64,000 nucleotides of DNA from an uncultured Chloroflexia bacterium (GTDB lineage Bacteria; Chloroflexota; Limnocylindria; Limnocylindrales; CSP1-4), in assembly GCA_963813335.1 (NCBI GenBank), contig CAWEYL010000001.1:128001-192000 (forward strand), written 5' to 3'. A model generated the notes under the pieces. The model was not told the origin of the DNA, did not search any database, and was given only the letters and a program-made list of their open reading frames with translations. Positions 1 to 64,000 of this stretch are shown here, in pieces; within the stretch, counting starts at the first letter, position 1; each line of letters opens with the position of its first letter. The position numbers were made by a program, and so were the translations under genes.

Positions 1-132
1 GCCGCGCCGTGCGACGTCCACGAGGTCTTCGCGACGGCCCAGGACGCCCTCCTCGCGGAGCTCGCGCAGGCGTCGATCGCCTCGATCGCCCGGACGGATG
101 GGTGGGGTGGCCTACGGGGCTCGAACCCGTAA
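1..132 (+). CDS. C-terminal fragment of a probable Rrf2-family transcriptional regulator (5' end outside window)
   Basis: Frame 1 reads ..APCDVHEVFATAQDALLAELAQASIASIA..; the C-x2-H plus amphipathic helix fits Rrf2 C-termini. Stop TAA at 130-132. Confidence 0.55.
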   Translation, partial: AAPCDVHEVFATAQDALLAELAQASIASIARTDGWGGLRGSNP

Positions 133-178
133 CCTTCGGAGCCACAATCCGATGCTCTGCCATTGAGCTAAGGCCACC
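103..178 (-). tRNA. trnH: tRNA-His(GUG)
   Basis: Reverse complement GGTGGCCTTAGCTCAATGGCAGAGCATCGGATTGTGGCTCCGAAGGTTACGGGTTCGAGCCCCGTAGGCCACCCCA: cloverleaf, GTG anticodon, G-1/C73 identity pair, T-loop GGTTCGA, encoded CCA. Confidence 0.97.
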
Positions 179-338
179 GCGGGTCGCTCCGCTCGACCGT
201 CCGTGACGGTCCCGGGAGCTGTGGGCTGAGGGAGTGTACCCCGAAGCCTGCGATGCACGCGGCGCTGCCAGCCCCGCCCGGGCGGCGCATCATGGCCGTC
301 CGCGGTCGGCGGTTCCGGCCGCCCCATCGGAGCGCACG

Positions 339-1789
339 ATGACCGACGAACCACGCGTGACGCGAGACGACCCCGGACCGCTCCTGGCGCGGACCGCCGA
401 GATCGCCACGGACTACCTGCGGAGCCTGCCCGAGCGGCCGGTCCTGGTCGACCAGGACGTCGCCTCGTTGCGCGCCGCGCTCGTGACGGCACTGCCCGAG
501 ACCGGCGAGGACCCGATCGAGGTCATCGAGCGGCTGGCCCGCGACGCCGACCCGGGGATCGTCTCGATGGCGGGGCCGCGCTACTTCGGCTACGTCATCG
601 GCGGCAGCGTCCCGGCCTCGGTCGCGGCCGACTGGCTGACCTCGGTCTGGGACCAGAACGCGGGCCTGTATTCCTGCGGCCCGGCCGCGTCCGTCGTCGA
701 GGAGGCCGTGGGCGCCTGGCTCATCGACCTGCTCGGCCTGCCCGCAGGCACCAGTCTACGGGCTGGTCTCGGGCTGCCAGATGGCTGGCTTCACGGGCCT
801 GGCTGCCGCGCGCCACGCGGTCCTCGAGGCCGCCGGCTGGGACGTGGAGGCGCGGGGCCTGATCGGGGCGCCGGAGATCGACGTGATCGTCGGCGCCGAG
901 GCGCACTCGACCATCGGCGGGGCGCTGCAGTTCCTCGGCCTCGGCCGCGACCGGGTCCACACGGTGGCCGCGGATGGGCAGGGCCGGATGCGCCTCGACG
1001 CGCTCGAAGGCGGTGCTCGACGGCATCCCGGCCGACCGGCCGCTCATCGTCTGCCTCCAGGCGGGGAACGTGAACACCGGCGCCTTCGACCCGTTCGGGC
1101 CGATGATCGACCTCGTCCGGCGGCGGACGAACGCCTGGGTCCACGTCGACGGCGCCTTCGGGATGTGGGCGCGGGTCAGCCCGCAGACCGCGTACCTGCT
1201 CGACGGCGCCGAGCGGGCCGACTCGTGGGCGACCGACGCCCACAAGTGGCTCAACGTGCCGTACGACTCGGGGCTCGCGTTCGTGGCCCACCCGCGTGCG
1301 CACGCGGCGGCGATGGCGCCGCCCCACGCGGCCTACCTGGAATACGTCGGCGACGAGAAGCGCGACCAGGTGTACTGGAACCCGGAGTTCTCGCGCCGGG
1401 CCCGCGGCTTCCCGATGTACGCCGCCTTGCGCAGCCTCGGGCGGTCGGGCGTGCGCGAGATGGTCGAGCGCGGCTGCTGGGTCGCCCGGCGGATCGCCGA
1501 CCGGATCGAGGCAGCGCACGGCGCCACCGTCCTCAACGACGTCGTCCTCAACCAGGTGCTCGTGCGCTTCGAGACCGACGACCGCGACCCGGCCGCCTCG
1601 GACGCCCTGACCCGGGCGGCGCTCCTGGAGATCCAGGAAGAGGGGACGATCTGGCTGTCCGGGACGACCTGGCACGACATGGCCGCGATCCGGGTCTCCG
1701 TCTCCAACTGGGGCACCGGCGCGGACGAGGCGGAGCTGGCGGCGGCGACCATCCTGGCGGCCGCGGACCGCGTCCGGGCGAGGGCCTGA
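339..1789 (+). CDS. PLP-dependent decarboxylase (group II, aromatic-amino-acid decarboxylase-like); frameshifted near ~755 and ~1005
   Basis: GPRYFGYVIGG, WDQNA, AGNVNTGAFD, WVHVDGAFG and DSWATDAHKWLNVPYD (PLP lysine) are spread over three frames. Confidence 0.9.
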
Positions 1790-1820
1790 CCGGCGACGTG
1801 ACGCACCGTCGCGGGCCACG

Positions 1821-1880
1821 GCACACCGCCCCGGACCGCACCTGACCGCAGCAGACCGCCCCGGACCGACCCCGACCGCA
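1821..1880. repeat. Tandem 10-bp-period repeat array (consensus ccNGACCGCa)
   Basis: gcacaccgcc/ccggaccgca/cctgaccgca/gcagaccgcc/ccggaccgac/cccgaccgca, intergenic. Confidence 0.7.
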
Positions 1881-1955
1881 AGTACCAGCGACCGCGGCCG
1901 CCGGGACCATCGCGCGGGTGGCCGCGACGCGCGTCGCGGATAGGGTGGAGGGCAC

Positions 1956-2861
1956 ATGTCCCGGCCCATCCCGCGCCTCGATCCCCGTCGCCTCGCCGTG
2001 CTCGTCGCGGTCGTCGTCGCCCTCACCTCGGGGGCAACGCTCGTCGCACCTGCGCCGACCTACGCGTGGGCCGCGAACACGTTCTCGTCGGCCTCGGAGA
2101 AGCAGCTCGTCGCGCTCCACAACCAGGCGCGGGCGGCGGCCGGGCTGAGGAAGCTCTGCGCGTCGACGCGGTGCTGAGCTCGATCGCGCGGAGCCGCAGC
2201 AAGGACATGATCGTCCGCGACTACTTCAGCCACGACATCCCGGGCGGCGGCAACGTGTTCGGGATCATGAAGGACAAGGGCTACTGCTACCGCTCGGCGG
2301 GCGAGAACATCGGCTGGAACTAGTTCGAGACGCCCGACTCCACCGCGACCGTCGGCGATCCACTCGGCGTTCATGGGCTCATCCGGCCACCGCGCCAACA
2401 TCCTGGGCAAGGACTACGACTCGGTCGGGGTCGGCGCCTACCAGGGCGCCAACGGCAAGAAGATGTGGACCGTGGTCTTCGCCGACAAGTGCGGCTCGAC
2501 CGCGACGGCGAAGCCGAGGGCGACCGTCAGGCCGACCCCCAAGCCGACCCAGAAGGCGACCGTCCGCGCGACCCCGAAGCCGACCCCGAAGCCGAAGCCG
2601 ACGCCCAGGCCGACGCCTGTGGCCGCCGCGAGCCCGGCCGCGTCACCGGCCCAGGCGGCCGTCATCCCGTCACCGACCCCGACGCCGTCGGGTGACGGGT
2701 CGAGCCCGGACGGTGCCCCGCCCGACGGCCAGGACGGCACGGACCCGACCTTCGTCGATGTCGGCAGTGGCCACGGTCTGCGCGTCCTCGATCCGCCCGC
2801 CCCCGGCGGCCTCCTCGAGACCATCGTCGGCGGGGTCGCCGGGTTCTTCTTCGGCGCATGA
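1956..2861 (+). CDS. Secreted CAP (SCP/Tpx-1/PR-1) domain protein with Pro/Thr/Lys-rich linker; indels near ~2160 and ~2350 and an in-frame TAG at 2321
   Basis: Signal peptide; LHNQAR, SKDMIVRDYFSH, GENIGW, MGSSGHRANIL and VGVG motifs; PTPKP-type repeats. Confidence 0.8.
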
Positions 2862-2926
2862 CGACCCTCGCGGCCGAAGCCGCCGATGCGATCCTGGCGC
2901 GACGCTCCGCCTATACACTCGGCCGG

Positions 2927-3679
2927 ATGCCGCCCATCCTCCAGGCACGCGACCTCGCGAAGTCCTACCCGCTGGGTCAGACGACGGTCGAGGCCGTGCG
3001 CGGCGTGTCGCTCGAGGTCGCCGAAGGCGAGTTCGTCGCCCTGATGGGCCCGTCGGGCTCGGGCAAGTCGACGCTGCTGCAGCTCCTCGGCGGGCTCGAC
3101 CAGCCGACCTCGGGCGAGGTCATGCTCCAGGGCGAGACCATCAGCCACCTCTCGGACGATCAGGCCACGAAGCTGCGCCGGGACCGGACCGGGTTCGTCT
3201 TCCAGTCGTTCAACCTCATCCCGCTCCTCGACGTGACCGAGAACGTCGGGCTGCCGTTCACGATCGCCGGCGAGGACCCCTCGAAGGGCGACCTGCGCGA
3301 CCGGGTCAAGGACGTGATCGCGCTGGTCGACCTGGCCGGCAAGGAGCGCCACAAGCCGGACCAGCTGTCGGCCGGCGAGCAGCAGCGCGTGGCGATCGCG
3401 CGCGCGCTCGTGACCCGGCCGGCCCTGCTCTTCGCCGACGAGCCGACCGGGAACCTCGACTACACGAGCGGGTCCGAGATCCTCGATGCGCTGTGGCGCT
3501 CGTGCGTCGACCGCCACCAGACCATCGTGCTCGTGACCCACGATTCGAAGGCGGCCGCCTACGCCGACCGGGTGCTGGTCATCGCCGACGGCACGATCCG
3601 CGACTCGATCCATCTCGGGCGGCGCGAGTCGCACGACGCCGCGCCCCTCATCGCCCGGCTCGCCCAGCTCGGGCTGTAG
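2927..3679 (+). CDS. ABC transporter ATP-binding protein (LolD/MacB-like)
   Basis: Walker [10 protein letters not shown], signature [22 protein letters not shown]. Confidence 0.95.
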
Positions 3680-3694
3680 GCCCGTGGGTCCACG

Positions 3695-6215
3695 ATGTCC
3701 GGGTTGACCCGGCTCTCGCCTGCGCAGCCTGCGCGCGCGCCTCCTGCGGACGACCCTGACGATCGTCGGCGTCTCCCTCGGCGTCGCCGTCCTGTTCGCC
3801 GGGCTCGCCACCGACGACGGCATCACCGCGGCCGCGGACCGGACGGTCCAGGCGCTCGTCGGGCGGGCCGACCTGCGGGTCAGCGCCTTCGGCGAGGCCG
3901 GGCTGGGCGCGGAGAGCTTCGCGGCCATCACCGCGACCCCCGGCGTCGAGATCGTGGCGCCGGCGCTGCAGCGGCGGACCTACCTCGCCGGGACCACCCC
4001 GGACGGGGCACTGCCGCCGTCGGTCACGGTCCTCGGGATCGACCCGGTCGCCGAGCCGCGGCTCCACGACCTGACCCTCAGCGCCGGCAGCCCGCTGACC
4101 AGCATCGACGAGCCGAGCGCCCTGATCGACCAGCGCCTCGCGGCAGAGGACGGCCTCTCGGTCGGGTCCTCGCTGACCGTGCTGGGTGCCGGGGAGCCGG
4201 CCGAGTACCGCGTGGTCGGCATCCTGGCCGGCAGCGGCCCGCTCGGGGTGTCGGGCGGCCGGACCGTGGTCGTCCCGCTGCGGACCGCCCAGGCCGTCTT
4301 CGACCAGGCCGGGCTCACCCGCGTCGACATCGGCCTCGCCGCCGGCGCCGTCCCGGCCGAGGTGGTGACGGGCCTGGAGTCGCGTCTGCTGGTCGAGCCG
4401 TACGTGATCTCCTCGCCGCAGGACCTCGCCGACGGGCTGCGCGCCTCGACGGCCGACTTCCAGGCGACCACCGCGCTCATCGCCGCCATCGCGCTCTTCG
4501 CGGGCGCGTTCCTCATCGTCAACACGCTCTCGATGACGGTCCTCGAGCGGATGCGCGAGGTCGGCCTGCTCCGGGCCGCCGGCGCGACCCGCGGCCAGGT
4601 GCAGCGCTTCATCCTCGTCCAGGCCGCCGTCCTCGGGGTCCTCGGGTCGCTCCTCGGCCTCGTCCTCGGGCTCGTCCTGGCGAACCTCATGACCGCCTGG
4701 CTGCGCACGGTCGGCTCGGTGACCCTCGAGGCGCCGTCGCCGTCGATCGGGTCGATGCTGATCGCCTTCGTCACCGGTGTGGCCGTCACCCTCGCGGCCG
4801 CCGTCGAGCCCGCCATCCGCGCCTCGCGCATCCCGCCCGTCGAGGCCCTGCGGGCGCGCCTGGACCAGGCGCCCGCCCGTCGTGCCCGCCTGCGCTGGCT
4901 GATCGTGGTCTTCGGCGTCGTCGGCCTCGCCGGGCTCCTCGTCTGGCCGCGCGACGCCGGCGCGGCCGGGGCCGTCCGCGCGCTCGTCGTCTACGGCGTG
5001 CTCCTGGTCGCGACCCTCCTCGTGCCGTTCCTCGTGCCCGCCCTGGCCCGCCTCGGCGGCCTCCCGTTCCGCCTGCCGTTCGCGCTCGAGGAGCGGCTGG
5101 CGCGCGCGACGATGGTGCGCGACCGCAGTCGCGCCACGCTGACCCTCGGCGCGCTGGCGGTGGGCATCGCGCTCGTCGTCGCGCTCGGCGGGGTCGGCCA
5201 GCACGCCCGGGCGTCGGCCGGGGCCTGGGTCGGCGAGGTCGTCCCGGGCGAGCTCCTGGTCACCTCGATCCGTCCGGTCGCCCTGGACGAGCCGGCCGCG
5301 ACCGACCTCGCCGCGCAGCCCGGCGTCGCGCGGGTCAGCCCGATCGCGACCTTCGATCTCGCCGTGAACGGCACCGCCACCGACGGGGCCGCGATGGTCG
5401 GCGCGGACCTTGCCGCCGACGGCCGGCTCACGATGGTCGACGGCGACCGCGACGTCGCGCTGGCGGCCCTCGACCGGGGCGGCGCCGCGATCGTGCCGGC
5501 GTCGCTGGCCGACCGCCTGCACCTCGTGGTCGACGACGAGCTGACGATCGGCACCGCCGATGCGACGACGATGCACCTGCGGGTCGTCGGAGTCGCCGAG
5601 CGGACCCTCCCGGGGCGTGGCGGCGAGGCGGTCATCGTCGGCTGGACCGACGCGACATCCCAGCTCGGGGTCGCAGGTGCCGACGCCTTCGCGGTCACGT
5701 TCGATCCGGGCATCACCCCGGCGCAGCAGGAGGACTTCCGCCAGGCGGCCGCCCTGTCGGCCTTCGAGATCGTGACCCTCGACGAGGTCCAGGGCGCCAT
5801 CGACGACGCGCTCATCCGCGTCTTCGGGCTGTTCGACGTCCTCGCGATCGTGGCGGTGATCATCGCCACGCTGGGGATCGCCAACACGCTGACGATGAAC
5901 GTCATCGAGCGGGTCCGCGAGATCGGGATCCTCCGCGCCGCCGGGATGACCCGTCGCCAGGTCTGGCGCTCGGTCGTCGTCGAGGCCGGCGTCATCGGGG
6001 TCGCCGGCTCGATCGTCGGCATCGTCACCGGGCTGCTGGTCGGCGCCCTGATGGTCGTGCTGGCCGGCGGCTCGACGGCGGTGGCGTTCTCGATCCCGTG
6101 GCAGACGGTCGTCGGCTCGATCCTCCTCGGGGTGGCCTTGTCGATGCTGGCGGCCGCCTATCCGGCGGGGATCGCCTCGCGGGTCTCGATCGTGCGGGCC
6201 GTCGCCTACGAATGA
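3695..6215 (+). CDS. FtsX/MacB-family ABC permease with duplicated domains; frameshift near ~3720
   Basis: Two NTL(S/T)M..ER.RE.G.LRAAG motifs and many TM helices; follows the LolD-type ATPase. Confidence 0.9.
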
Positions 6216-6294
6216 GGCCGTGGGGCCGGGGCGAGATGCTAGACTCGGGGCCTCGGTCGCTGCCCCCAGGCGACCCCGGACGTGTGGAGCCTCC

Positions 6295-6933
6295 TTGACG
6301 CTCGCTTTCCCGAGACTCGACCGCAGCGGCGCCGGCGACCGAGGCATCACCATCGGCGATTTCCTGGTCCCCATCTCGATCGGCGAGCGCCTCGGGACCC
6401 GGGTCCGGCACATCGCCCTCATCGTCGCCGGCGCCCTCATCGTCGCGCTGTGCGCCCAGGTCTACATCCCCGTCCAGCCCGTGCCGTTCACCGGCCAGAC
6501 CTTCGGCGTCCTCGTCGTCGGCGGGGCCCTCGGCTTCCGCCGCGGCGCGCTCGCGTTGCTGCTCTACCTCGCCATCGGGGCGATCGGGCTGCCGGTCTTC
6601 GCCGAGGGCAAGCACGGGCTGGCGATCCTTGGCGGCCCGACGGCCGGCTACCTGGTCGGCTTCGTCGTCTCGGCCGCCATCGTCGGCCGGCTCGCCGAGC
6701 TCGGCTGGGACCGGCGGCTTCCCGGGGCGCTGGCCATGATGGCCATCGGGACCGCGATCATCTACGCGATCGGCGTCCCGTGGCTGAAGGTCTCGCTGGG
6801 GCTGTCGTGGGAGGACGCGATCTCGGGCGGCATGACCAAGTTCCTGGTGTGGGACACGGCCAAGCTCGTCGTGGCCGCCGCGATCTTCCCGACCGCCTGG
6901 TGGCTCGTCGGCCGTCGGCCCGACGACCGGTAG
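6295..6933 (+). CDS. bioY: Biotin transporter S-component BioY
   Basis: VPFTGQTFGVL, YLAIGAIGLPVF and GPTAGYLVGF motifs; TTG start after GGAG. Confidence 0.9.
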   Translation: MTLAFPRLDRSGAGDRGITIGDFLVPISIGERLGTRVRHIALIVAGALIVALCAQVYIPVQPVPFTGQTFGVLVVGGALGFRRGALALLLYLAIGAIGLPVFAEGKHGLAILGGPTAGYLVGFVVSAAIVGRLAELGWDRRLPGALAMMAIGTAIIYAIGVPWLKVSLGLSWEDAISGGMTKFLVWDTAKLVVAAAIFPTAWWLVGRRPDDR

Positions 6934-6985
6934 GCCCGGCCTGCTCGGCCCGGCCTCCGAGGCCTGGCGGCTGAACCGGGAGGCG

Positions 6986-7756
6986 ATGCTCCTCCTCGGT
7001 GCCGGCCCGCGGGCCCTCCTCCTGCAGATCGCCCATCCGTCGGTCGCCGCGGGCGTGGACGAGCACTCCGACTTCCGCGCCGACCCGTGGCGCCGCCTGC
7101 GGGGCACGCTGCGCTCCTACCTGGCGATCATCTACGGGTCCGCGGCGGCCTCGCGGGCGGAGATCCGCCGCCTCAACGCGCTGCACCGCGGGATCACCGG
7201 GCCGGGCTACGCCGCACGGGATCCCGAGCTGTCGCTGTGGGTGCACGCCACGCTGGTCGACTCGACGATCGTCGCCAACGACGCCTGGCTCGGGCCGCTC
7301 GAGCGTGGCCGCGCCGCGGCCTTCTACGAGGAGACCCGCCCGATCGGCCGGGCGTTCGGCATCCCCGACGGGCTGCTGCCCGCGGACCTCGAGGCCTTCG
7401 AGGCGTACCTCGCGGGGATGCTGGCCCCGGACGGGCCGGTGCGCGTCGGGCCGCTGGCGCGGGAGCTCGCGGACACGATCCTGCGGCCGCCACTCCCCGG
7501 GGTCCTCGGCACGGCCGCCGACGCGATCGGCCTCCCGCGGTCGGCCTATGCCTGGACGCTGTGGCCCGCCATCGGCCTCCTGCCGCCGAGCGTCCGCGAG
7601 GGCTACGGCCTGCCCTGGGACGCACGGCACCGCGTCGTCGCCGAGTGGCTCGTCAGCGGCTGGCGGTTCTGGCGGCCGCTGCTTCCGGCCGCGTTCCGCG
7701 AGATGCCGCAGGCGCTCGCCGCGGACCGCCGGCTCAGTACAGCCCGGGGAACCTGA
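6986..7756 (+). CDS. Oxygenase MpaB/DUF2236-family protein
   Basis: RALLLQIAHPSVAAGVDEHSDF, RRLRGT, LWVHATL motifs; true start may lie further upstream. Confidence 0.85.
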   Translation: MLLLGAGPRALLLQIAHPSVAAGVDEHSDFRADPWRRLRGTLRSYLAIIYGSAAASRAEIRRLNALHRGITGPGYAARDPELSLWVHATLVDSTIVANDAWLGPLERGRAAAFYEETRPIGRAFGIPDGLLPADLEAFEAYLAGMLAPDGPVRVGPLARELADTILRPPLPGVLGTAADAIGLPRSAYAWTLWPAIGLLPPSVREGYGLPWDARHRVVAEWLVSGWRFWRPLLPAAFREMPQALAADRRLSTARGT

Positions 7757-9104
7757 CCCGGAACGTCGGCTCGAGGTTCAGCGGCGTCGCGGCGTCGAGC
7801 GCGTCGAGCAGGGTCCGGCTGGTCACCAGGCCGTAGCGGTTGGCCGCGACGTAGCCCTTGAGCGCGTTCCACCAGACCGTGGTGCCCATCCGCGTCCGGA
7901 CGTCGTCGAGCAGGTTGCCGCCCTGGATGTAGACGATCTCGTAGTAGCAGGCCGCGGTGTACGAGTAGATGGAGCGGTCGAGGCGGCCCGTGGCGCAGCG
8001 GCTGGCGCGGCGCATCCCGAGGATCTTGCGCGTGACCGCGTCGGCGGCGGCCTCGTCCGCGAACGGATGCCGCGACTGGTCGTTCCCGACCAGCCCGTAG
8101 AACCACTGGTGGGCCGTCTCGTGCGTGGTCAGGTAGCGCAGGTTCCCGCTCGGCGTGCCGGTCGGGATCCAGACGAGCCCGGGCGATTCCATGCCGTACG
8201 CGCCGGCGGACTGGACGACCTTGAAGGTGGGGTAGGGGTACGCCCCGAGCTTGCCGCCGAGTACGCCGAGGGCATCCGCCGCGGCATCGAGCATGGCCGC
8301 GCCCGAGGTGCCCGCCCGGTAGAAGACCTTGACCGTGGTCGCCCCGACCTTGCGCGTGGCGGTCCGGTAGTCGGTGGCCGCGGTCACGGTGAAGTCGCGG
8401 ACCTGGCGCGCCTCGAAGGTCCGGGTGAGCCCGTCGGCGGAGACCGACACCTGGTCGCCGGTCGTGGCCAGGACCAGCTTGCGGTCGCTCTCGATGGCGA
8501 CCCGGACGAGCGGGCTGACCGGCGTGACGAACGGGTCGCCGTGGTTCGGGCGGGTGAACGGCACCGCCTTGCTGACCCACGGCAGCCAGCGGTACATGTC
8601 GACGATCCCGTTGGCCTTCGTGAACAGCCAGTCCGAGCCGCCGACGCTGGTCCGCAACGTGGCGTAGAAGCGGACCCGGAGCGTGGTCGCGGCACCGGCC
8701 GCGAGGACCCCGCCGAGCGGCACGACCAGGGTCTGGTCGCTGACCTTGGCGGTCACGTGGACGCCGTCGACGAGGACCGACAGGTAGCGGATGGCGCCGA
8801 GCCGGGCGGCGACGGTGTTCAACTCGATCCGGTCGACCGGCCCGCCGGACGTGTTGGTGATCGCGATCCGGGCGTCGACCTTGACGCGCCGCGGCGTCCA
8901 GTCGATGTGGAGCTTGGTGTCGTAGGTCGCCGTCAATGCGAGGCTGGTCCGGTTGACGGTGCCGGGGGTGATGGCACTGGGGGCGGCACGGAACGGCGAG
9001 CCGGCACGGGCCGGCGGACCGGCACTGGCCGGCGCACCGGCACCGACCGGGCCGGGCAGCCCCATGGCCAGCACGGCCAGGGCGAGGACCGCGAGCCTGC
9101 GCAT
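7734..9104 (-). CDS. Secreted M1-like (gluzincin) metallopeptidase
   Basis: Signal peptide, GMES, HETAHQWFYGLVGND..DE zinc motif, and YIQG. Confidence 0.85.
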   Translation of the reverse strand: MRRLAVLALAVLAMGLPGPVGAGAPASAGPPARAGSPFRAAPSAITPGTVNRTSLALTATYDTKLHIDWTPRRVKVDARIAITNTSGGPVDRIELNTVAARLGAIRYLSVLVDGVHVTAKVSDQTLVVPLGGVLAAGAATTLRVRFYATLRTSVGGSDWLFTKANGIVDMYRWLPWVSKAVPFTRPNHGDPFVTPVSPLVRVAIESDRKLVLATTGDQVSVSADGLTRTFEARQVRDFTVTAATDYRTATRKVGATTVKVFYRAGTSGAAMLDAAADALGVLGGKLGAYPYPTFKVVQSAGAYGMESPGLVWIPTGTPSGNLRYLTTHETAHQWFYGLVGNDQSRHPFADEAAADAVTRKILGMRRASRCATGRLDRSIYSYTAACYYEIVYIQGGNLLDDVRTRMGTTVWWNALKGYVAANRYGLVTSRTLLDALDAATPLNLEPTFRVRFPGLY

Positions 9105-9141
9105 CGTCCGAATCCTACCCCCGGCCCGTAGACTGCCAGCC
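9105..9141. promoter_or_regulatory. Back-to-back -10 elements (bidirectional leaderless promoter)
   Basis: TAGGAT on minus (9112-9117) and TAGACT on plus (9129-9134), each exactly 7 nt from its ATG. Confidence 0.6.
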
Positions 9142-10533
9142 ATGACCACGACCGCCACCGCGATCGGGCCGCTCGTCGACGCGATCCGCTCCCAGCTCCC
9201 CGGGCTGCGGGTGCTCACCGACGAGATCGATCGCGAGTCGTACCGGCTCGACGAGACCGCCTACCTCAAGGCGGGCCTGCCGGGTGCCGTGGTCCTCCCG
9301 ACCGAGACGGCCCAGGTCGCCGCCGTGGTGCGGCTGGCCGGGGAGTTCGGTGTCCCGATCGTGCCGCGCGGCGCCGGGACGGGGCTGTCGGGCGGCTCGG
9401 CCGGCATCGAGGGCGCGCTGACGATGGCCTTCACGGCCATGGACCGGATCGTCGAGATCGACCGCGGGAACCTCGTCGCGGTCGTCCAGCCCGGCATCAT
9501 CAACGCGGCGTTGAAGGCGGCGGTCGCCGCCGAGGGCCTGTTCTATGCGCCCGACCCGGCGTCGTTCGAGCAGTGCTCCATCGGCGGCAACCTCGGCACC
9601 AACGCCGGCGGTCTCTGCTGCGTCAAGTACGGCCAGACGCGCGAATCGGTGCTTTCGCTCGAGGTCGTGATGGCCGACGGGACCGTCATCCGCACCGGCG
9701 GCAAGAACGTCAAGGACGTCGCGGGCTACTCGCTGACCCACCTGTTCGTCGGGAGCCAGGGGACGCTCGCGATCATCACCGAGGCCACGCTCAAGCTGCG
9801 CCCCACGCCGCCGCCCCGCTCGACGATGCTGGCGTTCTTCCCGACCCTCGACGGCGCCGGGGATGCGGTCGCCGGGATCGCCACCGCCGGGCTCTCGCCG
9901 GTGACCCTCGAGCTGCTCGACCGATTCACCATCAACGCGGTCGACGACATGAACGACCTCGGCCTCGACCGGACCGCGGCGGCGATGCTGATGATCGAAT
10001 CGGACGCGCCGGGCTCGGCCGCGACCGACGAGCTGGCCCGCGCCGAGGCCGTCTGCCGGACGGCGGGGGCGACGGACGTCGTCCGGGCGGCCGATGCCCA
10101 GGAGGCCGACTGGCTCCGCCAGGCGAGGCGGGCGGCGCACTACGCGCTCGAGCGCCTCGGCGAGGTCCGCATGGAGGACGTGAGCGTGCCGCGGTCGCGG
10201 GTACCCGACATGCTCCGCGAGGTCGAGCAGATCGCGCAGCGTCACCAGGTGCGGATCGGGACGTTCGGGCACGTCGGCGACGGCAACCTGCACCCCGACC
10301 TCGTGCTGGAGCGCGGCGACCCCGACGGCGAGGCGAAGACCGACGCCGTGCGCACCGACCTCTACCGCGCCGCGATGGCCCTCGGCGGCAGCATCACCGG
10401 CGAGCACGGGATCGGCACCGCCCGGCGGGCCTGGCTCGAGGAGCAGCGCGGCGCCGACGCCGTCCGGGTCATGCGGGCGATCAAGACCGCGCTCGATCCG
10501 CAGGGGATCCTGAACCCGGGGCGCGTGCTCTAA
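9142..10533 (+). CDS. FAD-linked oxidase, GlcD/D-lactate dehydrogenase family
   Basis: PRGAGTGLSGG, YAPDPAS, IGGNLGTNAGG, GSQGTL, HVGDGNLH, GEHGIG, LDPQGILNPG. Confidence 0.92.
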   Translation: MTTTATAIGPLVDAIRSQLPGLRVLTDEIDRESYRLDETAYLKAGLPGAVVLPTETAQVAAVVRLAGEFGVPIVPRGAGTGLSGGSAGIEGALTMAFTAMDRIVEIDRGNLVAVVQPGIINAALKAAVAAEGLFYAPDPASFEQCSIGGNLGTNAGGLCCVKYGQTRESVLSLEVVMADGTVIRTGGKNVKDVAGYSLTHLFVGSQGTLAIITEATLKLRPTPPPRSTMLAFFPTLDGAGDAVAGIATAGLSPVTLELLDRFTINAVDDMNDLGLDRTAAAMLMIESDAPGSAATDELARAEAVCRTAGATDVVRAADAQEADWLRQARRAAHYALERLGEVRMEDVSVPRSRVPDMLREVEQIAQRHQVRIGTFGHVGDGNLHPDLVLERGDPDGEAKTDAVRTDLYRAAMALGGSITGEHGIGTARRAWLEEQRGADAVRVMRAIKTALDPQGILNPGRVL

Positions 10534-10601
10534 GCCGGCCCGGCGCGCGCTCTAGCCGGCCCAGCCCGCGCCCCTGAAGGCGCACTGACCCGTCGGGCAC
10601 T

Positions 10602-10814
10602 CGGATATGCACGATTTCCGAGGGGCCCTCTTCGGATTCAGCGTATGCACCTCGGATGCATATGTCCGGCCGGTTCCGGGATCCGTCCTGACTTGCCTGG
10701 CACACCGCGACCACCTGGCGATGGCAGACCCGACCGCCGCGCCCCGCCCCTGATATGCAGCCGAGGTGCATCGCGATCGCGGAAGGCAACCCTGGCCGCA
10801 TTCGTGCATATCCG
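10602..10814. repeat. Inverted doublet of a dispersed ~61-bp repeat unit (copy 1)
   Basis: GGATATGCACGA-N30-ATGCACCTCGGATGCATAT (10603-10663) facing ATATGCAGCCGAGGTGCAT-N30-TCGTGCATATCC (10753-10813). Confidence 0.9.
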
Positions 10815-10826
10815 CCGGCAGCCGCG

Positions 10827-10873
10827 TATGATGCGCCGACGATGCATGCACATCTGTTCAGTACATCTGTGCA
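10827..10873 (+). promoter_or_regulatory. -10 box TATGAT and tandem SorC-family operator
   Basis: TGCACATCTGTTCA-GTACATCTGTGCA: direct ACATCTGT repeats with TGCACA/TGTGCA symmetry, directly upstream of the SorC-type gene. Confidence 0.6.
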
Positions 10874-10891
10874 AGGCCCGGACGCGACGCG

Positions 10892-11869
10892 ATGAGCGAT
10901 TTCGAGCAGCTCGTCCGGGCGAGCCGCCTCTACTACGAGCTCGGTGAGACGCAGAGCGCGATCGCCGAGCTGCTCGGCGTCACGCGCCCGCAGGTGTCGC
11001 GTCTCCTGAAGCGCGCCCGCGCGGAGGGCATCGTCGAGATCCGGATCGTCGACTCGACGCACGGTGACAGCCCGGCGGGCGACGTCCTTCGGCAGCGCTA
11101 CGGCCTCGATGCGGTCCACCTGGCCCCGACCATCGTCGGTCCCGAGGACCTGACCCGCCGCATGGTCGGCCGGCTCGCCGCCCAGGTCCTGCACGCCTCG
11201 GTCCGGGCCGGGTTGGTCGTCGGGATCGGCGACGGCGCATCCGTCTCGGCCACCACCGACGCGCTGTGCGACACGCTGGGCGGCGGCCCCGACGAGGCCG
11301 CGACCCCGATCGCGGCCACGGTCGTGCCCCTGTGCGGCGGCTTCTGGTCGACCGGTCCCGAGCGGGAGCCGTACCGCCGGGTCGCGCAGGCCCTCGGCGC
11401 CCAGGCGCATGGCCTGATGGCGCCCGGCCTCGTCGACGACGCCGCGACCCGGACCGCCCTGCTGGCCCACGCGGGCGTCCGTTCCGTGCTGGAGCTGTGG
11501 GACCGCCTCGACGTCGCGCTCTTCGGGATCGGCGGGCCTGGCTGGAACACCACGACGGTCGGCCCCGACATCGCGCGAGAGCTCGACGCCTCCGGCGCGG
11601 TCGGCGAGGTCCTGGTCGCCCCGTTCGACCTCGAGGGGCGTTTCGTCTGTCCGGCGCTGCGCGAGCGCGTGATCGCGTTCGAGGCTCCGCGGCTCGGGGG
11701 CGTCCCGGCGGCCATCGGCGTCGCCGCCGGCGCGTCGAAGGTCCGGCCGATCCTGGGCGCGATCCGTGCCGGCGTCGTGCGCACGCTCGTGACCGACGTC
11801 GCGACCGCGGAGGCCGTCGTGGCCCTCGACGCCTCGACGCCGACCCCGACTGGCGGGCCAGCGCGATGA
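10892..11869 (+). CDS. Sugar-binding transcriptional regulator, SorC/DeoR(Bs)/LsrR family
   Basis: N-terminal LYY..GETQSAIAELLGVTRPQVSRLLKRARAEGIVEI HTH; C-terminal GAVGE and LVTD motifs. Confidence 0.92.
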   Translation: MSDFEQLVRASRLYYELGETQSAIAELLGVTRPQVSRLLKRARAEGIVEIRIVDSTHGDSPAGDVLRQRYGLDAVHLAPTIVGPEDLTRRMVGRLAAQVLHASVRAGLVVGIGDGASVSATTDALCDTLGGGPDEAATPIAATVVPLCGGFWSTGPEREPYRRVAQALGAQAHGLMAPGLVDDAATRTALLAHAGVRSVLELWDRLDVALFGIGGPGWNTTTVGPDIARELDASGAVGEVLVAPFDLEGRFVCPALRERVIAFEAPRLGGVPAAIGVAAGASKVRPILGAIRAGVVRTLVTDVATAEAVVALDASTPTPTGGPAR

Positions 11870-13320
11870 CGGCGGCCCGCGAGCCCGCCATCCTGGGTCT
11901 CGACCTGGGGACCAACGAGGTCAGGGCCGGCCTCGTGACGCTCGATGGCCGGCTGCTCGCCCTGGCGCGCGCGGCCTACCCGATGACCGTCGGACCCGAG
12001 CCGGGCTGGGCCGAGCAGGATCCCGCCGACTGGTGGTCCGCCGTGGTGCGCGCGGTCCGCGAGGTCGGTGCCTCGGCTCGCGCCGCGGTCGTCGCGATCG
12101 GCGTCGACGGCCACGGCCCCACCCTCGTAGCCGTGGACGCCCGCGGCGACGCCACCCGGCCGGCGATCACCTGGCTCGACACGCGATCCACCGAGCAGGC
12201 CGCCGAGCTGGCCGCCGCGACCGGGGTCGGCGGCTGGGTGCTGGCCGGGCTGCCCGCCGCGCTGTGGGTCGAGCGCCACGAGCCCACGGTCGCCGCCGAG
12301 ACCCACTGGTACCTCGCGACCTGGGAGTGGCTGGCGTACCGCCTGTCGGGCGTGGCGTCGTCGCCGCGGACCCCTCACCAGACCGCCGCAGACCCGGCGG
12401 TCGTCGCCGCGGTCGGCGTGCCGGCCGACCGGCTGCCGCCACTCGGCATCACGGGAGCGGTCGTGGGGGACCTGACGGCGGCCGCCGCCGAGACCCTCGG
12501 CCTCCGGGCCGGCATCCCGGTGGTCGGCGGCACGGTCGACGCGTTCGCGAGCTACCTGGGCGCGGGCCTGCGGGACCCGGGTGACGCCTACGACCCGGGC
12601 GGTGCGGCCGGTGGCTTCGGCGTGTACTGGCACGAGCCGGTCGAGGTCGCGGGCGCGTTCGTCACGCCGGCGCCGCTGGCGGGCCGGTTCAGCGTCGGGG
12701 CCGCGATGGCCGCCACCGGCCGGTCGCTCGACTGGTATCGAGACGGGATCCTGGCGGGGACGATCGGCACGGAAGCGCTCATCGGCGAGGCGGCCGCGAC
12801 ACCGCCCGGCGCGGCGGGCCTGGTCTTCCTCCCGTACCTGGCCGGCGAGCGCTCGCCCTACTGGGACCCGACGGCGCGCGGGGCGTTCGCCGGCCTGACC
12901 CTGGCGCACGGCCGCGGCCACCTCGCGAGGGCCATCCTCGAGGCGTCGGCGCTGGCGATCCGGCACGTCGCCCGTCCGATGCTCGACGCCGGGGTGCGCG
13001 TCCATGAGATGCGCGTCTGTGGCGGCCCGGCACGGAGCGACACCTGGAACCACATCAAGGCCGACGTGACCGGCTTCCCCGTCGCCGTGCCCGCCGTCCT
13101 CGAGACCGCGGTGCTCGGCTCGGCGATGCTCGGCGCGGTCGGGATCGGCGCGCATCCCGACATCGAGGCCGCCATCGAGGCGATGACCCGCATCGACCAC
13201 CGCATCGAGCCGCGGGCCGAGCTCGCCGCCACGTACGACGCGGTCTTCGAGGCGTATGTCGACCTGTACCCGGCGACCGCCCCGATCCTGCGCCGCCTCG
13301 CCGACCGGGTGGCGCGGTGA
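11866..13320 (+). CDS. FGGY-family carbohydrate kinase (xylulokinase-like)
   Basis: ILGLDLGT, GWAEQDPADWW, AITWLDTRS, LVFLPYLAGERSPYWD, RAILE, GGPARS. Confidence 0.92.
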   Translation: MTAAREPAILGLDLGTNEVRAGLVTLDGRLLALARAAYPMTVGPEPGWAEQDPADWWSAVVRAVREVGASARAAVVAIGVDGHGPTLVAVDARGDATRPAITWLDTRSTEQAAELAAATGVGGWVLAGLPAALWVERHEPTVAAETHWYLATWEWLAYRLSGVASSPRTPHQTAADPAVVAAVGVPADRLPPLGITGAVVGDLTAAAAETLGLRAGIPVVGGTVDAFASYLGAGLRDPGDAYDPGGAAGGFGVYWHEPVEVAGAFVTPAPLAGRFSVGAAMAATGRSLDWYRDGILAGTIGTEALIGEAAATPPGAAGLVFLPYLAGERSPYWDPTARGAFAGLTLAHGRGHLARAILEASALAIRHVARPMLDAGVRVHEMRVCGGPARSDTWNHIKADVTGFPVAVPAVLETAVLGSAMLGAVGIGAHPDIEAAIEAMTRIDHRIEPRAELAATYDAVFEAYVDLYPATAPILRRLADRVAR

Positions 13321-14087
13321 GCGGGGATGTCCGCCTGGCGGACCTGGCCATCACGTTCCCGGGCCGGCGGGGGGCCGAATCGCTCGTGGCCCTCGACGGC
13401 CTCGAGTTGACCATCGACGGCGGGCGGATCGTGGCGATCATCGGACCGAACGGCTGCGGCAAGTCGACGGCGCTGCGCGCCATCGCCGGCCTCCTCGCCC
13501 CGACGCGCGGCCGCGTCACGCTCGACGGCAGCCTCGTCACCGGCCCGGACCCGCGGATCGGCCTCGTGTTCCAGGAGCCACGGCTGCTGCCGTGGCGGAC
13601 CGGGGCCGCGAACATCACCTACCCGCTCGAGCTGGCCGGGTGGCCGCTCGAAGAGCGGGACGCGCGCCTGCTCGACCTCGCCGAGCTCGTCCGCATCGAC
13701 GCCTCGGCGCTACTCGCCCACCCCGGGGAGATGTCCGGCGGGGTCCGCCAGCGCGTGGCGCTCGCCCGGGCACTCGCGCTGGAGCCCGAGGTCCTGCTCC
13801 TCGACGAGCCGTTCAGCGCGCTCGATGCGCTGACGCGCGAACGCTTCGACCTCGAGCTGCTCGAGCTGGGCGAGCGCTCCGCCACGACCATCGTGATGGT
13901 CACCCACAGCATCCCCGAGGCCATCCTCGTCGCGGACCGCGTCGTCGTGATGTCGCCGCGGCCGGGGCGCATCGTGGCCGAGATCCCGATCGACTCGCCG
14001 CGCCCGCGCACGATCGAGGCACTCGACGCCGCCGTCGCGGCGGGGACCGCCGCCGAGATCCGCTCGCATCTCGAGGAGGCGGCGTGA
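13317..14087 (+). CDS. NitT/TauT-family ABC transporter ATP-binding protein
   Basis: GPNGCGKST, VFQEPRLLPW, MSGGVRQR, LLDEPFSALD, VTHS. Confidence 0.95.
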   Translation: MSGDVRLADLAITFPGRRGAESLVALDGLELTIDGGRIVAIIGPNGCGKSTALRAIAGLLAPTRGRVTLDGSLVTGPDPRIGLVFQEPRLLPWRTGAANITYPLELAGWPLEERDARLLDLAELVRIDASALLAHPGEMSGGVRQRVALARALALEPEVLLLDEPFSALDALTRERFDLELLELGERSATTIVMVTHSIPEAILVADRVVVMSPRPGRIVAEIPIDSPRPRTIEALDAAVAAGTAAEIRSHLEEAA

Positions 14088-14833
14088 GGCGCTCGGCATG
14101 GCTCCCGGTCGTCGCCGCGCTGGCCGTCTTCCTGGTGGTGTGGCGGCTCGTGGTGGTGATCACGGGCTTGCCCGAGTTCATCCTGCCGACGCCCGAGGCC
14201 GTCGCCGGCCGCTGGGGCACGGCCATGCTCGACGGCATCATCGAACCGCACCTCGCGGCCACCCTCGTCGAGATCGCCCTCGGCCTCCTCGTCGGTGTCG
14301 GGTTCGGGCTCGTCGTGGGCTACGGGCTGGCCCGCAGCCAGCTCGTCGAGCGCCTGCTCTCGCCGTACCTCGTCGCCGCCCAGGCAACGCCGATCCTCGC
14401 GCTCGCCCCGCTCATCGCCCTGTGGTTCGGCCCGGGGCTGCTCGGCAAGGTCCTCATCTGCGCGCTGATCGTCTTCTTCCCGGTCGCGGTCTCCACGATG
14501 GTCGGCATCCGCTCGGTCGATGCCGGGCTGCTGGAGCTCGGGCGCGCGCTCCGGGCGACCCGGCGCCAGGTCCTGACCACGCTGGAGATCCCGGCGGCGC
14601 TGCCGTCGATCTTCGGCGGGCTCCGCGTCGGCGTGACGCTGGCGGTCGTCGGCGCGATCGTCGCCGAGTGGGCCGGCGCGGACCGCGGCCTCGGCGTCCT
14701 CATCAACCTCGCCAAGGGGTCGCTCTTCGACACCCCGCTGATGTTCGCGACGCTCCTGACCATCGCGCTGGTCGGGATCTCGCTCTATCTCGTCGTGGTC
14801 GCCATCGAGCGCCGCATGGTCGGCGCCCGGTGA
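14084..14833 (+). CDS. NitT/TauT-family ABC permease (RibX-like)
   Basis: ILPTP, QATPILALAPL, EIPAALPSIFGGLR, AIVAEW..GLG; translationally coupled to the ATPase. Confidence 0.92.
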   Translation: MRRSAWLPVVAALAVFLVVWRLVVVITGLPEFILPTPEAVAGRWGTAMLDGIIEPHLAATLVEIALGLLVGVGFGLVVGYGLARSQLVERLLSPYLVAAQATPILALAPLIALWFGPGLLGKVLICALIVFFPVAVSTMVGIRSVDAGLLELGRALRATRRQVLTTLEIPAALPSIFGGLRVGVTLAVVGAIVAEWAGADRGLGVLINLAKGSLFDTPLMFATLLTIALVGISLYLVVVAIERRMVGAR

Positions 14834-14865
14834 CCGGTCCCTCGCCGAAACCTCAGGAGGTCCTC

Positions 14866-15882
14866 GTGCCACAGCGTTCCCGTCCCGCCACCCTCGTGAT
14901 CATCGCGCTGGTCGTCGGCCTGCTCGCCGCAGCCTGCGGCGTGGGTTCCTCGAGCCCATCGGCGTCGCCGGCCAAGCTCGTGGTCGGGCTCGGCTATATC
15001 CCGAACGTCCAGTTCGCGCCCTTCTACCTCGCGCAGATCGACGGCTCGTACGAGGCGGCCGGTCTGCAGGTCGAGTTCCAGAACAAGATCGCCCCGGATC
15101 TCGTGCAGCTGGTCGGGGCCGGGTCGATCGACATCGGCGTCGCGGACGGGACGGACGTCATCCCGGCGGTCAGCCAGGGCATCCCGATCCAGTACATCAC
15201 AACGGTCTACGGCAAGTTCCCCTCGGTCGTCTTCGCGAAGGCATCCGCCGGGATCAAGACGGCCGGCGACCTCAAGGGCAAGAAGCTCGGCATCCCGGGC
15301 CGCTACGGCTCGTCGTGGGTCATGCTCCAGGCGCTGCTCGCCTCGGCCGGCCTCACCCCGGACGACCTGACGATCGTCGAGTACCCCGACTTCGGGCAGC
15401 GGGCCGCGGTCGCCGCCGGCGCCGTGGACGCCGCCACGGGCTTCGCGAACAACGAGCCCGTACTGCTCGGGCTCGCTGGCGAGCCCGTCACGGTCCTGCG
15501 CATCGACGACATCACGCCGCTGCCGGGCCCGGGCCTGATCTCGAGCACGAAGACCCTCGAATCGAAGCACGAGGCGATCGCCCGGTTCGTGGCGGTCACG
15601 CTCGACGCGATGGCCCAGATCCAGGCGAACCCGCAGAACGGACTGAACGCGGCGTCGAAGTCGATCGACGGGCTCAGCGCGGACGATCCGACGCAGAAGG
15701 CGGTCCTCGACGCGACCATCGATGCGTGGACCGGACCGGTCCAGCAGGCGGGCGGGCTCGGCGCCATCGACAGCGCGGGTTGGAAGACCTCGATCGACTA
15801 CCTCACGAGCCTCGGGCTGACCAAGGCGCCCGTGACCGTCGACCAGGTCGTGCGGACCGACCTTCTGCCACCGCACGGATGA
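14866..15882 (+). CDS. NMT1/THI5-like substrate-binding lipoprotein (RibY-like)
   Basis: Lipobox LAAAC, GLGYIPNVQFAPFY, DLKGKKLGIPGRYGSSW, GFANNEP; AGGAGG RBS. Confidence 0.88.
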   Translation: MPQRSRPATLVIIALVVGLLAAACGVGSSSPSASPAKLVVGLGYIPNVQFAPFYLAQIDGSYEAAGLQVEFQNKIAPDLVQLVGAGSIDIGVADGTDVIPAVSQGIPIQYITTVYGKFPSVVFAKASAGIKTAGDLKGKKLGIPGRYGSSWVMLQALLASAGLTPDDLTIVEYPDFGQRAAVAAGAVDAATGFANNEPVLLGLAGEPVTVLRIDDITPLPGPGLISSTKTLESKHEAIARFVAVTLDAMAQIQANPQNGLNAASKSIDGLSADDPTQKAVLDATIDAWTGPVQQAGGLGAIDSAGWKTSIDYLTSLGLTKAPVTVDQVVRTDLLPPHG

Positions 15883-17423
15883 CCGTCGCGGGGAGCGAAC
15901 CCGTCCGGCCGAGCGGGGCCCGCCGATCGTGGTGGCTGCGCGAGGCCCTGGCTGCGGAGGCGGCCGCCGACCCGGGCCTGGCCGCCGGCGGGACCACGCC
16001 GCCGCTCCGCGGGACGACCACGGCTGATGTCGTGATCGTCGGCGCCGGATACACCGGGCTGTGGACGGCGATCCGGATCGCGGAGCAGGCGCCCGGCGCG
16101 CGGATCGTCGTGCTGGAGGCGGACATCTGCGGCGGCGGGCCGTCAGGGCGCAACGGCGGGTTCGCCACGGGCTGGTGGGACGAGCTGCCGACCCTGATCG
16201 AGCGGCACGGCCTCGATGGCGCGGTGGCCGCGGCGGAGGCCATCGACGACGCCGTCGACGAGCTCGGCCGCTGGACCGCCGCGAACGGGATCGACGCCTG
16301 GTACGAGCGGCACGGAACGTTGTCGGTGAGCGCCGCCCCGGCCCAGGACGGGACGTGGGACGAGGCCGTGGCCGCCTGCCGCGACGCCGGGCACGGGGAT
16401 AGGTACGGCGCGCTCGATCCAGCCGCCGTGCGCCAGCGCGTCGCGTCGCCGGTGCTCCGCGCGGGCGCGTTCATGCCCGTGGCGGCGACGGTCCAGCCGG
16501 CGATCCTCGCCCGCGGCCTGCGTCGCGTCGCCCTCGAGCAGGGTGTCGTCATCCATGAAGGGACGCGGGTCGAGGAGATCGACGGCGAACGCCCCGGCTG
16601 GCTGGGCGGTGTTGGGGCCGGGGGCCGGCGGGCACCGGCCGGACGAGCCGGGCGTCCGGTCCGGGTCCGGACGACATCGGACGCCGGCGCCGGCGAGGTG
16701 GTCGCGGGCTCGGCGGTCGTGGCCATGAACGCCTGGGCGGCAGCCTGGCCCAGCTTCGGGCGGCGGCTGGTGACGTGGTCGAGCTACATCGTGCTGACAG
16801 AGCCGATCCCGGACCGACTCGCCGAGATCGGCTGGACCGGCGGCGAGGGCCTCGCCGACGCGCGCTTCACGCTCCACTACCTGCGGACCACGCGCGATGG
16901 CCGGATCGCCATCGGCGGCGGTGGCGGCCGGGCCGGGTTCGGCGGGCGGATCGGATCCGTGTTCACCGACGATGCGACGGCGGCCGACCGGGCCGCGGCC
17001 GGGCTGCGCCGCCTGTTCCCGAGCCTGCGCGGCGTCCGGATCGACGATGCCTGGGGTGGCCCCATCGACATCTCGGCCGACCACCTCCCCAGCATCGGGA
17101 GTGTGGCGGGCCGGCCGATCCACTACGCGCACGGCTACTCGGGGAACGGGGTCGCGCCGTCGGTGGTGGCCGGTCGAGCGCTGGCCGGCCTGGCCCTCGG
17201 GACCGAGCCGGTCGGCCTCTCAACGCGCGCCGCCGAGGTGCTCATCGGGGGTCGGGCCCGCGCGTTCCCGCCGGAGCCGTTCCGCTATCTCGGTGCGCGA
17301 CTGGTCCGCGACGCGATCGTGCGCCGCGAGGCCATCGAGGAGCGTGGCGGGACCGCCGGACCGGTCCTCCGCGAGCTGACGCGTCTGCCACGCCGGCTTG
17401 GCTACCACCTCTCGCCGGACTGA
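15879..17423 (+). CDS. FAD-dependent oxidoreductase, DadA/PuuB-like
   Basis: DVVIVGAGYTGLW, GPSGRNGG, VQPAILARGL, AWGGPID, GYSGNGV. Confidence 0.9.
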   Translation: MTVAGSEPVRPSGARRSWWLREALAAEAAADPGLAAGGTTPPLRGTTTADVVIVGAGYTGLWTAIRIAEQAPGARIVVLEADICGGGPSGRNGGFATGWWDELPTLIERHGLDGAVAAAEAIDDAVDELGRWTAANGIDAWYERHGTLSVSAAPAQDGTWDEAVAACRDAGHGDRYGALDPAAVRQRVASPVLRAGAFMPVAATVQPAILARGLRRVALEQGVVIHEGTRVEEIDGERPGWLGGVGAGGRRAPAGRAGRPVRVRTTSDAGAGEVVAGSAVVAMNAWAAAWPSFGRRLVTWSSYIVLTEPIPDRLAEIGWTGGEGLADARFTLHYLRTTRDGRIAIGGGGGRAGFGGRIGSVFTDDATAADRAAAGLRRLFPSLRGVRIDDAWGGPIDISADHLPSIGSVAGRPIHYAHGYSGNGVAPSVVAGRALAGLALGTEPVGLSTRAAEVLIGGRARAFPPEPFRYLGARLVRDAIVRREAIEERGGTAGPVLRELTRLPRRLGYHLSPD

Positions 17424-17429
17424 CATGAA

Positions 17430-17453
17430 GGACCTTCGTCCGGGCGAAGGTCC
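17430..17453. terminator. Perfect hairpin GGACCTTCG-TCCGGG-CGAAGGTCC after the operon (terminator or operator)
   Basis: 9-bp inverted repeat just after the stop codon; no U-tract. Confidence 0.4.
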
Positions 17454-17525
17454 CCCCATTGGAGTATCCTTGCGGTTCCCCCCGCGCGTTGCGTGCCGGC
17501 TGTCCTCCCTCGCCCAGGAGTCTCC

Positions 17526-17717
17526 GTGAATAGTCGTCCGCCTCTGAAGCCCGCCACCCCGGCCAACGAGCCGTTCAAGCACGTCATCGACGAGTACAAG
17601 CACCGCGACCAGACGATCACCTGCACCTGTGGCTGGCACGGCAGCTCGGCGACGATCGACCGCACCGGTTCCGAGTGGACCGCCCACCTCTTCGAGGTCC
17701 GCGGCAAGAAGCGCTGA
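17526..17717 (+). CDS. Small (63 aa) putative zinc-binding protein
   Basis: AGGAG RBS and GTG start; H..TCTCGW..WTAH motif; host-like codon usage. Confidence 0.65.
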   Translation: MNSRPPLKPATPANEPFKHVIDEYKHRDQTITCTCGWHGSSATIDRTGSEWTAHLFEVRGKKR

Positions 17718-17754
17718 CCCGAGCGGGGCCCGCGTGCCCTGCTAGCCTTCCGCG

Positions 17755-19091
17755 GTGGACCTCTCGACGCTCCCCACGGCCCCGCCGTTCGCGATCCGCG
17801 CGCGCCTGCTGACGCCCCTCGCCGGCGGCGGCGTCCGCCACGAACCCGACGGGCTGTTGCTGGTCGACGCGGACGGGCGCCTGTCCTTCGCCGGCGCCGC
17901 GTCAGACCGCCCGGCCGAGGCCGACGCCGCCTTCGACCTGCGACCCTGGGTCGTGATGCCGGGGCTGGTCGACCTCCACGCCCACCTGCCGCAGCTCCCC
18001 AACGCCGGCCTCGGGGCGGGGCTCGACCTGCTCACCTGGCTGGAGCGCTACATCTTCCCGCTGGAGCGCGGCTTCGACGAGGCCGAGGCGACCCGCCTGG
18101 CGCCGCTCGCGTGGCGGGCGTTCGCGGCGGCCGGGACCACGACCGCGCTGGTCTACGGCGCCGTCTACGAGGCGAGCCTCGATGCCACGTTCCGGGCGGC
18201 CGAGGCGCACGGGATCCGGGCGGTCGTCGGGCAAGGTGATGATGGACCGGCATCACCTACGACGCCACCATCGACCCGACGACGATCCTCGACCGGACGC
18301 TGCGCGAGGCCGCCGACCTCATCGAGCGCTGGCACGGCCGCGACGACGGGCGGTTGCAGTACGCGGTCACCCCGCGGTTCGCGGTGTCCTGCACGGCCGA
18401 CCTGCTGCGCGAATCGGCGGCCCTGGCCCGCTCGACCGGGGCGTACTGGCAGACCCACCTCTCCGAGGACCGCGGCGAGATCGCCGAGGTCGCGCGGCTC
18501 TTCCCCGACGCGATCGACTACGTCGACGTCTACGACCGGGCCGGCGGGCTGGGCGAGCGGACCGTGCTGGCCCACGCCGTGCACCTCTCGGACCGCGAGC
18601 TGGCGCGGCTCGTCGAGACGGGCACCCGGGTCGCGCACTGCCCGGCGTCGAACCTCTTCCTCGCGTCCGGGGTCATGCCGCTCGCCCGCTATCTCGAGGC
18701 GGGGTTGACGGTCGGGCTGGGCTCGGACGTGTCGGCCGGACCGGACCTCTCGATCTTCAGCGCGATGCGAGTCGGGGCCTACGCCAAGAGCGCGCTGGCG
18801 GTCGCGGGGTTCGGCGTCGACCACGCGATGACCCCGCTCGACTGGCTGCGGATGGGGACCCTGGGCGGGGCGACGGTGCTGGGGCTCGCGGACCGGATCG
18901 GCTCGCTCGAGGCCGGCAAGGAGGCCGACATCATCGCGGTCGACCCGTCGTTCGTCGCCCCGATCCACGGCGTCACCGACGACGACCCGGACGACCTCAT
19001 GAGCCGGCTCGTCTACCGCACCCACCCCGACATGGTCCGCGCGGCCTGGGTCCGCGGCCGCCGGCTGGAGGGACCGGGCGCCCGCGGCTGA
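17755..19091 (+). CDS. guaD: Guanine deaminase; indels near ~18230-18255
   Basis: PGLVDLHAHLPQ, LLTWLERYIFP, YAVTPRFAVSC, QTHLSE, HCPASNLFLASG, GSDV. Confidence 0.92.
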
Positions 19092-19247
19092 CGTTCCGTG
19101 CCGCGTCGGGACTCGCAGCCATCGGTTGAATGACCGATGCGCCCGACCGTTGCGGTGCCCTATATCGCACCCAGGCGAACTCCGTCGCGGACCGATGGGC
19201 CGCGAACGAGGGTTCCCGACCTGGGAGAACGAGTATGTTCGCGAATT

Positions 19248-20423
19248 GTGCATTCGCCGCGTCGCCGCGGAGCGCTCCGGTCGTTGCCGGCGCTGCTCGT
19301 CGTCGTCGGATCCATGTGGGCCGCCACCGCCGCGACTCCGGTCCGGGCCGACGGCCTCCCGCCGCTCGACCACGCGGCGGTGATCGCCGCGATGCCAGCC
19401 GTCGTCGCCGGTGGTGCCCCGGCCTACCTCATCGGCGGCGTGGACGAATCCGGCACATGGTCCGCGGCCGCCGGTGTGTCCGATATCCGGACCGGGGCGT
19501 CGGCCAGGGCGGACGCCGAGTTCCGCATCGGCAGCATCAGCAAGACCTTCGTCGCGGTCGCCATCCTGCAACTCGTCCAGCAGGGGAAGATCGGCCTCGA
19601 CACGCCGATCGACCGGTACCTGCCTGGGTTGCTGACGCAGGGCGCCACCATCACGATCCGTGAGCTGCTCCAGCATCGAGCGGGCCTGGCTGATTCCACG
19701 TTCCCGGACGTCAAGACCGTCTTCGGGGCGATCACCCGCACCTGCGCCACCACGTATGACCCTGTGTCCGTCGTCAAGGGGGCCGACCAGCAGCTATCCG
19801 AGCCCGGGACGACGTTCTCCTACTCGAACCCCGGGTACGTCGCCCTGGAGCTCGTCATCGAGAGGGTGACCGGCCGACCGTACGAGCGCGTGCTGGCGGA
19901 CCAGATCATCCGGCCCCTCGGCCTCACGCACACGTCGTTCCAGGAGGGGGCGCCGCACTGGACAGGCCCGTTCCTCCACGGGTACGTCGACTTCGGGCCC
20001 AACGGGCTCGGGACCGGCGTCCGGGATCGGCTCGTCGACGAGACGACCTGCAACACGTCCATCTTCGGCGCATCGGGATCCGGCATCTCGACCACCCGAG
20101 ACCTCACGACGTTCATGCGCGCGCTGATCAACGGTCGGCTCATCCATCGCGACCTGTTCGAGCAGATGATCGATGCCCAGCCGACGGACTGGGGGCCGAA
20201 CGTGGGCTACGGCCTCGGGATGGTCCGGGAGACGGTGTCGTGCGGACTCGAGCTCATCGGCAACAGCGGCGCCGTGTTCGGCTACCAGAGTGACCTGCTC
20301 GCGACGATCGACGGGGCCCGCACCATGGCGGACGGGTACTCGATCTATCCGGGGTCGAGCGCGACGTGGCAAGCGCTGGCTGACGCCGAACGCCCCGAAT
20401 TCTGCGGGCCGCCCGCGGCGTAG
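19248..20423 (+). CDS. Secreted serine hydrolase (beta-lactamase/D-Ala-D-Ala carboxypeptidase, S12 family)
   Basis: FRIGSISKTF (SxxK), LLQHRAG, FSYSNPGY, YGLG; signal peptide. Start uncertain. Confidence 0.88.
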   Translation: MHSPRRRGALRSLPALLVVVGSMWAATAATPVRADGLPPLDHAAVIAAMPAVVAGGAPAYLIGGVDESGTWSAAAGVSDIRTGASARADAEFRIGSISKTFVAVAILQLVQQGKIGLDTPIDRYLPGLLTQGATITIRELLQHRAGLADSTFPDVKTVFGAITRTCATTYDPVSVVKGADQQLSEPGTTFSYSNPGYVALELVIERVTGRPYERVLADQIIRPLGLTHTSFQEGAPHWTGPFLHGYVDFGPNGLGTGVRDRLVDETTCNTSIFGASGSGISTTRDLTTFMRALINGRLIHRDLFEQMIDAQPTDWGPNVGYGLGMVRETVSCGLELIGNSGAVFGYQSDLLATIDGARTMADGYSIYPGSSATWQALADAERPEFCGPPAA

Positions 20424-20506
20424 GTGATGGACCGGGCCGGGTCGCCGTGGCGCCCGGCCCGCATCCGCTCGCACATGTCCGATCGCCGGCCTGCTACGGT
20501 CCCGCC

Positions 20507-22109
20507 ATGCCGGACAGCGTCGACCTCCTGATCAGCGGCGGGATCATCGTCGACGGGACCGGCGCTCCCGGTCGGCCGGGGAGCGTCGCCGTCGACGGGG
20601 AGCGGCTGCGGATCCTGGACGCGGGCGCGCCGGAGCCCGCGAACGTCGGGCGCCGCATCGACGCGACGGGCAAGGTCGTCGCGCCGGGCTTCATCGACCT
20701 GCATAGCCACGGCGGCCTGTGGATCCTCGCCGAGCCGCGCCACGAGCCCAAGGTCCGCCAGGGCGTGACCACGGAGATCGTCGGCGTCGACGGCAACGGC
20801 TTCGCGCCATTCCACCGCCGCGCGGACCTGCTCGCCTTCGTCGAGCTCGACAGCGGGCTCGACGGTCGGCCGCCCATCGACTACGACTGGGACTCGGTCG
20901 GCTCGTACCTCGCGCGCTTCGACGGCACCGTCAGCGTCAACGTGGGGACGCTCGTCGGCAACTCGGCGCTCCGTATCGACGCCCTCGGCTGGGACGACGT
21001 GCCCGCCGACGAGCGGGCCATCGACCGCATGCGCGGGCTGCTGCGCGAGTCGATGGCGGAAGGGGCGGTGGGCCTCTCGAGCGGGCTCGACTACCCACCC
21101 GGCAGCTACGCCACGACCGAGGAGCTCGCCGCGCTGACCGCGGAGGCCGGCCGTTCGGGCGGCTTCTATCACAGCCACGTCCGCTACACGCTCGGCGACC
21201 GCTACCTCGACCCGTTCCGCGAGGCGATCGACATCGGCCGGCGAGCCGGCGCGCCCAGCCACATCACGCACTTCTACCACCGCGTGACGCATCCCGGGCC
21301 GGCCGAGCCGATGCTGGCCCTGGTCGACGACGCCCGCGCCGAAGGCCTCGACGTCACCTTCGACACGTATCCGTCCGAGTGGGCCAGCACGCGCCTGCTG
21401 ATCCAGCTGCCGGGCTGGATCCAGGCCGGCGGTCCCGGCCCGCTGAAGACGCGGCTCGCCGACCGGACGGCCCGCGATCGATTGCGGGCCGAGTTCGCCG
21501 CCCGCGGCGCGGCCTATACCGGGTCCGCGGGCTGGGCGGACCTGCGGCTCGGGGCGTTCACGCGGCCGGACAACCTGCGCTGGGAGTCGCGGACGATGGC
21601 CGAGGTGATGACCGAGACCGGTCGCGACGTCGTCGACACGATCTGCGACCTGCTCCTCAGCGAGGACCTCGGCGTGGCCCAGGTGACGAGCGGGCCGTGG
21701 TCCAGGACGCTGCCGCTGTTCGTGGCGCACCCGGTCGGGATGGTCGGCACGGATTCCACGTTCCTCGGCGACAAGCCGGCGCCGCGCACCTACGGCTCGT
21801 TCCCGCGGATCCTGGGCCAGTTCGTCCGCGACGAGGCGCTGCTCACGCTCGAGGCCGCCATCCACAAGATGACCGGCGCGCCGGCGGCGCGGCTCGGCCT
21901 CCGCCAGCGCGGCCTGCTCCGCGACGGGGCGATCGCCGACATCGTGGTCTTCGACCCCGCGACCGTGCGCGCGAACGCGACCTACGACGAGCCGCGCCAG
22001 TTCCCCGACGGCATCGAGCAGGTCCTCGTGAACGGCACGCCCGTCGTGGACGGCTGGCCGGCACACCGGCGCGACGCCGGGGCGGGGGATCCGGCTCGGC
22101 GTCGACTGA
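20507..22109 (+). CDS. N-acyl-D-amino-acid deacylase family amidohydrolase; frameshift near the C-terminus (~22055)
   Basis: VAPGFIDLHSH, QGVTTEIVG, SSGLDYPPG, FDTYP, YGSFPRILG, ADIVVFDP. Confidence 0.9.
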
Positions 22110-22170
22110 GGCGCGAGCGGTCCGCCCTCGCCCCGTCCGGCGCACGACGTCGACATCGTCATTTGCCGGG

Positions 22171-22199
22171 TTGACATGCGACTTAGTAGTCACTAAGTT
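22171..22199 (+). promoter_or_regulatory. sigma70 promoter with overlapping TetR operator
   Basis: TTGACA-N17-TAAGTT, 7 nt before ATG; palindrome ACTTAGT-agtc-ACTAAGT (22181-22198). Confidence 0.85.
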
Positions 22200-22206
22200 A
22201 GCCGCC

Positions 22207-22773
22207 ATGACACCGACCACCCGCCTCTCCGCCGAGGAGCGCCGCGACGAGATCGTCTCGGCCGCCATGATCGAATTCGCCGTGACCGGCTACGCCGGGA
22301 CCTCGACCGAGGCCATCGCCCGCCGGTCCGGCGTCAGCCAGCCCTACCTCTTCCAGCTGTTCGGCACCAAGAAGGACCTGTTCATCGCCGCCGTCCGCCA
22401 CGGCTTCGGTCGGACGCTGACCGCCTTCGAGGCCGCCGGCCGGGCCGCCGCCCACGAGGATCCGTCGACCCACCACGTCCTCCACGCGATGGGGGAGGCC
22501 TACTGCGTGCTGCTCCAGGACCGCGAGCTGCTGCTCTGCCAGCTCCAGGCCTACGCCGCCTGCAGCGACCCGGAGATCCGGCAGGCCGTCGGCGAGGAAT
22601 GGACGCGCCTGTACCGGCTGGTCCGCGACCTGTCCGGCGCCAGCGAGCCCGAGCTCGAGCAGTGGTTCGCGATGGGCATGCTCATGAACACGGCCGCCGC
22701 GATCGGGCCGGAGATGGCCGAGATCGGCCTGTTCTCCTTCGCCGAGATGGGGAGGATCGCCGCTGCTCGATGA
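22207..22773 (+). CDS. TetR/AcrR-family transcriptional regulator
   Basis: GYAGTSTEAIARRSGVSQPYLFQLFGTKKDLF HTH. Confidence 0.95.
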   Translation: MTPTTRLSAEERRDEIVSAAMIEFAVTGYAGTSTEAIARRSGVSQPYLFQLFGTKKDLFIAAVRHGFGRTLTAFEAAGRAAAHEDPSTHHVLHAMGEAYCVLLQDRELLLCQLQAYAACSDPEIRQAVGEEWTRLYRLVRDLSGASEPELEQWFAMGMLMNTAAAIGPEMAEIGLFSFAEMGRIAAAR

Positions 22774-22790
22774 CGCCGACCCCGACCCGT

Positions 22791-22820
22791 CCGCGGGCTC
22801 CGGCTCGCGGCCCCTTTTTT
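22791..22820 (+). terminator. Intrinsic terminator-like hairpin between tetR and the MFS gene
   Basis: ccgcggg-ctccgg-ctcgcgg stem followed by cccctttttt. Confidence 0.6.
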
Positions 22821-22830
22821 CGCCCCAGTT

Positions 22831-22848
22831 CTTAGTGACTACTTAGTC
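22831..22848. promoter_or_regulatory. Second TetR operator upstream of the MFS gene
   Basis: CTTAGTGACTACTTAGTC is the reverse complement of the 22180-22197 site with one mismatch. Confidence 0.8.
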
Positions 22849-22894
22849 AGCACCGACACACCGACGACTCCCGACGAAAGTGAGGTCAACCCAG

Positions 22895-24358
22895 ATGTCA
22901 GCCCGCCGGTCCACGGCCTGGACCTTCGCCATCACCTCGATCGCCCTCTTCATGGTCGCGCTCGACAACCTCGTCGTCACGACCGCCCTGCCCGTCATCC
23001 GGGCCGATCTCGGAGCCAGCCTCTCCGACCTCGAATGGATGGTCAACGCCTACACCCTGACCTTCGCGGTCCTGCTGCTCACCGGCGCCGCGCTCGGCGA
23101 CCGCTTCGGCCGTCGGCGCGTCTTCGCCATCGGCCTCGCGATCTTCACCGCGGCATCCGCCGCCGCGGCCCTCGCCCCCTCCAGCGACGTCCTGATCATC
23201 GCCCGCGCGATCCAGGGTGTCGGCGGCGCGATCGTGACGCCGCTCAGCCTGACGATCCTGTCCGCGGCCGTGCCGCCGGAGCGCCGCGCGGTCGCACTCG
23301 GTGCGTGGGGCGGCATCGCCGGCCTCGCCATCGCGATCGGCCCGCTCATCGGCGGCGCCATCGCCGAGGGCGTGTCGTGGCACTGGATCTTCTGGCTCAA
23401 CGTGCCGATCGGCATCGTCGCCGTCATCCTCGCGGCCACCCGGCTGCAGGAGTCGCACGGCCCCGATGGCGCGCTCGACCTGCCCGGCCTCGGCCTCGTC
23501 AGCGGCGGCCTGCTGGCCCTCGTGTGGGGCGTCATCAACGGCAACCAGGACGGCTGGACCGATCCGCGCATCGTCGGCGCGCTGCTCGTCGGCGCGGTCC
23601 TCATCGCCGCGTTCCTGTTCTGGGAGTCGCGCGCGACCGCCCCGATGCTGCCGCTGCGCTTCTTCCGGAGCCGCGCCTTCACCGCGTCCAACGTCGTCTC
23701 GTTCCTGATGTACTTCGGCGTCTTCGGCGCCGTGTTCCTCCTCGTCCAGTTCTTCCAGGTCGTCCAGGGCCTGAGCCCGTTCCAGTCGGGCCTGCGGACC
23801 CTGCCCTGGACGGCGATGCCGGCCTTCGTGGCGCCGATCGCCGGCGCGCTGGCGGGCCGCATCGGTGGCCGGCCGATCCTGGTCGCCGGCATGGTCCTGC
23901 TGTCGGCCGGGCTGTTCTGGATCGCGGCCGTCGTCACGCCGACCGTCGAGTACCTGCTGCTCGTGCCGGGCTTCGTGATGGCCGGCATCGGGATGGGGTT
24001 GTTCTTCGCCCCGATCGCCAATGTCGTGCTCTCCGCGGTCAAGCCGATCGAGGAGGGCCAGGCGTCCGGCGCCACGAACACCATCCGCGAGATCGGCGGC
24101 GTGTTCGGGGTGGCCGTCCTCGCCAGCGTCTTCTCGTCGGCGGGCTCGTACCAGACGCCGACCGCGTTCGTCGACGGGCTCCAGCCGGCGGTCTTCGTCG
24201 GCGCGGCCATCGTGGCCGTCGGCGCGGTCGTCGCCCTGGCGCTGCCGGGGCGGATGCGGAGCGGGGCGGAAGCCGGGGTCGTGGCCGCAGGCGCGGCCGC
24301 GGCGGCTGGCGTCGGCCATCCGGTCTCCGTGGGTCAGGCGGCGCCGACCGCCGGGTAG
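22895..24358 (+). CDS. DHA2-family (EmrB/QacA) MFS efflux transporter
   Basis: LDNLVVTTALP, WMVNAYTL, LGDRFGRRRVF, GPLIGG, WIFWLNVPIG; about 14 TM segments. Confidence 0.95.
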   Translation: MSARRSTAWTFAITSIALFMVALDNLVVTTALPVIRADLGASLSDLEWMVNAYTLTFAVLLLTGAALGDRFGRRRVFAIGLAIFTAASAAAALAPSSDVLIIARAIQGVGGAIVTPLSLTILSAAVPPERRAVALGAWGGIAGLAIAIGPLIGGAIAEGVSWHWIFWLNVPIGIVAVILAATRLQESHGPDGALDLPGLGLVSGGLLALVWGVINGNQDGWTDPRIVGALLVGAVLIAAFLFWESRATAPMLPLRFFRSRAFTASNVVSFLMYFGVFGAVFLLVQFFQVVQGLSPFQSGLRTLPWTAMPAFVAPIAGALAGRIGGRPILVAGMVLLSAGLFWIAAVVTPTVEYLLLVPGFVMAGIGMGLFFAPIANVVLSAVKPIEEGQASGATNTIREIGGVFGVAVLASVFSSAGSYQTPTAFVDGLQPAVFVGAAIVAVGAVVALALPGRMRSGAEAGVVAAGAAAAAGVGHPVSVGQAAPTAG

Positions 24359-24483
24359 CCCTCGGCCGTTCGGCCGAGGACACGGATCGAGGCGGACCGG
24401 GAACCCGGTCCGCCTCGACGCGCGCTCGGGGTATGGCCCCGGCGGCCGGGCCACGGGCACATGGCCCGCCCCGCCGCCCGTGA

Positions 24484-25299
24484 TCAGTTGTTGAAGGCCG
24501 GCTCCATGCCGCCGTTGCCGCCGTTGGCCCGGGTCGCGCCGGGCGGTTCGCCCGGCCCGCTCGACGTCCGCTCGGCCCGTCGGAGCTCGATGAACATGCG
24601 GTCGGTCGCGAGGCCCTCGGCGTCGGCCAGCGAGCCGTCCGCCGCGGAGGAGGCCCAGCCCATCGCCATCCGCAGGGCCACGGCCCCGGACTCGAGCCAG
24701 AGGTCGCACGCCCGGCGGACGCGCTCGACGTAGTTGATGGCCAGGATCTCGTCGGTCTCGGGCAGGAGCACGGCGAACCGGCCGGACCCGAGGCGGGCCA
24801 CGTGGTCGGACTCGCGGGCGTCGCGCCGCAGCGTGTCCGCGACGGCGGGCACGATCCGGTCGACGGACGACGGCCCCATCAGCTCGACCAGGCGGTCCAG
24901 CCCCTGGAGCTCGACCATGACGATGGTGGCGGGGCGGCGATAGCGCCGGATGCGGGCCTCCTCGTCGACCACGATCCGCGTCCACGCGGCGTGGGTGAGG
25001 AGCCCGGTCAGGGCGTCGGCGTTGGTCTCGGCGGGCGGGGCGCTCACGGCGGCCATGCCCCGGCCCCCGCCGGCGGTGCCCACACCGCCCGTGCCCATCG
25101 GGTACGCGGCGCCCCCGACCGGTCCGGCCCGGGTGCCCATGGTGGCCGTCCCGGCCGCTGCGGACGGCGTGACGGCACTCGCCGCACGGGCCCGCCGACG
25201 GCGGATCTGGGTCCACGCGAGCGCGATGACGACGACGAGGATGTCGGCGGCGAGGACCGCCGCGAGGATGCCGATGAGTGCGCCTTGAGACAGTTCCAT
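24484..25299 (-). CDS. Membrane-anchored degenerate GGDEF-domain protein
   Basis: N-terminal TM helix, DALTGL, RESDHVARLGSGRFAVLLPET (GSGRF in place of GGDEF), ADRM-like C-terminus. Confidence 0.85.
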   Translation of the reverse strand: MELSQGALIGILAAVLAADILVVVIALAWTQIRRRRARAASAVTPSAAAGTATMGTRAGPVGGAAYPMGTGGVGTAGGGRGMAAVSAPPAETNADALTGLLTHAAWTRIVVDEEARIRRYRRPATIVMVELQGLDRLVELMGPSSVDRIVPAVADTLRRDARESDHVARLGSGRFAVLLPETDEILAINYVERVRRACDLWLESGAVALRMAMGWASSAADGSLADAEGLATDRMFIELRRAERTSSGPGEPPGATRANGGNGGMEPAFNN

Positions 25300-25554
25300 G
25301 GTCCGCGATGACTCCCGGATGAGCGCGATGACGACGACGAGGATGAACGTGCTGGCGATCGGGCCAAGGGCATCCGACTGTACAGGCGCCCGCCCCCGAA
25401 TGGGACCCTTTCATGCCCGGTCCGGACGGAATGCCGGTGTCCCACGGCACCGACGCGGGCGGTCTGGTGGGGTCTGGTCGGGAGCGGTGGGCACCGCCCG
25501 TCGACGCCCGCTCCGATGGTACGCTCCGAGTCCGAGGAGGGTCGTCCAGCCCAC

Positions 25555-27879
25555 ATGACGCCACGTACCGAGGCGCCCGGCGCGCTCGTCATCCCGACCG
25601 GCACGACCGCCCCGGGTCGGGCACGCGGGCTGCCGCCTGCCCGGCGCGAGGGTCCCGAGAAGCTGACCGGCGCGGCCAGGTACGCCGACGACCTCGTGGT
25701 GCCGGGGGCCTGGTTCGGGGCCACGGTCCGCTCCACCGACCCGCACGCCCGGTTCGTCGCGCTCGAGCTCGACCCGGCGTTCGACTGGACGACCGTCGTG
25801 GTCGTCACCGCGGCCGACATCCCCGGCGACAACATCGTGAGCTCGATCAAGGCCGACCAGCCCATCCTGGTCCCGGTCGGCGGCGAGATCCAGCACCACG
25901 CCGAGCCGCTCGCGCTCATCGCCGCGCCCGACCGCGCCACCCTGCGCGCCGCGAAGGCCCACGTGCGGGTGCGCACGGAACGGCTCGAGCCGGTCTTCGA
26001 CCCGCTCGAGTCCGAGCACGTCTTCGCCCGGTACACCATCGAATCGGGCGAGGTCGACGCGGCCCTCGGCGCCGCCGACCTGGTCCTCGAGGGCGAGTAC
26101 CGGGTCGGCCACCAGGAGCAGCTCTACATCGAGAACAACGCGATGATCGCGACCCCGCGCGACGACGGCGGCGTCACGGTCACGGGCTCGCTGCAGTGCC
26201 CGTACTACGTCCACTCGGCGCTCAAGCTCGGCCTCGGCATCGACGACCGGCAGGCCCACGTCGTCCAGGCCGAGACCGGCGGCGGGTTCGGCGGCAAGGA
26301 GGAGTACCCCTCGGTCATCGGGCTCCATGCGGCGCTCCTCGCGCTGAAGGCGCACCGGCCCGTGCGCATGATCTACGACCGCCACGAGGACATCGCCGCC
26401 ACCACCAAGCGCCATCCCGCGATCGTGCGCCACCGCACGGGCGTGACCGCCGACGGCCGGATCCTCGCCCAGGACATCGAGATCGTCATGGACGGCGGGG
26501 CGTACTGCACGCTCACGCCCGTGGTCCTGAGCCGGGGCGCGATCCACGCCGGCGGCCCGTACCGCGTCCCGAACGTGCGCATCCGCGCCCGCGCGACGCG
26601 CACCAACACGCCGCCGAACGGGGCGTTCCGCGGCTTCGGGGCGCCGCAGGTCGAGTTCGCCGCCGAGACCCACCTGAACCGCCTCGCCGAGGCGCTGCGG
26701 CTGTCGCCCCTCGAGATCCGCCGCCGGAACGTCTACCGCCCCGGCGACACCACCCCGACCGGCCAGGTCCTGCGCGACAGCGTCGCCGGCGAGGAGGTCC
26801 TGGAGCGTGCCGCCGAGGCGAGCGAGTTCGAGCGGCTCCGGACGCGGACCGACCGCGACCGCGGCCAGCGGGCCGGCTCCGGGACGATCCCCAATTCACC
26901 GCTGCGGACGAGTCGGGCGAGGGTCGCCAGCGGGATCGGCCTTGCGCTCGCCTGGCACGGCGCCGGGTTCACCGGGTCGGGCGAGGTCAAGCTGGCCTCG
27001 GTGGTGTCGCTGGAGCTGACGGCGGCCGGCGAGATCCGCATCCTGACCGCCTCGACCGAGATGGGGCAGGGGACCAAGACGATCTTCCCGCAGCTCGCCG
27101 CGGAGGCCCTCGGGATCCCGTCCGACGATGTCGTCATCGCGCCCCAGGACACCGCCTCCGTCCCCGACAGCGGCCCGACCGTCGCGTCGCGCACCGCGAT
27201 GGTCGTCGGCGGGATGCTGATCAAGGCCGCGCGCCGGCTGCGCGCCGAGGTGGAGGCCGCGACCGGCGGGTCGTTCGCGGAGACGTACCGCGCCCACGCG
27301 ACGGCCCACGGCGCGATCCGGGTCGACGAGCGCTTCGAGCCGTACCCCGGCGTCGCCTTCGACGACGAGACCTATCGCGGCGACGCCTACCCGGCCTTCG
27401 GCTGGGCGGCGTGCGTGGCCCGGGTCGACGTCGACCTCGACACGGGCGAGGTCCACGTCCGCGACGTCGTGGCCGCCGACGACATCGGCCGGGTCATCCA
27501 TCCGGTCCTCGCCGAGGGCCAGGTGGAGGGCGGCACGCTGCAGGCGGTCGGCTACGCCACGATCGAGGAGATCAAGCTGCGCGACGGCCGCTACCTCAAC
27601 GACCGGCTGGCGACCTACATCATCCCGACCGCGCTCGACGCCCCGCGCATCTCGACGATCCTCGTCGAGGCGCCGTTCGCCGGGGTGCCCCACGGTGCCA
27701 AGGGGGTCGGCGAGCTGCCGATGGACGTGGGGGCGCCCGCGGTCGTCGCCGCCATCGCCGACGCGACCGGCGCCTGGATCGCCGACCTGCCGGCCAGCCC
27801 GGAGCGGATCCTCGCCGCGGTCCTCGGCCGGCCCGCGATCTCGCCGCTCCCGCCGGGCGCCTCCGAGCCCGCCCGATGA
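25555..27879 (+). CDS. Xanthine dehydrogenase molybdopterin-binding subunit (PucD/XdhA-type)
   Basis: EKLTGAARYADD, GGGFGGK, TTKRHP, AFRGFGAPQ, EMGQG, TVASR, GQVEGG, GAKGVGE. Confidence 0.93.
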   Translation: MTPRTEAPGALVIPTGTTAPGRARGLPPARREGPEKLTGAARYADDLVVPGAWFGATVRSTDPHARFVALELDPAFDWTTVVVVTAADIPGDNIVSSIKADQPILVPVGGEIQHHAEPLALIAAPDRATLRAAKAHVRVRTERLEPVFDPLESEHVFARYTIESGEVDAALGAADLVLEGEYRVGHQEQLYIENNAMIATPRDDGGVTVTGSLQCPYYVHSALKLGLGIDDRQAHVVQAETGGGFGGKEEYPSVIGLHAALLALKAHRPVRMIYDRHEDIAATTKRHPAIVRHRTGVTADGRILAQDIEIVMDGGAYCTLTPVVLSRGAIHAGGPYRVPNVRIRARATRTNTPPNGAFRGFGAPQVEFAAETHLNRLAEALRLSPLEIRRRNVYRPGDTTPTGQVLRDSVAGEEVLERAAEASEFERLRTRTDRDRGQRAGSGTIPNSPLRTSRARVASGIGLALAWHGAGFTGSGEVKLASVVSLELTAAGEIRILTASTEMGQGTKTIFPQLAAEALGIPSDDVVIAPQDTASVPDSGPTVASRTAMVVGGMLIKAARRLRAEVEAATGGSFAETYRAHATAHGAIRVDERFEPYPGVAFDDETYRGDAYPAFGWAACVARVDVDLDTGEVHVRDVVAADDIGRVIHPVLAEGQVEGGTLQAVGYATIEEIKLRDGRYLNDRLATYIIPTALDAPRISTILVEAPFAGVPHGAKGVGELPMDVGAPAVVAAIADATGAWIADLPASPERILAAVLGRPAISPLPPGASEPAR

Positions 27880-28361
27880 CCGCCTACCGGTTCACGGTCA
27901 ACGCGACGCCGCTCGAGGTGGACGTGCCGGGGATGCGCCGCCTGCTCGACGTCCTGCGCGAGGAGCTCGCGCTGACCGGCACCAAGGAGGGTTGCGGCGA
28001 GGGGGAGTGCGGCGCGTGCACGGTGCTGCTCGACGGCGCCCCGGTCGATTCGTGCCTCGTGCCCGTCTGCCAGGTCGACGGCGCCGACGTCCGGACCGTG
28101 GAGGGCCTCGCCGGCGCCGCGCTCACCGCCGGCGGCCCGCCCGTCCTCGACGACCTGCAGGCCGCGTTCCTGCGCGCCGGCGGCGCCCAGTGCGGGATCT
28201 GCACGCCCGGGATGCTCATGGCCGCGCGGGCCTACCTCGATTCCGGCGGCGGCCCCGACGAGGACGCCATCCGCGAGGCGATCGCCGGCAACCTCTGCCG
28301 CTGCACCGGCTACACCAAGATCGTCGAGGCCATCGCCATCGCCGCCGGCGGCCGGGGGTAG
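27876..28361 (+). CDS. Xanthine dehydrogenase 2Fe-2S subunit (PucE-type)
   Basis: GCGEGECGACTV..SC, QCGICTPG, NLCRCTGY. Confidence 0.95.
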   Translation: MTAYRFTVNATPLEVDVPGMRRLLDVLREELALTGTKEGCGEGECGACTVLLDGAPVDSCLVPVCQVDGADVRTVEGLAGAALTAGGPPVLDDLQAAFLRAGGAQCGICTPGMLMAARAYLDSGGGPDEDAIREAIAGNLCRCTGYTKIVEAIAIAAGGRG

Positions 28362-28367
28362 GGAGCG

Positions 28368-29225
28368 GTGCCGGTCGAGCCGCCCGTCGTCAGCCCGCGC
28401 AGCCTCGCCGAGGCGTTCGAGGCGATGGCCGACGGACGGACCCGGCCGATCGCCGGCGGCACGGACCTGATGGTCGCGCTGACCGGGGAGCTCGGCGAGC
28501 CGCCGGAGCGCGTCGTCGACCTGTGGGGCCTCGACGAGCTGCGCGGGATCGCGGTCGGCGGCGACGGGATCGTGCTCGGCGCCCTCACCACCTACACCGA
28601 GATCCGCCGCTCGGCGCTCTGCCGCGAGCATCTCCCCGGGCTGGTCGAGGCGGCCGCGACGATCGGGGCGGCCCAGATCCAGAACCGCGGGACGCTCGGC
28701 GGCAACATCGCCAACGCGTCGCCCGCGGGCGACACGCTGCCCGTCCTGCTCGCGCTCGATGCGTCGTTCGCGCTCGTGAGCGCCCGCGGGGAGCGCCTCG
28801 TGCCCGCCGCCGAGTTCTGGACCGGGTACCGCCAGACCGCGCTCGCCCCGGACGAGCTGGTCGCGCGGATCCACCTCCCGTTCGCCCCCGGGCGCGAGGT
28901 CCGCTTTCGCAAGGTCGGCACCCGCCGCGCGCAGGCCATCAGCAAGGTCGTGATCGCCGTCGCGTGGCGGAACGGCTCGAGCACGCACGCGTGGCGCGAG
29001 GTCCGGGTGGCCCTCGGGTCCGTGGCCGCGACGCCGATCCGCGCGGCGGCCACGGAGGCGGTGCTCGACGGCCGGGCGCCCAACCCGGAGACGGCCGACC
29101 TCGCCGCCGAGACGCTCGCCGGCGAGCTGCACCCCATCGACGACGTCCGCTCGACCGCCGAGTACCGCCGCGTGGTGGCCGCCCGCGTCCTGCACCGGAT
29201 CGTCCGCGAGGCGGGCGGCTGGTGA
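28368..29225 (+). CDS. Xanthine dehydrogenase FAD-binding subunit (PucC-type)
   Basis: IAGGTDL, QIQNRGTLGGNIANASPAGD, PIDDVRSTAEYR. Confidence 0.93.
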   Translation: MPVEPPVVSPRSLAEAFEAMADGRTRPIAGGTDLMVALTGELGEPPERVVDLWGLDELRGIAVGGDGIVLGALTTYTEIRRSALCREHLPGLVEAAATIGAAQIQNRGTLGGNIANASPAGDTLPVLLALDASFALVSARGERLVPAAEFWTGYRQTALAPDELVARIHLPFAPGREVRFRKVGTRRAQAISKVVIAVAWRNGSSTHAWREVRVALGSVAATPIRAAATEAVLDGRAPNPETADLAAETLAGELHPIDDVRSTAEYRRVVAARVLHRIVREAGGW

Positions 29226-29241
29226 GCGCCCCGGAGCGGCC

Positions 29242-29802
29242 GTGAGCCCATCGGCGCCCCCGTCGATCGACGTGCTCGACGTCCTGTCGCCGGGCATCTT
29301 CGCGGCGGCCGTCGCCCCGCTCTTCGAGGGCGCGCCGCGGTTCCTCGGGCGGCTGGCGATGGCCCGCCCGTTCGGCACCCTCGACGAGTTCTACGCCGGC
29401 GCCCGGCGGATCGCCCACGCGATGCCCGTGGCCGAGCAGCTCGAGCTGATCGATGCCCATCCGCGGCTCGGGGCGCCGCCCGCCAGCATGTCCGCGCTGT
29501 CGTTCGTCGAGCAGGGCCATGCCCCCGAGGTCGCCGCCGCCGAGGCGCACGCCGCCGAGCTGGACCGCGGCCGGGTCGCCGCCGAGCTGGACGCGCTCAA
29601 CCAGGCCTACGAGGAGCGGTTCGGCTTCCGCTACTGCGTCTTCGTGGCGGGTCGCCCGCGCGACGAGCTGCTGCCGGGCTTCCGGGCGGCCCTCGGGGCC
29701 GACCGCGACGCCGAGATCCGGCGGGCCGTCGACGCGGTCATCGACATCGCGCGCGACCGGCATGCCAGACTGACCGCGGGGACAGGGGAGGCCGGCCGGT
29801 GA
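29242..29802 (+). CDS. uraD: OHCU decarboxylase
   Basis: LFE, LIDAHPRLG, S..EQ, LNQAYEERFGF and IARDR motifs. Confidence 0.9.
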   Translation: MSPSAPPSIDVLDVLSPGIFAAAVAPLFEGAPRFLGRLAMARPFGTLDEFYAGARRIAHAMPVAEQLELIDAHPRLGAPPASMSALSFVEQGHAPEVAAAEAHAAELDRGRVAAELDALNQAYEERFGFRYCVFVAGRPRDELLPGFRAALGADRDAEIRRAVDAVIDIARDRHARLTAGTGEAGR

Positions 29803-30644
29803 TCGAACTCGGTGCCAATCGATACGGCAAGGCGGCGATCCGTCTGGTGCGCGTGCTGCGCGACCCGGGCGGCGACCGCGTCCGTGACCTGACGGTCGCG
29901 ATCGCGCTCGAGGGTGACTTCACGGCCGCGCACACCGACGGCGACAACGCGAACGTCGTCGCCACGGACACGATGAAGAACACGGCCTACGCGTTCGCCC
30001 AAGGGCACCTCGGCGGGGCCATCGAGGCCTACGGGGTGGCGCTCGCGGAGCACTTCCTCGAGTTCCCGCAGGTGGATCGCGCCACCGTGAACCTGCGCGG
30101 GCACCACTGGCGCCACCTCGAGGTGGACGGCAAGCCCGCGCCGGACGCGCTGATCCGCGGCGGCGAGGGGACCCGCGTCGCCACCGTCACCGCGACCCGC
30201 GGCGCCACCATCGTGGAGGCCGGGGTCGAGGACCTCGTCGTGATGAAGACGACCCGCTCGAGCTTCACCGGCTTCCCGCGCGACCGCTACACCACGCTGC
30301 CCGAGGCCGAGGACCGGCTGATGGCGACCAGGATCGCCGCGGTCTGGCGCTACGGCTCGCCGTCGGTCGACTTCGACGAGACGTTCGAGGCGGTCCGGAC
30401 GACGCTGCTCGAGGTCTTCGCCGAGCACGACAGCCCGTCGGTCCAGACCTCGGTGTGGATCATGGGCAAGGCCATCCTCGAGCGGCACGACGAGGTCGAC
30501 GAGGTGCGCATGGTGCTGCCGAACCTCCACCACTGGCGGGTCGACACCACGCCGTTCGGGGTCGACGACGACGGCGGGACCTACGTCGCGACGACCGAGC
30601 CGCACGGGCTCATCGAGGCGACCGTCCGCCGCGGGGACGGATGA
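29799..30644 (+). CDS. pucL: Factor-independent urate oxidase (uricase)
   Basis: YGK, VVATDTMKNT, KTTRSSFTGFPRDRYTTLPE..DR, SPSVQ, PNLHH, PHGLIE. Confidence 0.95.
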   Translation: MIELGANRYGKAAIRLVRVLRDPGGDRVRDLTVAIALEGDFTAAHTDGDNANVVATDTMKNTAYAFAQGHLGGAIEAYGVALAEHFLEFPQVDRATVNLRGHHWRHLEVDGKPAPDALIRGGEGTRVATVTATRGATIVEAGVEDLVVMKTTRSSFTGFPRDRYTTLPEAEDRLMATRIAAVWRYGSPSVDFDETFEAVRTTLLEVFAEHDSPSVQTSVWIMGKAILERHDEVDEVRMVLPNLHHWRVDTTPFGVDDDGGTYVATTEPHGLIEATVRRGDG

Positions 30645-32219
30645 CCGTCCCCGACGGCGTCGAGCTGCGCGGACCGGTCGTCCCGGGCCACGACCGGATC
30701 CTGACCGAGGCGTCGCTCGCGTTCGTCGCCGACCTGCAGCGCCGGTTCGGGCCGGTCCGCCTCGAGCTGCTGCGGCGGCGCGCGGAGCGGCAGGCCGAGA
30801 TCGACGCCGGGGTGCGGCCCGACTTCCTCGTCGCCACCCGCGATGTCCGCGAGTCCGAGTGGACGGTCGCGCCGGCCCCGGCCGACCTCGTCGACCGGCG
30901 CGTCGAGATCACCGGTCCGGCCGAGCCCAAGATGATGATCAACGCCCTCAACTCCGGGGCGCGCGTGTTCATGGCCGACCTCGAGGACGCCCTCTCGCCG
31001 ACCTGGGCCAACGTGATCGCCGGCCAGGCCGCGATCGCGGACGCGACCCGGGGCACGCTGACCTTCGACGCGCCCGACGGCAAGGCGTACCGGCTGGACG
31101 AGGCGACGGGCGACGCTCGTCGTCCGGCCCCGGGGCTGGCACCTCGTCGAGTCGCACGTGCTGGTGGACGGCACGCCGGTCTCGGCCTCGCTGTTCGACG
31201 TCGGGATGTACCTGTTCCACTCCGGGGCGGCGGCGATCGAGGCGGGGAGCGGCCCGTACCTGTACCTCGCCAAGCTCGAGTCGCACCACGAGGCGCGCCT
31301 CTGGAACGACGTCTTCGTCCATGCCCAGGCGGCGCTCGGGATCCCGCGCGGGACCATCCGGGCGACCGTGCTGATCGAGACGATCCTCGCCGCGTTCGAG
31401 ATGGACGAGATCCTCTCCGAGCTGCGCGAGCACGCCGCGGGCCTCAACGCCGGTCGCTGGGACTACCTGTTCAGCGCGATCAAGAAGTTCCGGACCGACC
31501 CGCGGATGGCGACCCCCGACCGCGCCCAGCTGACGATGACGGTGCCGTTCATGCGGGCGTATACCGAGCTCCTCGTCCAGACCTGCCATCGACGCGGGGC
31601 GCACGCGATCGGCGGGATGGCGGCGTTCATCCCGAACCGGCGCGACCCCGAGGTGACCGAGCGGGCGCTGGCCCGCGTCCGCGACGACAAGGTCCGCGAG
31701 AGCGGCGACGGCTTCGACGGGACGTGGGTCGCCCACCCGGACCTCGTGCCGGTCGCGCTGGAGGTCTTCGACGGCGTCCTCGGCGACCGCCCGAACCAGA
31801 AGGAGCGGACCCGCGACGAGGTGGCCGTCACGGCCGCGGAGCTGCTGGACTTCCGCGTCGACGGCGGCACGGTCACCGTCGCCGGCGTGCGCGCGAACAT
31901 CCGCGTGGCGCTCGCGTACCTCGATTCGTGGCTGCGCGGCGTCGGCGCGGCCGCCATCGACAACCTGATGGAGGACGCGGCGACCGCCGAGATCAGCCGC
32001 TCGCAGCTCTGGATGTGGATCACCCAGGCGGTCGTCCTCGACGACGGGACGGCCGTCGACCCCGAGCGCTACGCCGCGATCCGCGACGAGGAGCTGGCAC
32101 GGCTCGGCGGGGCGGGGGAGGGCCGCCTCGCGGAGGCCGCCGACCTGCTCGATCGCCTGGTGCTCGGCGACGACTTCGCCGACTTCCTCACCCTCCGGGC
32201 GTACGCCATCCTCGAATGA
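30641..32219 (+). CDS. aceB: Malate synthase A; frameshift near ~31110
   Basis: [67 protein letters not shown]. Confidence 0.93.
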
Positions 32220-32229
32220 CCGCGACCGC

Positions 32230-32274
32230 TTGACACGCTCCGCGGATGGGCGTATATATCGGCCATCGATATAT
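32230..32274 (+). promoter_or_regulatory. sigma70 promoter with PadR operator
   Basis: TTGACA (32230) with TATATA 17 nt downstream; palindrome ATATATCG-gccat-CGATATAT (32254-32274). Confidence 0.75.
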
Positions 32275-32300
32275 CGACCATCGTAACAGCAGGAGTCCAC

Positions 32301-32624
32301 ATGGAGCGGAACGCCCCGGAGTTCGGACGGTTCACCGAGCCGTCGCTGCTCATCCTCGTCAGCCTGAGCGACGGGCCGAAGCACGGCTACGCGATCATGC
32401 AGGACGTCGAAGCGGGCACGGGCCGGCCGATGGGTGCCGGCACGCTCTATGCCGCCCTCACCCGACTCGAGGCCGAGGGCTTCGTCGAGCCACTGGCGCC
32501 GGTCGACCGGCGCCGGCCCTATCGCCTGACCGCGATCGGCGCCTCGATGCTCGCCGAGCAGCTCCGCGGCCTGTCCGAGTTCGCCCAGCAGGGCCTTCGG
32601 CAGCTGCACGAGCTCGAACCATGA
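32301..32624 (+). CDS. PadR-family transcriptional regulator
   Basis: ILVSL..GPKHGYAIM, GTLYAALTRLE, RRRPYRLT. Confidence 0.93.
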   Translation: MERNAPEFGRFTEPSLLILVSLSDGPKHGYAIMQDVEAGTGRPMGAGTLYAALTRLEAEGFVEPLAPVDRRRPYRLTAIGASMLAEQLRGLSEFAQQGLRQLHELEP

Positions 32625-33349
32625 GAACGCTGCTGATCCGCTGCTATCCCGCCCGGTGGCGGGCTCGCTACGGCGACGAGTTCCTGGCGATCCTCGAGGA
32701 GCGCCCGCTCGGCCCGTACGACGTGGCGGACATCCTCCTCGGCGCGCTCGACGCGCGACTCCGGTCGCAGCGAGCCGCCGCTTCGCCCGAAAGGGGTTTT
32801 CCCATGTCGCTCCGTCTCGGCGGCATCGCCGCCATCATCGGTGCCGTCCTCTGGGCGGTCGCCGGCCTGCTCTCGATCGGCGTGGCCGGCAACGTCGACG
32901 GCGCCGTCCCGGTCGCGATGTTGATGACCGGCATGGTCGTGCTGCTCGTGGCCGTGGCCGGTCTCAGCGCCTTCCAGGCTCGGACCCACCCCGGGGCCAT
33001 CTGGGTCGCCTTTGCCGTGACCGCGATCGGGACGCTCACGTTCTTCGCCGGCTACATCGGGTCGGTCGTCCTGGCCGAGGACGGGTTCTGGGGCCTGTGG
33101 TTCATCGGGGTCATGACCGTCATGCTCGGATCGGGGCTGTTTGCCGCAGTGACGTACCGGACACGGGTCCTGTCGCGCGGCGGTGCCGCCCTCATCGGGA
33201 TCGGGATCGTGGTCATCCTCAGCGAGGCCGTTACTTCTATCGCGGCCCTGATCCCCATCGGGATGGCGTTGTTCGCGCTCGGGTGGCTCGCGCTCGGGGT
33301 CCAGGCGATCCGCGTGGACCGACCGTCCACGGCGACGAGTCCGGCCTGA
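32621..33349 (+). CDS. PadR-associated membrane protein
   Basis: N-terminal LLIRCYPARWRARYGDEF motif typical of PadR partners, followed by about 6 TM helices. Confidence 0.8.
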   Translation: MRTLLIRCYPARWRARYGDEFLAILEERPLGPYDVADILLGALDARLRSQRAAASPERGFPMSLRLGGIAAIIGAVLWAVAGLLSIGVAGNVDGAVPVAMLMTGMVVLLVAVAGLSAFQARTHPGAIWVAFAVTAIGTLTFFAGYIGSVVLAEDGFWGLWFIGVMTVMLGSGLFAAVTYRTRVLSRGGAALIGIGIVVILSEAVTSIAALIPIGMALFALGWLALGVQAIRVDRPSTATSPA

Positions 33350-33380
33350 GCTGGGAGATCGACCAACGACGAGACCGTCG

Positions 33381-34793
33381 TCAGGCTTCGATCGGCCCTC
33401 GCTCGATGAACCGCCCGAACCCGCGCTGACCGACGAAGGCGCCGTCGCGGATGACGGCGGCGCCGCGCACGAAGACCGATCGGACGGCCCCGGCGACCTC
33501 CATCCCCTCGTACGGCGTGTAGTCGCTCGTGTGGTGGAGGTCGCCGGCGTGGATGGTCCGGGTCACGCTCGGGTCGAAGAGGACGATGTCGGCGTCCTTG
33601 CCGACCCCGAGCACGCCCTTGGTCGCCAGGCCGAACCGGCGGGCCGGGGTCGTGGCGATCAGGTCGACCATCCGCTCGAGGGTGATGCGGCCGGTGGCGA
33701 CGCCGCGGCCGTAGAGGACGGCGAGCAGGGTCTCGATGCCGGGCGCGCCGTTGCTGATCTCGTTGAACGGCACGCCGCGGGCCGCGTCGCCCTTCTCGAC
33801 CGCCATCCGGTCCGGGACGTGGTCCGTGGCGACCAGGTCGAGCGAGCCGTCGGCGAGCCCCGCCCAGAGGGCGTCCTGGTCGGTCGCGGAGCGGAGCGGC
33901 GGCGAGATCACGTAGCCCGCGCAGCGGGCCGGGTCCGGCTCGTCGTAGACCGCGTCCGTGAACGCCAGGTAGTGGGGGCAAGTCTCGGCCGAGACGCGGA
34001 CGCCGGCCGCCTTCGCGCGGCGGACCTCGTCGAGCGCGGCGGCCGAGCTCAGGTGGACGACGTGGACGGGCGCCCCCGCCTGCCGCGCGAACGCGAGCGC
34101 TCGCGCGGTGGCGACCGCCTCGACGAACGGCGGTCGCGTGGCAGCGTGGTAGCGCGGTAGCACGTCACCACGCTGCAAGGCGTCGGCGATGGCCGCGTCG
34201 AGCAGGATCGGGTCCTCGCAGTGGACCTGGAGCATCCCACCGTGGCGGCCCATCACCCGCATCGCCTCGAAGAGCCGCGCGTCGGGCAGCCGGAAGTCGA
34301 ACACCATGAAGGCCTTCGAGGTCGCCACGCCGGCGTCGATGGTCGCGGGCAGCTCGGCGAGCGGGTCGTCGCAGCGGCCGCTGACCACCAGGCTCAGCCC
34401 GACATCGATCGCGCTGTCGCCGTCCGTCGCCGCGCGCCACTCCCGGACGCCCGTCAGCAGCGACCGTTCGGCCGCGGGCGACGACCCGGTGCCCGGGTTG
34501 TTGAAGGCGAGGAACGTGGTCGTGCCACCGAACGCGGCGGCAACGGAATCCTGGAAGAACCGGTCGGGCTCGGCGTCACTGCCGACCCGGGTGTGCGTGT
34601 GCACGTCGACCGCGCCGGGCAGCAGGAGGAGCCCGCTGGCGTCGATGGTCTCGCGGGCACTCGCCCGGAGGCCGCCGAGGTCGGGCTCGACCGCCTCGAT
34701 CCGCCCGGCGCTGATGGCGACATCGGCCCGCCGCGACCCGTCCGCGCGGACGACCGTCCCGCCCGTGATGAGGAGATCCGGCGTGCCCGTCAC
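33381..34793 (-). CDS. Cyclic amidohydrolase (dihydropyrimidinase/hydantoinase/allantoinase-like)
   Basis: LPGAVDVHTH, AAFGGTTT, KAFM (carbamylated Lys), HCED, HVVHLS, ETCPHYL, SPPLR, ATDH, GKDADIVLFDP. Confidence 0.9.
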   Translation of the reverse strand: MTGTPDLLITGGTVVRADGSRRADVAISAGRIEAVEPDLGGLRASARETIDASGLLLLPGAVDVHTHTRVGSDAEPDRFFQDSVAAAFGGTTTFLAFNNPGTGSSPAAERSLLTGVREWRAATDGDSAIDVGLSLVVSGRCDDPLAELPATIDAGVATSKAFMVFDFRLPDARLFEAMRVMGRHGGMLQVHCEDPILLDAAIADALQRGDVLPRYHAATRPPFVEAVATARALAFARQAGAPVHVVHLSSAAALDEVRRAKAAGVRVSAETCPHYLAFTDAVYDEPDPARCAGYVISPPLRSATDQDALWAGLADGSLDLVATDHVPDRMAVEKGDAARGVPFNEISNGAPGIETLLAVLYGRGVATGRITLERMVDLIATTPARRFGLATKGVLGVGKDADIVLFDPSVTRTIHAGDLHHTSDYTPYEGMEVAGAVRSVFVRGAAVIRDGAFVGQRGFGRFIERGPIEA

Positions 34794-36132
34794 CGGGGCA
34801 GGATAGCGGCCTCCAGCACCGGATCCCGGCCGGCCAGCCAGTCCGCCGACGAGAACGGCACGGCCACGTCGGGCGCGATCGTGATCCGCGGGTCGTCGGC
34901 GGTGCTCTTGACCCAGTAGCGCGTGGCGACGTAGACGTCGATCGGCCCGAGCGGTCCATAGGGCAGGCGCGTCGGCCGGACGTCGCCGTAGAGGTTCGGG
35001 CTGCCGCCCATCGGCTCCCCGACGAAGCGCGCTCCCGTGGTCTGCTCGAGCTCCGTCGCGAAATTGGCCGCGGCCGAGAACGTGACGCGCCCGATGAGGA
35101 CCGCCAGCCGGCCCGGCCGGTCGATGGCTGGATCCTGGAGGGCCTCGAGCAGGCGTCGGTAGGTGGTGTTGTCGCCGCCGCCGTTGTTGCGCAGGTCCAC
35201 GACGACCCGGTCGACGCCGGGCTCCTTCGCGCGGGCGAGGATCTCGTCCGCGACGGCGTTGATGCCGCCGCGGACCTCGTTGTACTGGACGTAGAGCGTC
35301 CGCGAGTCGGCGAGGAACGTCCACCACAGGGCGTCGTGCTTGCGGCTGAGCCACAGCGGCGATCCCGTCGGCGGCAGCGTGAGCGGGTCGCCGCCATGCC
35401 ACGCGACGTCGTCGTCGGCCAGGATCGGCGCGATCCGGACATCGCGCGACGGCGCATCGGGTCCCGGCCCGGCGACGGTGAAGGTGGCCGGGCCCGACGG
35501 ACTCGATGACGCCCAGGCCGGCCAGCAGCTCGCTGGTCCGCAGGTACAGCGGCGCGTACGCCGAGCAGGTTGGACGGGTTGTCGCGCGGCGCGAGCGGCT
35601 CGACCGCGGCCATGACGTCGGCGATGGGATGGCCGTCGATGGCTTCGACCCGCGAGCCGACGAGGTCCCCGTACGGCGCCTTCGCCGCGGTGATCACGAG
35701 GCCGTCGCTGAACCGCCACATGAGGATCGGGTACACGTGGGTGCCACTCCCCGGAGTGAACGGGAAGACCCCGGTGTGGCCGTCGCGCCCGCCCCAGCCG
35801 GGCATCGAGGCGAGGCGGACGACGTCGACGAGGGCGGCGTCGTCGTCGATGGTCGGGATCCGCGCCTTGGCGGAATCGGCCGCCGCGACCCAGGTGGCAC
35901 GGTCGATGTCGTGCCACGGATCGGGGTGGAGCCGCTCGCGGGATTCGAGCAGCGCATCGATGTCGGCGCGCCAGCCTTCGTCGCGGGTGAGGGCTGCCGA
36001 CGCCGAGGGCGCTGCCGACGCCGATGGCGCGGGCGCGGTCGTCGGTGCGGGCGTGGCCGTCGGTGCGATCGCCTGGCCGCAGCCGGCCAGGAGGAGGGCG
36101 GCGACCAGGGCGGCGGCGCTCGGTCGGCGCAT
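34790..36132 (-). CDS. S41-like peptidase lipoprotein; indels near ~35500-35565
   Basis: Lipobox LLAGC, DGHT, VVDLRNNGGG, TFSAA, VGEPMGG, IAPD. Confidence 0.8.
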
Positions 36133-36133
36133 C

Positions 36134-36604
36134 TCAGGCCGACGCTTCCATGGTGTCGTCGATCAGGTTCGCCTCGGCGGTCGACGCCGCCTCGCCGATC
36201 ATCCGCAGCGTGGTCCGCGCGGCGTCCCCGTCGAGCGTGAGCGCGGCCATGAACCGTCGATCGGCCTCCTCGAACGCCCGGCTCGCGGACGCATGGGCGC
36301 CGAGGCCCTCGTCGGTCAGGGCCAGCTGATAGGACCGCCGGTCGGCCGGGACCGGCTGGCGGATCGCGTGGCCGCGCTCGATGAGCGCCCGGACGTAGTG
36401 GGACATCGAGGTCGGCGGCATCCCGACCCGACGCGCGAGGTCCGTCGGCGTCTGCGGACCCTCGTCGAACAGGACGCTGTAGACCGCGTAGTCGTCGGGC
36501 GTCAGCGTCGCGTCGGCCATCGCGCGCTGCACCAGCGTGCGCACCCGCTGCTGGGTCGCGAAGAGCTCGAACAGGACCGAGAGGTGCGAGGAGGGCTGCC
36601 GCAT
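36134..36604 (-). CDS. MarR-family transcriptional regulator
   Basis: TPTDLARRVGM..TSMSHYVRALIERGH, DRRSYQLALTDEG. Confidence 0.92.
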   Translation of the reverse strand: MRQPSSHLSVLFELFATQQRVRTLVQRAMADATLTPDDYAVYSVLFDEGPQTPTDLARRVGMPPTSMSHYVRALIERGHAIRQPVPADRRSYQLALTDEGLGAHASASRAFEEADRRFMAALTLDGDAARTTLRMIGEAASTAEANLIDDTMEASA

Positions 36605-36610
36605 CGGGGA

Positions 36611-36632
36611 GATGCTACCAGATGGTAGTATC
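36611..36632. promoter_or_regulatory. MarR operator overlapping the -10 box
   Basis: GATGCTACCA-ga-TGGTAGTATC near-perfect palindrome; TAGCAT on minus, 7 nt from the ATG. Confidence 0.75.
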
Positions 36633-36637
36633 TCGCG

Positions 36638-36820
36638 GGATATGCACGAGTTCCAGGGGGATGACCTTCCGAATCATCGATGCACCTCGGATGCATATCG
36701 TCGCCCGGATCGATACGCGCTCCGGTCGGGTGCCCGAGCCAGGCCCGCGCGCTCGCCCTTGATGCAGCCGAGGTGCATCACGATTCCGGAAAGGGGTCCC
36801 TCGGCGAAACGTGCATATCG
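36638..36820. repeat. Inverted doublet of the ~61-bp repeat unit (copy 2)
   Basis: GGATATGCACGA-N30-ATGCACCTCGGATGCATAT (36638-36698) facing ATGCAGCCGAGGTGCAT-N30-ACGTGCATATCG (36762-36820). Confidence 0.9.
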
Positions 36821-36890
36821 CGGGCGCGCGGGCGACCGGGCGCAGCGGGCGCGCCAGACGACCGCGCGGGCGCGCGGCGCACACGAAGCG

Positions 36891-37314
36891 CTACTCGACC
36901 TCGCTGATCCGGATCGGCTGGGCGCCCTCCCAAAGGCAGCGCCGCCCGACCTCGCGCAGGCGGTCGGCCCAGCCGTCGTCGGGCTCGACCGGACGCGAAC
37001 ACGTTCGCGGCCAGCTGGCCCACCTTGGAGGCCGTCGTGCACCCGCCGTACGGGAAGAAGATCTCGCATTCGCTGATGCCGCCCGGATAGATCGCCAGCT
37101 GGCCGGGCGCGGGATGCGAGGTGTGGTTCTCGTAGTCGAGCCCGGGCCGGAAGTCCCCGAACGGGATCCAGGTCGACTCGCCCGTCCAGCGGCAGTGGAT
37201 CAGCTTCGACTCGATCGGCAGCATCCGCCGGATGGCGTCGACGGTCCGCGGGGCCGCCGGGTCCCAGCGGGCGCTAAAGTGCAGGTCACCGACCTCGATG
37301 CGCAGCGTTCCCAT
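36891..37314 (-). CDS. DUF3830-family protein (cyclophilin-like fold); frameshift near ~37000
   Basis: APRT, LIHCRWTGESTWIP, ENHTSHPAPGQLAIYPGGISECEI, GQLAAN, LWEGAQPI. Confidence 0.85.
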
Positions 37315-37328
37315 CCGCGGAGGATAGC

Positions 37329-37676
37329 GTGGCGGCCCAGCCCGACGAGACGCGTCCCACCATCTCGACGCACGTCCTCGACGCCGACCGCGGCATGCCC
37401 GCCGTCGGTGTCCGGGTCGCCCTGCTCCGCCTCGACGTCGGCGATGCCCCCATCCGCATGACCCAGGCCCTCACCGACGCCGACGGCCGGGTCCGCGACC
37501 TCCTCGAGCGACCGCTCGCGGCCGGCGACTACCGCATCGAATTCGATGTCGCGCGCGAGGACGGCACGTTCTTCACGAAGCTGTCGGTCGACCTGCGCAT
37601 CACGGACGTCACCCGCAGCTACCACGTCCCGCTGCTGCTCTCGCCCTATTCGATGACGACCTACCGGGGCAGCTGA
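37329..37676 (+). CDS. uraH: 5-hydroxyisourate hydrolase
   Basis: ISTHVLD..G.PA, TDADGR, YHVPLLLSPYSMTTYRGS (diagnostic YRGS C-terminus). Confidence 0.95.
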   Translation: MAAQPDETRPTISTHVLDADRGMPAVGVRVALLRLDVGDAPIRMTQALTDADGRVRDLLERPLAAGDYRIEFDVAREDGTFFTKLSVDLRITDVTRSYHVPLLLSPYSMTTYRGS

Positions 37677-37698
37677 CGACCGAGTCGCGCCGGTTCGC

Positions 37699-39813
37699 CT
37701 AGCGCATCAGGACGAGCGCGTCGAGGTCGAAGCGGGGATGGCTCCCGCCACCGACGACCACGAGCTTGACCGTGTGCGAGCCGCTCGACGACCACGCTCG
37801 GGTGAGCACGACGACGCGCGACTTGGTCGCGCTCGCATGCAGGTCGACGACCCCGACGTAGACCCCGTCCACCCAGGCCTTGGCCTGGCCGCGCGACGGC
37901 CCGCGCGTCGCCACGATCCCGAACGCCTGGCCGGTGAACCGCAGCGTGACGCTCGCCCCGGCCTTGGTGGCCGAGCGCTCGCGACCGCCCGACGAGGCCC
38001 TGATCGAGGCCGACGACCACGAGCCGCTGTACGTGGCGAACGAGGTGGTCTCCTGGTAGATGCGCGGCTCGAACGTCCGTCCGGTCATCCAGCCGCTGAC
38101 GTTGCCGGCCCGGTCGCGGGCGCGGACCTCCATCGCGTACGGCGTCTTGAAGGTCAGCGTCTTGTACGCCGTCTGCCCGAGCGTCCCGGCCAGCTGGGTC
38201 TGGAACGGGCCGCCGCGGGTGCTGACGGCCGTGTCGTAGCTCTGGATACCGGACATGTCGTCGGTGGCGGCCAGCCACGTCGAGCGGCTGGGGGTCGTGG
38301 TGGTCGTCACGACGGAGCCGCTCACGAACCCGAAGACCGTGGCCGGGTGTGCCGTCGGCGGGGTCGCGTCGAGGACCCAGAAGGAGTCGACCATCCGGCC
38401 CGAGGCCGTGAGGCCCTTGGTCAGCGGCAGGGGCTTCCCGCCCTTGATGATCTTGGCCCGGAGCGCCAGCGGGTCGTTGGCCAGCGACGGCAGGGCCGAG
38501 GCGATCAGCGCGGCCGTGCCGGTCGCATGGGGAGCGGCCATCGAGGTCCCGTCGAGCCAGTCCCAGCCCAGATCGAAGTGGCCGTGGTCGCCGTCGTAGG
38601 CCGGCACGCTCGAGAGGATGCCGACGCCGGGCGCGGCGATGTCGACCGAGACCTTGCCGTAGTTCGAGAAGTCGGCGAGCTCGCCGTTATTGTCCACGGC
38701 CGCGACCGAGAGGATGTTCGGGAGGTCCCACGAGGCCGGCAGCGCCGGGAACGTCTCCTGGTCGTTGTCGATGCCGTCGTTCCCGGCGGAGACCACAAAG
38801 AGCATCCCCGAGTCCGCGATCGCGGCCTTCAGATCCTTCGCGCTGTCCAGCCGGCCGCGGCCGCTCCACGAGTTGTTGGCGATGCGGACGCCGAAGTGCT
38901 TGGCGTAGGCGATGGCCTCGATGGCCTGCGAGTCGAAGCCGCACGCGTCGTCGTCGCCGAGGAACTTGAGGGCCATGAGCTTGATTGACGGCGCGACCCC
39001 GACCACGCCCTGGCCGTCGAGGGCCGCCGCGATCGTGCCGGCGACGTGGGTGCCGTGGAAGTCGTCGTTGACGTCATGGACGGTGTTGTCGTCGTGGCAG
39101 AAGTCCCAGCCGTGGACGTCGTCGACGTAGCCGTTGCCGTCGTTGTCGATCCCGTCGGTCTCCTTGCCGCCGCCCAATTCGCCCGGGTTGGTCCAGGCCT
39201 GGGCGGCGAGGTCGGGGTGGCTGAAGTCGATGCCGTCGTCGATGACCGCGACGACGACGCTCGGGTCGCCGGTCGTGACCGCGAGGGCCGAGGCGGCGTC
39301 GAGGTCGACATGGGGCTTGCCCTGGGTCCCGGCGACGCCGCCGAACAGCTTCTGCCCGGTGTTCTCCATGGCCCATAGCTCGGGCCAGCCGGGCTCGTCC
39401 TTCGGGTCGAGGTCGCGGTAGCGCTTGTGGTCGACGCTGACGCTCTCGACGGACGGTGTCGCGGCGATGGCCGCGGTCGCGGTCGCGACCTCCGCGGGCG
39501 TCGCATCGGCGGGGAGGGCCACGACCGCGATCCCGGCCGACGGGACGTCCGCGACCGGCTCGACCGTCGGGGTGGCGGTGGCCGCGGCGCGACGCTCGGG
39601 TGCCGACGTCCCCGGGGCGAAGTGGACGATCAGGCGGACGCCGGCGTCGACGGTCCGTGGGTCGGGCCGGTCCCACGCGGGCTGCTCGCCCGCGGGGCGC
39701 GGGGCGACGATCGGCCGCGGTCCCGCGGCGGAGACCGTCAGGGTGGCCGAGAGCGCCACGGTGGCCCCGACCACCAGGGCGATCACACGAGATAGGACGT
39801 GTGCGCGGGACAT
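37699..39813 (-). CDS. Secreted S8 subtilase with C-terminal FN3-like and beta-sandwich domains
   Basis: VAVIDDGID, HGTHVAGTI, SAGN and GTSMAAPH triad; IDNDGNGYVDDVHGWDF insert; signal peptide. Confidence 0.93.
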   Translation of the reverse strand: MSRAHVLSRVIALVVGATVALSATLTVSAAGPRPIVAPRPAGEQPAWDRPDPRTVDAGVRLIVHFAPGTSAPERRAAATATPTVEPVADVPSAGIAVVALPADATPAEVATATAAIAATPSVESVSVDHKRYRDLDPKDEPGWPELWAMENTGQKLFGGVAGTQGKPHVDLDAASALAVTTGDPSVVVAVIDDGIDFSHPDLAAQAWTNPGELGGGKETDGIDNDGNGYVDDVHGWDFCHDDNTVHDVNDDFHGTHVAGTIAAALDGQGVVGVAPSIKLMALKFLGDDDACGFDSQAIEAIAYAKHFGVRIANNSWSGRGRLDSAKDLKAAIADSGMLFVVSAGNDGIDNDQETFPALPASWDLPNILSVAAVDNNGELADFSNYGKVSVDIAAPGVGILSSVPAYDGDHGHFDLGWDWLDGTSMAAPHATGTAALIASALPSLANDPLALRAKIIKGGKPLPLTKGLTASGRMVDSFWVLDATPPTAHPATVFGFVSGSVVTTTTTPSRSTWLAATDDMSGIQSYDTAVSTRGGPFQTQLAGTLGQTAYKTLTFKTPYAMEVRARDRAGNVSGWMTGRTFEPRIYQETTSFATYSGSWSSASIRASSGGRERSATKAGASVTLRFTGQAFGIVATRGPSRGQAKAWVDGVYVGVVDLHASATKSRVVVLTRAWSSSGSHTVKLVVVGGGSHPRFDLDALVLMR

Positions 39814-39914
39814 GAGCCCTCGGCTACGCGAACGAACGCAGGCGCCATCGTACGACCTCTGGCGGAAACGCTGTGCCAGCCTAGATGTCACGGGTCGGCG
39901 CCACCGTTCGGCCC

Positions 39915-41216
39915 ATGGATACCGCCGTCATCCGCCCGCTCCCGTCCAGCCCGGCACCCGCGGAGCCGTCGCCGCTGCCCACCAGGGTCCGCGTCGACGG
40001 CGACCGCATCGTGGTCGAGCGTCTCGTCCTCGGCGACGCCGGCCTGGCCGCATATCTCGCCGACCGGCCGGGCGACGACCGACCGGCCATCGTCGAGCGC
40101 GCGCTGCGCATCGGCCTGCTTGCGCTCCAGGACACCGGCGTCACGGTCAACGTGGACGTCGTGAAGACCGAGTTCGAGCGGCTCGTCCGCCAGGCCGAGC
40201 AGGTCAACGAGCGTGCGGCCGCGGCCCTGGAGCAGACGCTCCGCACCAACTTCGCGGACGGCGACGGCCGGCTGCCGCGCACCCTCGAGCGCTTCCTGGG
40301 CGACCGCGGCGCGCTGCGCGGCATGGTCGACGAGCTGTTCGACGAGAAGAAGCGCGACAGCGCCATCGGCCGGATGAGCCGGATGCTCGAGACCTACTTC
40401 GACGGCGACGCCTCGAAGCTCGCCACGCTGCTCGACCCCACCCGGCTGCACTCCCCGATGCACCAGTTCCGCGAGGAGATCGCGGCTGGGTTCAAGGGGG
40501 TCGAGGAGCGCCTGGTGGCGATCGAGGCGGCGGCCGCCGCCCGCGGTGCGGAACGGGCCCGCTCGGCGGCGAAGGGCGTCGACTTCGAGGACCTCCTCGA
40601 GGCGATGCTGGCCGACCTCGCCCGCGGCGCCGGGGACCTCCTCGACCGGACCGCCAACGATGCCGGGGCCGTCATGAAGTCCAAGAAGGGCGACTTCGTG
40701 CTGACCGTCGACGCGCGGGTCGCGCGCGGCTGCGACCTGCGCGTGGTGATCGAGGCCAAGGACCGCCCGATGTCGATGCGGGCGATCCGCGACGAGCTGC
40801 GCGAGGCCCGCGAGAACCGCGGCGCCGCCGTCGGGCTCGTGGTGTTCACCCCGGCCCACGCACCGGCCGGGGTCGCGCCGTTCAGCGTGGTCGGCGACGA
40901 GGTCTACTGCGTCATCGACCCGGAGGCGCCGGAGCCGGCGACGCTCGAGGCGGCCGTCCGCCTGGCGCGGCTGCTCGCCCTGGCCTCCCTGACCGAGCAC
41001 GAGGTCGAGGTGGACGCCGCGGCCGTCGCCTCGGCACTCACCGCGATCCGCGAGCAGCTGGAGCTGGTCCGGACGCTGAAGTCGCAGCTGACCTCGATCT
41101 CGAACGCCACCAAGGCGGTCTGGACCGGGCTCGATTCGATGCGCTCGGCCATCCTCGCCCGGGTGTCCGAGGCGGAGGCGGAGATCCGCGTCGGGACGTC
41201 GCCAGGGCCTCACTGA
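39915..41216 (+). CDS. Coiled-coil protein with central PD-(D/E)xK nuclease-like domain (RmuC/DUF2130-like architecture)
   Basis: KGVDFE..KKGDFVL..RVVIEAKDR motif flanked by long helical regions. Confidence 0.7.
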   Translation: MDTAVIRPLPSSPAPAEPSPLPTRVRVDGDRIVVERLVLGDAGLAAYLADRPGDDRPAIVERALRIGLLALQDTGVTVNVDVVKTEFERLVRQAEQVNERAAAALEQTLRTNFADGDGRLPRTLERFLGDRGALRGMVDELFDEKKRDSAIGRMSRMLETYFDGDASKLATLLDPTRLHSPMHQFREEIAAGFKGVEERLVAIEAAAAARGAERARSAAKGVDFEDLLEAMLADLARGAGDLLDRTANDAGAVMKSKKGDFVLTVDARVARGCDLRVVIEAKDRPMSMRAIRDELREARENRGAAVGLVVFTPAHAPAGVAPFSVVGDEVYCVIDPEAPEPATLEAAVRLARLLALASLTEHEVEVDAAAVASALTAIREQLELVRTLKSQLTSISNATKAVWTGLDSMRSAILARVSEAEAEIRVGTSPGPH

Positions 41217-41382
41217 ACCGAAGGTCCTATCGGGTCTGGTGGGGTCTGGGCCGGTCGGCGGTGCGTGACCGGGACCAAGGTCGGATTGGCCAAGGGTTGC
41301 CAACCGGGGGAGACTAGAGACGAACGAGGCCGATCGTCGCGTCGATCCGCGCCACGTGGTCAAGCCCGGACCCGGAGTGTTC

Positions 41383-43816
41383 ATGCACCGTCGGATCGCC
41401 TGCCTGCTGCTCGCCGCCCTGGTCCTCGTCCCCGCGATCCCCGCGGTCGCGGCCGAGCCACCGGTGCCCCCGACCGCCGAGTCCAGCCCCGATCCGACGC
41501 CCGAGCCGACCGCCGAGCCCACCGCCCAGCCCACCCCCGACCCGACCGCCGATCCCACAGCCGAGCCGACGGCGGCGCCGTCGCCCTCCGTCGACGCTTC
41601 GCCGTCGCCCGATCCGACGCCCGCCGCCGACCCGCTCACCGTCGCCGATCCCGCGTCCGCGCTCAGCCGCCAGACCGGCGGCGTCGACCCGGCCGGCAAG
41701 TACATCGTCGTGCTGCGCGCCGGCTCGGACCCCAACGCCGTCGTGAGCCATCACCGGGCGCGCGACCGCATCCAGGCCAAGGGCACGTACATGCGGGCGT
41801 TCCGCGGGTTCAGCGCGACCCTCTCGAAGGCGCAGCGGGCCGCGCTCCTCGCCGACCCCAACGTCACCTCGGTGGTGCCCGACGAGCTCATCCACCTGAC
41901 CTCGCAGACGATCCCCACCGGGGTCTCGCGGATCGGAGCGGGCGTCTCGCCCGTGGCGAAGATCAACGGCCTCGACGAGCGCGTCGACGCCGATGTGGCC
42001 ATCGTCGACACCGGGGTCTCCTACCACCCCGACCTCAACGTCGCCGGCGGCTACAACTGCACGTCGTCCGACCGCGGGACGTGGGGCGACGCGAACGGGC
42101 ACGGCACCCATGTCGCCGGCACGGTCGCGGCGCTCGACAACTCGTTCGGGGTGGTCGGCGTCGCCCCCGGCGCGCGCATCTGGGCGGTCCGCATCCTCAA
42201 CGCCGACGGCTACGGCCTGCTGTCGTGGTACGTCTGCGGCCTCGACTGGATCCTCGCCCAGCGCGACCCCAACGACTCGTCCCATTCGCTCATCGAGGTC
42301 GCGAACATGAGCGTGGCCAAGGACGGGGCGGACGACGTCAACTGCGGCCTGACTAACAAGGACATCCTGCACCAGGCGATCTGCCGCGTCGTCGCCGGAG
42401 GGATCACGGTCGTCGCGGCGGCTGGCAATGACAAGCGATCCGCCTCGACGAAGGTGCCCGCCGCCTACAACGAGGTCATCACGGTCTCCGCCCTCGCCGA
42501 CACCGACGGCAAGCGCGGCGGGCTCGGCGGCAACCGCTGCTACTCGTGGGGCGGCTACGACAAGGACGACACCTTCGCCGACTTCAGCAACTACGGCAGC
42601 GACGTCGACATCATCGCGCCGGGCAAGTGCATCTGGTCGACGCGACCGGGGAACACCTACGCGTACTCATCGGGGACCTCGATGGCCGCGCCCGCGGTCA
42701 CCGGCGCCGCCGCCCTCTACAAGTCGAGCCGCCCGAACGCGACGCCGGCCGATGTCAAGGAGGCGCTCCAGTACCTCGGCACGTACGACTGGAAGACCTC
42801 GACCGATCCGGACTCGTACCACGAGAAGCTGCTCGACGTCTCGAGGCTCGGGCCGCTCGGGACCTTCAGCCTCGATACGTCGGCCCTGGGCTACACGAAC
42901 GCCCACGGCGGCACGTCGCTGATCCCCGTCTCGATCGACCGCAGCAGCACGTTCTTCGAGCGCGTGCGCTTCTCGGTCACCTCGCTGCCCTCCGGCTGGA
43001 CGGCGTCGCTCGCGAGCTCCAGCCTGCTGGGCTGGACCGCCGACCACACGACCATCGCCGTCGACGTCCCCGATCCGGTCCCGGCCGGCACCTATCACGT
43101 CGGGATCTCGGCGACGAGCCAGGGCCGGACGGACAGCGGGACCGTCACCGTGGTCGTCGACAACGACAAGCCGACGGTCGGCACCCCGTACGCCAGCCTC
43201 CGGAAGGGCACGCTCGGCACGTCGACGGTGCCGGTGACCCTGGCCTGGCCGTTCGGGTCGGACCCCACGAGCTGGGTCGGCAAGTACGAGGTCGAGACCA
43301 GGCTGGACGGCGGCGCCTGGGCCGGCCACGCGACCACGGCCGCGACCACCCGCGCGGTGAACCGCACCGCCGCGCTCGCGCGCACGACCACCATCCGCGT
43401 CCGTGCGACCGACGGCGCGGGCAATACCGGCGACTGGACCGAGTCGGGTGCGGTCCGCCCGACCGTCGTCGACGAGCGCAGCTCGGCGGTCACGTACCAC
43501 GGGACGTGGGCGAAGACCACCAGCTCGTCGGCCTACGCCCACACGCTCCGCGGGGCGAAGCAGAAGGGCGCGACCGCGACCTTCACGTTCACCGGGCCGC
43601 GGCGTCGGGGTCGTCTTCCCGACCGCCTGGAGCCGCGGCAGCGCGGAGATCTGGGTCGACGGCGTCCTGACGAACGTCGTGTACCTGCGCACATCGGCCA
43701 GCCTCAGCCGGCGGATCCTGGTGACGCGCTCGATGGCCAGCGGCACGCATACGGTCATGGTCAAGACCCGCGGCTCGATGCTCGTCCAGCTCGACGGGTT
43801 CATCGTCCTGAAGTAG
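41383..43816 (+). CDS. Secreted S8 subtilase with I9 propeptide, Pro/Thr-rich N-terminus and C-terminal beta domains; frameshift near ~43597
   Basis: VAIVDTG, HGTHVAGTV, AAGN, GTSMAAP; PTPEPTAEP repeats. Confidence 0.93.
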
Positions 43817-43920
43817 CGGGCGCGGTCGCCCGCCTTGCACCGGTGCGCTATCGTGACCGTCCCGGCGCCCCGGAACCGGACCGCGGCGCCCCGATCTCGA
43901 TCGAAAGCTGAGGTTCTGCC

Positions 43921-44895
43921 GTGGCGCGAGCGATGTGGAAGGGGGCCATCCAGTTCGGGCTGGTCACCATCCCGGTCAAGCTGTATCTCGCGACCGAATC
44001 CAAGGGCATCAGCTTCAACATGCTCCACAAGGACGACCTGTCGCGGATCCAGATGAAGATCTGGTGCCCGGTCGAGGACGAGCCGATCAACCGGTCCGAC
44101 ACGGTCAAGGGCTTCGAATACGCCCCCGGCGAGTACGTCGTCATCACCGACGAGGACCTCGAGCGCGTGCCGCTCAAGACGGTCCGCTCGATCGAGATCG
44201 AGCAGTTCACCAAGGCCAAGCGCGACGACGCCGCGGTCCGCTTCGTCAAGAGCGCCTACTACCTCGAGCCCGACAAGATCGGCCGCAAGGCGTTCTACCT
44301 GCTCAAGTCCGTCCTCGAGGAGGACGGCCTGACCGCCATCTGCAAGGTGGTCATCAAGGACCGCGAGGCGCTCGCGGCGCTCGACCCGTTCGGCGACACC
44401 ATGCTGATGACCACGCTCCACTGGCCCGACGAGATCCGCTCGACCGGCGAGCTGGACCTCCCCGACGAGGACTTCACGTTCAAGCCGGCCGAGATCGCCA
44501 TGGCCCAGCAGCTCGTGTCCGCGATGACCGGCGAGTTCGACCCGGCGCAGTACAAGGACGAGTACCGCGAGGCGCTCGACGCGATCATCCAGGCCAAGGT
44601 CGAGGGCAAGGAGACGGTCGAGATCGAGGCGCCCGAGGAGACCGGCAAGCTCATCGACCTGATGGCCGCGCTCGAGGCGTCGGTCAACGCGGCGAAGGCC
44701 GCCCGCGAGGCCGGGTCCGAGGCGCCGGTGTCCGTCGCTGACGCGAAGGCCGCCAAGGCGGCGAAGGCGAGTGCCACCAAGGCCACGAGCGCGAAGGCCA
44801 AGGCCGCGGCTGATGCCGAGGCGGCGGCTGAGGCCGAGGCCGACGAAGCCGAGGCCGCTGCCGCCAAGCCCGCCCGGAAGCGCAAGACCGCCTGA
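43921..44895 (+). CDS. ku: Non-homologous end-joining protein Ku
   Basis: RAMWKGAIQFGLVTIPVKLY, VKGFEY, YYLEP, YKDEYREAL, IDLMAALEASV; Ala/Lys-rich tail. Confidence 0.97.
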   Translation: MARAMWKGAIQFGLVTIPVKLYLATESKGISFNMLHKDDLSRIQMKIWCPVEDEPINRSDTVKGFEYAPGEYVVITDEDLERVPLKTVRSIEIEQFTKAKRDDAAVRFVKSAYYLEPDKIGRKAFYLLKSVLEEDGLTAICKVVIKDREALAALDPFGDTMLMTTLHWPDEIRSTGELDLPDEDFTFKPAEIAMAQQLVSAMTGEFDPAQYKDEYREALDAIIQAKVEGKETVEIEAPEETGKLIDLMAALEASVNAAKAAREAGSEAPVSVADAKAAKAAKASATKATSAKAKAAADAEAAAEAEADEAEAAAAKPARKRKTA

Positions 44896-44978
44896 TCGGC
44901 GTGCCGCCGCGCGGCCGGCGCCGCGCCCGCTGCGCGCCGCCCGGGCCGCGCAGACCACCCCGGGCCGCCGTTCGAGCC

Positions 44979-45174
44979 CGACCTGCCATAACGCTCGCCC
45001 ACAGAACCTAATGGCCGATTTCGGGCGGGCGATCACGACGTCCGGCCGCGCCGATCGCCCACGCACGGACCACGCTCGATCGCGGCATCCAGGCGGCCGT
45101 GTCGGCTCGAAATGGAGCCCAAACCGGCTCATCACCAGCCATAACGTTCCGTGGGTGGTCGTTGTGCCAGGTCG
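44979..45174. repeat. 37-bp imperfect inverted repeat pair (second repeat family)
   Basis: CGACCTGCCATAACGCTCGCCCACAGAACCTAATGGC versus the reverse complement of 45138-45174: 29/37 identical by hand alignment. Confidence 0.7.
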
Positions 45175-45250
45175 AGACCATGGCCCATGGGGCTCCGGGC
45201 GTCGCCCCAGCTCACCCGACAACTCGGCCAGGCGTCCCGGCCATCTCCGT

Positions 45251-45313
45251 GGATATGCATCCGAGGTGCATCGCGATTCGCGGGACATCCCCCAGCGGGA
45301 TTCGTGCATATCC
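45251..45313. repeat. Single copy of the ~61-bp repeat unit (copy 3)
   Basis: ATATGCATCCGAGGTGCAT-N30-TCGTGCATATCC. Confidence 0.9.
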
Positions 45314-45426
45314 GCGGCCGCCTGAGCGCTCGCCCACAGCGCCCACACCGCCCGGCCCAAGGTGACGTTCGGCCCTTTCGCCGGCCCAGCGCCCGGCGCA
45401 TCGTCGGCCGAGAAAGGGGCCGAGCC

Positions 45427-45840
45427 ATGTTCGATCTCGACATCGCGGAGCAGGCGCAACGCAACTCCTTCTTCCGCCAGGTCCTCTCGACCGGGGAGCA
45501 CAGCCAGATCGTCGTCATGTGCATCCCGCCGGGCGGCGAGATCGGCGACGAGGTCCACCAGAAGGTCGACCAGGTCCTGATGTTCGTGGAAGGGGTCGGC
45601 GAAGCGATCCTGAACGGTGAGCGTGGTCAGGTGCTGCCGGGCCGGCTCGTGTTCGTGCCCGCCGGGACCCGCCACAACTTCATCAACACCGGTTCGGTGG
45701 ACATGCGCCTGTACACCATCTACGCGCCGCCGGAGCATGCCCCCGGCACCGTCCATCGGACCAAGGCGGAAGCCGACGCGGCAGAGGCGGTGGAAGCCGC
45801 CGAGCTGGCCGGTGGAACCCTGATCGGAGCGCGCCGCTAG
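45427..45840 (+). CDS. Cupin-domain protein
   Basis: FRQVLSTGEHSQIVVM, EIGDEVH, VPAGTRHN, LYTIYAPPEH. Confidence 0.92.
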   Translation: MFDLDIAEQAQRNSFFRQVLSTGEHSQIVVMCIPPGGEIGDEVHQKVDQVLMFVEGVGEAILNGERGQVLPGRLVFVPAGTRHNFINTGSVDMRLYTIYAPPEHAPGTVHRTKAEADAAEAVEAAELAGGTLIGARR

Positions 45841-45921
45841 AACCTGGACCCGCGGGAGCTCGGGCACGCCCCCAGGCCCGGGCTCCCCGCGACTCGGCCG
45901 GCATCGGGCACACTGAGCCCG

Positions 45922-48624
45922 ATGCCGCTCGAGGAATACCGTCGCAAGCGCGACTTCGCCCGAACCCCGGAGCCGGCGCCGGCCGCCGTCACCGGCACGA
46001 CCGGGCGCTTCGTCGTGCAGCGCCACCGCGCCACCCGCCTGCACTACGACTTCCGCCTCGAGATCGAGGGCGTGCTGGTGTCGTGGGCCGTCCCCAAGGG
46101 GCCGACCCTCGATCCCGCCACGCGGCGGATGGCCGTCCACGTCGAGGACCACCCGATCGAGTACTTCGACTTCGAGGGCGTGATCCCCGCGAAGCAGTAC
46201 GGCGCCGGCGACGTCATCGTCTGGGACTGGGGCACCTGGGAGCCGGAGGCGCCCACCCTCGACCCCCGCAAGGCCGTCGCGGACGGCGAGCTCAAGTTCC
46301 GCCTCCGGGGCGAGAAGCTCAAGGGCCGCTTCACGATCGTCCGGACCAGCCGCCGTCCGGGCAGCGCCCCGTCGACCGCCTTCGAGGACGACCAGGGCGA
46401 GCAGTGGCTGCTGATCCACAAGAAGGACGAGGCGGCGCAGACCGGCTGGGATGCCGAGGACCACCCGCAGAGCGTCAAGACCGGCCGGACCAACGACGAG
46501 GTGAAGGCCGACCGCGACGCCCTCTGGATCGGCCAGGCGCCCGCCGCCACCGCCGAGATCGACCTGGCCGGCGCCGAGGCCGCGCCGTTACCGACCCGAA
46601 TCGAGCCGATGCTCGCCACCCTGGCGTCGAAGCCGTTCGACGACCCGGACTGGCTCTTCGAGATCAAGTGGGACGGCTACCGCGTCCAGGCGGTCGTCGC
46701 CGAGGGCAAGGTCCGCATCTGGACACGCAACCTGCACGACGCCGAGACCTACTTCCCGCGCCTGCTCAGCCCGCCGTCCTGGATCGATGCGCGCGAGGCG
46801 ATCGTCGATGGCGAGGTCGTGGCCGTCGACGACGACGGGCGGCCGGACTTCTCGCTCCTGCAGACCCGGCTCGGCGAGAAGGGCGCGAAGGGCCTCGTGT
46901 ACCAGGCCTTCGACCTGCTCTACCTCGACGGTCGGTCGCTGCTCGGCGTCCCGCTCGAGGACCGCAAGCGCCTCCTCAAGAGCGTGCTGCGTGAGCATCC
47001 GCGCGTCCGCTTCGCGGCCCACGTCGACGGGGAGGGGAAGGCGTTCCACGCCGCCGCCGCGGCCAGCGGCCTCGAAGGCGTCATCGCCAAGCTCCGCCGC
47101 TCGCGCTACGAGCCGGGCCGGCGCAGCAACGCCTGGCTCAAGCTCAAGATCCGGCCCGAGCAGGAGCTGGTGGTCGGCGGCTGGACGCCCGGGGAGGGGA
47201 ACGCCCGCGACCTCGGGGCGCTGGCGGTCGGCGTCTACGAGGACGGGCACCTGCGGTTCAGCGGCAAGGTCGGGTCGGGGTTCACCGGGGCGACGCGCAA
47301 GGACCTGCTGGCGCGGCTGAAGTCGCTCGCGATCGAGGAGCCGCCGTTCGACCCGGCGCCGCCGAAGGACTACCGCGGCCGCTGGGGCGGCGACCTGCGC
47401 GACATCACCTGGGTCCGGCCGGAGCTCGTGATCCGGGCGGAGCTGGGCGGCTGGTCGCGCGACGGGATGGTCCGCCAGGCCGCGTTCAAGGGCGTCGAGG
47501 CCGGCCGCGACCCGTCGACCGTCACCCGCGAGACCGCGGTCGCCACCACCACCGCGGTGAAGGCCGCCGAAGCGGAGACGCCACCGATGCCGACGGAGCC
47601 ATCGAAGCCAACGAAGGCGCCGGCCGCGCCGGCCGAGATCCCCGCGTCGTGGCGCGTCACCGACGACGAGCTCCGCGCACTCGACGCGCTCGGGCAAGGA
47701 GGGCGTCTGGCGCGTCGGGGCCGACGAGCTGAAGCTGACGAACCTCGACAAGCCGCTGTTCGACCCGAAACCCGGCGCCACAGGCGCCGACGCGACCCCC
47801 ATCACCAAGCGCGAGCTGATCCGCTACTTCGCCCGGATCGCGCCGACGATGCTCCGCCACGTCGCGGACCGGCCGCTCAACCTCCAGCGGTTCCCCAACG
47901 GTGCGGCGTCGCCCGGGTTCTGGCAGAAGGACATCCCCGAGACCGCGCCGAAGTGGCTCACCCGCTGGCACGAGACCGGGCGTCGACGGCCGCGCCGACC
48001 GCGGCGCCAACGACCATCTCATCGCCGACCGCGCGGCGGCGCTGTGCTGGCTCGGCAACCAGGCGAGCTTCGAGATCCATGCCTGGACCGGCCGCCTCCC
48101 TGACGCCTGGCGACCCACGTTCGCGCTCATCGACATCGACCCCGGGGAGCAGACCACCTGGGACGAGACCCTGGTGCTCGCGCGGCTCTACCGGACCGCG
48201 CTCGGCCACCTCGGCGTCCGCGGCTACCCCAAGGTCACCGGCAAGCGCGGCGTCCAGGTCTGGATCCCGATCGTCCCGCAAGTACGACTTCAGCCAGACC
48301 AGCGCGTGGGTCGAGCGCGTCTCGCGCGCGGTCGGCGCCACGGTCCCGGACCTGATCTCGTGGGAGTGGGCCAAGGAGGCGCGCAAGGGCCGCGCCCGGC
48401 TCGACTACACCCAGAACGCGTCGATCAAGACGCTGGTCGCGCCGTATGCCGTGCGACCGGCGGCCGGCGCGCCGGTCTCCGCTCCGATCGCCTGGGACGA
48501 GCTGGACGACCCGGACCTGCGCCCGGACCGCTGGACGATCCGCGACCTGCCCGAGCGCGTCGAGCGCGTCGGCGACCTCTTCGCGCCGACCCAGACCGAC
48601 GCCCAGGAGCTCCCCGAGGTCTGA
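45922..48624 (+). CDS. ligD: DNA ligase D (phosphoesterase-ligase-polymerase order); compensating indels ~47690-48280
   Basis: FVVQRHRATRLHYDFRLE (PE); EIKWDGYR, EGVIAK, WLKLK (ligase); LTNLDK, QRFPNG, IDIDP, DYTQN (polymerase). Confidence 0.95.
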   Translation: MPLEEYRRKRDFARTPEPAPAAVTGTTGRFVVQRHRATRLHYDFRLEIEGVLVSWAVPKGPTLDPATRRMAVHVEDHPIEYFDFEGVIPAKQYGAGDVIVWDWGTWEPEAPTLDPRKAVADGELKFRLRGEKLKGRFTIVRTSRRPGSAPSTAFEDDQGEQWLLIHKKDEAAQTGWDAEDHPQSVKTGRTNDEVKADRDALWIGQAPAATAEIDLAGAEAAPLPTRIEPMLATLASKPFDDPDWLFEIKWDGYRVQAVVAEGKVRIWTRNLHDAETYFPRLLSPPSWIDAREAIVDGEVVAVDDDGRPDFSLLQTRLGEKGAKGLVYQAFDLLYLDGRSLLGVPLEDRKRLLKSVLREHPRVRFAAHVDGEGKAFHAAAAASGLEGVIAKLRRSRYEPGRRSNAWLKLKIRPEQELVVGGWTPGEGNARDLGALAVGVYEDGHLRFSGKVGSGFTGATRKDLLARLKSLAIEEPPFDPAPPKDYRGRWGGDLRDITWVRPELVIRAELGGWSRDGMVRQAAFKGVEAGRDPSTVTRETAVATTTAVKAAEAETPPMPTEPSKPTKAPAAPAEIPASWRVTDDELRALDALGQGGRLARRGRRAEADEPRQAAVRPETRRHRRRRDPHHQARADPLLRPDRADDAPPRRGPAAQPPAVPQRCGVARVLAEGHPRDRAEVAHPLARDRASTAAPTAAPTTISSPTARRRCAGSATRRASRSMPGPAASLTPGDPRSRSSTSTPGSRPPGTRPWCSRGSTGPRSATSASAATPRSPASAASRSGSRSSRKYDFSQTSAWVERVSRAVGATVPDLISWEWAKEARKGRARLDYTQNASIKTLVAPYAVRPAAGAPVSAPIAWDELDDPDLRPDRWTIRDLPERVERVGDLFAPTQTDAQELPEV

Positions 48625-48685
48625 CGCGGAGGCAGTGGTGCGGCGCCGACTGGCCCGCGCCCCACGCGCGTGGCACCATCAGCGG

Positions 48686-49934
48686 ATGCCCGACCAGACG
48701 ACGCCGATCACGCTTCGGACGCCCACCGCCGAGACCTTCCGCCAGTTCCTCGTGCCCGCGATGATCGCCTTCGGCGAGGTGTGGTCCGAGGGCGAGTTCG
48801 AGAACGAGGCCGACACGGTCGAGATGGACCGCATGGTCGGTGCCTTCGAGGGCGACCTCGCCGTCGGCGTGTCGGGCGCGTTCTCGTTCCGGATGACCAC
48901 GCCGGGCGGCGAGGTCGGCGCCGCGGGGATCACCCTCGTCGGCGTGCTGCCCACCCATCGCCGCCGCGGGATCCTCCGCCAGATGATGACCGAGCTGTAC
49001 CGCCAGGCGACCGAGCGCGGCGAGCCCGTCGCGATCCTGTGGGCGTCGGAGGGCGCGATCTACCAGCGGTTCGGCTTCGGGATGGCGACCAGGGGCGCCA
49101 ACTTCGAGGCGGCCAAGGGCAAGATCCGGTTCTCGAACCCGATCGAGCCCGCCGGGCAGGTCCGCCTCGTCGAGCGCGACGAGTTCATCGAGCTGGCGCG
49201 GCCGGTCTACGACGCGCGGCGGCCGACGCTCAACGGGGCGCTCGCCCGGGACGACACGCGCTGGCGCCTGGGCGTCGCGCACGACGCCGACTGGGCGCAG
49301 TACGGGCGCGGACACAAGGTGCTCGCGGTCTACGAGGAGGGGGGCGAGGTCCGGGGGTACGCCATCCACCGGCGCAAGGGCGACTGGGCGCAGACCGGTC
49401 CGCAGCACACGATCACCGTGTTCGAGGTGCTCGGGCTCGACCCGGCCGCCGAGCAGATCCTCTGGCAGTGGCTGTTCTCGCTGGACCTCGTCGAGACCGT
49501 GGCCTGCTGGCGCTACTCGGACCCGAACCCGCTCCTGCTGATGATCACCGAGCCGCGCCGCCTGAACATGTCCGTGGCCGACGCGATCTACCTGCGGATC
49601 ATCGACCTGAAGGGCGCGCTCGAGGGCCGGCGCTACCGCGGGCCGGGGAGTGTCGTGTTCGAGGTGACCGACGAGGACGTGGCGGCGAACGCCGGGCGGT
49701 GGCGGCTGACGGTCGGCGGCGGACGGGGCGGGGGAGCTGGTCGCGGCGTCGGCGTCGGACGCGGCGGATCTCCAGCTGGACATCCGCGACCTGGCGTCGG
49801 TCTACCTCGGGGCGTACACCTTCGGCAACCTGGCCGGCGCCGGCCGAGTCAGGGAGTGCCACCCCGGGGCGTTGGCCGACGCGGACGCGCTGTTCGCGAC
49901 GTCGACGGCCCCCTGGAACTCGACGATGTTCTAG
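48686..49934 (+). CDS. Eis-like GNAT N-acetyltransferase with SCP2-like C-terminus; frameshift near ~49735
   Basis: VGVLPTHRRRGILRQMM, LWASEGAIYQRFGFG, LRIIDL..ALEGRRY, LASVYLG, terminal PWNSTMF. Confidence 0.9.
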
Positions 49935-49996
49935 GTCGGCGCAACGCCGAATTTGCCCGATCGACGATCTGATCCGATCGATCTAGAGTCGGGTCC

Positions 49997-50257
49997 ATGG
50001 GATCGGCGAGTCGTCGCTGGGCACTCAACCTCGTGATCCACGTGCATGGCGCGGAGCTTCGCGAGGAAGTCATCCTCGGCCTGCCCAAGATCGTGCGCCT
50101 GGTGCTCGAGCGAGTCGAGCTTCGCCCCGGCGACACGGAGCTCCTTGCTGACGCGATCATCACGGACCTCGACGGCACCGAAGCCGCGTTGGGCGTTGGC
50201 TCGTTCACGTTAGATGCGCTCGCGGAGCGATTCCCAGACCTAGGTTTGGCCTGGTAA
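49997..50257 (+). CDS. Hypothetical protein (86 aa)
   Basis: ORF preceded by TAGAGT 7 nt upstream of the ATG, the same leaderless pattern as the host genes. Confidence 0.5.
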   Translation: MGSASRRWALNLVIHVHGAELREEVILGLPKIVRLVLERVELRPGDTELLADAIITDLDGTEAALGVGSFTLDALAERFPDLGLAW

Positions 50258-50287
50258 TCGAGCAGGGCGGCCACTACCCTGGCAGAC

Positions 50288-52213
50288 GTGTCAGGCGATG
50301 AGTATCCGCTGGCCGACCACGGCTGGAGCTCCTCCTTTCCAGAGTTTCGTGAGGCCGCGGCGCCATACGTCCGGCAGTCCCTGATCGACTTCTTGAAGAT
50401 CGTTTCGCCCGAGCAATTGCATGCCTGGGATGAGTCGATCCCACCCCTCCAGTCGGAGGTCGGGCAGGTCCTCACCCGCGAACCGTCAGCGACGACGTAT
50501 TCGGCGATCCTCGAATACCAACTCCCGATGGAGCAGCGGCGCCCGGATGTGATCTTCCTGCTGGGCGGCGCCGTACTCGTCCTCGAACTCAAGGGCAAGG
50601 CCGTTGCCGAACTCGCTGACATCGACCAGGCGAGCGCCTACGCGCGTGATCTGCGGGCGTATCACCGCGACTGCGAAGACCGGGACGTGCGACCTGCCTT
50701 GGTTCTCATGCGGGCCCGTGGGCGCCAAGGAACGACAGCTGGGGTCCAAGTTCTTGGGCCAGACGCGATCGATGGGCTGGCCGCGGAGATTGACGGGGAC
50801 CGGCCGCGGCCCGGTCTGACGCGAGAGGAATTCCTTGATCCGGCTGCGTATCGACCGGCACCTACCATCGTGGAAGCAGCGCGCGAGTTGATGGAAAGCG
50901 GAACGCTCCGCCGGATCCATCGCGCCGCCGCCGCGACTGAACCGACCCTCGAGTACCTGGCGGAAATCGCGAGAGAGGCCTCGAGGACCAGGACGCGCCG
51001 ACTCGTCCTAATTAGCGGTCTCCCTGGTACGGGCAAGACGCTCGTTGGATTGCAGCTCGCGCATGCGCGCTTCCTCGATGATCTCGCAGTGCCGCGCGGT
51101 GACGAGAAGCCGACCGCGCCGGCGGTCTACCTGTCCGGAAATGGCCCCCTTGTCGAGGTACTCCAGTACGAACTTCGGGCCGCGGGTGGAGGTGGCAAGA
51201 CCTTCGTCCGGGCCATCAAGAAGTACGTTGACCAGTACTCCCGGCGAGCGAGCCTCGTGCCGCCGGAACACGTCCTCATTTTCGATGAGGCTCAGCGGGC
51301 TCACGACGCAGATCAGGTGGCTCAAGTCCACGGATCCAGTGATGGATTGTCCGAGCCTGAACACTTCATCGAGTTTGCCGAACGAGTTCCGGAGTGGTGC
51401 GTCGTCGTGGGCCTGCTTGGGTCTGGACAGGAAATCCACGTGGGCGAGGAAGCTGGTGTCGGTCAATGGCGCGCGGCGATCCTCGGCTCGACGCAACGGG
51501 GGACCTGGACGGTTCACGCACCACCAACGGTGGAGGCGGAGATGGCAGGCGTGCCGACCCTCGAGGTTGATCCTCGGCTTCATCTCGAGACTGAGTTGCG
51601 GTTTCACCTCGCCCAGACTGTTCATCCATATGTCGAGAGTCTCCTAGCCGACGCGACCCTGGAGGTCCTTCGGGCAACCGCGTTATCCCTGGAAGCCGAT
51701 GGCTACACGCTCCGGGTGACCCGTGACTTGGAGGAGGCCAAGCATTACCTCAGGGACAGATACGACAGCGACCCACAGGCGCGGTTCGGCCTTGTTGCCT
51801 CCTCCCGGGATCAGGACCTCGTCAGATTCGGCATTCCGAATGACTGGAGCTCCACCAAACGTTTGAAGTACGGGCCGTGGTTCGTGGAGGGCGACGATGA
51901 CTCCTTTGGACGGTCCTGCCGCGCGTTGCGGGACTGTGTCACGGAGTTCGGTTGCCAGGGGCTCGAGCTCGACGGAGCACTCATCGGATGGGGGACCGAC
52001 TTCATACGAGAGGGGGGACGATGGACGAACCGTCATGCCCGCTCATATCAAAGGGTGTCGCGGATCCGAAATCCACTGCAGTTGAGGCGAAACGCCTACA
52101 GGGTCTTGCTCACGCGGGCTCGTGATGGGTCGACCGTCTTCGTGCCACCGCTCCCAATCCTCGACGAGACGTTCGCCTACCTGACGGATGCGGGATTCCG
52201 GGCACTCCGCTGA
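50288..52213 (+). CDS. DUF2075/Schlafen group-3-like SF1 helicase with N-terminal PD-(D/E)xK (NERD-like) nuclease domain
   Basis: EY..RRPDVI..VLELKG..Q..YARDL..YH; Walker A GLPGTGKT; YLSGNGPLV; IFDEAQR; TEFGCQGLELD; NAYRVLLTRARDG. Confidence 0.88.
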   Translation: MSGDEYPLADHGWSSSFPEFREAAAPYVRQSLIDFLKIVSPEQLHAWDESIPPLQSEVGQVLTREPSATTYSAILEYQLPMEQRRPDVIFLLGGAVLVLELKGKAVAELADIDQASAYARDLRAYHRDCEDRDVRPALVLMRARGRQGTTAGVQVLGPDAIDGLAAEIDGDRPRPGLTREEFLDPAAYRPAPTIVEAARELMESGTLRRIHRAAAATEPTLEYLAEIAREASRTRTRRLVLISGLPGTGKTLVGLQLAHARFLDDLAVPRGDEKPTAPAVYLSGNGPLVEVLQYELRAAGGGGKTFVRAIKKYVDQYSRRASLVPPEHVLIFDEAQRAHDADQVAQVHGSSDGLSEPEHFIEFAERVPEWCVVVGLLGSGQEIHVGEEAGVGQWRAAILGSTQRGTWTVHAPPTVEAEMAGVPTLEVDPRLHLETELRFHLAQTVHPYVESLLADATLEVLRATALSLEADGYTLRVTRDLEEAKHYLRDRYDSDPQARFGLVASSRDQDLVRFGIPNDWSSTKRLKYGPWFVEGDDDSFGRSCRALRDCVTEFGCQGLELDGALIGWGTDFIREGGRWTNRHARSYQRVSRIRNPLQLRRNAYRVLLTRARDGSTVFVPPLPILDETFAYLTDAGFRALR

Positions 52214-52962
52214 TGCTCGATGACCTCGACCTCGAGTCGCTGCTCATTGGGGCTGGGGAGAGTCCGCCATCGACCCGGATTGAATTTCGAGATCCGATCG
52301 CCCGCCACGGTGCCGAGGGGATCGAGGCCGTTCGGCCCTGGCTCCAAGACCGTTCCCTGGCCGCGTTTGCCATCCGCGTGATCCGTCGGTCGGCTGACTT
52401 CGGTGCTCGTGAGCTGGCGATCGCGGTTCTTCGAGCCGCAATGGCCAACCTGGAAGAGCCCGCCCTCTCAGATTGCCGTGTCGCCCTCGATGGACTTGGT
52501 GTTGTCGCGACGAGGCCTCGGGCGCCACGCTCTGGCCAAGCGGCCGCGGGACCGGTCATGTCAACGAACGATCTCGTTCAAGGGCGGATCTACAGGCGAA
52601 AAGATCTCCATGATCACGGGCTTGGGGGAAACCGACAGAAGGGCATTAGCTACGGAGCCGCGGCCACCGAAGTGTTGCTGCTATCAGATCCAGGGACCCA
52701 CGCCGAATGGGGATACCGGGACACGTGGCAGGGGACCGATAGCTACCTCTACTACGGCGAGTGGAGCGGCTCCGGAGACATGACATTCACGGGCGGGAAT
52801 CAGGCGATCCTCGATCGGTCGCCGGAGATTCACCTGTTCACGAAGACGAGTGGCGGTCACCAATACCAAGGGCGCTTCGCGTGCGAAGGCTGGGATCACG
52901 TGCCCGCCAGTCGGGATGGGCGCCCATGGCAGGCAATCGTATTCAGGCTCGTTCGCGCGTAG
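52213..52962 (+). CDS. Protein with helical N-terminus and C-terminal SRA/PUA-like domain
   Basis: IYRRKDLHD..GGNRQKGIS..GYRDTW..YLYYGE..GDMTF..GNQAI..IHLF..YQGRF resembles SRA-like domains of type IV restriction HNH enzymes; TGATG coupling. Confidence 0.7.
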   Translation: MLDDLDLESLLIGAGESPPSTRIEFRDPIARHGAEGIEAVRPWLQDRSLAAFAIRVIRRSADFGARELAIAVLRAAMANLEEPALSDCRVALDGLGVVATRPRAPRSGQAAAGPVMSTNDLVQGRIYRRKDLHDHGLGGNRQKGISYGAAATEVLLLSDPGTHAEWGYRDTWQGTDSYLYYGEWSGSGDMTFTGGNQAILDRSPEIHLFTKTSGGHQYQGRFACEGWDHVPASRDGRPWQAIVFRLVRA

Positions 52963-53602
52963 GTCCACCGACCACCACGACGTCTAGCCCGCGTCGAACA
53001 GGTCCAGCAGCGTGCTCGCCGGTCGACTGCTTCAGGCCCGCGTCGGTGATCTCGAGGGTCACGGTGTCGTCGTTGGGGTGGTTCGGGTCGTAGATGCGCA
53101 GCTTCCGCGTCGTGCCGTCGTCCGAGTAGCCGTAGGCGAGGACCTGGTGGTTCTGGGTCAGCCCGAACGGGTTCCATGACGACTGCCGGATCAGCCCGAT
53201 GATGCGCATCTTGTCGCCGTCGAGGAAGCCGGTGATCTTGGACCAGTCGCGGTCGACCGCGCGCTCGCCGGGCTTCGGCCGGCGCCACGCCGACAGCGCG
53301 TAGAACCGCAGCGGGACCTTCATCCAGTCGAGCGACAGGACCTGCCGCCGGACGATCGCCTGGAACAGCGGCGAGCCGTTGGCCGGCGGCGTCGTGTCCG
53401 CCGGGATCGGCTTCTTCGCCTCGAACTGCTCGCGGGTGTACCAGCTCATCCCGCCGCACAGCCCGGAGCTGGCGTCCCCGATGCCGACCCAGCGCGGGTC
53501 CAGCGGCCCGAGCTTGACGGTCGGCCCGGGTGGGAACGAGTTCGAGAAGTGGAGCCCGTTGGTGGTCGGCAGGAACCCCGCCACGACATGCGAACCGCTC
53601 AT
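52943..53602 (-). CDS. Hypothetical protein with papain-like Cys-His-Asp motifs
   Basis: FSNSF, GLCGGMS, NHQVLAYGY, IYDPNHP; leaderless TAGGCT upstream. Confidence 0.7.
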   Translation of the reverse strand: MSGSHVVAGFLPTTNGLHFSNSFPPGPTVKLGPLDPRWVGIGDASSGLCGGMSWYTREQFEAKKPIPADTTPPANGSPLFQAIVRRQVLSLDWMKVPLRFYALSAWRRPKPGERAVDRDWSKITGFLDGDKMRIIGLIRQSSWNPFGLTQNHQVLAYGYSDDGTTRKLRIYDPNHPNDDTVTLEITDAGLKQSTGEHAAGPVRRGLDVVVVGGPTRERA

Positions 53603-53679
53603 GGTCGAAGCCTACGCCGACCCCGTCTCGGGCGCGTCTCGCCGCCGTCTCGACGGGTCCCGTGGCGCCGCCATCGACC

Positions 53680-53707
53680 TTGACAGGTCATGATGGGTGA
53701 CTATGAT
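53680..53707 (+). promoter_or_regulatory. sigma70 promoter of the TA operon
   Basis: TTGACA-N16-TATGAT, 8 nt before the ATG. Confidence 0.7.
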
Positions 53708-53715
53708 ACTCAGCC

Positions 53716-54030
53716 ATGAGAACCGTGACGGCGATGGACATGCGCAAGCGCCTCGGCGAGATCCTCGATGCCGCCTCCGCAGGCGAGCGGATCCTCATCG
53801 AACGCGACCATCGACCGCTGGCTTACTTGGTGTCGGTGGAGGATGGGGAGCGGCTGAGCCAGGTAGCCGACGACATCCGCCGCCGCAGGTTGGTCGCGCT
53901 GGATCGACTCGAGGCGTTCGGCAAGGAGATGCGCCTGAGGTATCCGCCGCAGCCTGGCGATCTCGACGCCGTCGCATCCGTCCGGCTGGATCGGGACCGC
54001 GACGAGCCCGGGAGGTCCGGCGATGACTGA
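53716..54030 (+). CDS. Phd/YefM-family antitoxin
   Basis: MRTVTAMDMRKRLGEILD..GERILIER..RPLAYLV N-terminal Phd fold. Confidence 0.88.
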   Translation: MRTVTAMDMRKRLGEILDAASAGERILIERDHRPLAYLVSVEDGERLSQVADDIRRRRLVALDRLEAFGKEMRLRYPPQPGDLDAVASVRLDRDRDEPGRSGDD

Positions 54031-54556
54031 CCTGCCGCCCATCGTGGTGGACTCGTCCGTCGCCATCTCCCTGGTCCGTGACGAACCGAGCGCGGCGCTT
54101 GTCCGACCGTTCATCCGGGAGTGGGCCGAGGCTGGGCGGTCACTCGTCGTGCCGTCGCTGTTCTGGCTTGAGGTCCTCAACCCCCTCGCGCGACAACATG
54201 GCGCTTCGAGCCAGGATCTCCTGAACGCCGTGGACGAGCTGGACGAACTTGCCTTGACCACGGTCGATCCCGACCGTCCGCTGATGCTCCTGACCATCGA
54301 CCACATCGAACGCTACGGCTTGACGGCATATGACGCGCACTACTTGGCGCTGGCCACGCAGCTATCGGCGAGCCTCGCGACCCTGGACTCCGTGCTTGGA
54401 GTCGCGGCAGGCGCCCGCTGGATCGGTTTCGGCGCCGAGCACCGACTGCACGAGACCCCAGCCGTCTACGAACACGACGTCACGTGGCCGAACTACAAGG
54501 GCGCCTCGGCCTACCTGGCGAAGCTCCGTGCGGAGGCGCTCCGGCCCACGAGCTAG
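54023..54556 (+). CDS. vapC: VapC/PIN-domain toxin with C-terminal extension
   Basis: IVVDSSVAI, LEVLN, LTAYDAHYLALA and LATLD acidic PIN motifs. Confidence 0.9.
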   Translation: MTDLPPIVVDSSVAISLVRDEPSAALVRPFIREWAEAGRSLVVPSLFWLEVLNPLARQHGASSQDLLNAVDELDELALTTVDPDRPLMLLTIDHIERYGLTAYDAHYLALATQLSASLATLDSVLGVAAGARWIGFGAEHRLHETPAVYEHDVTWPNYKGASAYLAKLRAEALRPTS

Positions 54557-54591
54557 GCCATACTGGCCGGCGAGCGCGTCAGGAGGGGTCC

Positions 54592-55875
54592 ATGCCGCCG
54601 TTCTTCTGGTCCCAGAAGCAGGACATCGGGCCAAGCCCTCGAGCGGGCCACGCGATGGCCCTCGATGCCGTCCGCAAGAAGATCGTCATGTTCAGCGGGG
54701 TCTCAGGGGACCAGGCCGTCAGCGACACGTGGACATGGGACGGGTCGCTCTGGACGCAGGCGGCCGACACCGGTCCATCGGCCCGCTTCGGCCATGCGAT
54801 GGCCTTCGATGCCGCGCGCGGCGTCACGGTCTTGTTCGGCGGTCGCATCCCCGGACAAGGCCCGCTTGGCGACACCTGGATCTGGGACGGCGAGCTCTGG
54901 ACGCAGGTCGCCGACACCGGTCCCATGGCCCGGTCCGGGCACGCCCTGGCCGACGACCCGGTCGCCACGGCCGTCGTACTCTTCGGCGGGATCGCGGGCG
55001 CGCCGCTCGGCGACACCTGGACGTGGGATGGCGAGCTCTGGACGCAGGTGCAGGACATCGGTCCATCGGCCCGGAGCGGTCACGCCATGGCGCCGATCAG
55101 CGGTTCCGGACGAGCGCTGCTGTATGGCGGCTTCGGAGGCGACGGCAACGGGCTGGCCGATACCTGGCGCTGGGATGGGGCCACATGGACTGCGGTAGCG
55201 GATGTCGGCCCGGGGCCACGGATCGGCGCGACGCTGACGGGCGTCGGGGCGGGCGCGATCCTCTTCGGCGGCGTCGATTCCGTGTCCGCTGGGCCCGCTG
55301 ATCGCTCGGTGCGTGGCGACACATGGCGATGGGATCCCGGGACCTGGACGCAGATCCAGGACATCGGGCCGAGCCCGCGGTTCGGTCATTCGATGGCGAT
55401 GGGGTCGGATGGCGCGCGACTGGCGATCTTCGGCGGGTCGTCGTCACGCGTCGTGGCCCAGGACCCAGACGCCGGGACGACCCTGCTCCGGGATACCTGG
55501 GAGGCGCCGGTCGAGGCAGGCGCGGTGCCGGGTCAACCGGGAGCCGGCGGCGTCGAGGTCGCCAGCGTCACGATCACCGCCGACAACAGTCTGCATACCA
55601 ACGCGGCGTTGCCGGTTGCGATCTCGCTGTCAGCCGCGGTGCCGGCTTCCGTCGCCGTGGAGGTCCACATCCACGCGGGCAACGGCGCCGGCCCGCCGAT
55701 CGACCCTCCGTACGTCGTGTTCCCACCGACGGTGATCGTGCCATCCGGCGTGGCTGTCTACACGTTCCTGCTGTCCGCGGGGCCCGGACTGCCTCCCGGG
55801 GGTGCGCGGACCGTCGTCGTGAACGTCCAGGGAAGTGCCGTGAAGAGGAGCGCTCTGTTCCTCTTGCGCGGCTAG
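54592..55875 (+). CDS. Kelch-repeat beta-propeller protein with C-terminal beta domain
   Basis: About 6 repeats of GPxxRxGHAMA..LFGG..DTWxWDGxxWTQ; AGGAGG RBS. Confidence 0.88.
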   Translation: MPPFFWSQKQDIGPSPRAGHAMALDAVRKKIVMFSGVSGDQAVSDTWTWDGSLWTQAADTGPSARFGHAMAFDAARGVTVLFGGRIPGQGPLGDTWIWDGELWTQVADTGPMARSGHALADDPVATAVVLFGGIAGAPLGDTWTWDGELWTQVQDIGPSARSGHAMAPISGSGRALLYGGFGGDGNGLADTWRWDGATWTAVADVGPGPRIGATLTGVGAGAILFGGVDSVSAGPADRSVRGDTWRWDPGTWTQIQDIGPSPRFGHSMAMGSDGARLAIFGGSSSRVVAQDPDAGTTLLRDTWEAPVEAGAVPGQPGAGGVEVASVTITADNSLHTNAALPVAISLSAAVPASVAVEVHIHAGNGAGPPIDPPYVVFPPTVIVPSGVAVYTFLLSAGPGLPPGGARTVVVNVQGSAVKRSALFLLRG

Positions 55876-56765
55876 GCCATCTCCGCGCCGGACGCCCGGG
55901 CCGCGGCCGCGAACATCTCGATCGGCTCGTCGCTGTCGGCGCAGCCGGGGACCAGGGTCATGACCCGGTCGACGCCGAGCGCGGCGTAGTCGGCGAGCAG
56001 CTGCTCCACCACGGCCTGGTCCTTCGACATCCCTTCGCCCCAGATGTGGACCGACAGGGCGAGGGTGTCGGGGTCGCGGCCGATCTCCTCGCACCGCGAC
56101 CGGATCACGGGGAGTGCCTCGGCGACGTCGGCCGGCTCCATCCCGTCGACGTTGAGCTCGTCCGCGTACTTCGCGGCCAGCCGCCAGGTCACGTTGGGCC
56201 CGTTGCCGCCGACCATGATCGGGACGCGCGGCTGCTGGATGGGCTTCGGGACGTTCCGTGCGTTCTTCACGCTCGAGTAGTTGCCGGAGAAGGTGGCGTG
56301 CTGGTGCTTGTCGCCGGCCAGCATCGCGGTGATGACGCCGAGGTCGTCGCCGAGCCGCGCCAGCCGCTCCCTCGTCTCGGGGAAGCCGTAGCCGTAGGCG
56401 TCCCACTCGTCGCGTTTCCAGCCCGCGCCGATGCCGAGGTCCATCCGCCCGCCGCTGATGGTGTCCATCGTCGAGATCATCTTCGCGGTGAGGGCGGGAT
56501 TGCGGAACGCGGTGCAGATGACGATGTGCCCGAGCCGGACGCGCGTGGTCAGCGCGGCCAGCGCGGAGAGCGACGTGAACGACTCGAAGGTGATCTCGTC
56601 GGTCGGCCGCGGGACCGTGTGGAAGTGGTCGAAGAGCCAGACGGACTCGAAGCCGAGGCGCTCGGCCAGGGCGGTCACCTCGGTCGTGCGCTGCCATGCC
56701 TTGAGCGAGTCCCACCCGTCGTAGTCGCCGGTCCAGCCCTGCGGCGCGATCACCCCGACCTTCAT
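55872..56765 (-). CDS. LLM-class (probably F420-dependent) oxidoreductase
   Basis: [51 protein letters not shown]. Confidence 0.92.
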
Positions 56766-57820
56766 CGTCCGGCCTCCAGGTCCAGGAGCAGTTGGGCGAG
56801 CTCGAGCGCGTTGGTGGCGCCGTAGTTCGCGTAGCAGTTGTTGAACAGGACGTGGGTGTCCTTCGCCTGCCCGGCGGTCTCGCGGACCCGCGGCGCCCAC
56901 TCGGCCAGTTCGTCCCGATCGTACAGGTATCGGAAGCGCTCGACGGTCTGGATCCCCTGCGCCTCCCAGGTCGCGGTGCGGCGACCGTGGAAGCGCACGA
57001 TCGCGAGGTCCGGCGAGGTCGCGGCGACGACCGCCGGGACGCTCGACTTGAACCCCTGCGGCCCGTCGACGATGACCAGCGGGATGCGCCGGTCGGCCAG
57101 GAAGCCGAGCGTCCGCTCGAGGTTCTTCTCGTTGAACCACGACGCGCTCCGGAACTCGACCGCGCCGGTCATCCCGGCCTCGGCGAGCCGCCCGACCGCC
57201 TCCTCGATGGCGTCGCGGTTCTCCGACGAGGTGTAGAACCAGCGCGGGTACTGGAGCAGGATCGAGCCCAGCTGGCCAGCGTCCTTGAGCGGCTCGAGGC
57301 CGTCGGCGAACCAGGCCCACACGTCGTCGCGGAGCGCGTCCGGCAGGTCCTTGGCGTACAGGCGCGGCTTGATGGTCAGCTCGGCCGGGAGCGCCTCGCG
57401 CAGGTCCTTCGGCAGCCGCTTGGTCTCGGTCGGCTGCCCCGTCATCAGCGCGTGCGCCTTGACGTCGAACGTGAAGTCGGGCGGCGTGCGCTCGACCCAG
57501 AGCTCGGCCGTGCGCCGGGATGGGAGGGCGTAGTAGGTCGCGTCGACCTCGACCAGCGGGAAGCGGCTCGCGTAGTAGCCGAGCCGCTCCTCGGCGGTGT
57601 CGGCGTCGCGCGGGTAGAACACGCCGGCCGCCGTCATCGTCGGGTCCGTCCACGACGCGGTGCCGAGGCGGACCGTGCCGTCGCCGATGGTGAACGGCTC
57701 CGCGGCGACGTCGGGCGGGAGGTCGTGGATCCGGTCGCCGGCCGCGTCGGGCCCAGGATCGTGGGCCGGGTCCAGGTCGGGTGCGTCGGTGCGGACCAGC
57801 GCGGGAGACGCCTTGGGCAT
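56762..57820 (-). CDS. DUF72 (YecE-like) family protein
   Basis: [49 protein letters not shown]. Confidence 0.92.
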
Positions 57821-57855
57821 GCCGCTATGGTGCCGCGTCGACTCCGGTCGTGCTC

Positions 57856-59587
57856 TTACGCGCCGTGGTCCCACCCGGGCTGCCGTCCGGGACCCGGGGG
57901 CGGCATGGCGGGCAGCGACCACGTGGATCCGGATGATCGTGGGCTCGATGCCGACGGCCGCGAGCGAGCCGTGCTCCGGGGTGACGATGTCGAGGACCAG
58001 GAGGTAGTCGCCCGGCGCGCTCGGCACGGGCAGCGCGAGGACGGCGTCGGTGGGCGTGTTCGGGGCCAGGCCGGGGGCCAGGTCCGTGCTCACGTCGTGC
58101 GGGACCGCCGGGGCGAGCAGGTCGAGCGGGACCCAGTGGCCGATGATCGACGCGGCCGATGCGGGGTCGGTGCCGGCGGCGGCACGGCCCCACGGCGACG
58201 TCCCGAGGTTGACCGCACCGATCGGGAGCTGGACCGTCGTGCCGGCGGCGAACGTGGCGCTCGGGGCGACGGCGAGCGCGCCGTCGAGGTCGCCCGTCAC
58301 CCGGACGACGACGGTCGGCAGCATGGCCTGCGTGGTGGCATCGAAGGCGACGCCGTCGGCGTCGTGGAGCGTGATGGTCAGCCGGTAGTGGCCGGGCGTG
58401 GTCGGCAGGGCCGCCGAGAGCGACATGGTCTTCTGGCCGATGGCGAGGTCGGTCGGCGAGACCACCTGGCCCGGCACCTCCGGCGTCACGAGCGCGAGGT
58501 CGCCGGCGGGGATGGGCGGGGGCGTCGGGCTCGGCGTCGGATCCGGCGGGGTGGTGGAGACGGTATCGATGCGGGCCCAGCGAAGGCTGGCTTCGAGCGC
58601 CGCCGGGAGGCGTCCCCGGTCGCCGATCCTGAACGGGAGGCTCAGCTTCGTGGTGGTGCCTGCCGTCGTGGCGATCGAGAACCGCGGCGCGCCGAAGCTC
58701 AGGCCCGTCCCGAGCAGGCTGGCCGGGCCCGGGTCGACGAAGGCGTGCGAGACGCTCGCCGATCCGCGGGCGCCGGCGCGGACGTCGGCGGGCACGAGCC
58801 CGGCCTTCAGGACGATCGAGCGCTCGAAGCCCGAGTCCGCGCTCTTGGGATCCATCTGTGCGAGGAAGCCGGGGTTGCGGGCGCTCTCGAACGCGAACGC
58901 ATGGCCGTTGGCGCTGGGTGCCGCGCGCCAGGTGGAATCGATGGACTTGCCGCCGCCGAGGACCGCCTTCACGTAGCCGGCGGGGCTCGCGTACGCCTCC
59001 GCGATGACCGCCGACGCGCCGGCCGCGATGAACCCGGCGGCGAAGTTGTCGACGCGCTGCTCGGCGATCGCGAGGGTGCCCTCGGCGAGGCCCGGCTCGG
59101 ACAGGCCGCTGGCGTAGCACAGGTGGTGGAGCAGGACGACCGCGTCCTTGGCCAGGTGGATGGAAGCGGCGATCCGCCCCTCCCCGTAGTACTGATGCGT
59201 GGCGTCGTCCCCGCCCGCGGACGGGTTCAGGCCGAAGCCGTCCTGGGTCGGCGGGTAGAGCGAGTCGCGGTACGGGCTGGGCCAGCCGTTGCCGTGGCCC
59301 ATGTACACGACGAGCGACGCGTCCTGGAGCGCGGCCCTGACCGCCGTCCACGTGGCGTTCGGCGAGTAGATCTCGGTGACGTCCGGGGTGTACCGGCGGG
59401 CGACAGCCGCGGCCGCCCTCGCCTCCGCGCGGTAGCCGTCCGTGGCGCTGCCCGCCGGTCCGACGATCAGCACGACCTTGGGGACGGGGGCCGTCCGGGC
59501 GGCGGTCGCTCCCGGCGCGACGAACCCCGCCGACGCGAGGACGCCGGCGGCGACGAGCGCCGCAAGGATCGAACCCGGCCGTCTCAC
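57856..59587 (-). CDS. Secreted protein with caspase/gingipain-like (clan CD) His-Gly...Cys motifs and Ig-like C-terminal domains; stop probably lost by an indel near ~57915
   Basis: Signal peptide, [30 protein letters not shown]; GGAGG RBS; nearest plausible stop is TAA at 57856 in the adjacent frame. Confidence 0.65.
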
Positions 59588-59761
59588 GGTCGACGGCTAC
59601 CTCCGATGACAGCCTCCCACCTTTCGGCGGAGGAAGGGGAGCGTACTTCCGTTCGACGGGACCCGACCATAGTCGGTTGCCCCTATCCACCGCTTATCCG
59701 GCCGATAGCGGTGCGACGCGTCACCGCCGTGCGCGTCACCGCCGTGCGCCACACTGCGACC

Positions 59762-61829
<2,068 letters not shown>

Positions 61830-61833
<4 letters not shown>

Positions 61834-63147
61834 GCGACCTGGTCGAGTCGGCGCCGCCGGTCGAGCCGCGCCCGGCCGCGACCCTCGTGCTGTTCCGGCA
61901 TGGCCTGTCGGGGCCGGAGGTCCTGCTCGGCCGCCGGCCGCCTTCGATGGCGTTCGCCCCGGACGTCCATGTCTTCCCGGGCGGCCGCGTGGACCCGGCC
62001 GACGCCCACCCGAGCCTGATCGCGCGCTCCGTCATCTCGCCGGCGGCCGCCGCGGCGGCGCTCGGCGGGGACGTGCCGCCGACGCGGGCGATCTCCAAGT
62101 ACATCGCCGCGATCCGCGAGGCCTTCGAGGAGGCCGGGGTGCTGCTCGCCGATGCCGACGACGTGTCGTCATCGATGCTTCGCGAGGCCCGCAGCGCGCT
62201 CGTCGGCGGTGAGATCCATTTCCAGGCGCTGGCTGCGCAGCTCGACCTGCGGCTTCGCACGGACCTGCTGGTCTCGATCTCGCGCTGGGTGACGCCGCCC
62301 TCGATGCCGCGCCGCTTCGATGCGCGGTTCTTCGCCGCAGAGCTCCCGGAGGGGGCGAGCGCGTCCCTGCACGGCGACGAGGTCGTGGAGCAGACGTGGA
62401 TCCGCCCCGGCGACGCGCTCGAGGCGATGGCCGAGGGCACGCTCCAGCTGTGGCCGCCGACCGCGGCGACGCTCCAGCAGCTGGAGCACGTGACGTCGTT
62501 CGACCAGGTCCGCGACCGCCTCGCGACCGGTCCGCTCGGAGCGGTGCATGTCGAGTCGGTGGCGCTCGACACCACCCGCATCCTGATGCCGGCGCCGGCG
62601 GCGTCGCGGGGCAGACCGTCGACGCCTACCTCGTCGGCCGCCGGTCGTTCGTGCTCGTCGACCCGGGCGACCCGACCGGGCCGGCGCTCGACCGGGCGGT
62701 CGAGCTGGCGGCGGAGCTCGGTGGCACGATCCGGGCGATCGCGCTGACCCACGTCGATCCGGACCATTCGGCCGGGGCGGAGGTCCTCGCCGAGCGGCTC
62801 GAGATCCCGATCCTGGTGGGTCCGGGCGGCGGCCGGCTCGCTGCCGTACGAGACCCGCGCAGCTCGCCGACGGCGAGCGGATCGACCTCGCCGACGTGCC
62901 GCTGACCGTCGTGACCACCCCGGGTATCCGACCCGACCACGTGGCGTTCGTGGTCGGCGAGGGGACCGCCGTCCTGACCGGCGACCTCGACGGGCGGCGC
63001 GGCTCGCGGATGCTCCCCGGCCCGCTCGACACGTCCGCGCTGGCCGCGTCGCGCGCACGCCTCGCGAGCGTGGCGCCCGCCGCGCCACGGCTGTCTGGAC
63101 ACCGAGACGGCGCGGCTATCATCGCCGCGGGAGGGCACGATCGATGA
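61830..63147 (+). CDS. NUDIX hydrolase fused to an MBL-fold domain; indels near ~62600 and ~62850
   Basis: PRPAAT, VFPGGRVD, AAIREAFEEAG, RWVTP..RRFDARFF; then VDPG, LTHVDPDH, TGD. Confidence 0.8.
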
Positions 63148-64000
63148 CCGACACGCCGGCGGACGAGACCCGGGACGAGGAGACGGGCACGACCATCGAC
63201 GGAACCCCGTGGGACGAGGCGCGCCCACCGCATCTGCCCGATACGGTGACCGGCACGCCGGCCCCGGCGCTGTTCTTCTTCGCCTGCGCGATCGTCGTGA
63301 CGATCCAGACGGTCCGGGGCATCGACCTCGGCCCGAATCCGCCGGCATCCACGCTGCTGGCACAGACCTTCGCGGTCGTCCCCTCGGTGGTCGCGTTCCT
63401 GCTGCCGGCCATGCTCTTCCTGCGGCATCGCGATGCCTGGAGTGCCCATCGGGCGATCGCCATCGGCGCGATCCTCATCGGCCTGTCGCAGGCGTTCGGG
63501 CTGCTGTCCGGCTCGCTCGAAGGCTTCTTCGAATCGATCACGCCGGCCACTGCCGGGACCGCCTACGTCTTCCCGTCGGCGATCGCGTACAGCGTCTTCG
63601 TCGCCCTGGTCACCGTGATCGGCGTCGCGTTCATCGGCCGCGGCCTGGTCGACGCCCGCGTCTACGAGGACGTCGGCGGCACCCGGCGCTGGTGGGTGGT
63701 CGTGGTGGTCACCGGCTTCATCGCGGCCGCCCTGCGGATCTTCGCCCTCGGCAGCATCCCGACCGACATCGACGCCGAGTCGCTCGCGGCCTACTACTGG
63801 GTGACGATGATCGGCGTGGTCGCGAGCACCCTGGCGATCGTCGCCTGGGCGTACCTGACCGGGAATGCCATCGCGGGACGCCTGGCCGGGGAGCGCCCGG
63901 GGATCGCGTGGCTGGCGACGGCGACCGCCGGCCAGAGCATCCTCTTCGCGTTCGTCGTGGGCGGGCTGATCTCGATGGTGGCGTTCGTCAGCACGCCGCT
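63144..64000 (+). CDS. Multi-pass membrane protein (truncated by window end)
   Basis: Open frame from ATG 63144 (overlapping the upstream TGA) with successive hydrophobic helices. Confidence 0.7.
   Translation, partial: MTDTPADETRDEETGTTIDGTPWDEARPPHLPDTVTGTPAPALFFFACAIVVTIQTVRGIDLGPNPPASTLLAQTFAVVPSVVAFLLPAMLFLRHRDAWSAHRAIAIGAILIGLSQAFGLLSGSLEGFFESITPATAGTAYVFPSAIAYSVFVALVTVIGVAFIGRGLVDARVYEDVGGTRRWWVVVVVTGFIAAALRIFALGSIPTDIDAESLAAYYWVTMIGVVASTLAIVAWAYLTGNAIAGRLAGERPGIAWLATATAGQSILFAFVVGGLISMVAFVSTP

Follow-up and report, generated by a model that had tools for sequence, protein, structure and literature searches.

A paired intergenic repeat of an uncultured soil Chloroflexota lineage, a candidate composite binding site for a Cro/CI-type protein

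Results

Repeat units in the window and their neighbouring genes

The window analysed here is a stretch of 64,000 nucleotides (C1:128001-192000) from the genome of an uncultured soil Chloroflexota bacterium, labelled G000 in the following (assembly of 2.54 Mb in 7 contigs, 72% G+C, approximately 81% complete). Five copies of a repeat unit, each composed of box A, a spacer and box B, are located between its genes. Units 1 and 2 lie between an FAD oxidase gene and the gene of a SorC-type regulator, for which a TATGAT -10-like hexamer begins 18 nt downstream of the box A end of unit 2. The start of unit 3 is 34 nt away from the start codon of a divergent MarR gene (36137-36604, minus strand), and unit 5 is found between Ku (43921-44895) and cupin/LigD genes. 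The features are as follows.

10603..10663, plus strand: unit 1, with box A 10603-10614 (GGATATGCACGA), spacer 10615-10644 (30 nt) and box B 10645-10663
10664..10752: core of pair 1, 89 nt, unrelated to the other cores
10753..10813, minus strand: unit 2 (inverted), with box B 10753-10771, spacer 10772-10801 (30 nt) and box A 10802-10813
36638..36698, plus strand: unit 3, with box A 36638-36649, spacer 36650-36679 (30 nt) and box B 36680-36698
36699..36759: core of pair 2, 61 nt
36760..36820, minus strand: unit 4 (inverted), with box B 36760-36778, spacer 36779-36808 (30 nt) and box A 36809-36820 (ACGTGCATATCG)
45253..45313, minus strand: unit 5, with box B 45253-45271, spacer 45272-45301 (30 nt) and box A 45302-45313

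Units 1 and 2 as well as units 3 and 4 form convergent pairs (plus strand followed by minus strand) with box B innermost. An earlier note on this DNA, made by a model from the letters alone, had listed five units, all of which were present, the true extent of unit 4 being 36760 (or 36762) to 36820. The inverted doublets around unrelated cores of about 60 to 90 nt described there correspond to the two pairs with cores of 89 and 61 nt. The box consensus given in the note holds overall with the exception of unit 4, in which box A (CGATATGCACGT) deviates and box B, ending in TGCATCA, has its outer two bases diverged (TGATGCAG...). As had been noticed, the unit ends are mutually inverted, being complementary and able to pair, and the spacers are different yet loosely related, with a weak consensus and weak positional preferences only. 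All five units are intergenic according to the called genes, the calling having left some gaps unannotated, and no transposase, RAYT or cas domain was identified in the 49 ORFs of the window scanned for domains.

The pattern ATATGCACG-N(28-34)-ATGCACCTCGGNTGCAT was matched five times in the window compared to 0.00 expected matches (100 dinucleotide-preserving shuffles), and a search for box B alone with up to three mismatches retrieved the same five units (0.37 expected). A CRISPR array was considered and rejected: the two boxes differ in sequence, each unit contains a single spacer, the units are inverted, the spacers have a weak consensus, and no cas domain was found within the window. A small protein-coding unit was ruled out by stop codons in some copies and by the existence of 31-nt spacers. 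A promoter and terminator consensus scan of pair 1 yielded no sites.

The repeat family in the source genome

The repeat is a real, lineage-restricted and intergenic family. A scan of the whole genome, as suggested in the earlier note, revealed 19 exact copies of box B, i.e. more than the five of the window, which are arranged as nine convergent pairs and one single unit (unit 5). No further copies were gained by allowing one mismatch and two by allowing two mismatches, and the additional matches with three mismatches look like chance matches within genes. Each of the 19 units has an ATGCA-type box A at a fixed distance. The spacer, previously described as invariant, comprises 30 nt in all five units of the window and in 18 of the 19 units of the genome, the remaining one having 31 nt. 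The cores of the pairs range from 31 to 347 nt, and some of them contain additional degenerate box B-like sequences.

Flanking genes are oriented convergently at two of the ten loci, divergently at three and in tandem at five. No functional theme was found among the neighbours, which comprise, besides the FAD oxidase and SorC regulator, MarR, and Ku with LigD mentioned above, an aquaporin, a DinB-like polymerase with a two-component system, an F420 ligase, an ABC-F protein, a thiolase and MoxR. The source sequence is contained in 20 DNA sequencing runs from wetland and soil metagenomes; no RNA sequencing runs containing it were listed.

Orthologous loci in close relatives

Four MAGs (G057 to G060) have flanking sequences with 78-92% nucleotide identity to G000. 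Pairs are found in them at the positions orthologous to pair 1, pair 2, the single unit and three other loci of G000; at the site of unit 5, G057 and G058 carry a full convergent pair. All 21 pairs in the orthologous loci of relatives are convergent; a single recognisable box was seen at one site. In pairwise comparisons of orthologous units, 373 of 420 positions were identical in box A (0.89) and 609 of 665 in box B (0.92), as against 489 of 1052 in the spacer (0.465); comparisons of unequal spacer length were left out. Spacer length is kept at 30 to 32 nt in these units, and the cores are unalignable and of widely different length; those orthologous to the core of pair 1 in G057, G058 and G060, for instance, are much shorter than that of G000 and cannot be aligned with it. 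Since the boxes and the spacer length are conserved and the spacer and core sequences have diverged, boxes and spacing are under purifying selection, and the remainder drifts.

Compared to other members of the genus, the elements are insertions. The distance from the oxidase stop codon to the SorC promoter is 28, 53, 84 and 85 nt in G044, G018, G051 and G045, respectively, and 285 nt in G000, where homology picks up approximately 5 to 15 nt past the right unit. In G015, G050 and G047 the same spacer measures 255 to 271 nt and is occupied by other repeats. One further locus is filled in G057, G058 and G059 and short in G000; another is filled in G057 only and short in G000, with other sequence present in G058 and G060. 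Of the two signs of mobility to be looked for in orthologous loci according to the earlier note, empty sites were thus encountered, and a target duplication was not visible at any of the filled sites compared with the empty ones.

Several pairs of G057 to G060 join a canonical box with the variant ATGCAT[A/G]TCGGCTGCAT, and at three orthologous loci the units of G000 are canonical. G000 and G064 have different box types at two shared loci, a situation that needs concerted change or re-insertion. Such concerted differences require either coevolution with a protein, conversion or re-insertion.

Distribution and lineage-specific box variants

The full-unit pattern was found at 30 loci in a 596-Gb genome collection, all of them in Chloroflexota MAG records (by record title 27 'uncultured Chloroflexia', two 'Candidatus Limnocylindrales' and one 'uncultured Anaerolineaceae'), and again convergent pairs are in the majority. 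The full-unit pattern was used here because box B alone is too short as a probe (at least 112 stretches, the majority of them chance matches outside the group). Three of 41 genomes drawn as relatives contain exact box B, namely G000, G014 and G016; the draw comprised G000, 24 genomes of its genus and 16 genomes from a neighbouring family, and all of these 16 lack it. A literature search for a described repeat family in Limnocylindria, or for XRE regulators with dispersed repeat-borne sites, returned nothing relevant.

Other genomes contain variants of box B that are private to them. The frame ATG-N11-CAT is present in 11 of 12 variants, with N10 in that of G118, and the centres differ. Counts for four of the variants are given below; reversed-pattern controls gave no match in any of the variant searches.

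Variant of G008 and G064 (same pattern): 32 copies in G008 and 35 in G064, mostly as convergent pairs
Variant of G017: 7 copies in G017, 0 in four other genomes
Variant of G015: 54 copies in G015, 10 in G044 (related variant), 1 in G055, 0 in G017 and G019
Variant of G019: 7 copies in G019, 1 in G055, 0 in three others

Most of the 40 copies inspected in G015 have an exact 20-mer in common, the flanks being unrelated but for about 12 weakly conserved bases, and the two boxes of a pair can even overlap there. Box A is absent from the G008/G064 family, so that box A and the 30-nt spacer are to be regarded as a trait of the G000 type.

Folding and covariation of the units

A structured RNA had been named in the earlier note as one possible identity of the repeat. 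According to this explanation, an RNA or single-stranded DNA element would form in which box A pairs with the right arm of box B as an outer stem, box B is a hairpin with a conserved 7-nt loop, and the spacer is a loop of fixed length and variable sequence. The complementary unit ends are in line with it. For an examination of pairing, 19 units of G000 and 53 units from relatives, 72 different ones in total, were collected with a pattern that admitted spacers of 29 to 31 nt; the spacer is 30 nt long in 54 of them and 31 nt long in 18. The variable outer position is pairable in 64 of these units (T-A 51, G-C 10 and T-G 3, as opposed to T-C 7 and G-A 1; chi-square p 8e-8), and the small box B hairpin was predicted by RNAalifold, albeit as the only structure. 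However, the G-C cases stem largely from one subfamily, and the covariation may therefore reflect descent. In other lineages the arms of box B are non-complementary (ATGAC...GCAT, ATGAG...GCAT) without a compensating change, and the G008/G064 family lacks box A entirely. The pairs occur in both orientations relative to genes, with no promoter- or terminator-like site at pair 1.

Spacer folding did not differ from that of shuffled sequences (72 units; mean z -0.12, 17% of the units below -1), and a column-pair scan of the 54 units of equal length showed no excess pairing (maximum z 2.3 among approximately 1,700 pairs). Spacer hairpins which had looked compensated by eye were dropped after these two analyses gave no signal. 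The repeat matched no Rfam family either at the gathering threshold in the whole window or at E ≤ 10 in 10500-10900. With neither an Rfam match nor excess folding nor covarying columns, the structured-RNA option found no support, and we consider it highly improbable. The Rfam scans returned just an unrelated tRNA and one spurious weak match.

An HTH gene bracketed by the repeat

A gene for a 119-aa XRE/Cro-type HTH protein (Pfam HTH_31/HTH_3) lies between the two complete units of an orthologous convergent pair in G057, G058 and G059. The nearest PDB sequences are DNA-binding domains of the 434-repressor type, Stl, C.BclI/C.AhdI and HigA. An AlphaFold2 model (17-sequence alignment; pLDDT 78.1, pTM 0.69) had no match in the PDB at E ≤ 0.001 with Foldseek; the top ranks, which are indicative only, were occupied by restriction-modification (R-M) controller proteins (C.BclI, C.AhdI), ClgR and HipB. 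The N-terminal extension of the protein is conserved, with M1 and W3 invariant in the 17 aligned sequences. On one side of the HTH gene of G058, box B is present in five tandem copies with a 27-nt period, and a second pair 3 kb off brackets a DUF4395 gene.

Of 61 genomes belonging to the genus, 32 contain homologues with 36-61% identity (E ≤ 1e-5). Other genera of the family likewise have full-length relatives; the count for the whole class, 36 out of 121 genomes, includes many generic HTH matches. In G058, G064, G017 and G016 the gene has a thioredoxin-reductase-like gene on one side and an ABC exporter on the other, and because these neighbours are kept it is considered a resident chromosomal gene rather than cargo. 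Box B-like inverted repeats flank the gene at eight of the first ten homologue loci and lie just upstream at the other two. Among nine further loci, flanking repeats were found at five, including two in other genera, and the four loci without them belong to the weakest homologues. Operators of XRE/Cro-CI-type repressors are pseudo-palindromes of about 14 to 18 bp whose half-sites are one helical turn apart and which occur at the regulator's own gene; the sites in the ATG-N11-CAT frame agree with this, as they bracket or adjoin the HTH gene at ten of ten loci and flank it at five of nine as well as in G057 to G059. In each genome, the variant that flanks the HTH gene doubles as the dispersed repeat. 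Protein and box do not covary in a simple manner: G014 and G164 have a 41%-identical HTH protein whose recognition helix differs (LAQSAISRLE against IDQTLISKLE), yet both genomes have a nearly G000-type box.

No recognisable copy of the gene was found in G000 by tblastn or in the genus-wide homologue search. The tblastn and profile matches obtained there (C2:46446-46664, C3:474396-474584 and C1:1046907-1047125) are generic XRE-type only, and none adjoins a box. The whole 41-kb region around the HTH gene of G058 has no counterpart in G000, for which reason an assembly gap is the most likely explanation of the absence; the link between HTH protein and boxes in G000 consequently rests on its relatives. 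The HTH gene of G057 reads as frameshifted, and this genome still holds 17 boxes. The HTH homologues of G060 and G061 have no flanking ATGCA-type boxes.

The bracketing of whole genes by some pairs, the asymmetric centre that is invariant within a genome and the inverted arrangement of all pairs might also be expected of sites for a site-specific recombinase, with box B as a core site made up of two arms and a strictly conserved asymmetric 7-bp crossover region, and with the convergent pairs as invertible or exchangeable modules. Three tyrosine recombinase genes are encoded in G000, but none of them is near an element, nor does a recombinase gene adjoin any element. Many cores are too short to be inverted (some have 10 to 31 nt), the boxes of G015 overlap, and the orientation of the bracketed HTH gene is constant in G058, G064, G017 and G016. 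Metagenome contigs of four runs, short pieces of low depth when placed on 27500-47000, gave no informative joint, and thus no inversion joint, at the elements within their thin coverage. We regard recombination sites as an improbable explanation.

Search for mobile-element genes and traces of copying

Mobilisation in trans as a REP/REPIN- or MITE-like family was the other main proposal of the earlier note. The selfish repeat would be moved by a nuclease or transposase recognising the boxes, and the HTH gene would not be the reason for box conservation but a regulator, the locus from which the repeat originally came, or simply a preferred neighbour. Much of the population pattern agrees with this proposal. 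Like REPINs, the elements are inverted doublets, present in all kinds of intergenic context, lineage-specific and vertically inherited at orthologous sites. Their presence or absence at orthologous positions, as insertions of approximately 200 bp into spacers otherwise of 28 to 91 nt, the genome-specific and internally homogeneous box families, the different box types of G000 and G064 at the same locus, and the mostly exact 20-mer within unrelated flanks in G015 all point in this direction.

A partner for such mobilisation was not found. PF01797 (Y1/RAYT) was detected in control genomes and in none of the six element-bearing genomes (G000 and G057 to G061, all MAGs, that of G000 being 81% complete), so doublets flanking a RAYT gene, which the earlier note had suggested looking for, are not seen in them. 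By coordinates, no box pair of these six genomes encloses an IS- or transposase-sized segment; their largest cores contain only the HTH gene or the DUF4395 gene. Recent copying of a defined MITE has left no trace, given that the copies have neither a common spacer nor a common core, and the target duplication typical of a MITE is likewise not visible. A REPIN hairpin, which would span the doublet as a whole, is not conserved either: the arms of box B pair in the family of G000, but those of sister variants are non-complementary and keep only ATG...CAT, and within a pair the two units resemble each other neither in the spacer nor in their part of the core. Moreover, orthologous copies are old, with spacers near saturation, and have intact boxes, which would need selection at each locus. 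The lineage-specific boxes, inverted doublets, intergenic location and presence/absence polymorphism thus bear out part of the mobility proposal, and its partner gene is missing from the genomes searched. A selfish repeat is unlikely in our view.

Discussion

A proposed composite binding site for the HTH protein

Of the options raised in the earlier note, a protein-binding element in which spacing is under selection is the one the evidence favours, as boxes and spacer length are kept, the spacer sequence is scrambled, and a candidate HTH gene is bracketed. Because the HTH gene of relatives is enclosed by the same units, the conserved boxes look like binding sites of the Cro/CI type. We consider it somewhat better than an even chance that the repeat is a dispersed, vertically inherited composite binding site for the HTH protein, similar in its logic to REP and RAYT but with a non-catalytic partner.

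The 61-nt unit would then be a composite site on double-stranded DNA. Box B may serve as a 17-bp pseudo-palindromic operator with the frame ATG-N11-CAT and an asymmetric, lineage-specific centre, and box A may be an extra copy of its left half-site, separated by a spacer of 30 to 31 nt and located 38 bp upstream of that half-site. The putative binder is a small (approximately 120 aa) Cro/CI (XRE)-type HTH protein, presumably a dimer, which would occupy the 17 bp of box B. The N-terminal arms of lambda repressor contact the centre of its operator, and the N-terminal extension of the HTH protein might read the asymmetric centre of box B. Box A at its fixed distance could allow cooperative or wrapped binding, and in a convergent pair two such complexes would face each other across the core.

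What binding would bring about can only be guessed. Bracketing of the HTH gene itself and of the DUF4395 gene would be compatible with repression by looping, and for pairs with a short core a transcriptional roadblock or insulator between operons is the simplest guess. The convergent pairs may have been inserted between genes in an ancestor from which a subclade of the Limnocylindria-like genus descends, and been inherited vertically from then on, with selection keeping boxes and spacing and with spacer and core free to drift.

Some observations fit a classical regulator poorly. The sites are spread over two convergent, three divergent and five tandem loci whose neighbours have no theme, unlike a coherent regulon, and an operator at a promoter makes no sense at two of the ten loci as these lie between convergent gene ends. 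An asymmetric site of 17 to 20 nt, near-exact in up to 45 copies, is also stricter than usual in an operator regulon. A tentative alternative, to which we assign clearly less weight than to the plain binding site, is a partnership resembling that of REPIN and RAYT in which the partner is a non-catalytic Cro/CI-type HTH protein, so that, throughout a family of Limnocylindria-like Chloroflexota, a resident repressor gene and 10 to 50 convergent paired sites diversify together, with a box centre peculiar to each lineage. In this case the sites would be kept homogeneous within a genome, renewed by a copying or conversion process, and might act chromosome-wide, either as roadblocks or insulators between operons, intrinsic terminators being scarce in such a high-GC genome, or as a scaffold for looping or silencing.

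If the HTH protein does bind the boxes, the lineage, which is uncultured and abundant in soil, would offer a ready-made, testable system of a regulon or of chromosome architecture. At least six box variants would represent a natural series of co-diversified protein-site pairs for studying the evolution of operator specificity, including the question of how tens of sites stay identical within a genome yet differ between close relatives. The extra half-site at a fixed offset of 30 nt is a concrete handle on cooperative binding.

Comparison with known systems

Repeats dispersed through intergenic DNA are nothing unusual. With BIMEs and other mosaic intergenic repeats, and with MITEs such as Correia/NEMIS elements, the present one shares a modular structure in which conserved motifs are joined by variable linkers, inverted ends and insertion between genes; binding sites for a host protein, in that case IHF, are carried by RIB/RIP and Correia elements. 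The present repeat differs from BIMEs and MITEs in having no common internal sequence, no terminal duplication and no matching IS enclosed by a box pair of the six genomes; only boxes and spacing are conserved. A review is available on such elements (PMC3184786).

In Tus/Ter and RTP/Ter, the gene of a small DNA-binding protein adjoins its own asymmetric site or sites, and about ten further polar sites are dispersed on the chromosome. The HTH gene beside its putative own site, with more sites dispersed, is similar to this arrangement as generally known. In contrast, the convergent pairs present both polarities at each locus, as many as 54 copies occur, and the protein belongs to another fold family.

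Closer in terms of the protein are Cro/CI-type operator arrays, such as the immunity region of lambdoid phages and 434, in which cI is flanked by OL and OR, and the controller (C) proteins of R-M systems with their C-boxes. The HTH fold class, pseudo-palindromes of about 17 bp, several mirrored copies around the regulator's gene and a specificity that diverges fast between lineages are common to both. Unlike in those arrays, the sites described here are also dispersed at 10 to 50 chromosomal loci as paired insertions of approximately 150 to 470 bp, some of them are located between convergent genes, and their asymmetric centre hardly varies. Phage or R-M genes were not found near the elements and HTH loci inspected.

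Among long-lived bacterial repeat populations that are passed on vertically and depend on a single-copy gene, only REP/REPIN with RAYT is, to our knowledge, well understood. REP/REPIN doublets and their RAYT, a Y1 transposase, are described for Enterobacteria and Pseudomonas (PMC3116915, PMC3337134, bioRxiv 10.1101/2021.07.10.451892). The resemblance extends to short conserved boxes, inverted doublets, a strictly intergenic location, a sequence family of its own in each lineage, vertical inheritance at orthologous sites and a single-copy, vertically inherited cognate gene flanked by the repeat. The differences are the lack of a Y1/RAYT gene in the six genomes and its replacement as the flanked gene by a non-catalytic Cro/CI-type HTH gene, a box B hairpin that is not conserved across lineages, doublet arms that are non-complementary in spacer and core, a low copy number (3 to 54 per genome) and a second box at a fixed distance of 30 nt.

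The candidate partner protein and the private box variants found throughout the genus make the finding more interesting than a generic REP-like repeat. The population pattern known from REP/REPIN is met here alongside an ordinary DNA-binding protein, without any transposase being recognisable, and the repeat is best filed as a dispersed population tied to a single-copy, flanked HTH gene in the place of a RAYT.

Putative operators and gene content around the repeat units

Features of the window:
106-177, minus strand: tRNA gene, the sole Rfam match in the window
10842-10874: inverted repeat of the TGCACATCTG...CATCTGTGCA type, upstream of the SorC-type regulator gene
25516-37676: purine catabolism cluster
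36611-36632: near-perfect palindrome GATGCTACCAGATGGTAGTATC, between unit 3 and the MarR start codon
43921-44895: Ku gene
45922-48624: multidomain LigD gene (phosphoesterase, ligase and primase-polymerase domains)
53716-54556: toxin-antitoxin pair (PIN-domain toxin and Phd/YefM antitoxin)

The inverted repeat upstream of the SorC-type regulator gene, probably the operator of SorC, is nearly identical in the relatives G057 and G058, whereas the neighbouring units have become scrambled. The palindrome next to unit 3 is likewise probably an operator, in this case of MarR. The purine catabolism cluster encodes xanthine-dehydrogenase-type molybdopterin and FAD subunits, OHCU decarboxylase, uricase and HIU hydrolase, and further comprises a malate synthase, an amidohydrolase and a PadR regulator. 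The Ku and LigD genes form an NHEJ pair (43921-48624), between which a cupin ORF and the single repeat unit are located.

Repeat families at the oxidase-SorC spacer

The orthologues of the oxidase-SorC spacer, which carries units 1 and 2 in the window, are occupied by different repeat families in the congeners G050 (L161), G015 (L160) and G047 (L159). That of G050 contains an inverted doublet of TCCGAAATCGGA-type boxes with spacers of 30-32 nt, while three hairpins of the TCGATCACCC...GATCGA type, unlike the HTH-linked box of G015 itself, are found in G015. Small repeats seem to have a hot spot at this intergenic site.

Additional DNA, box-rich stretches and divergent repeats in relatives

Compared to the genome carrying the window, G057 harbors, in the region C4:513688-517831 (L175), approximately 3.5 kb of additional DNA with one repeat pair at its left end; a second pair, orthologous to the single unit of the window, is located approximately 0.6 kb past the right end of the additional DNA. 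The box variant of G015 is far denser in one stretch of contig C17 (5000-48000) than elsewhere in this genome, with approximately 15 copies at kb-scale intervals within 43 kb.

Upstream of the HTH gene, which encodes the proposed box-binding protein, an 11-nt tandem repeat of the GGCCCGCGGAT type lies between the start codon and the left unit in both G057 and G059 (L133), with about eight copies in the former (L113, approximately 700-790) and fewer in the latter. The same upstream regions contain a degenerate box B half approximately 45 nt 5' of the start codon. In G060, a distinct 22-nt inverted repeat, consisting of ATCCACCCGAGGACTCTTGGGC and its complement (L279, approximately 2150-2330), was found within the spacer orthologous to C6:97422-97513 of the genome carrying the window. 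Its inner part is similar to box B, and its arms face outward, the reverse of the usual arrangement of unit pairs, in which box B is innermost.
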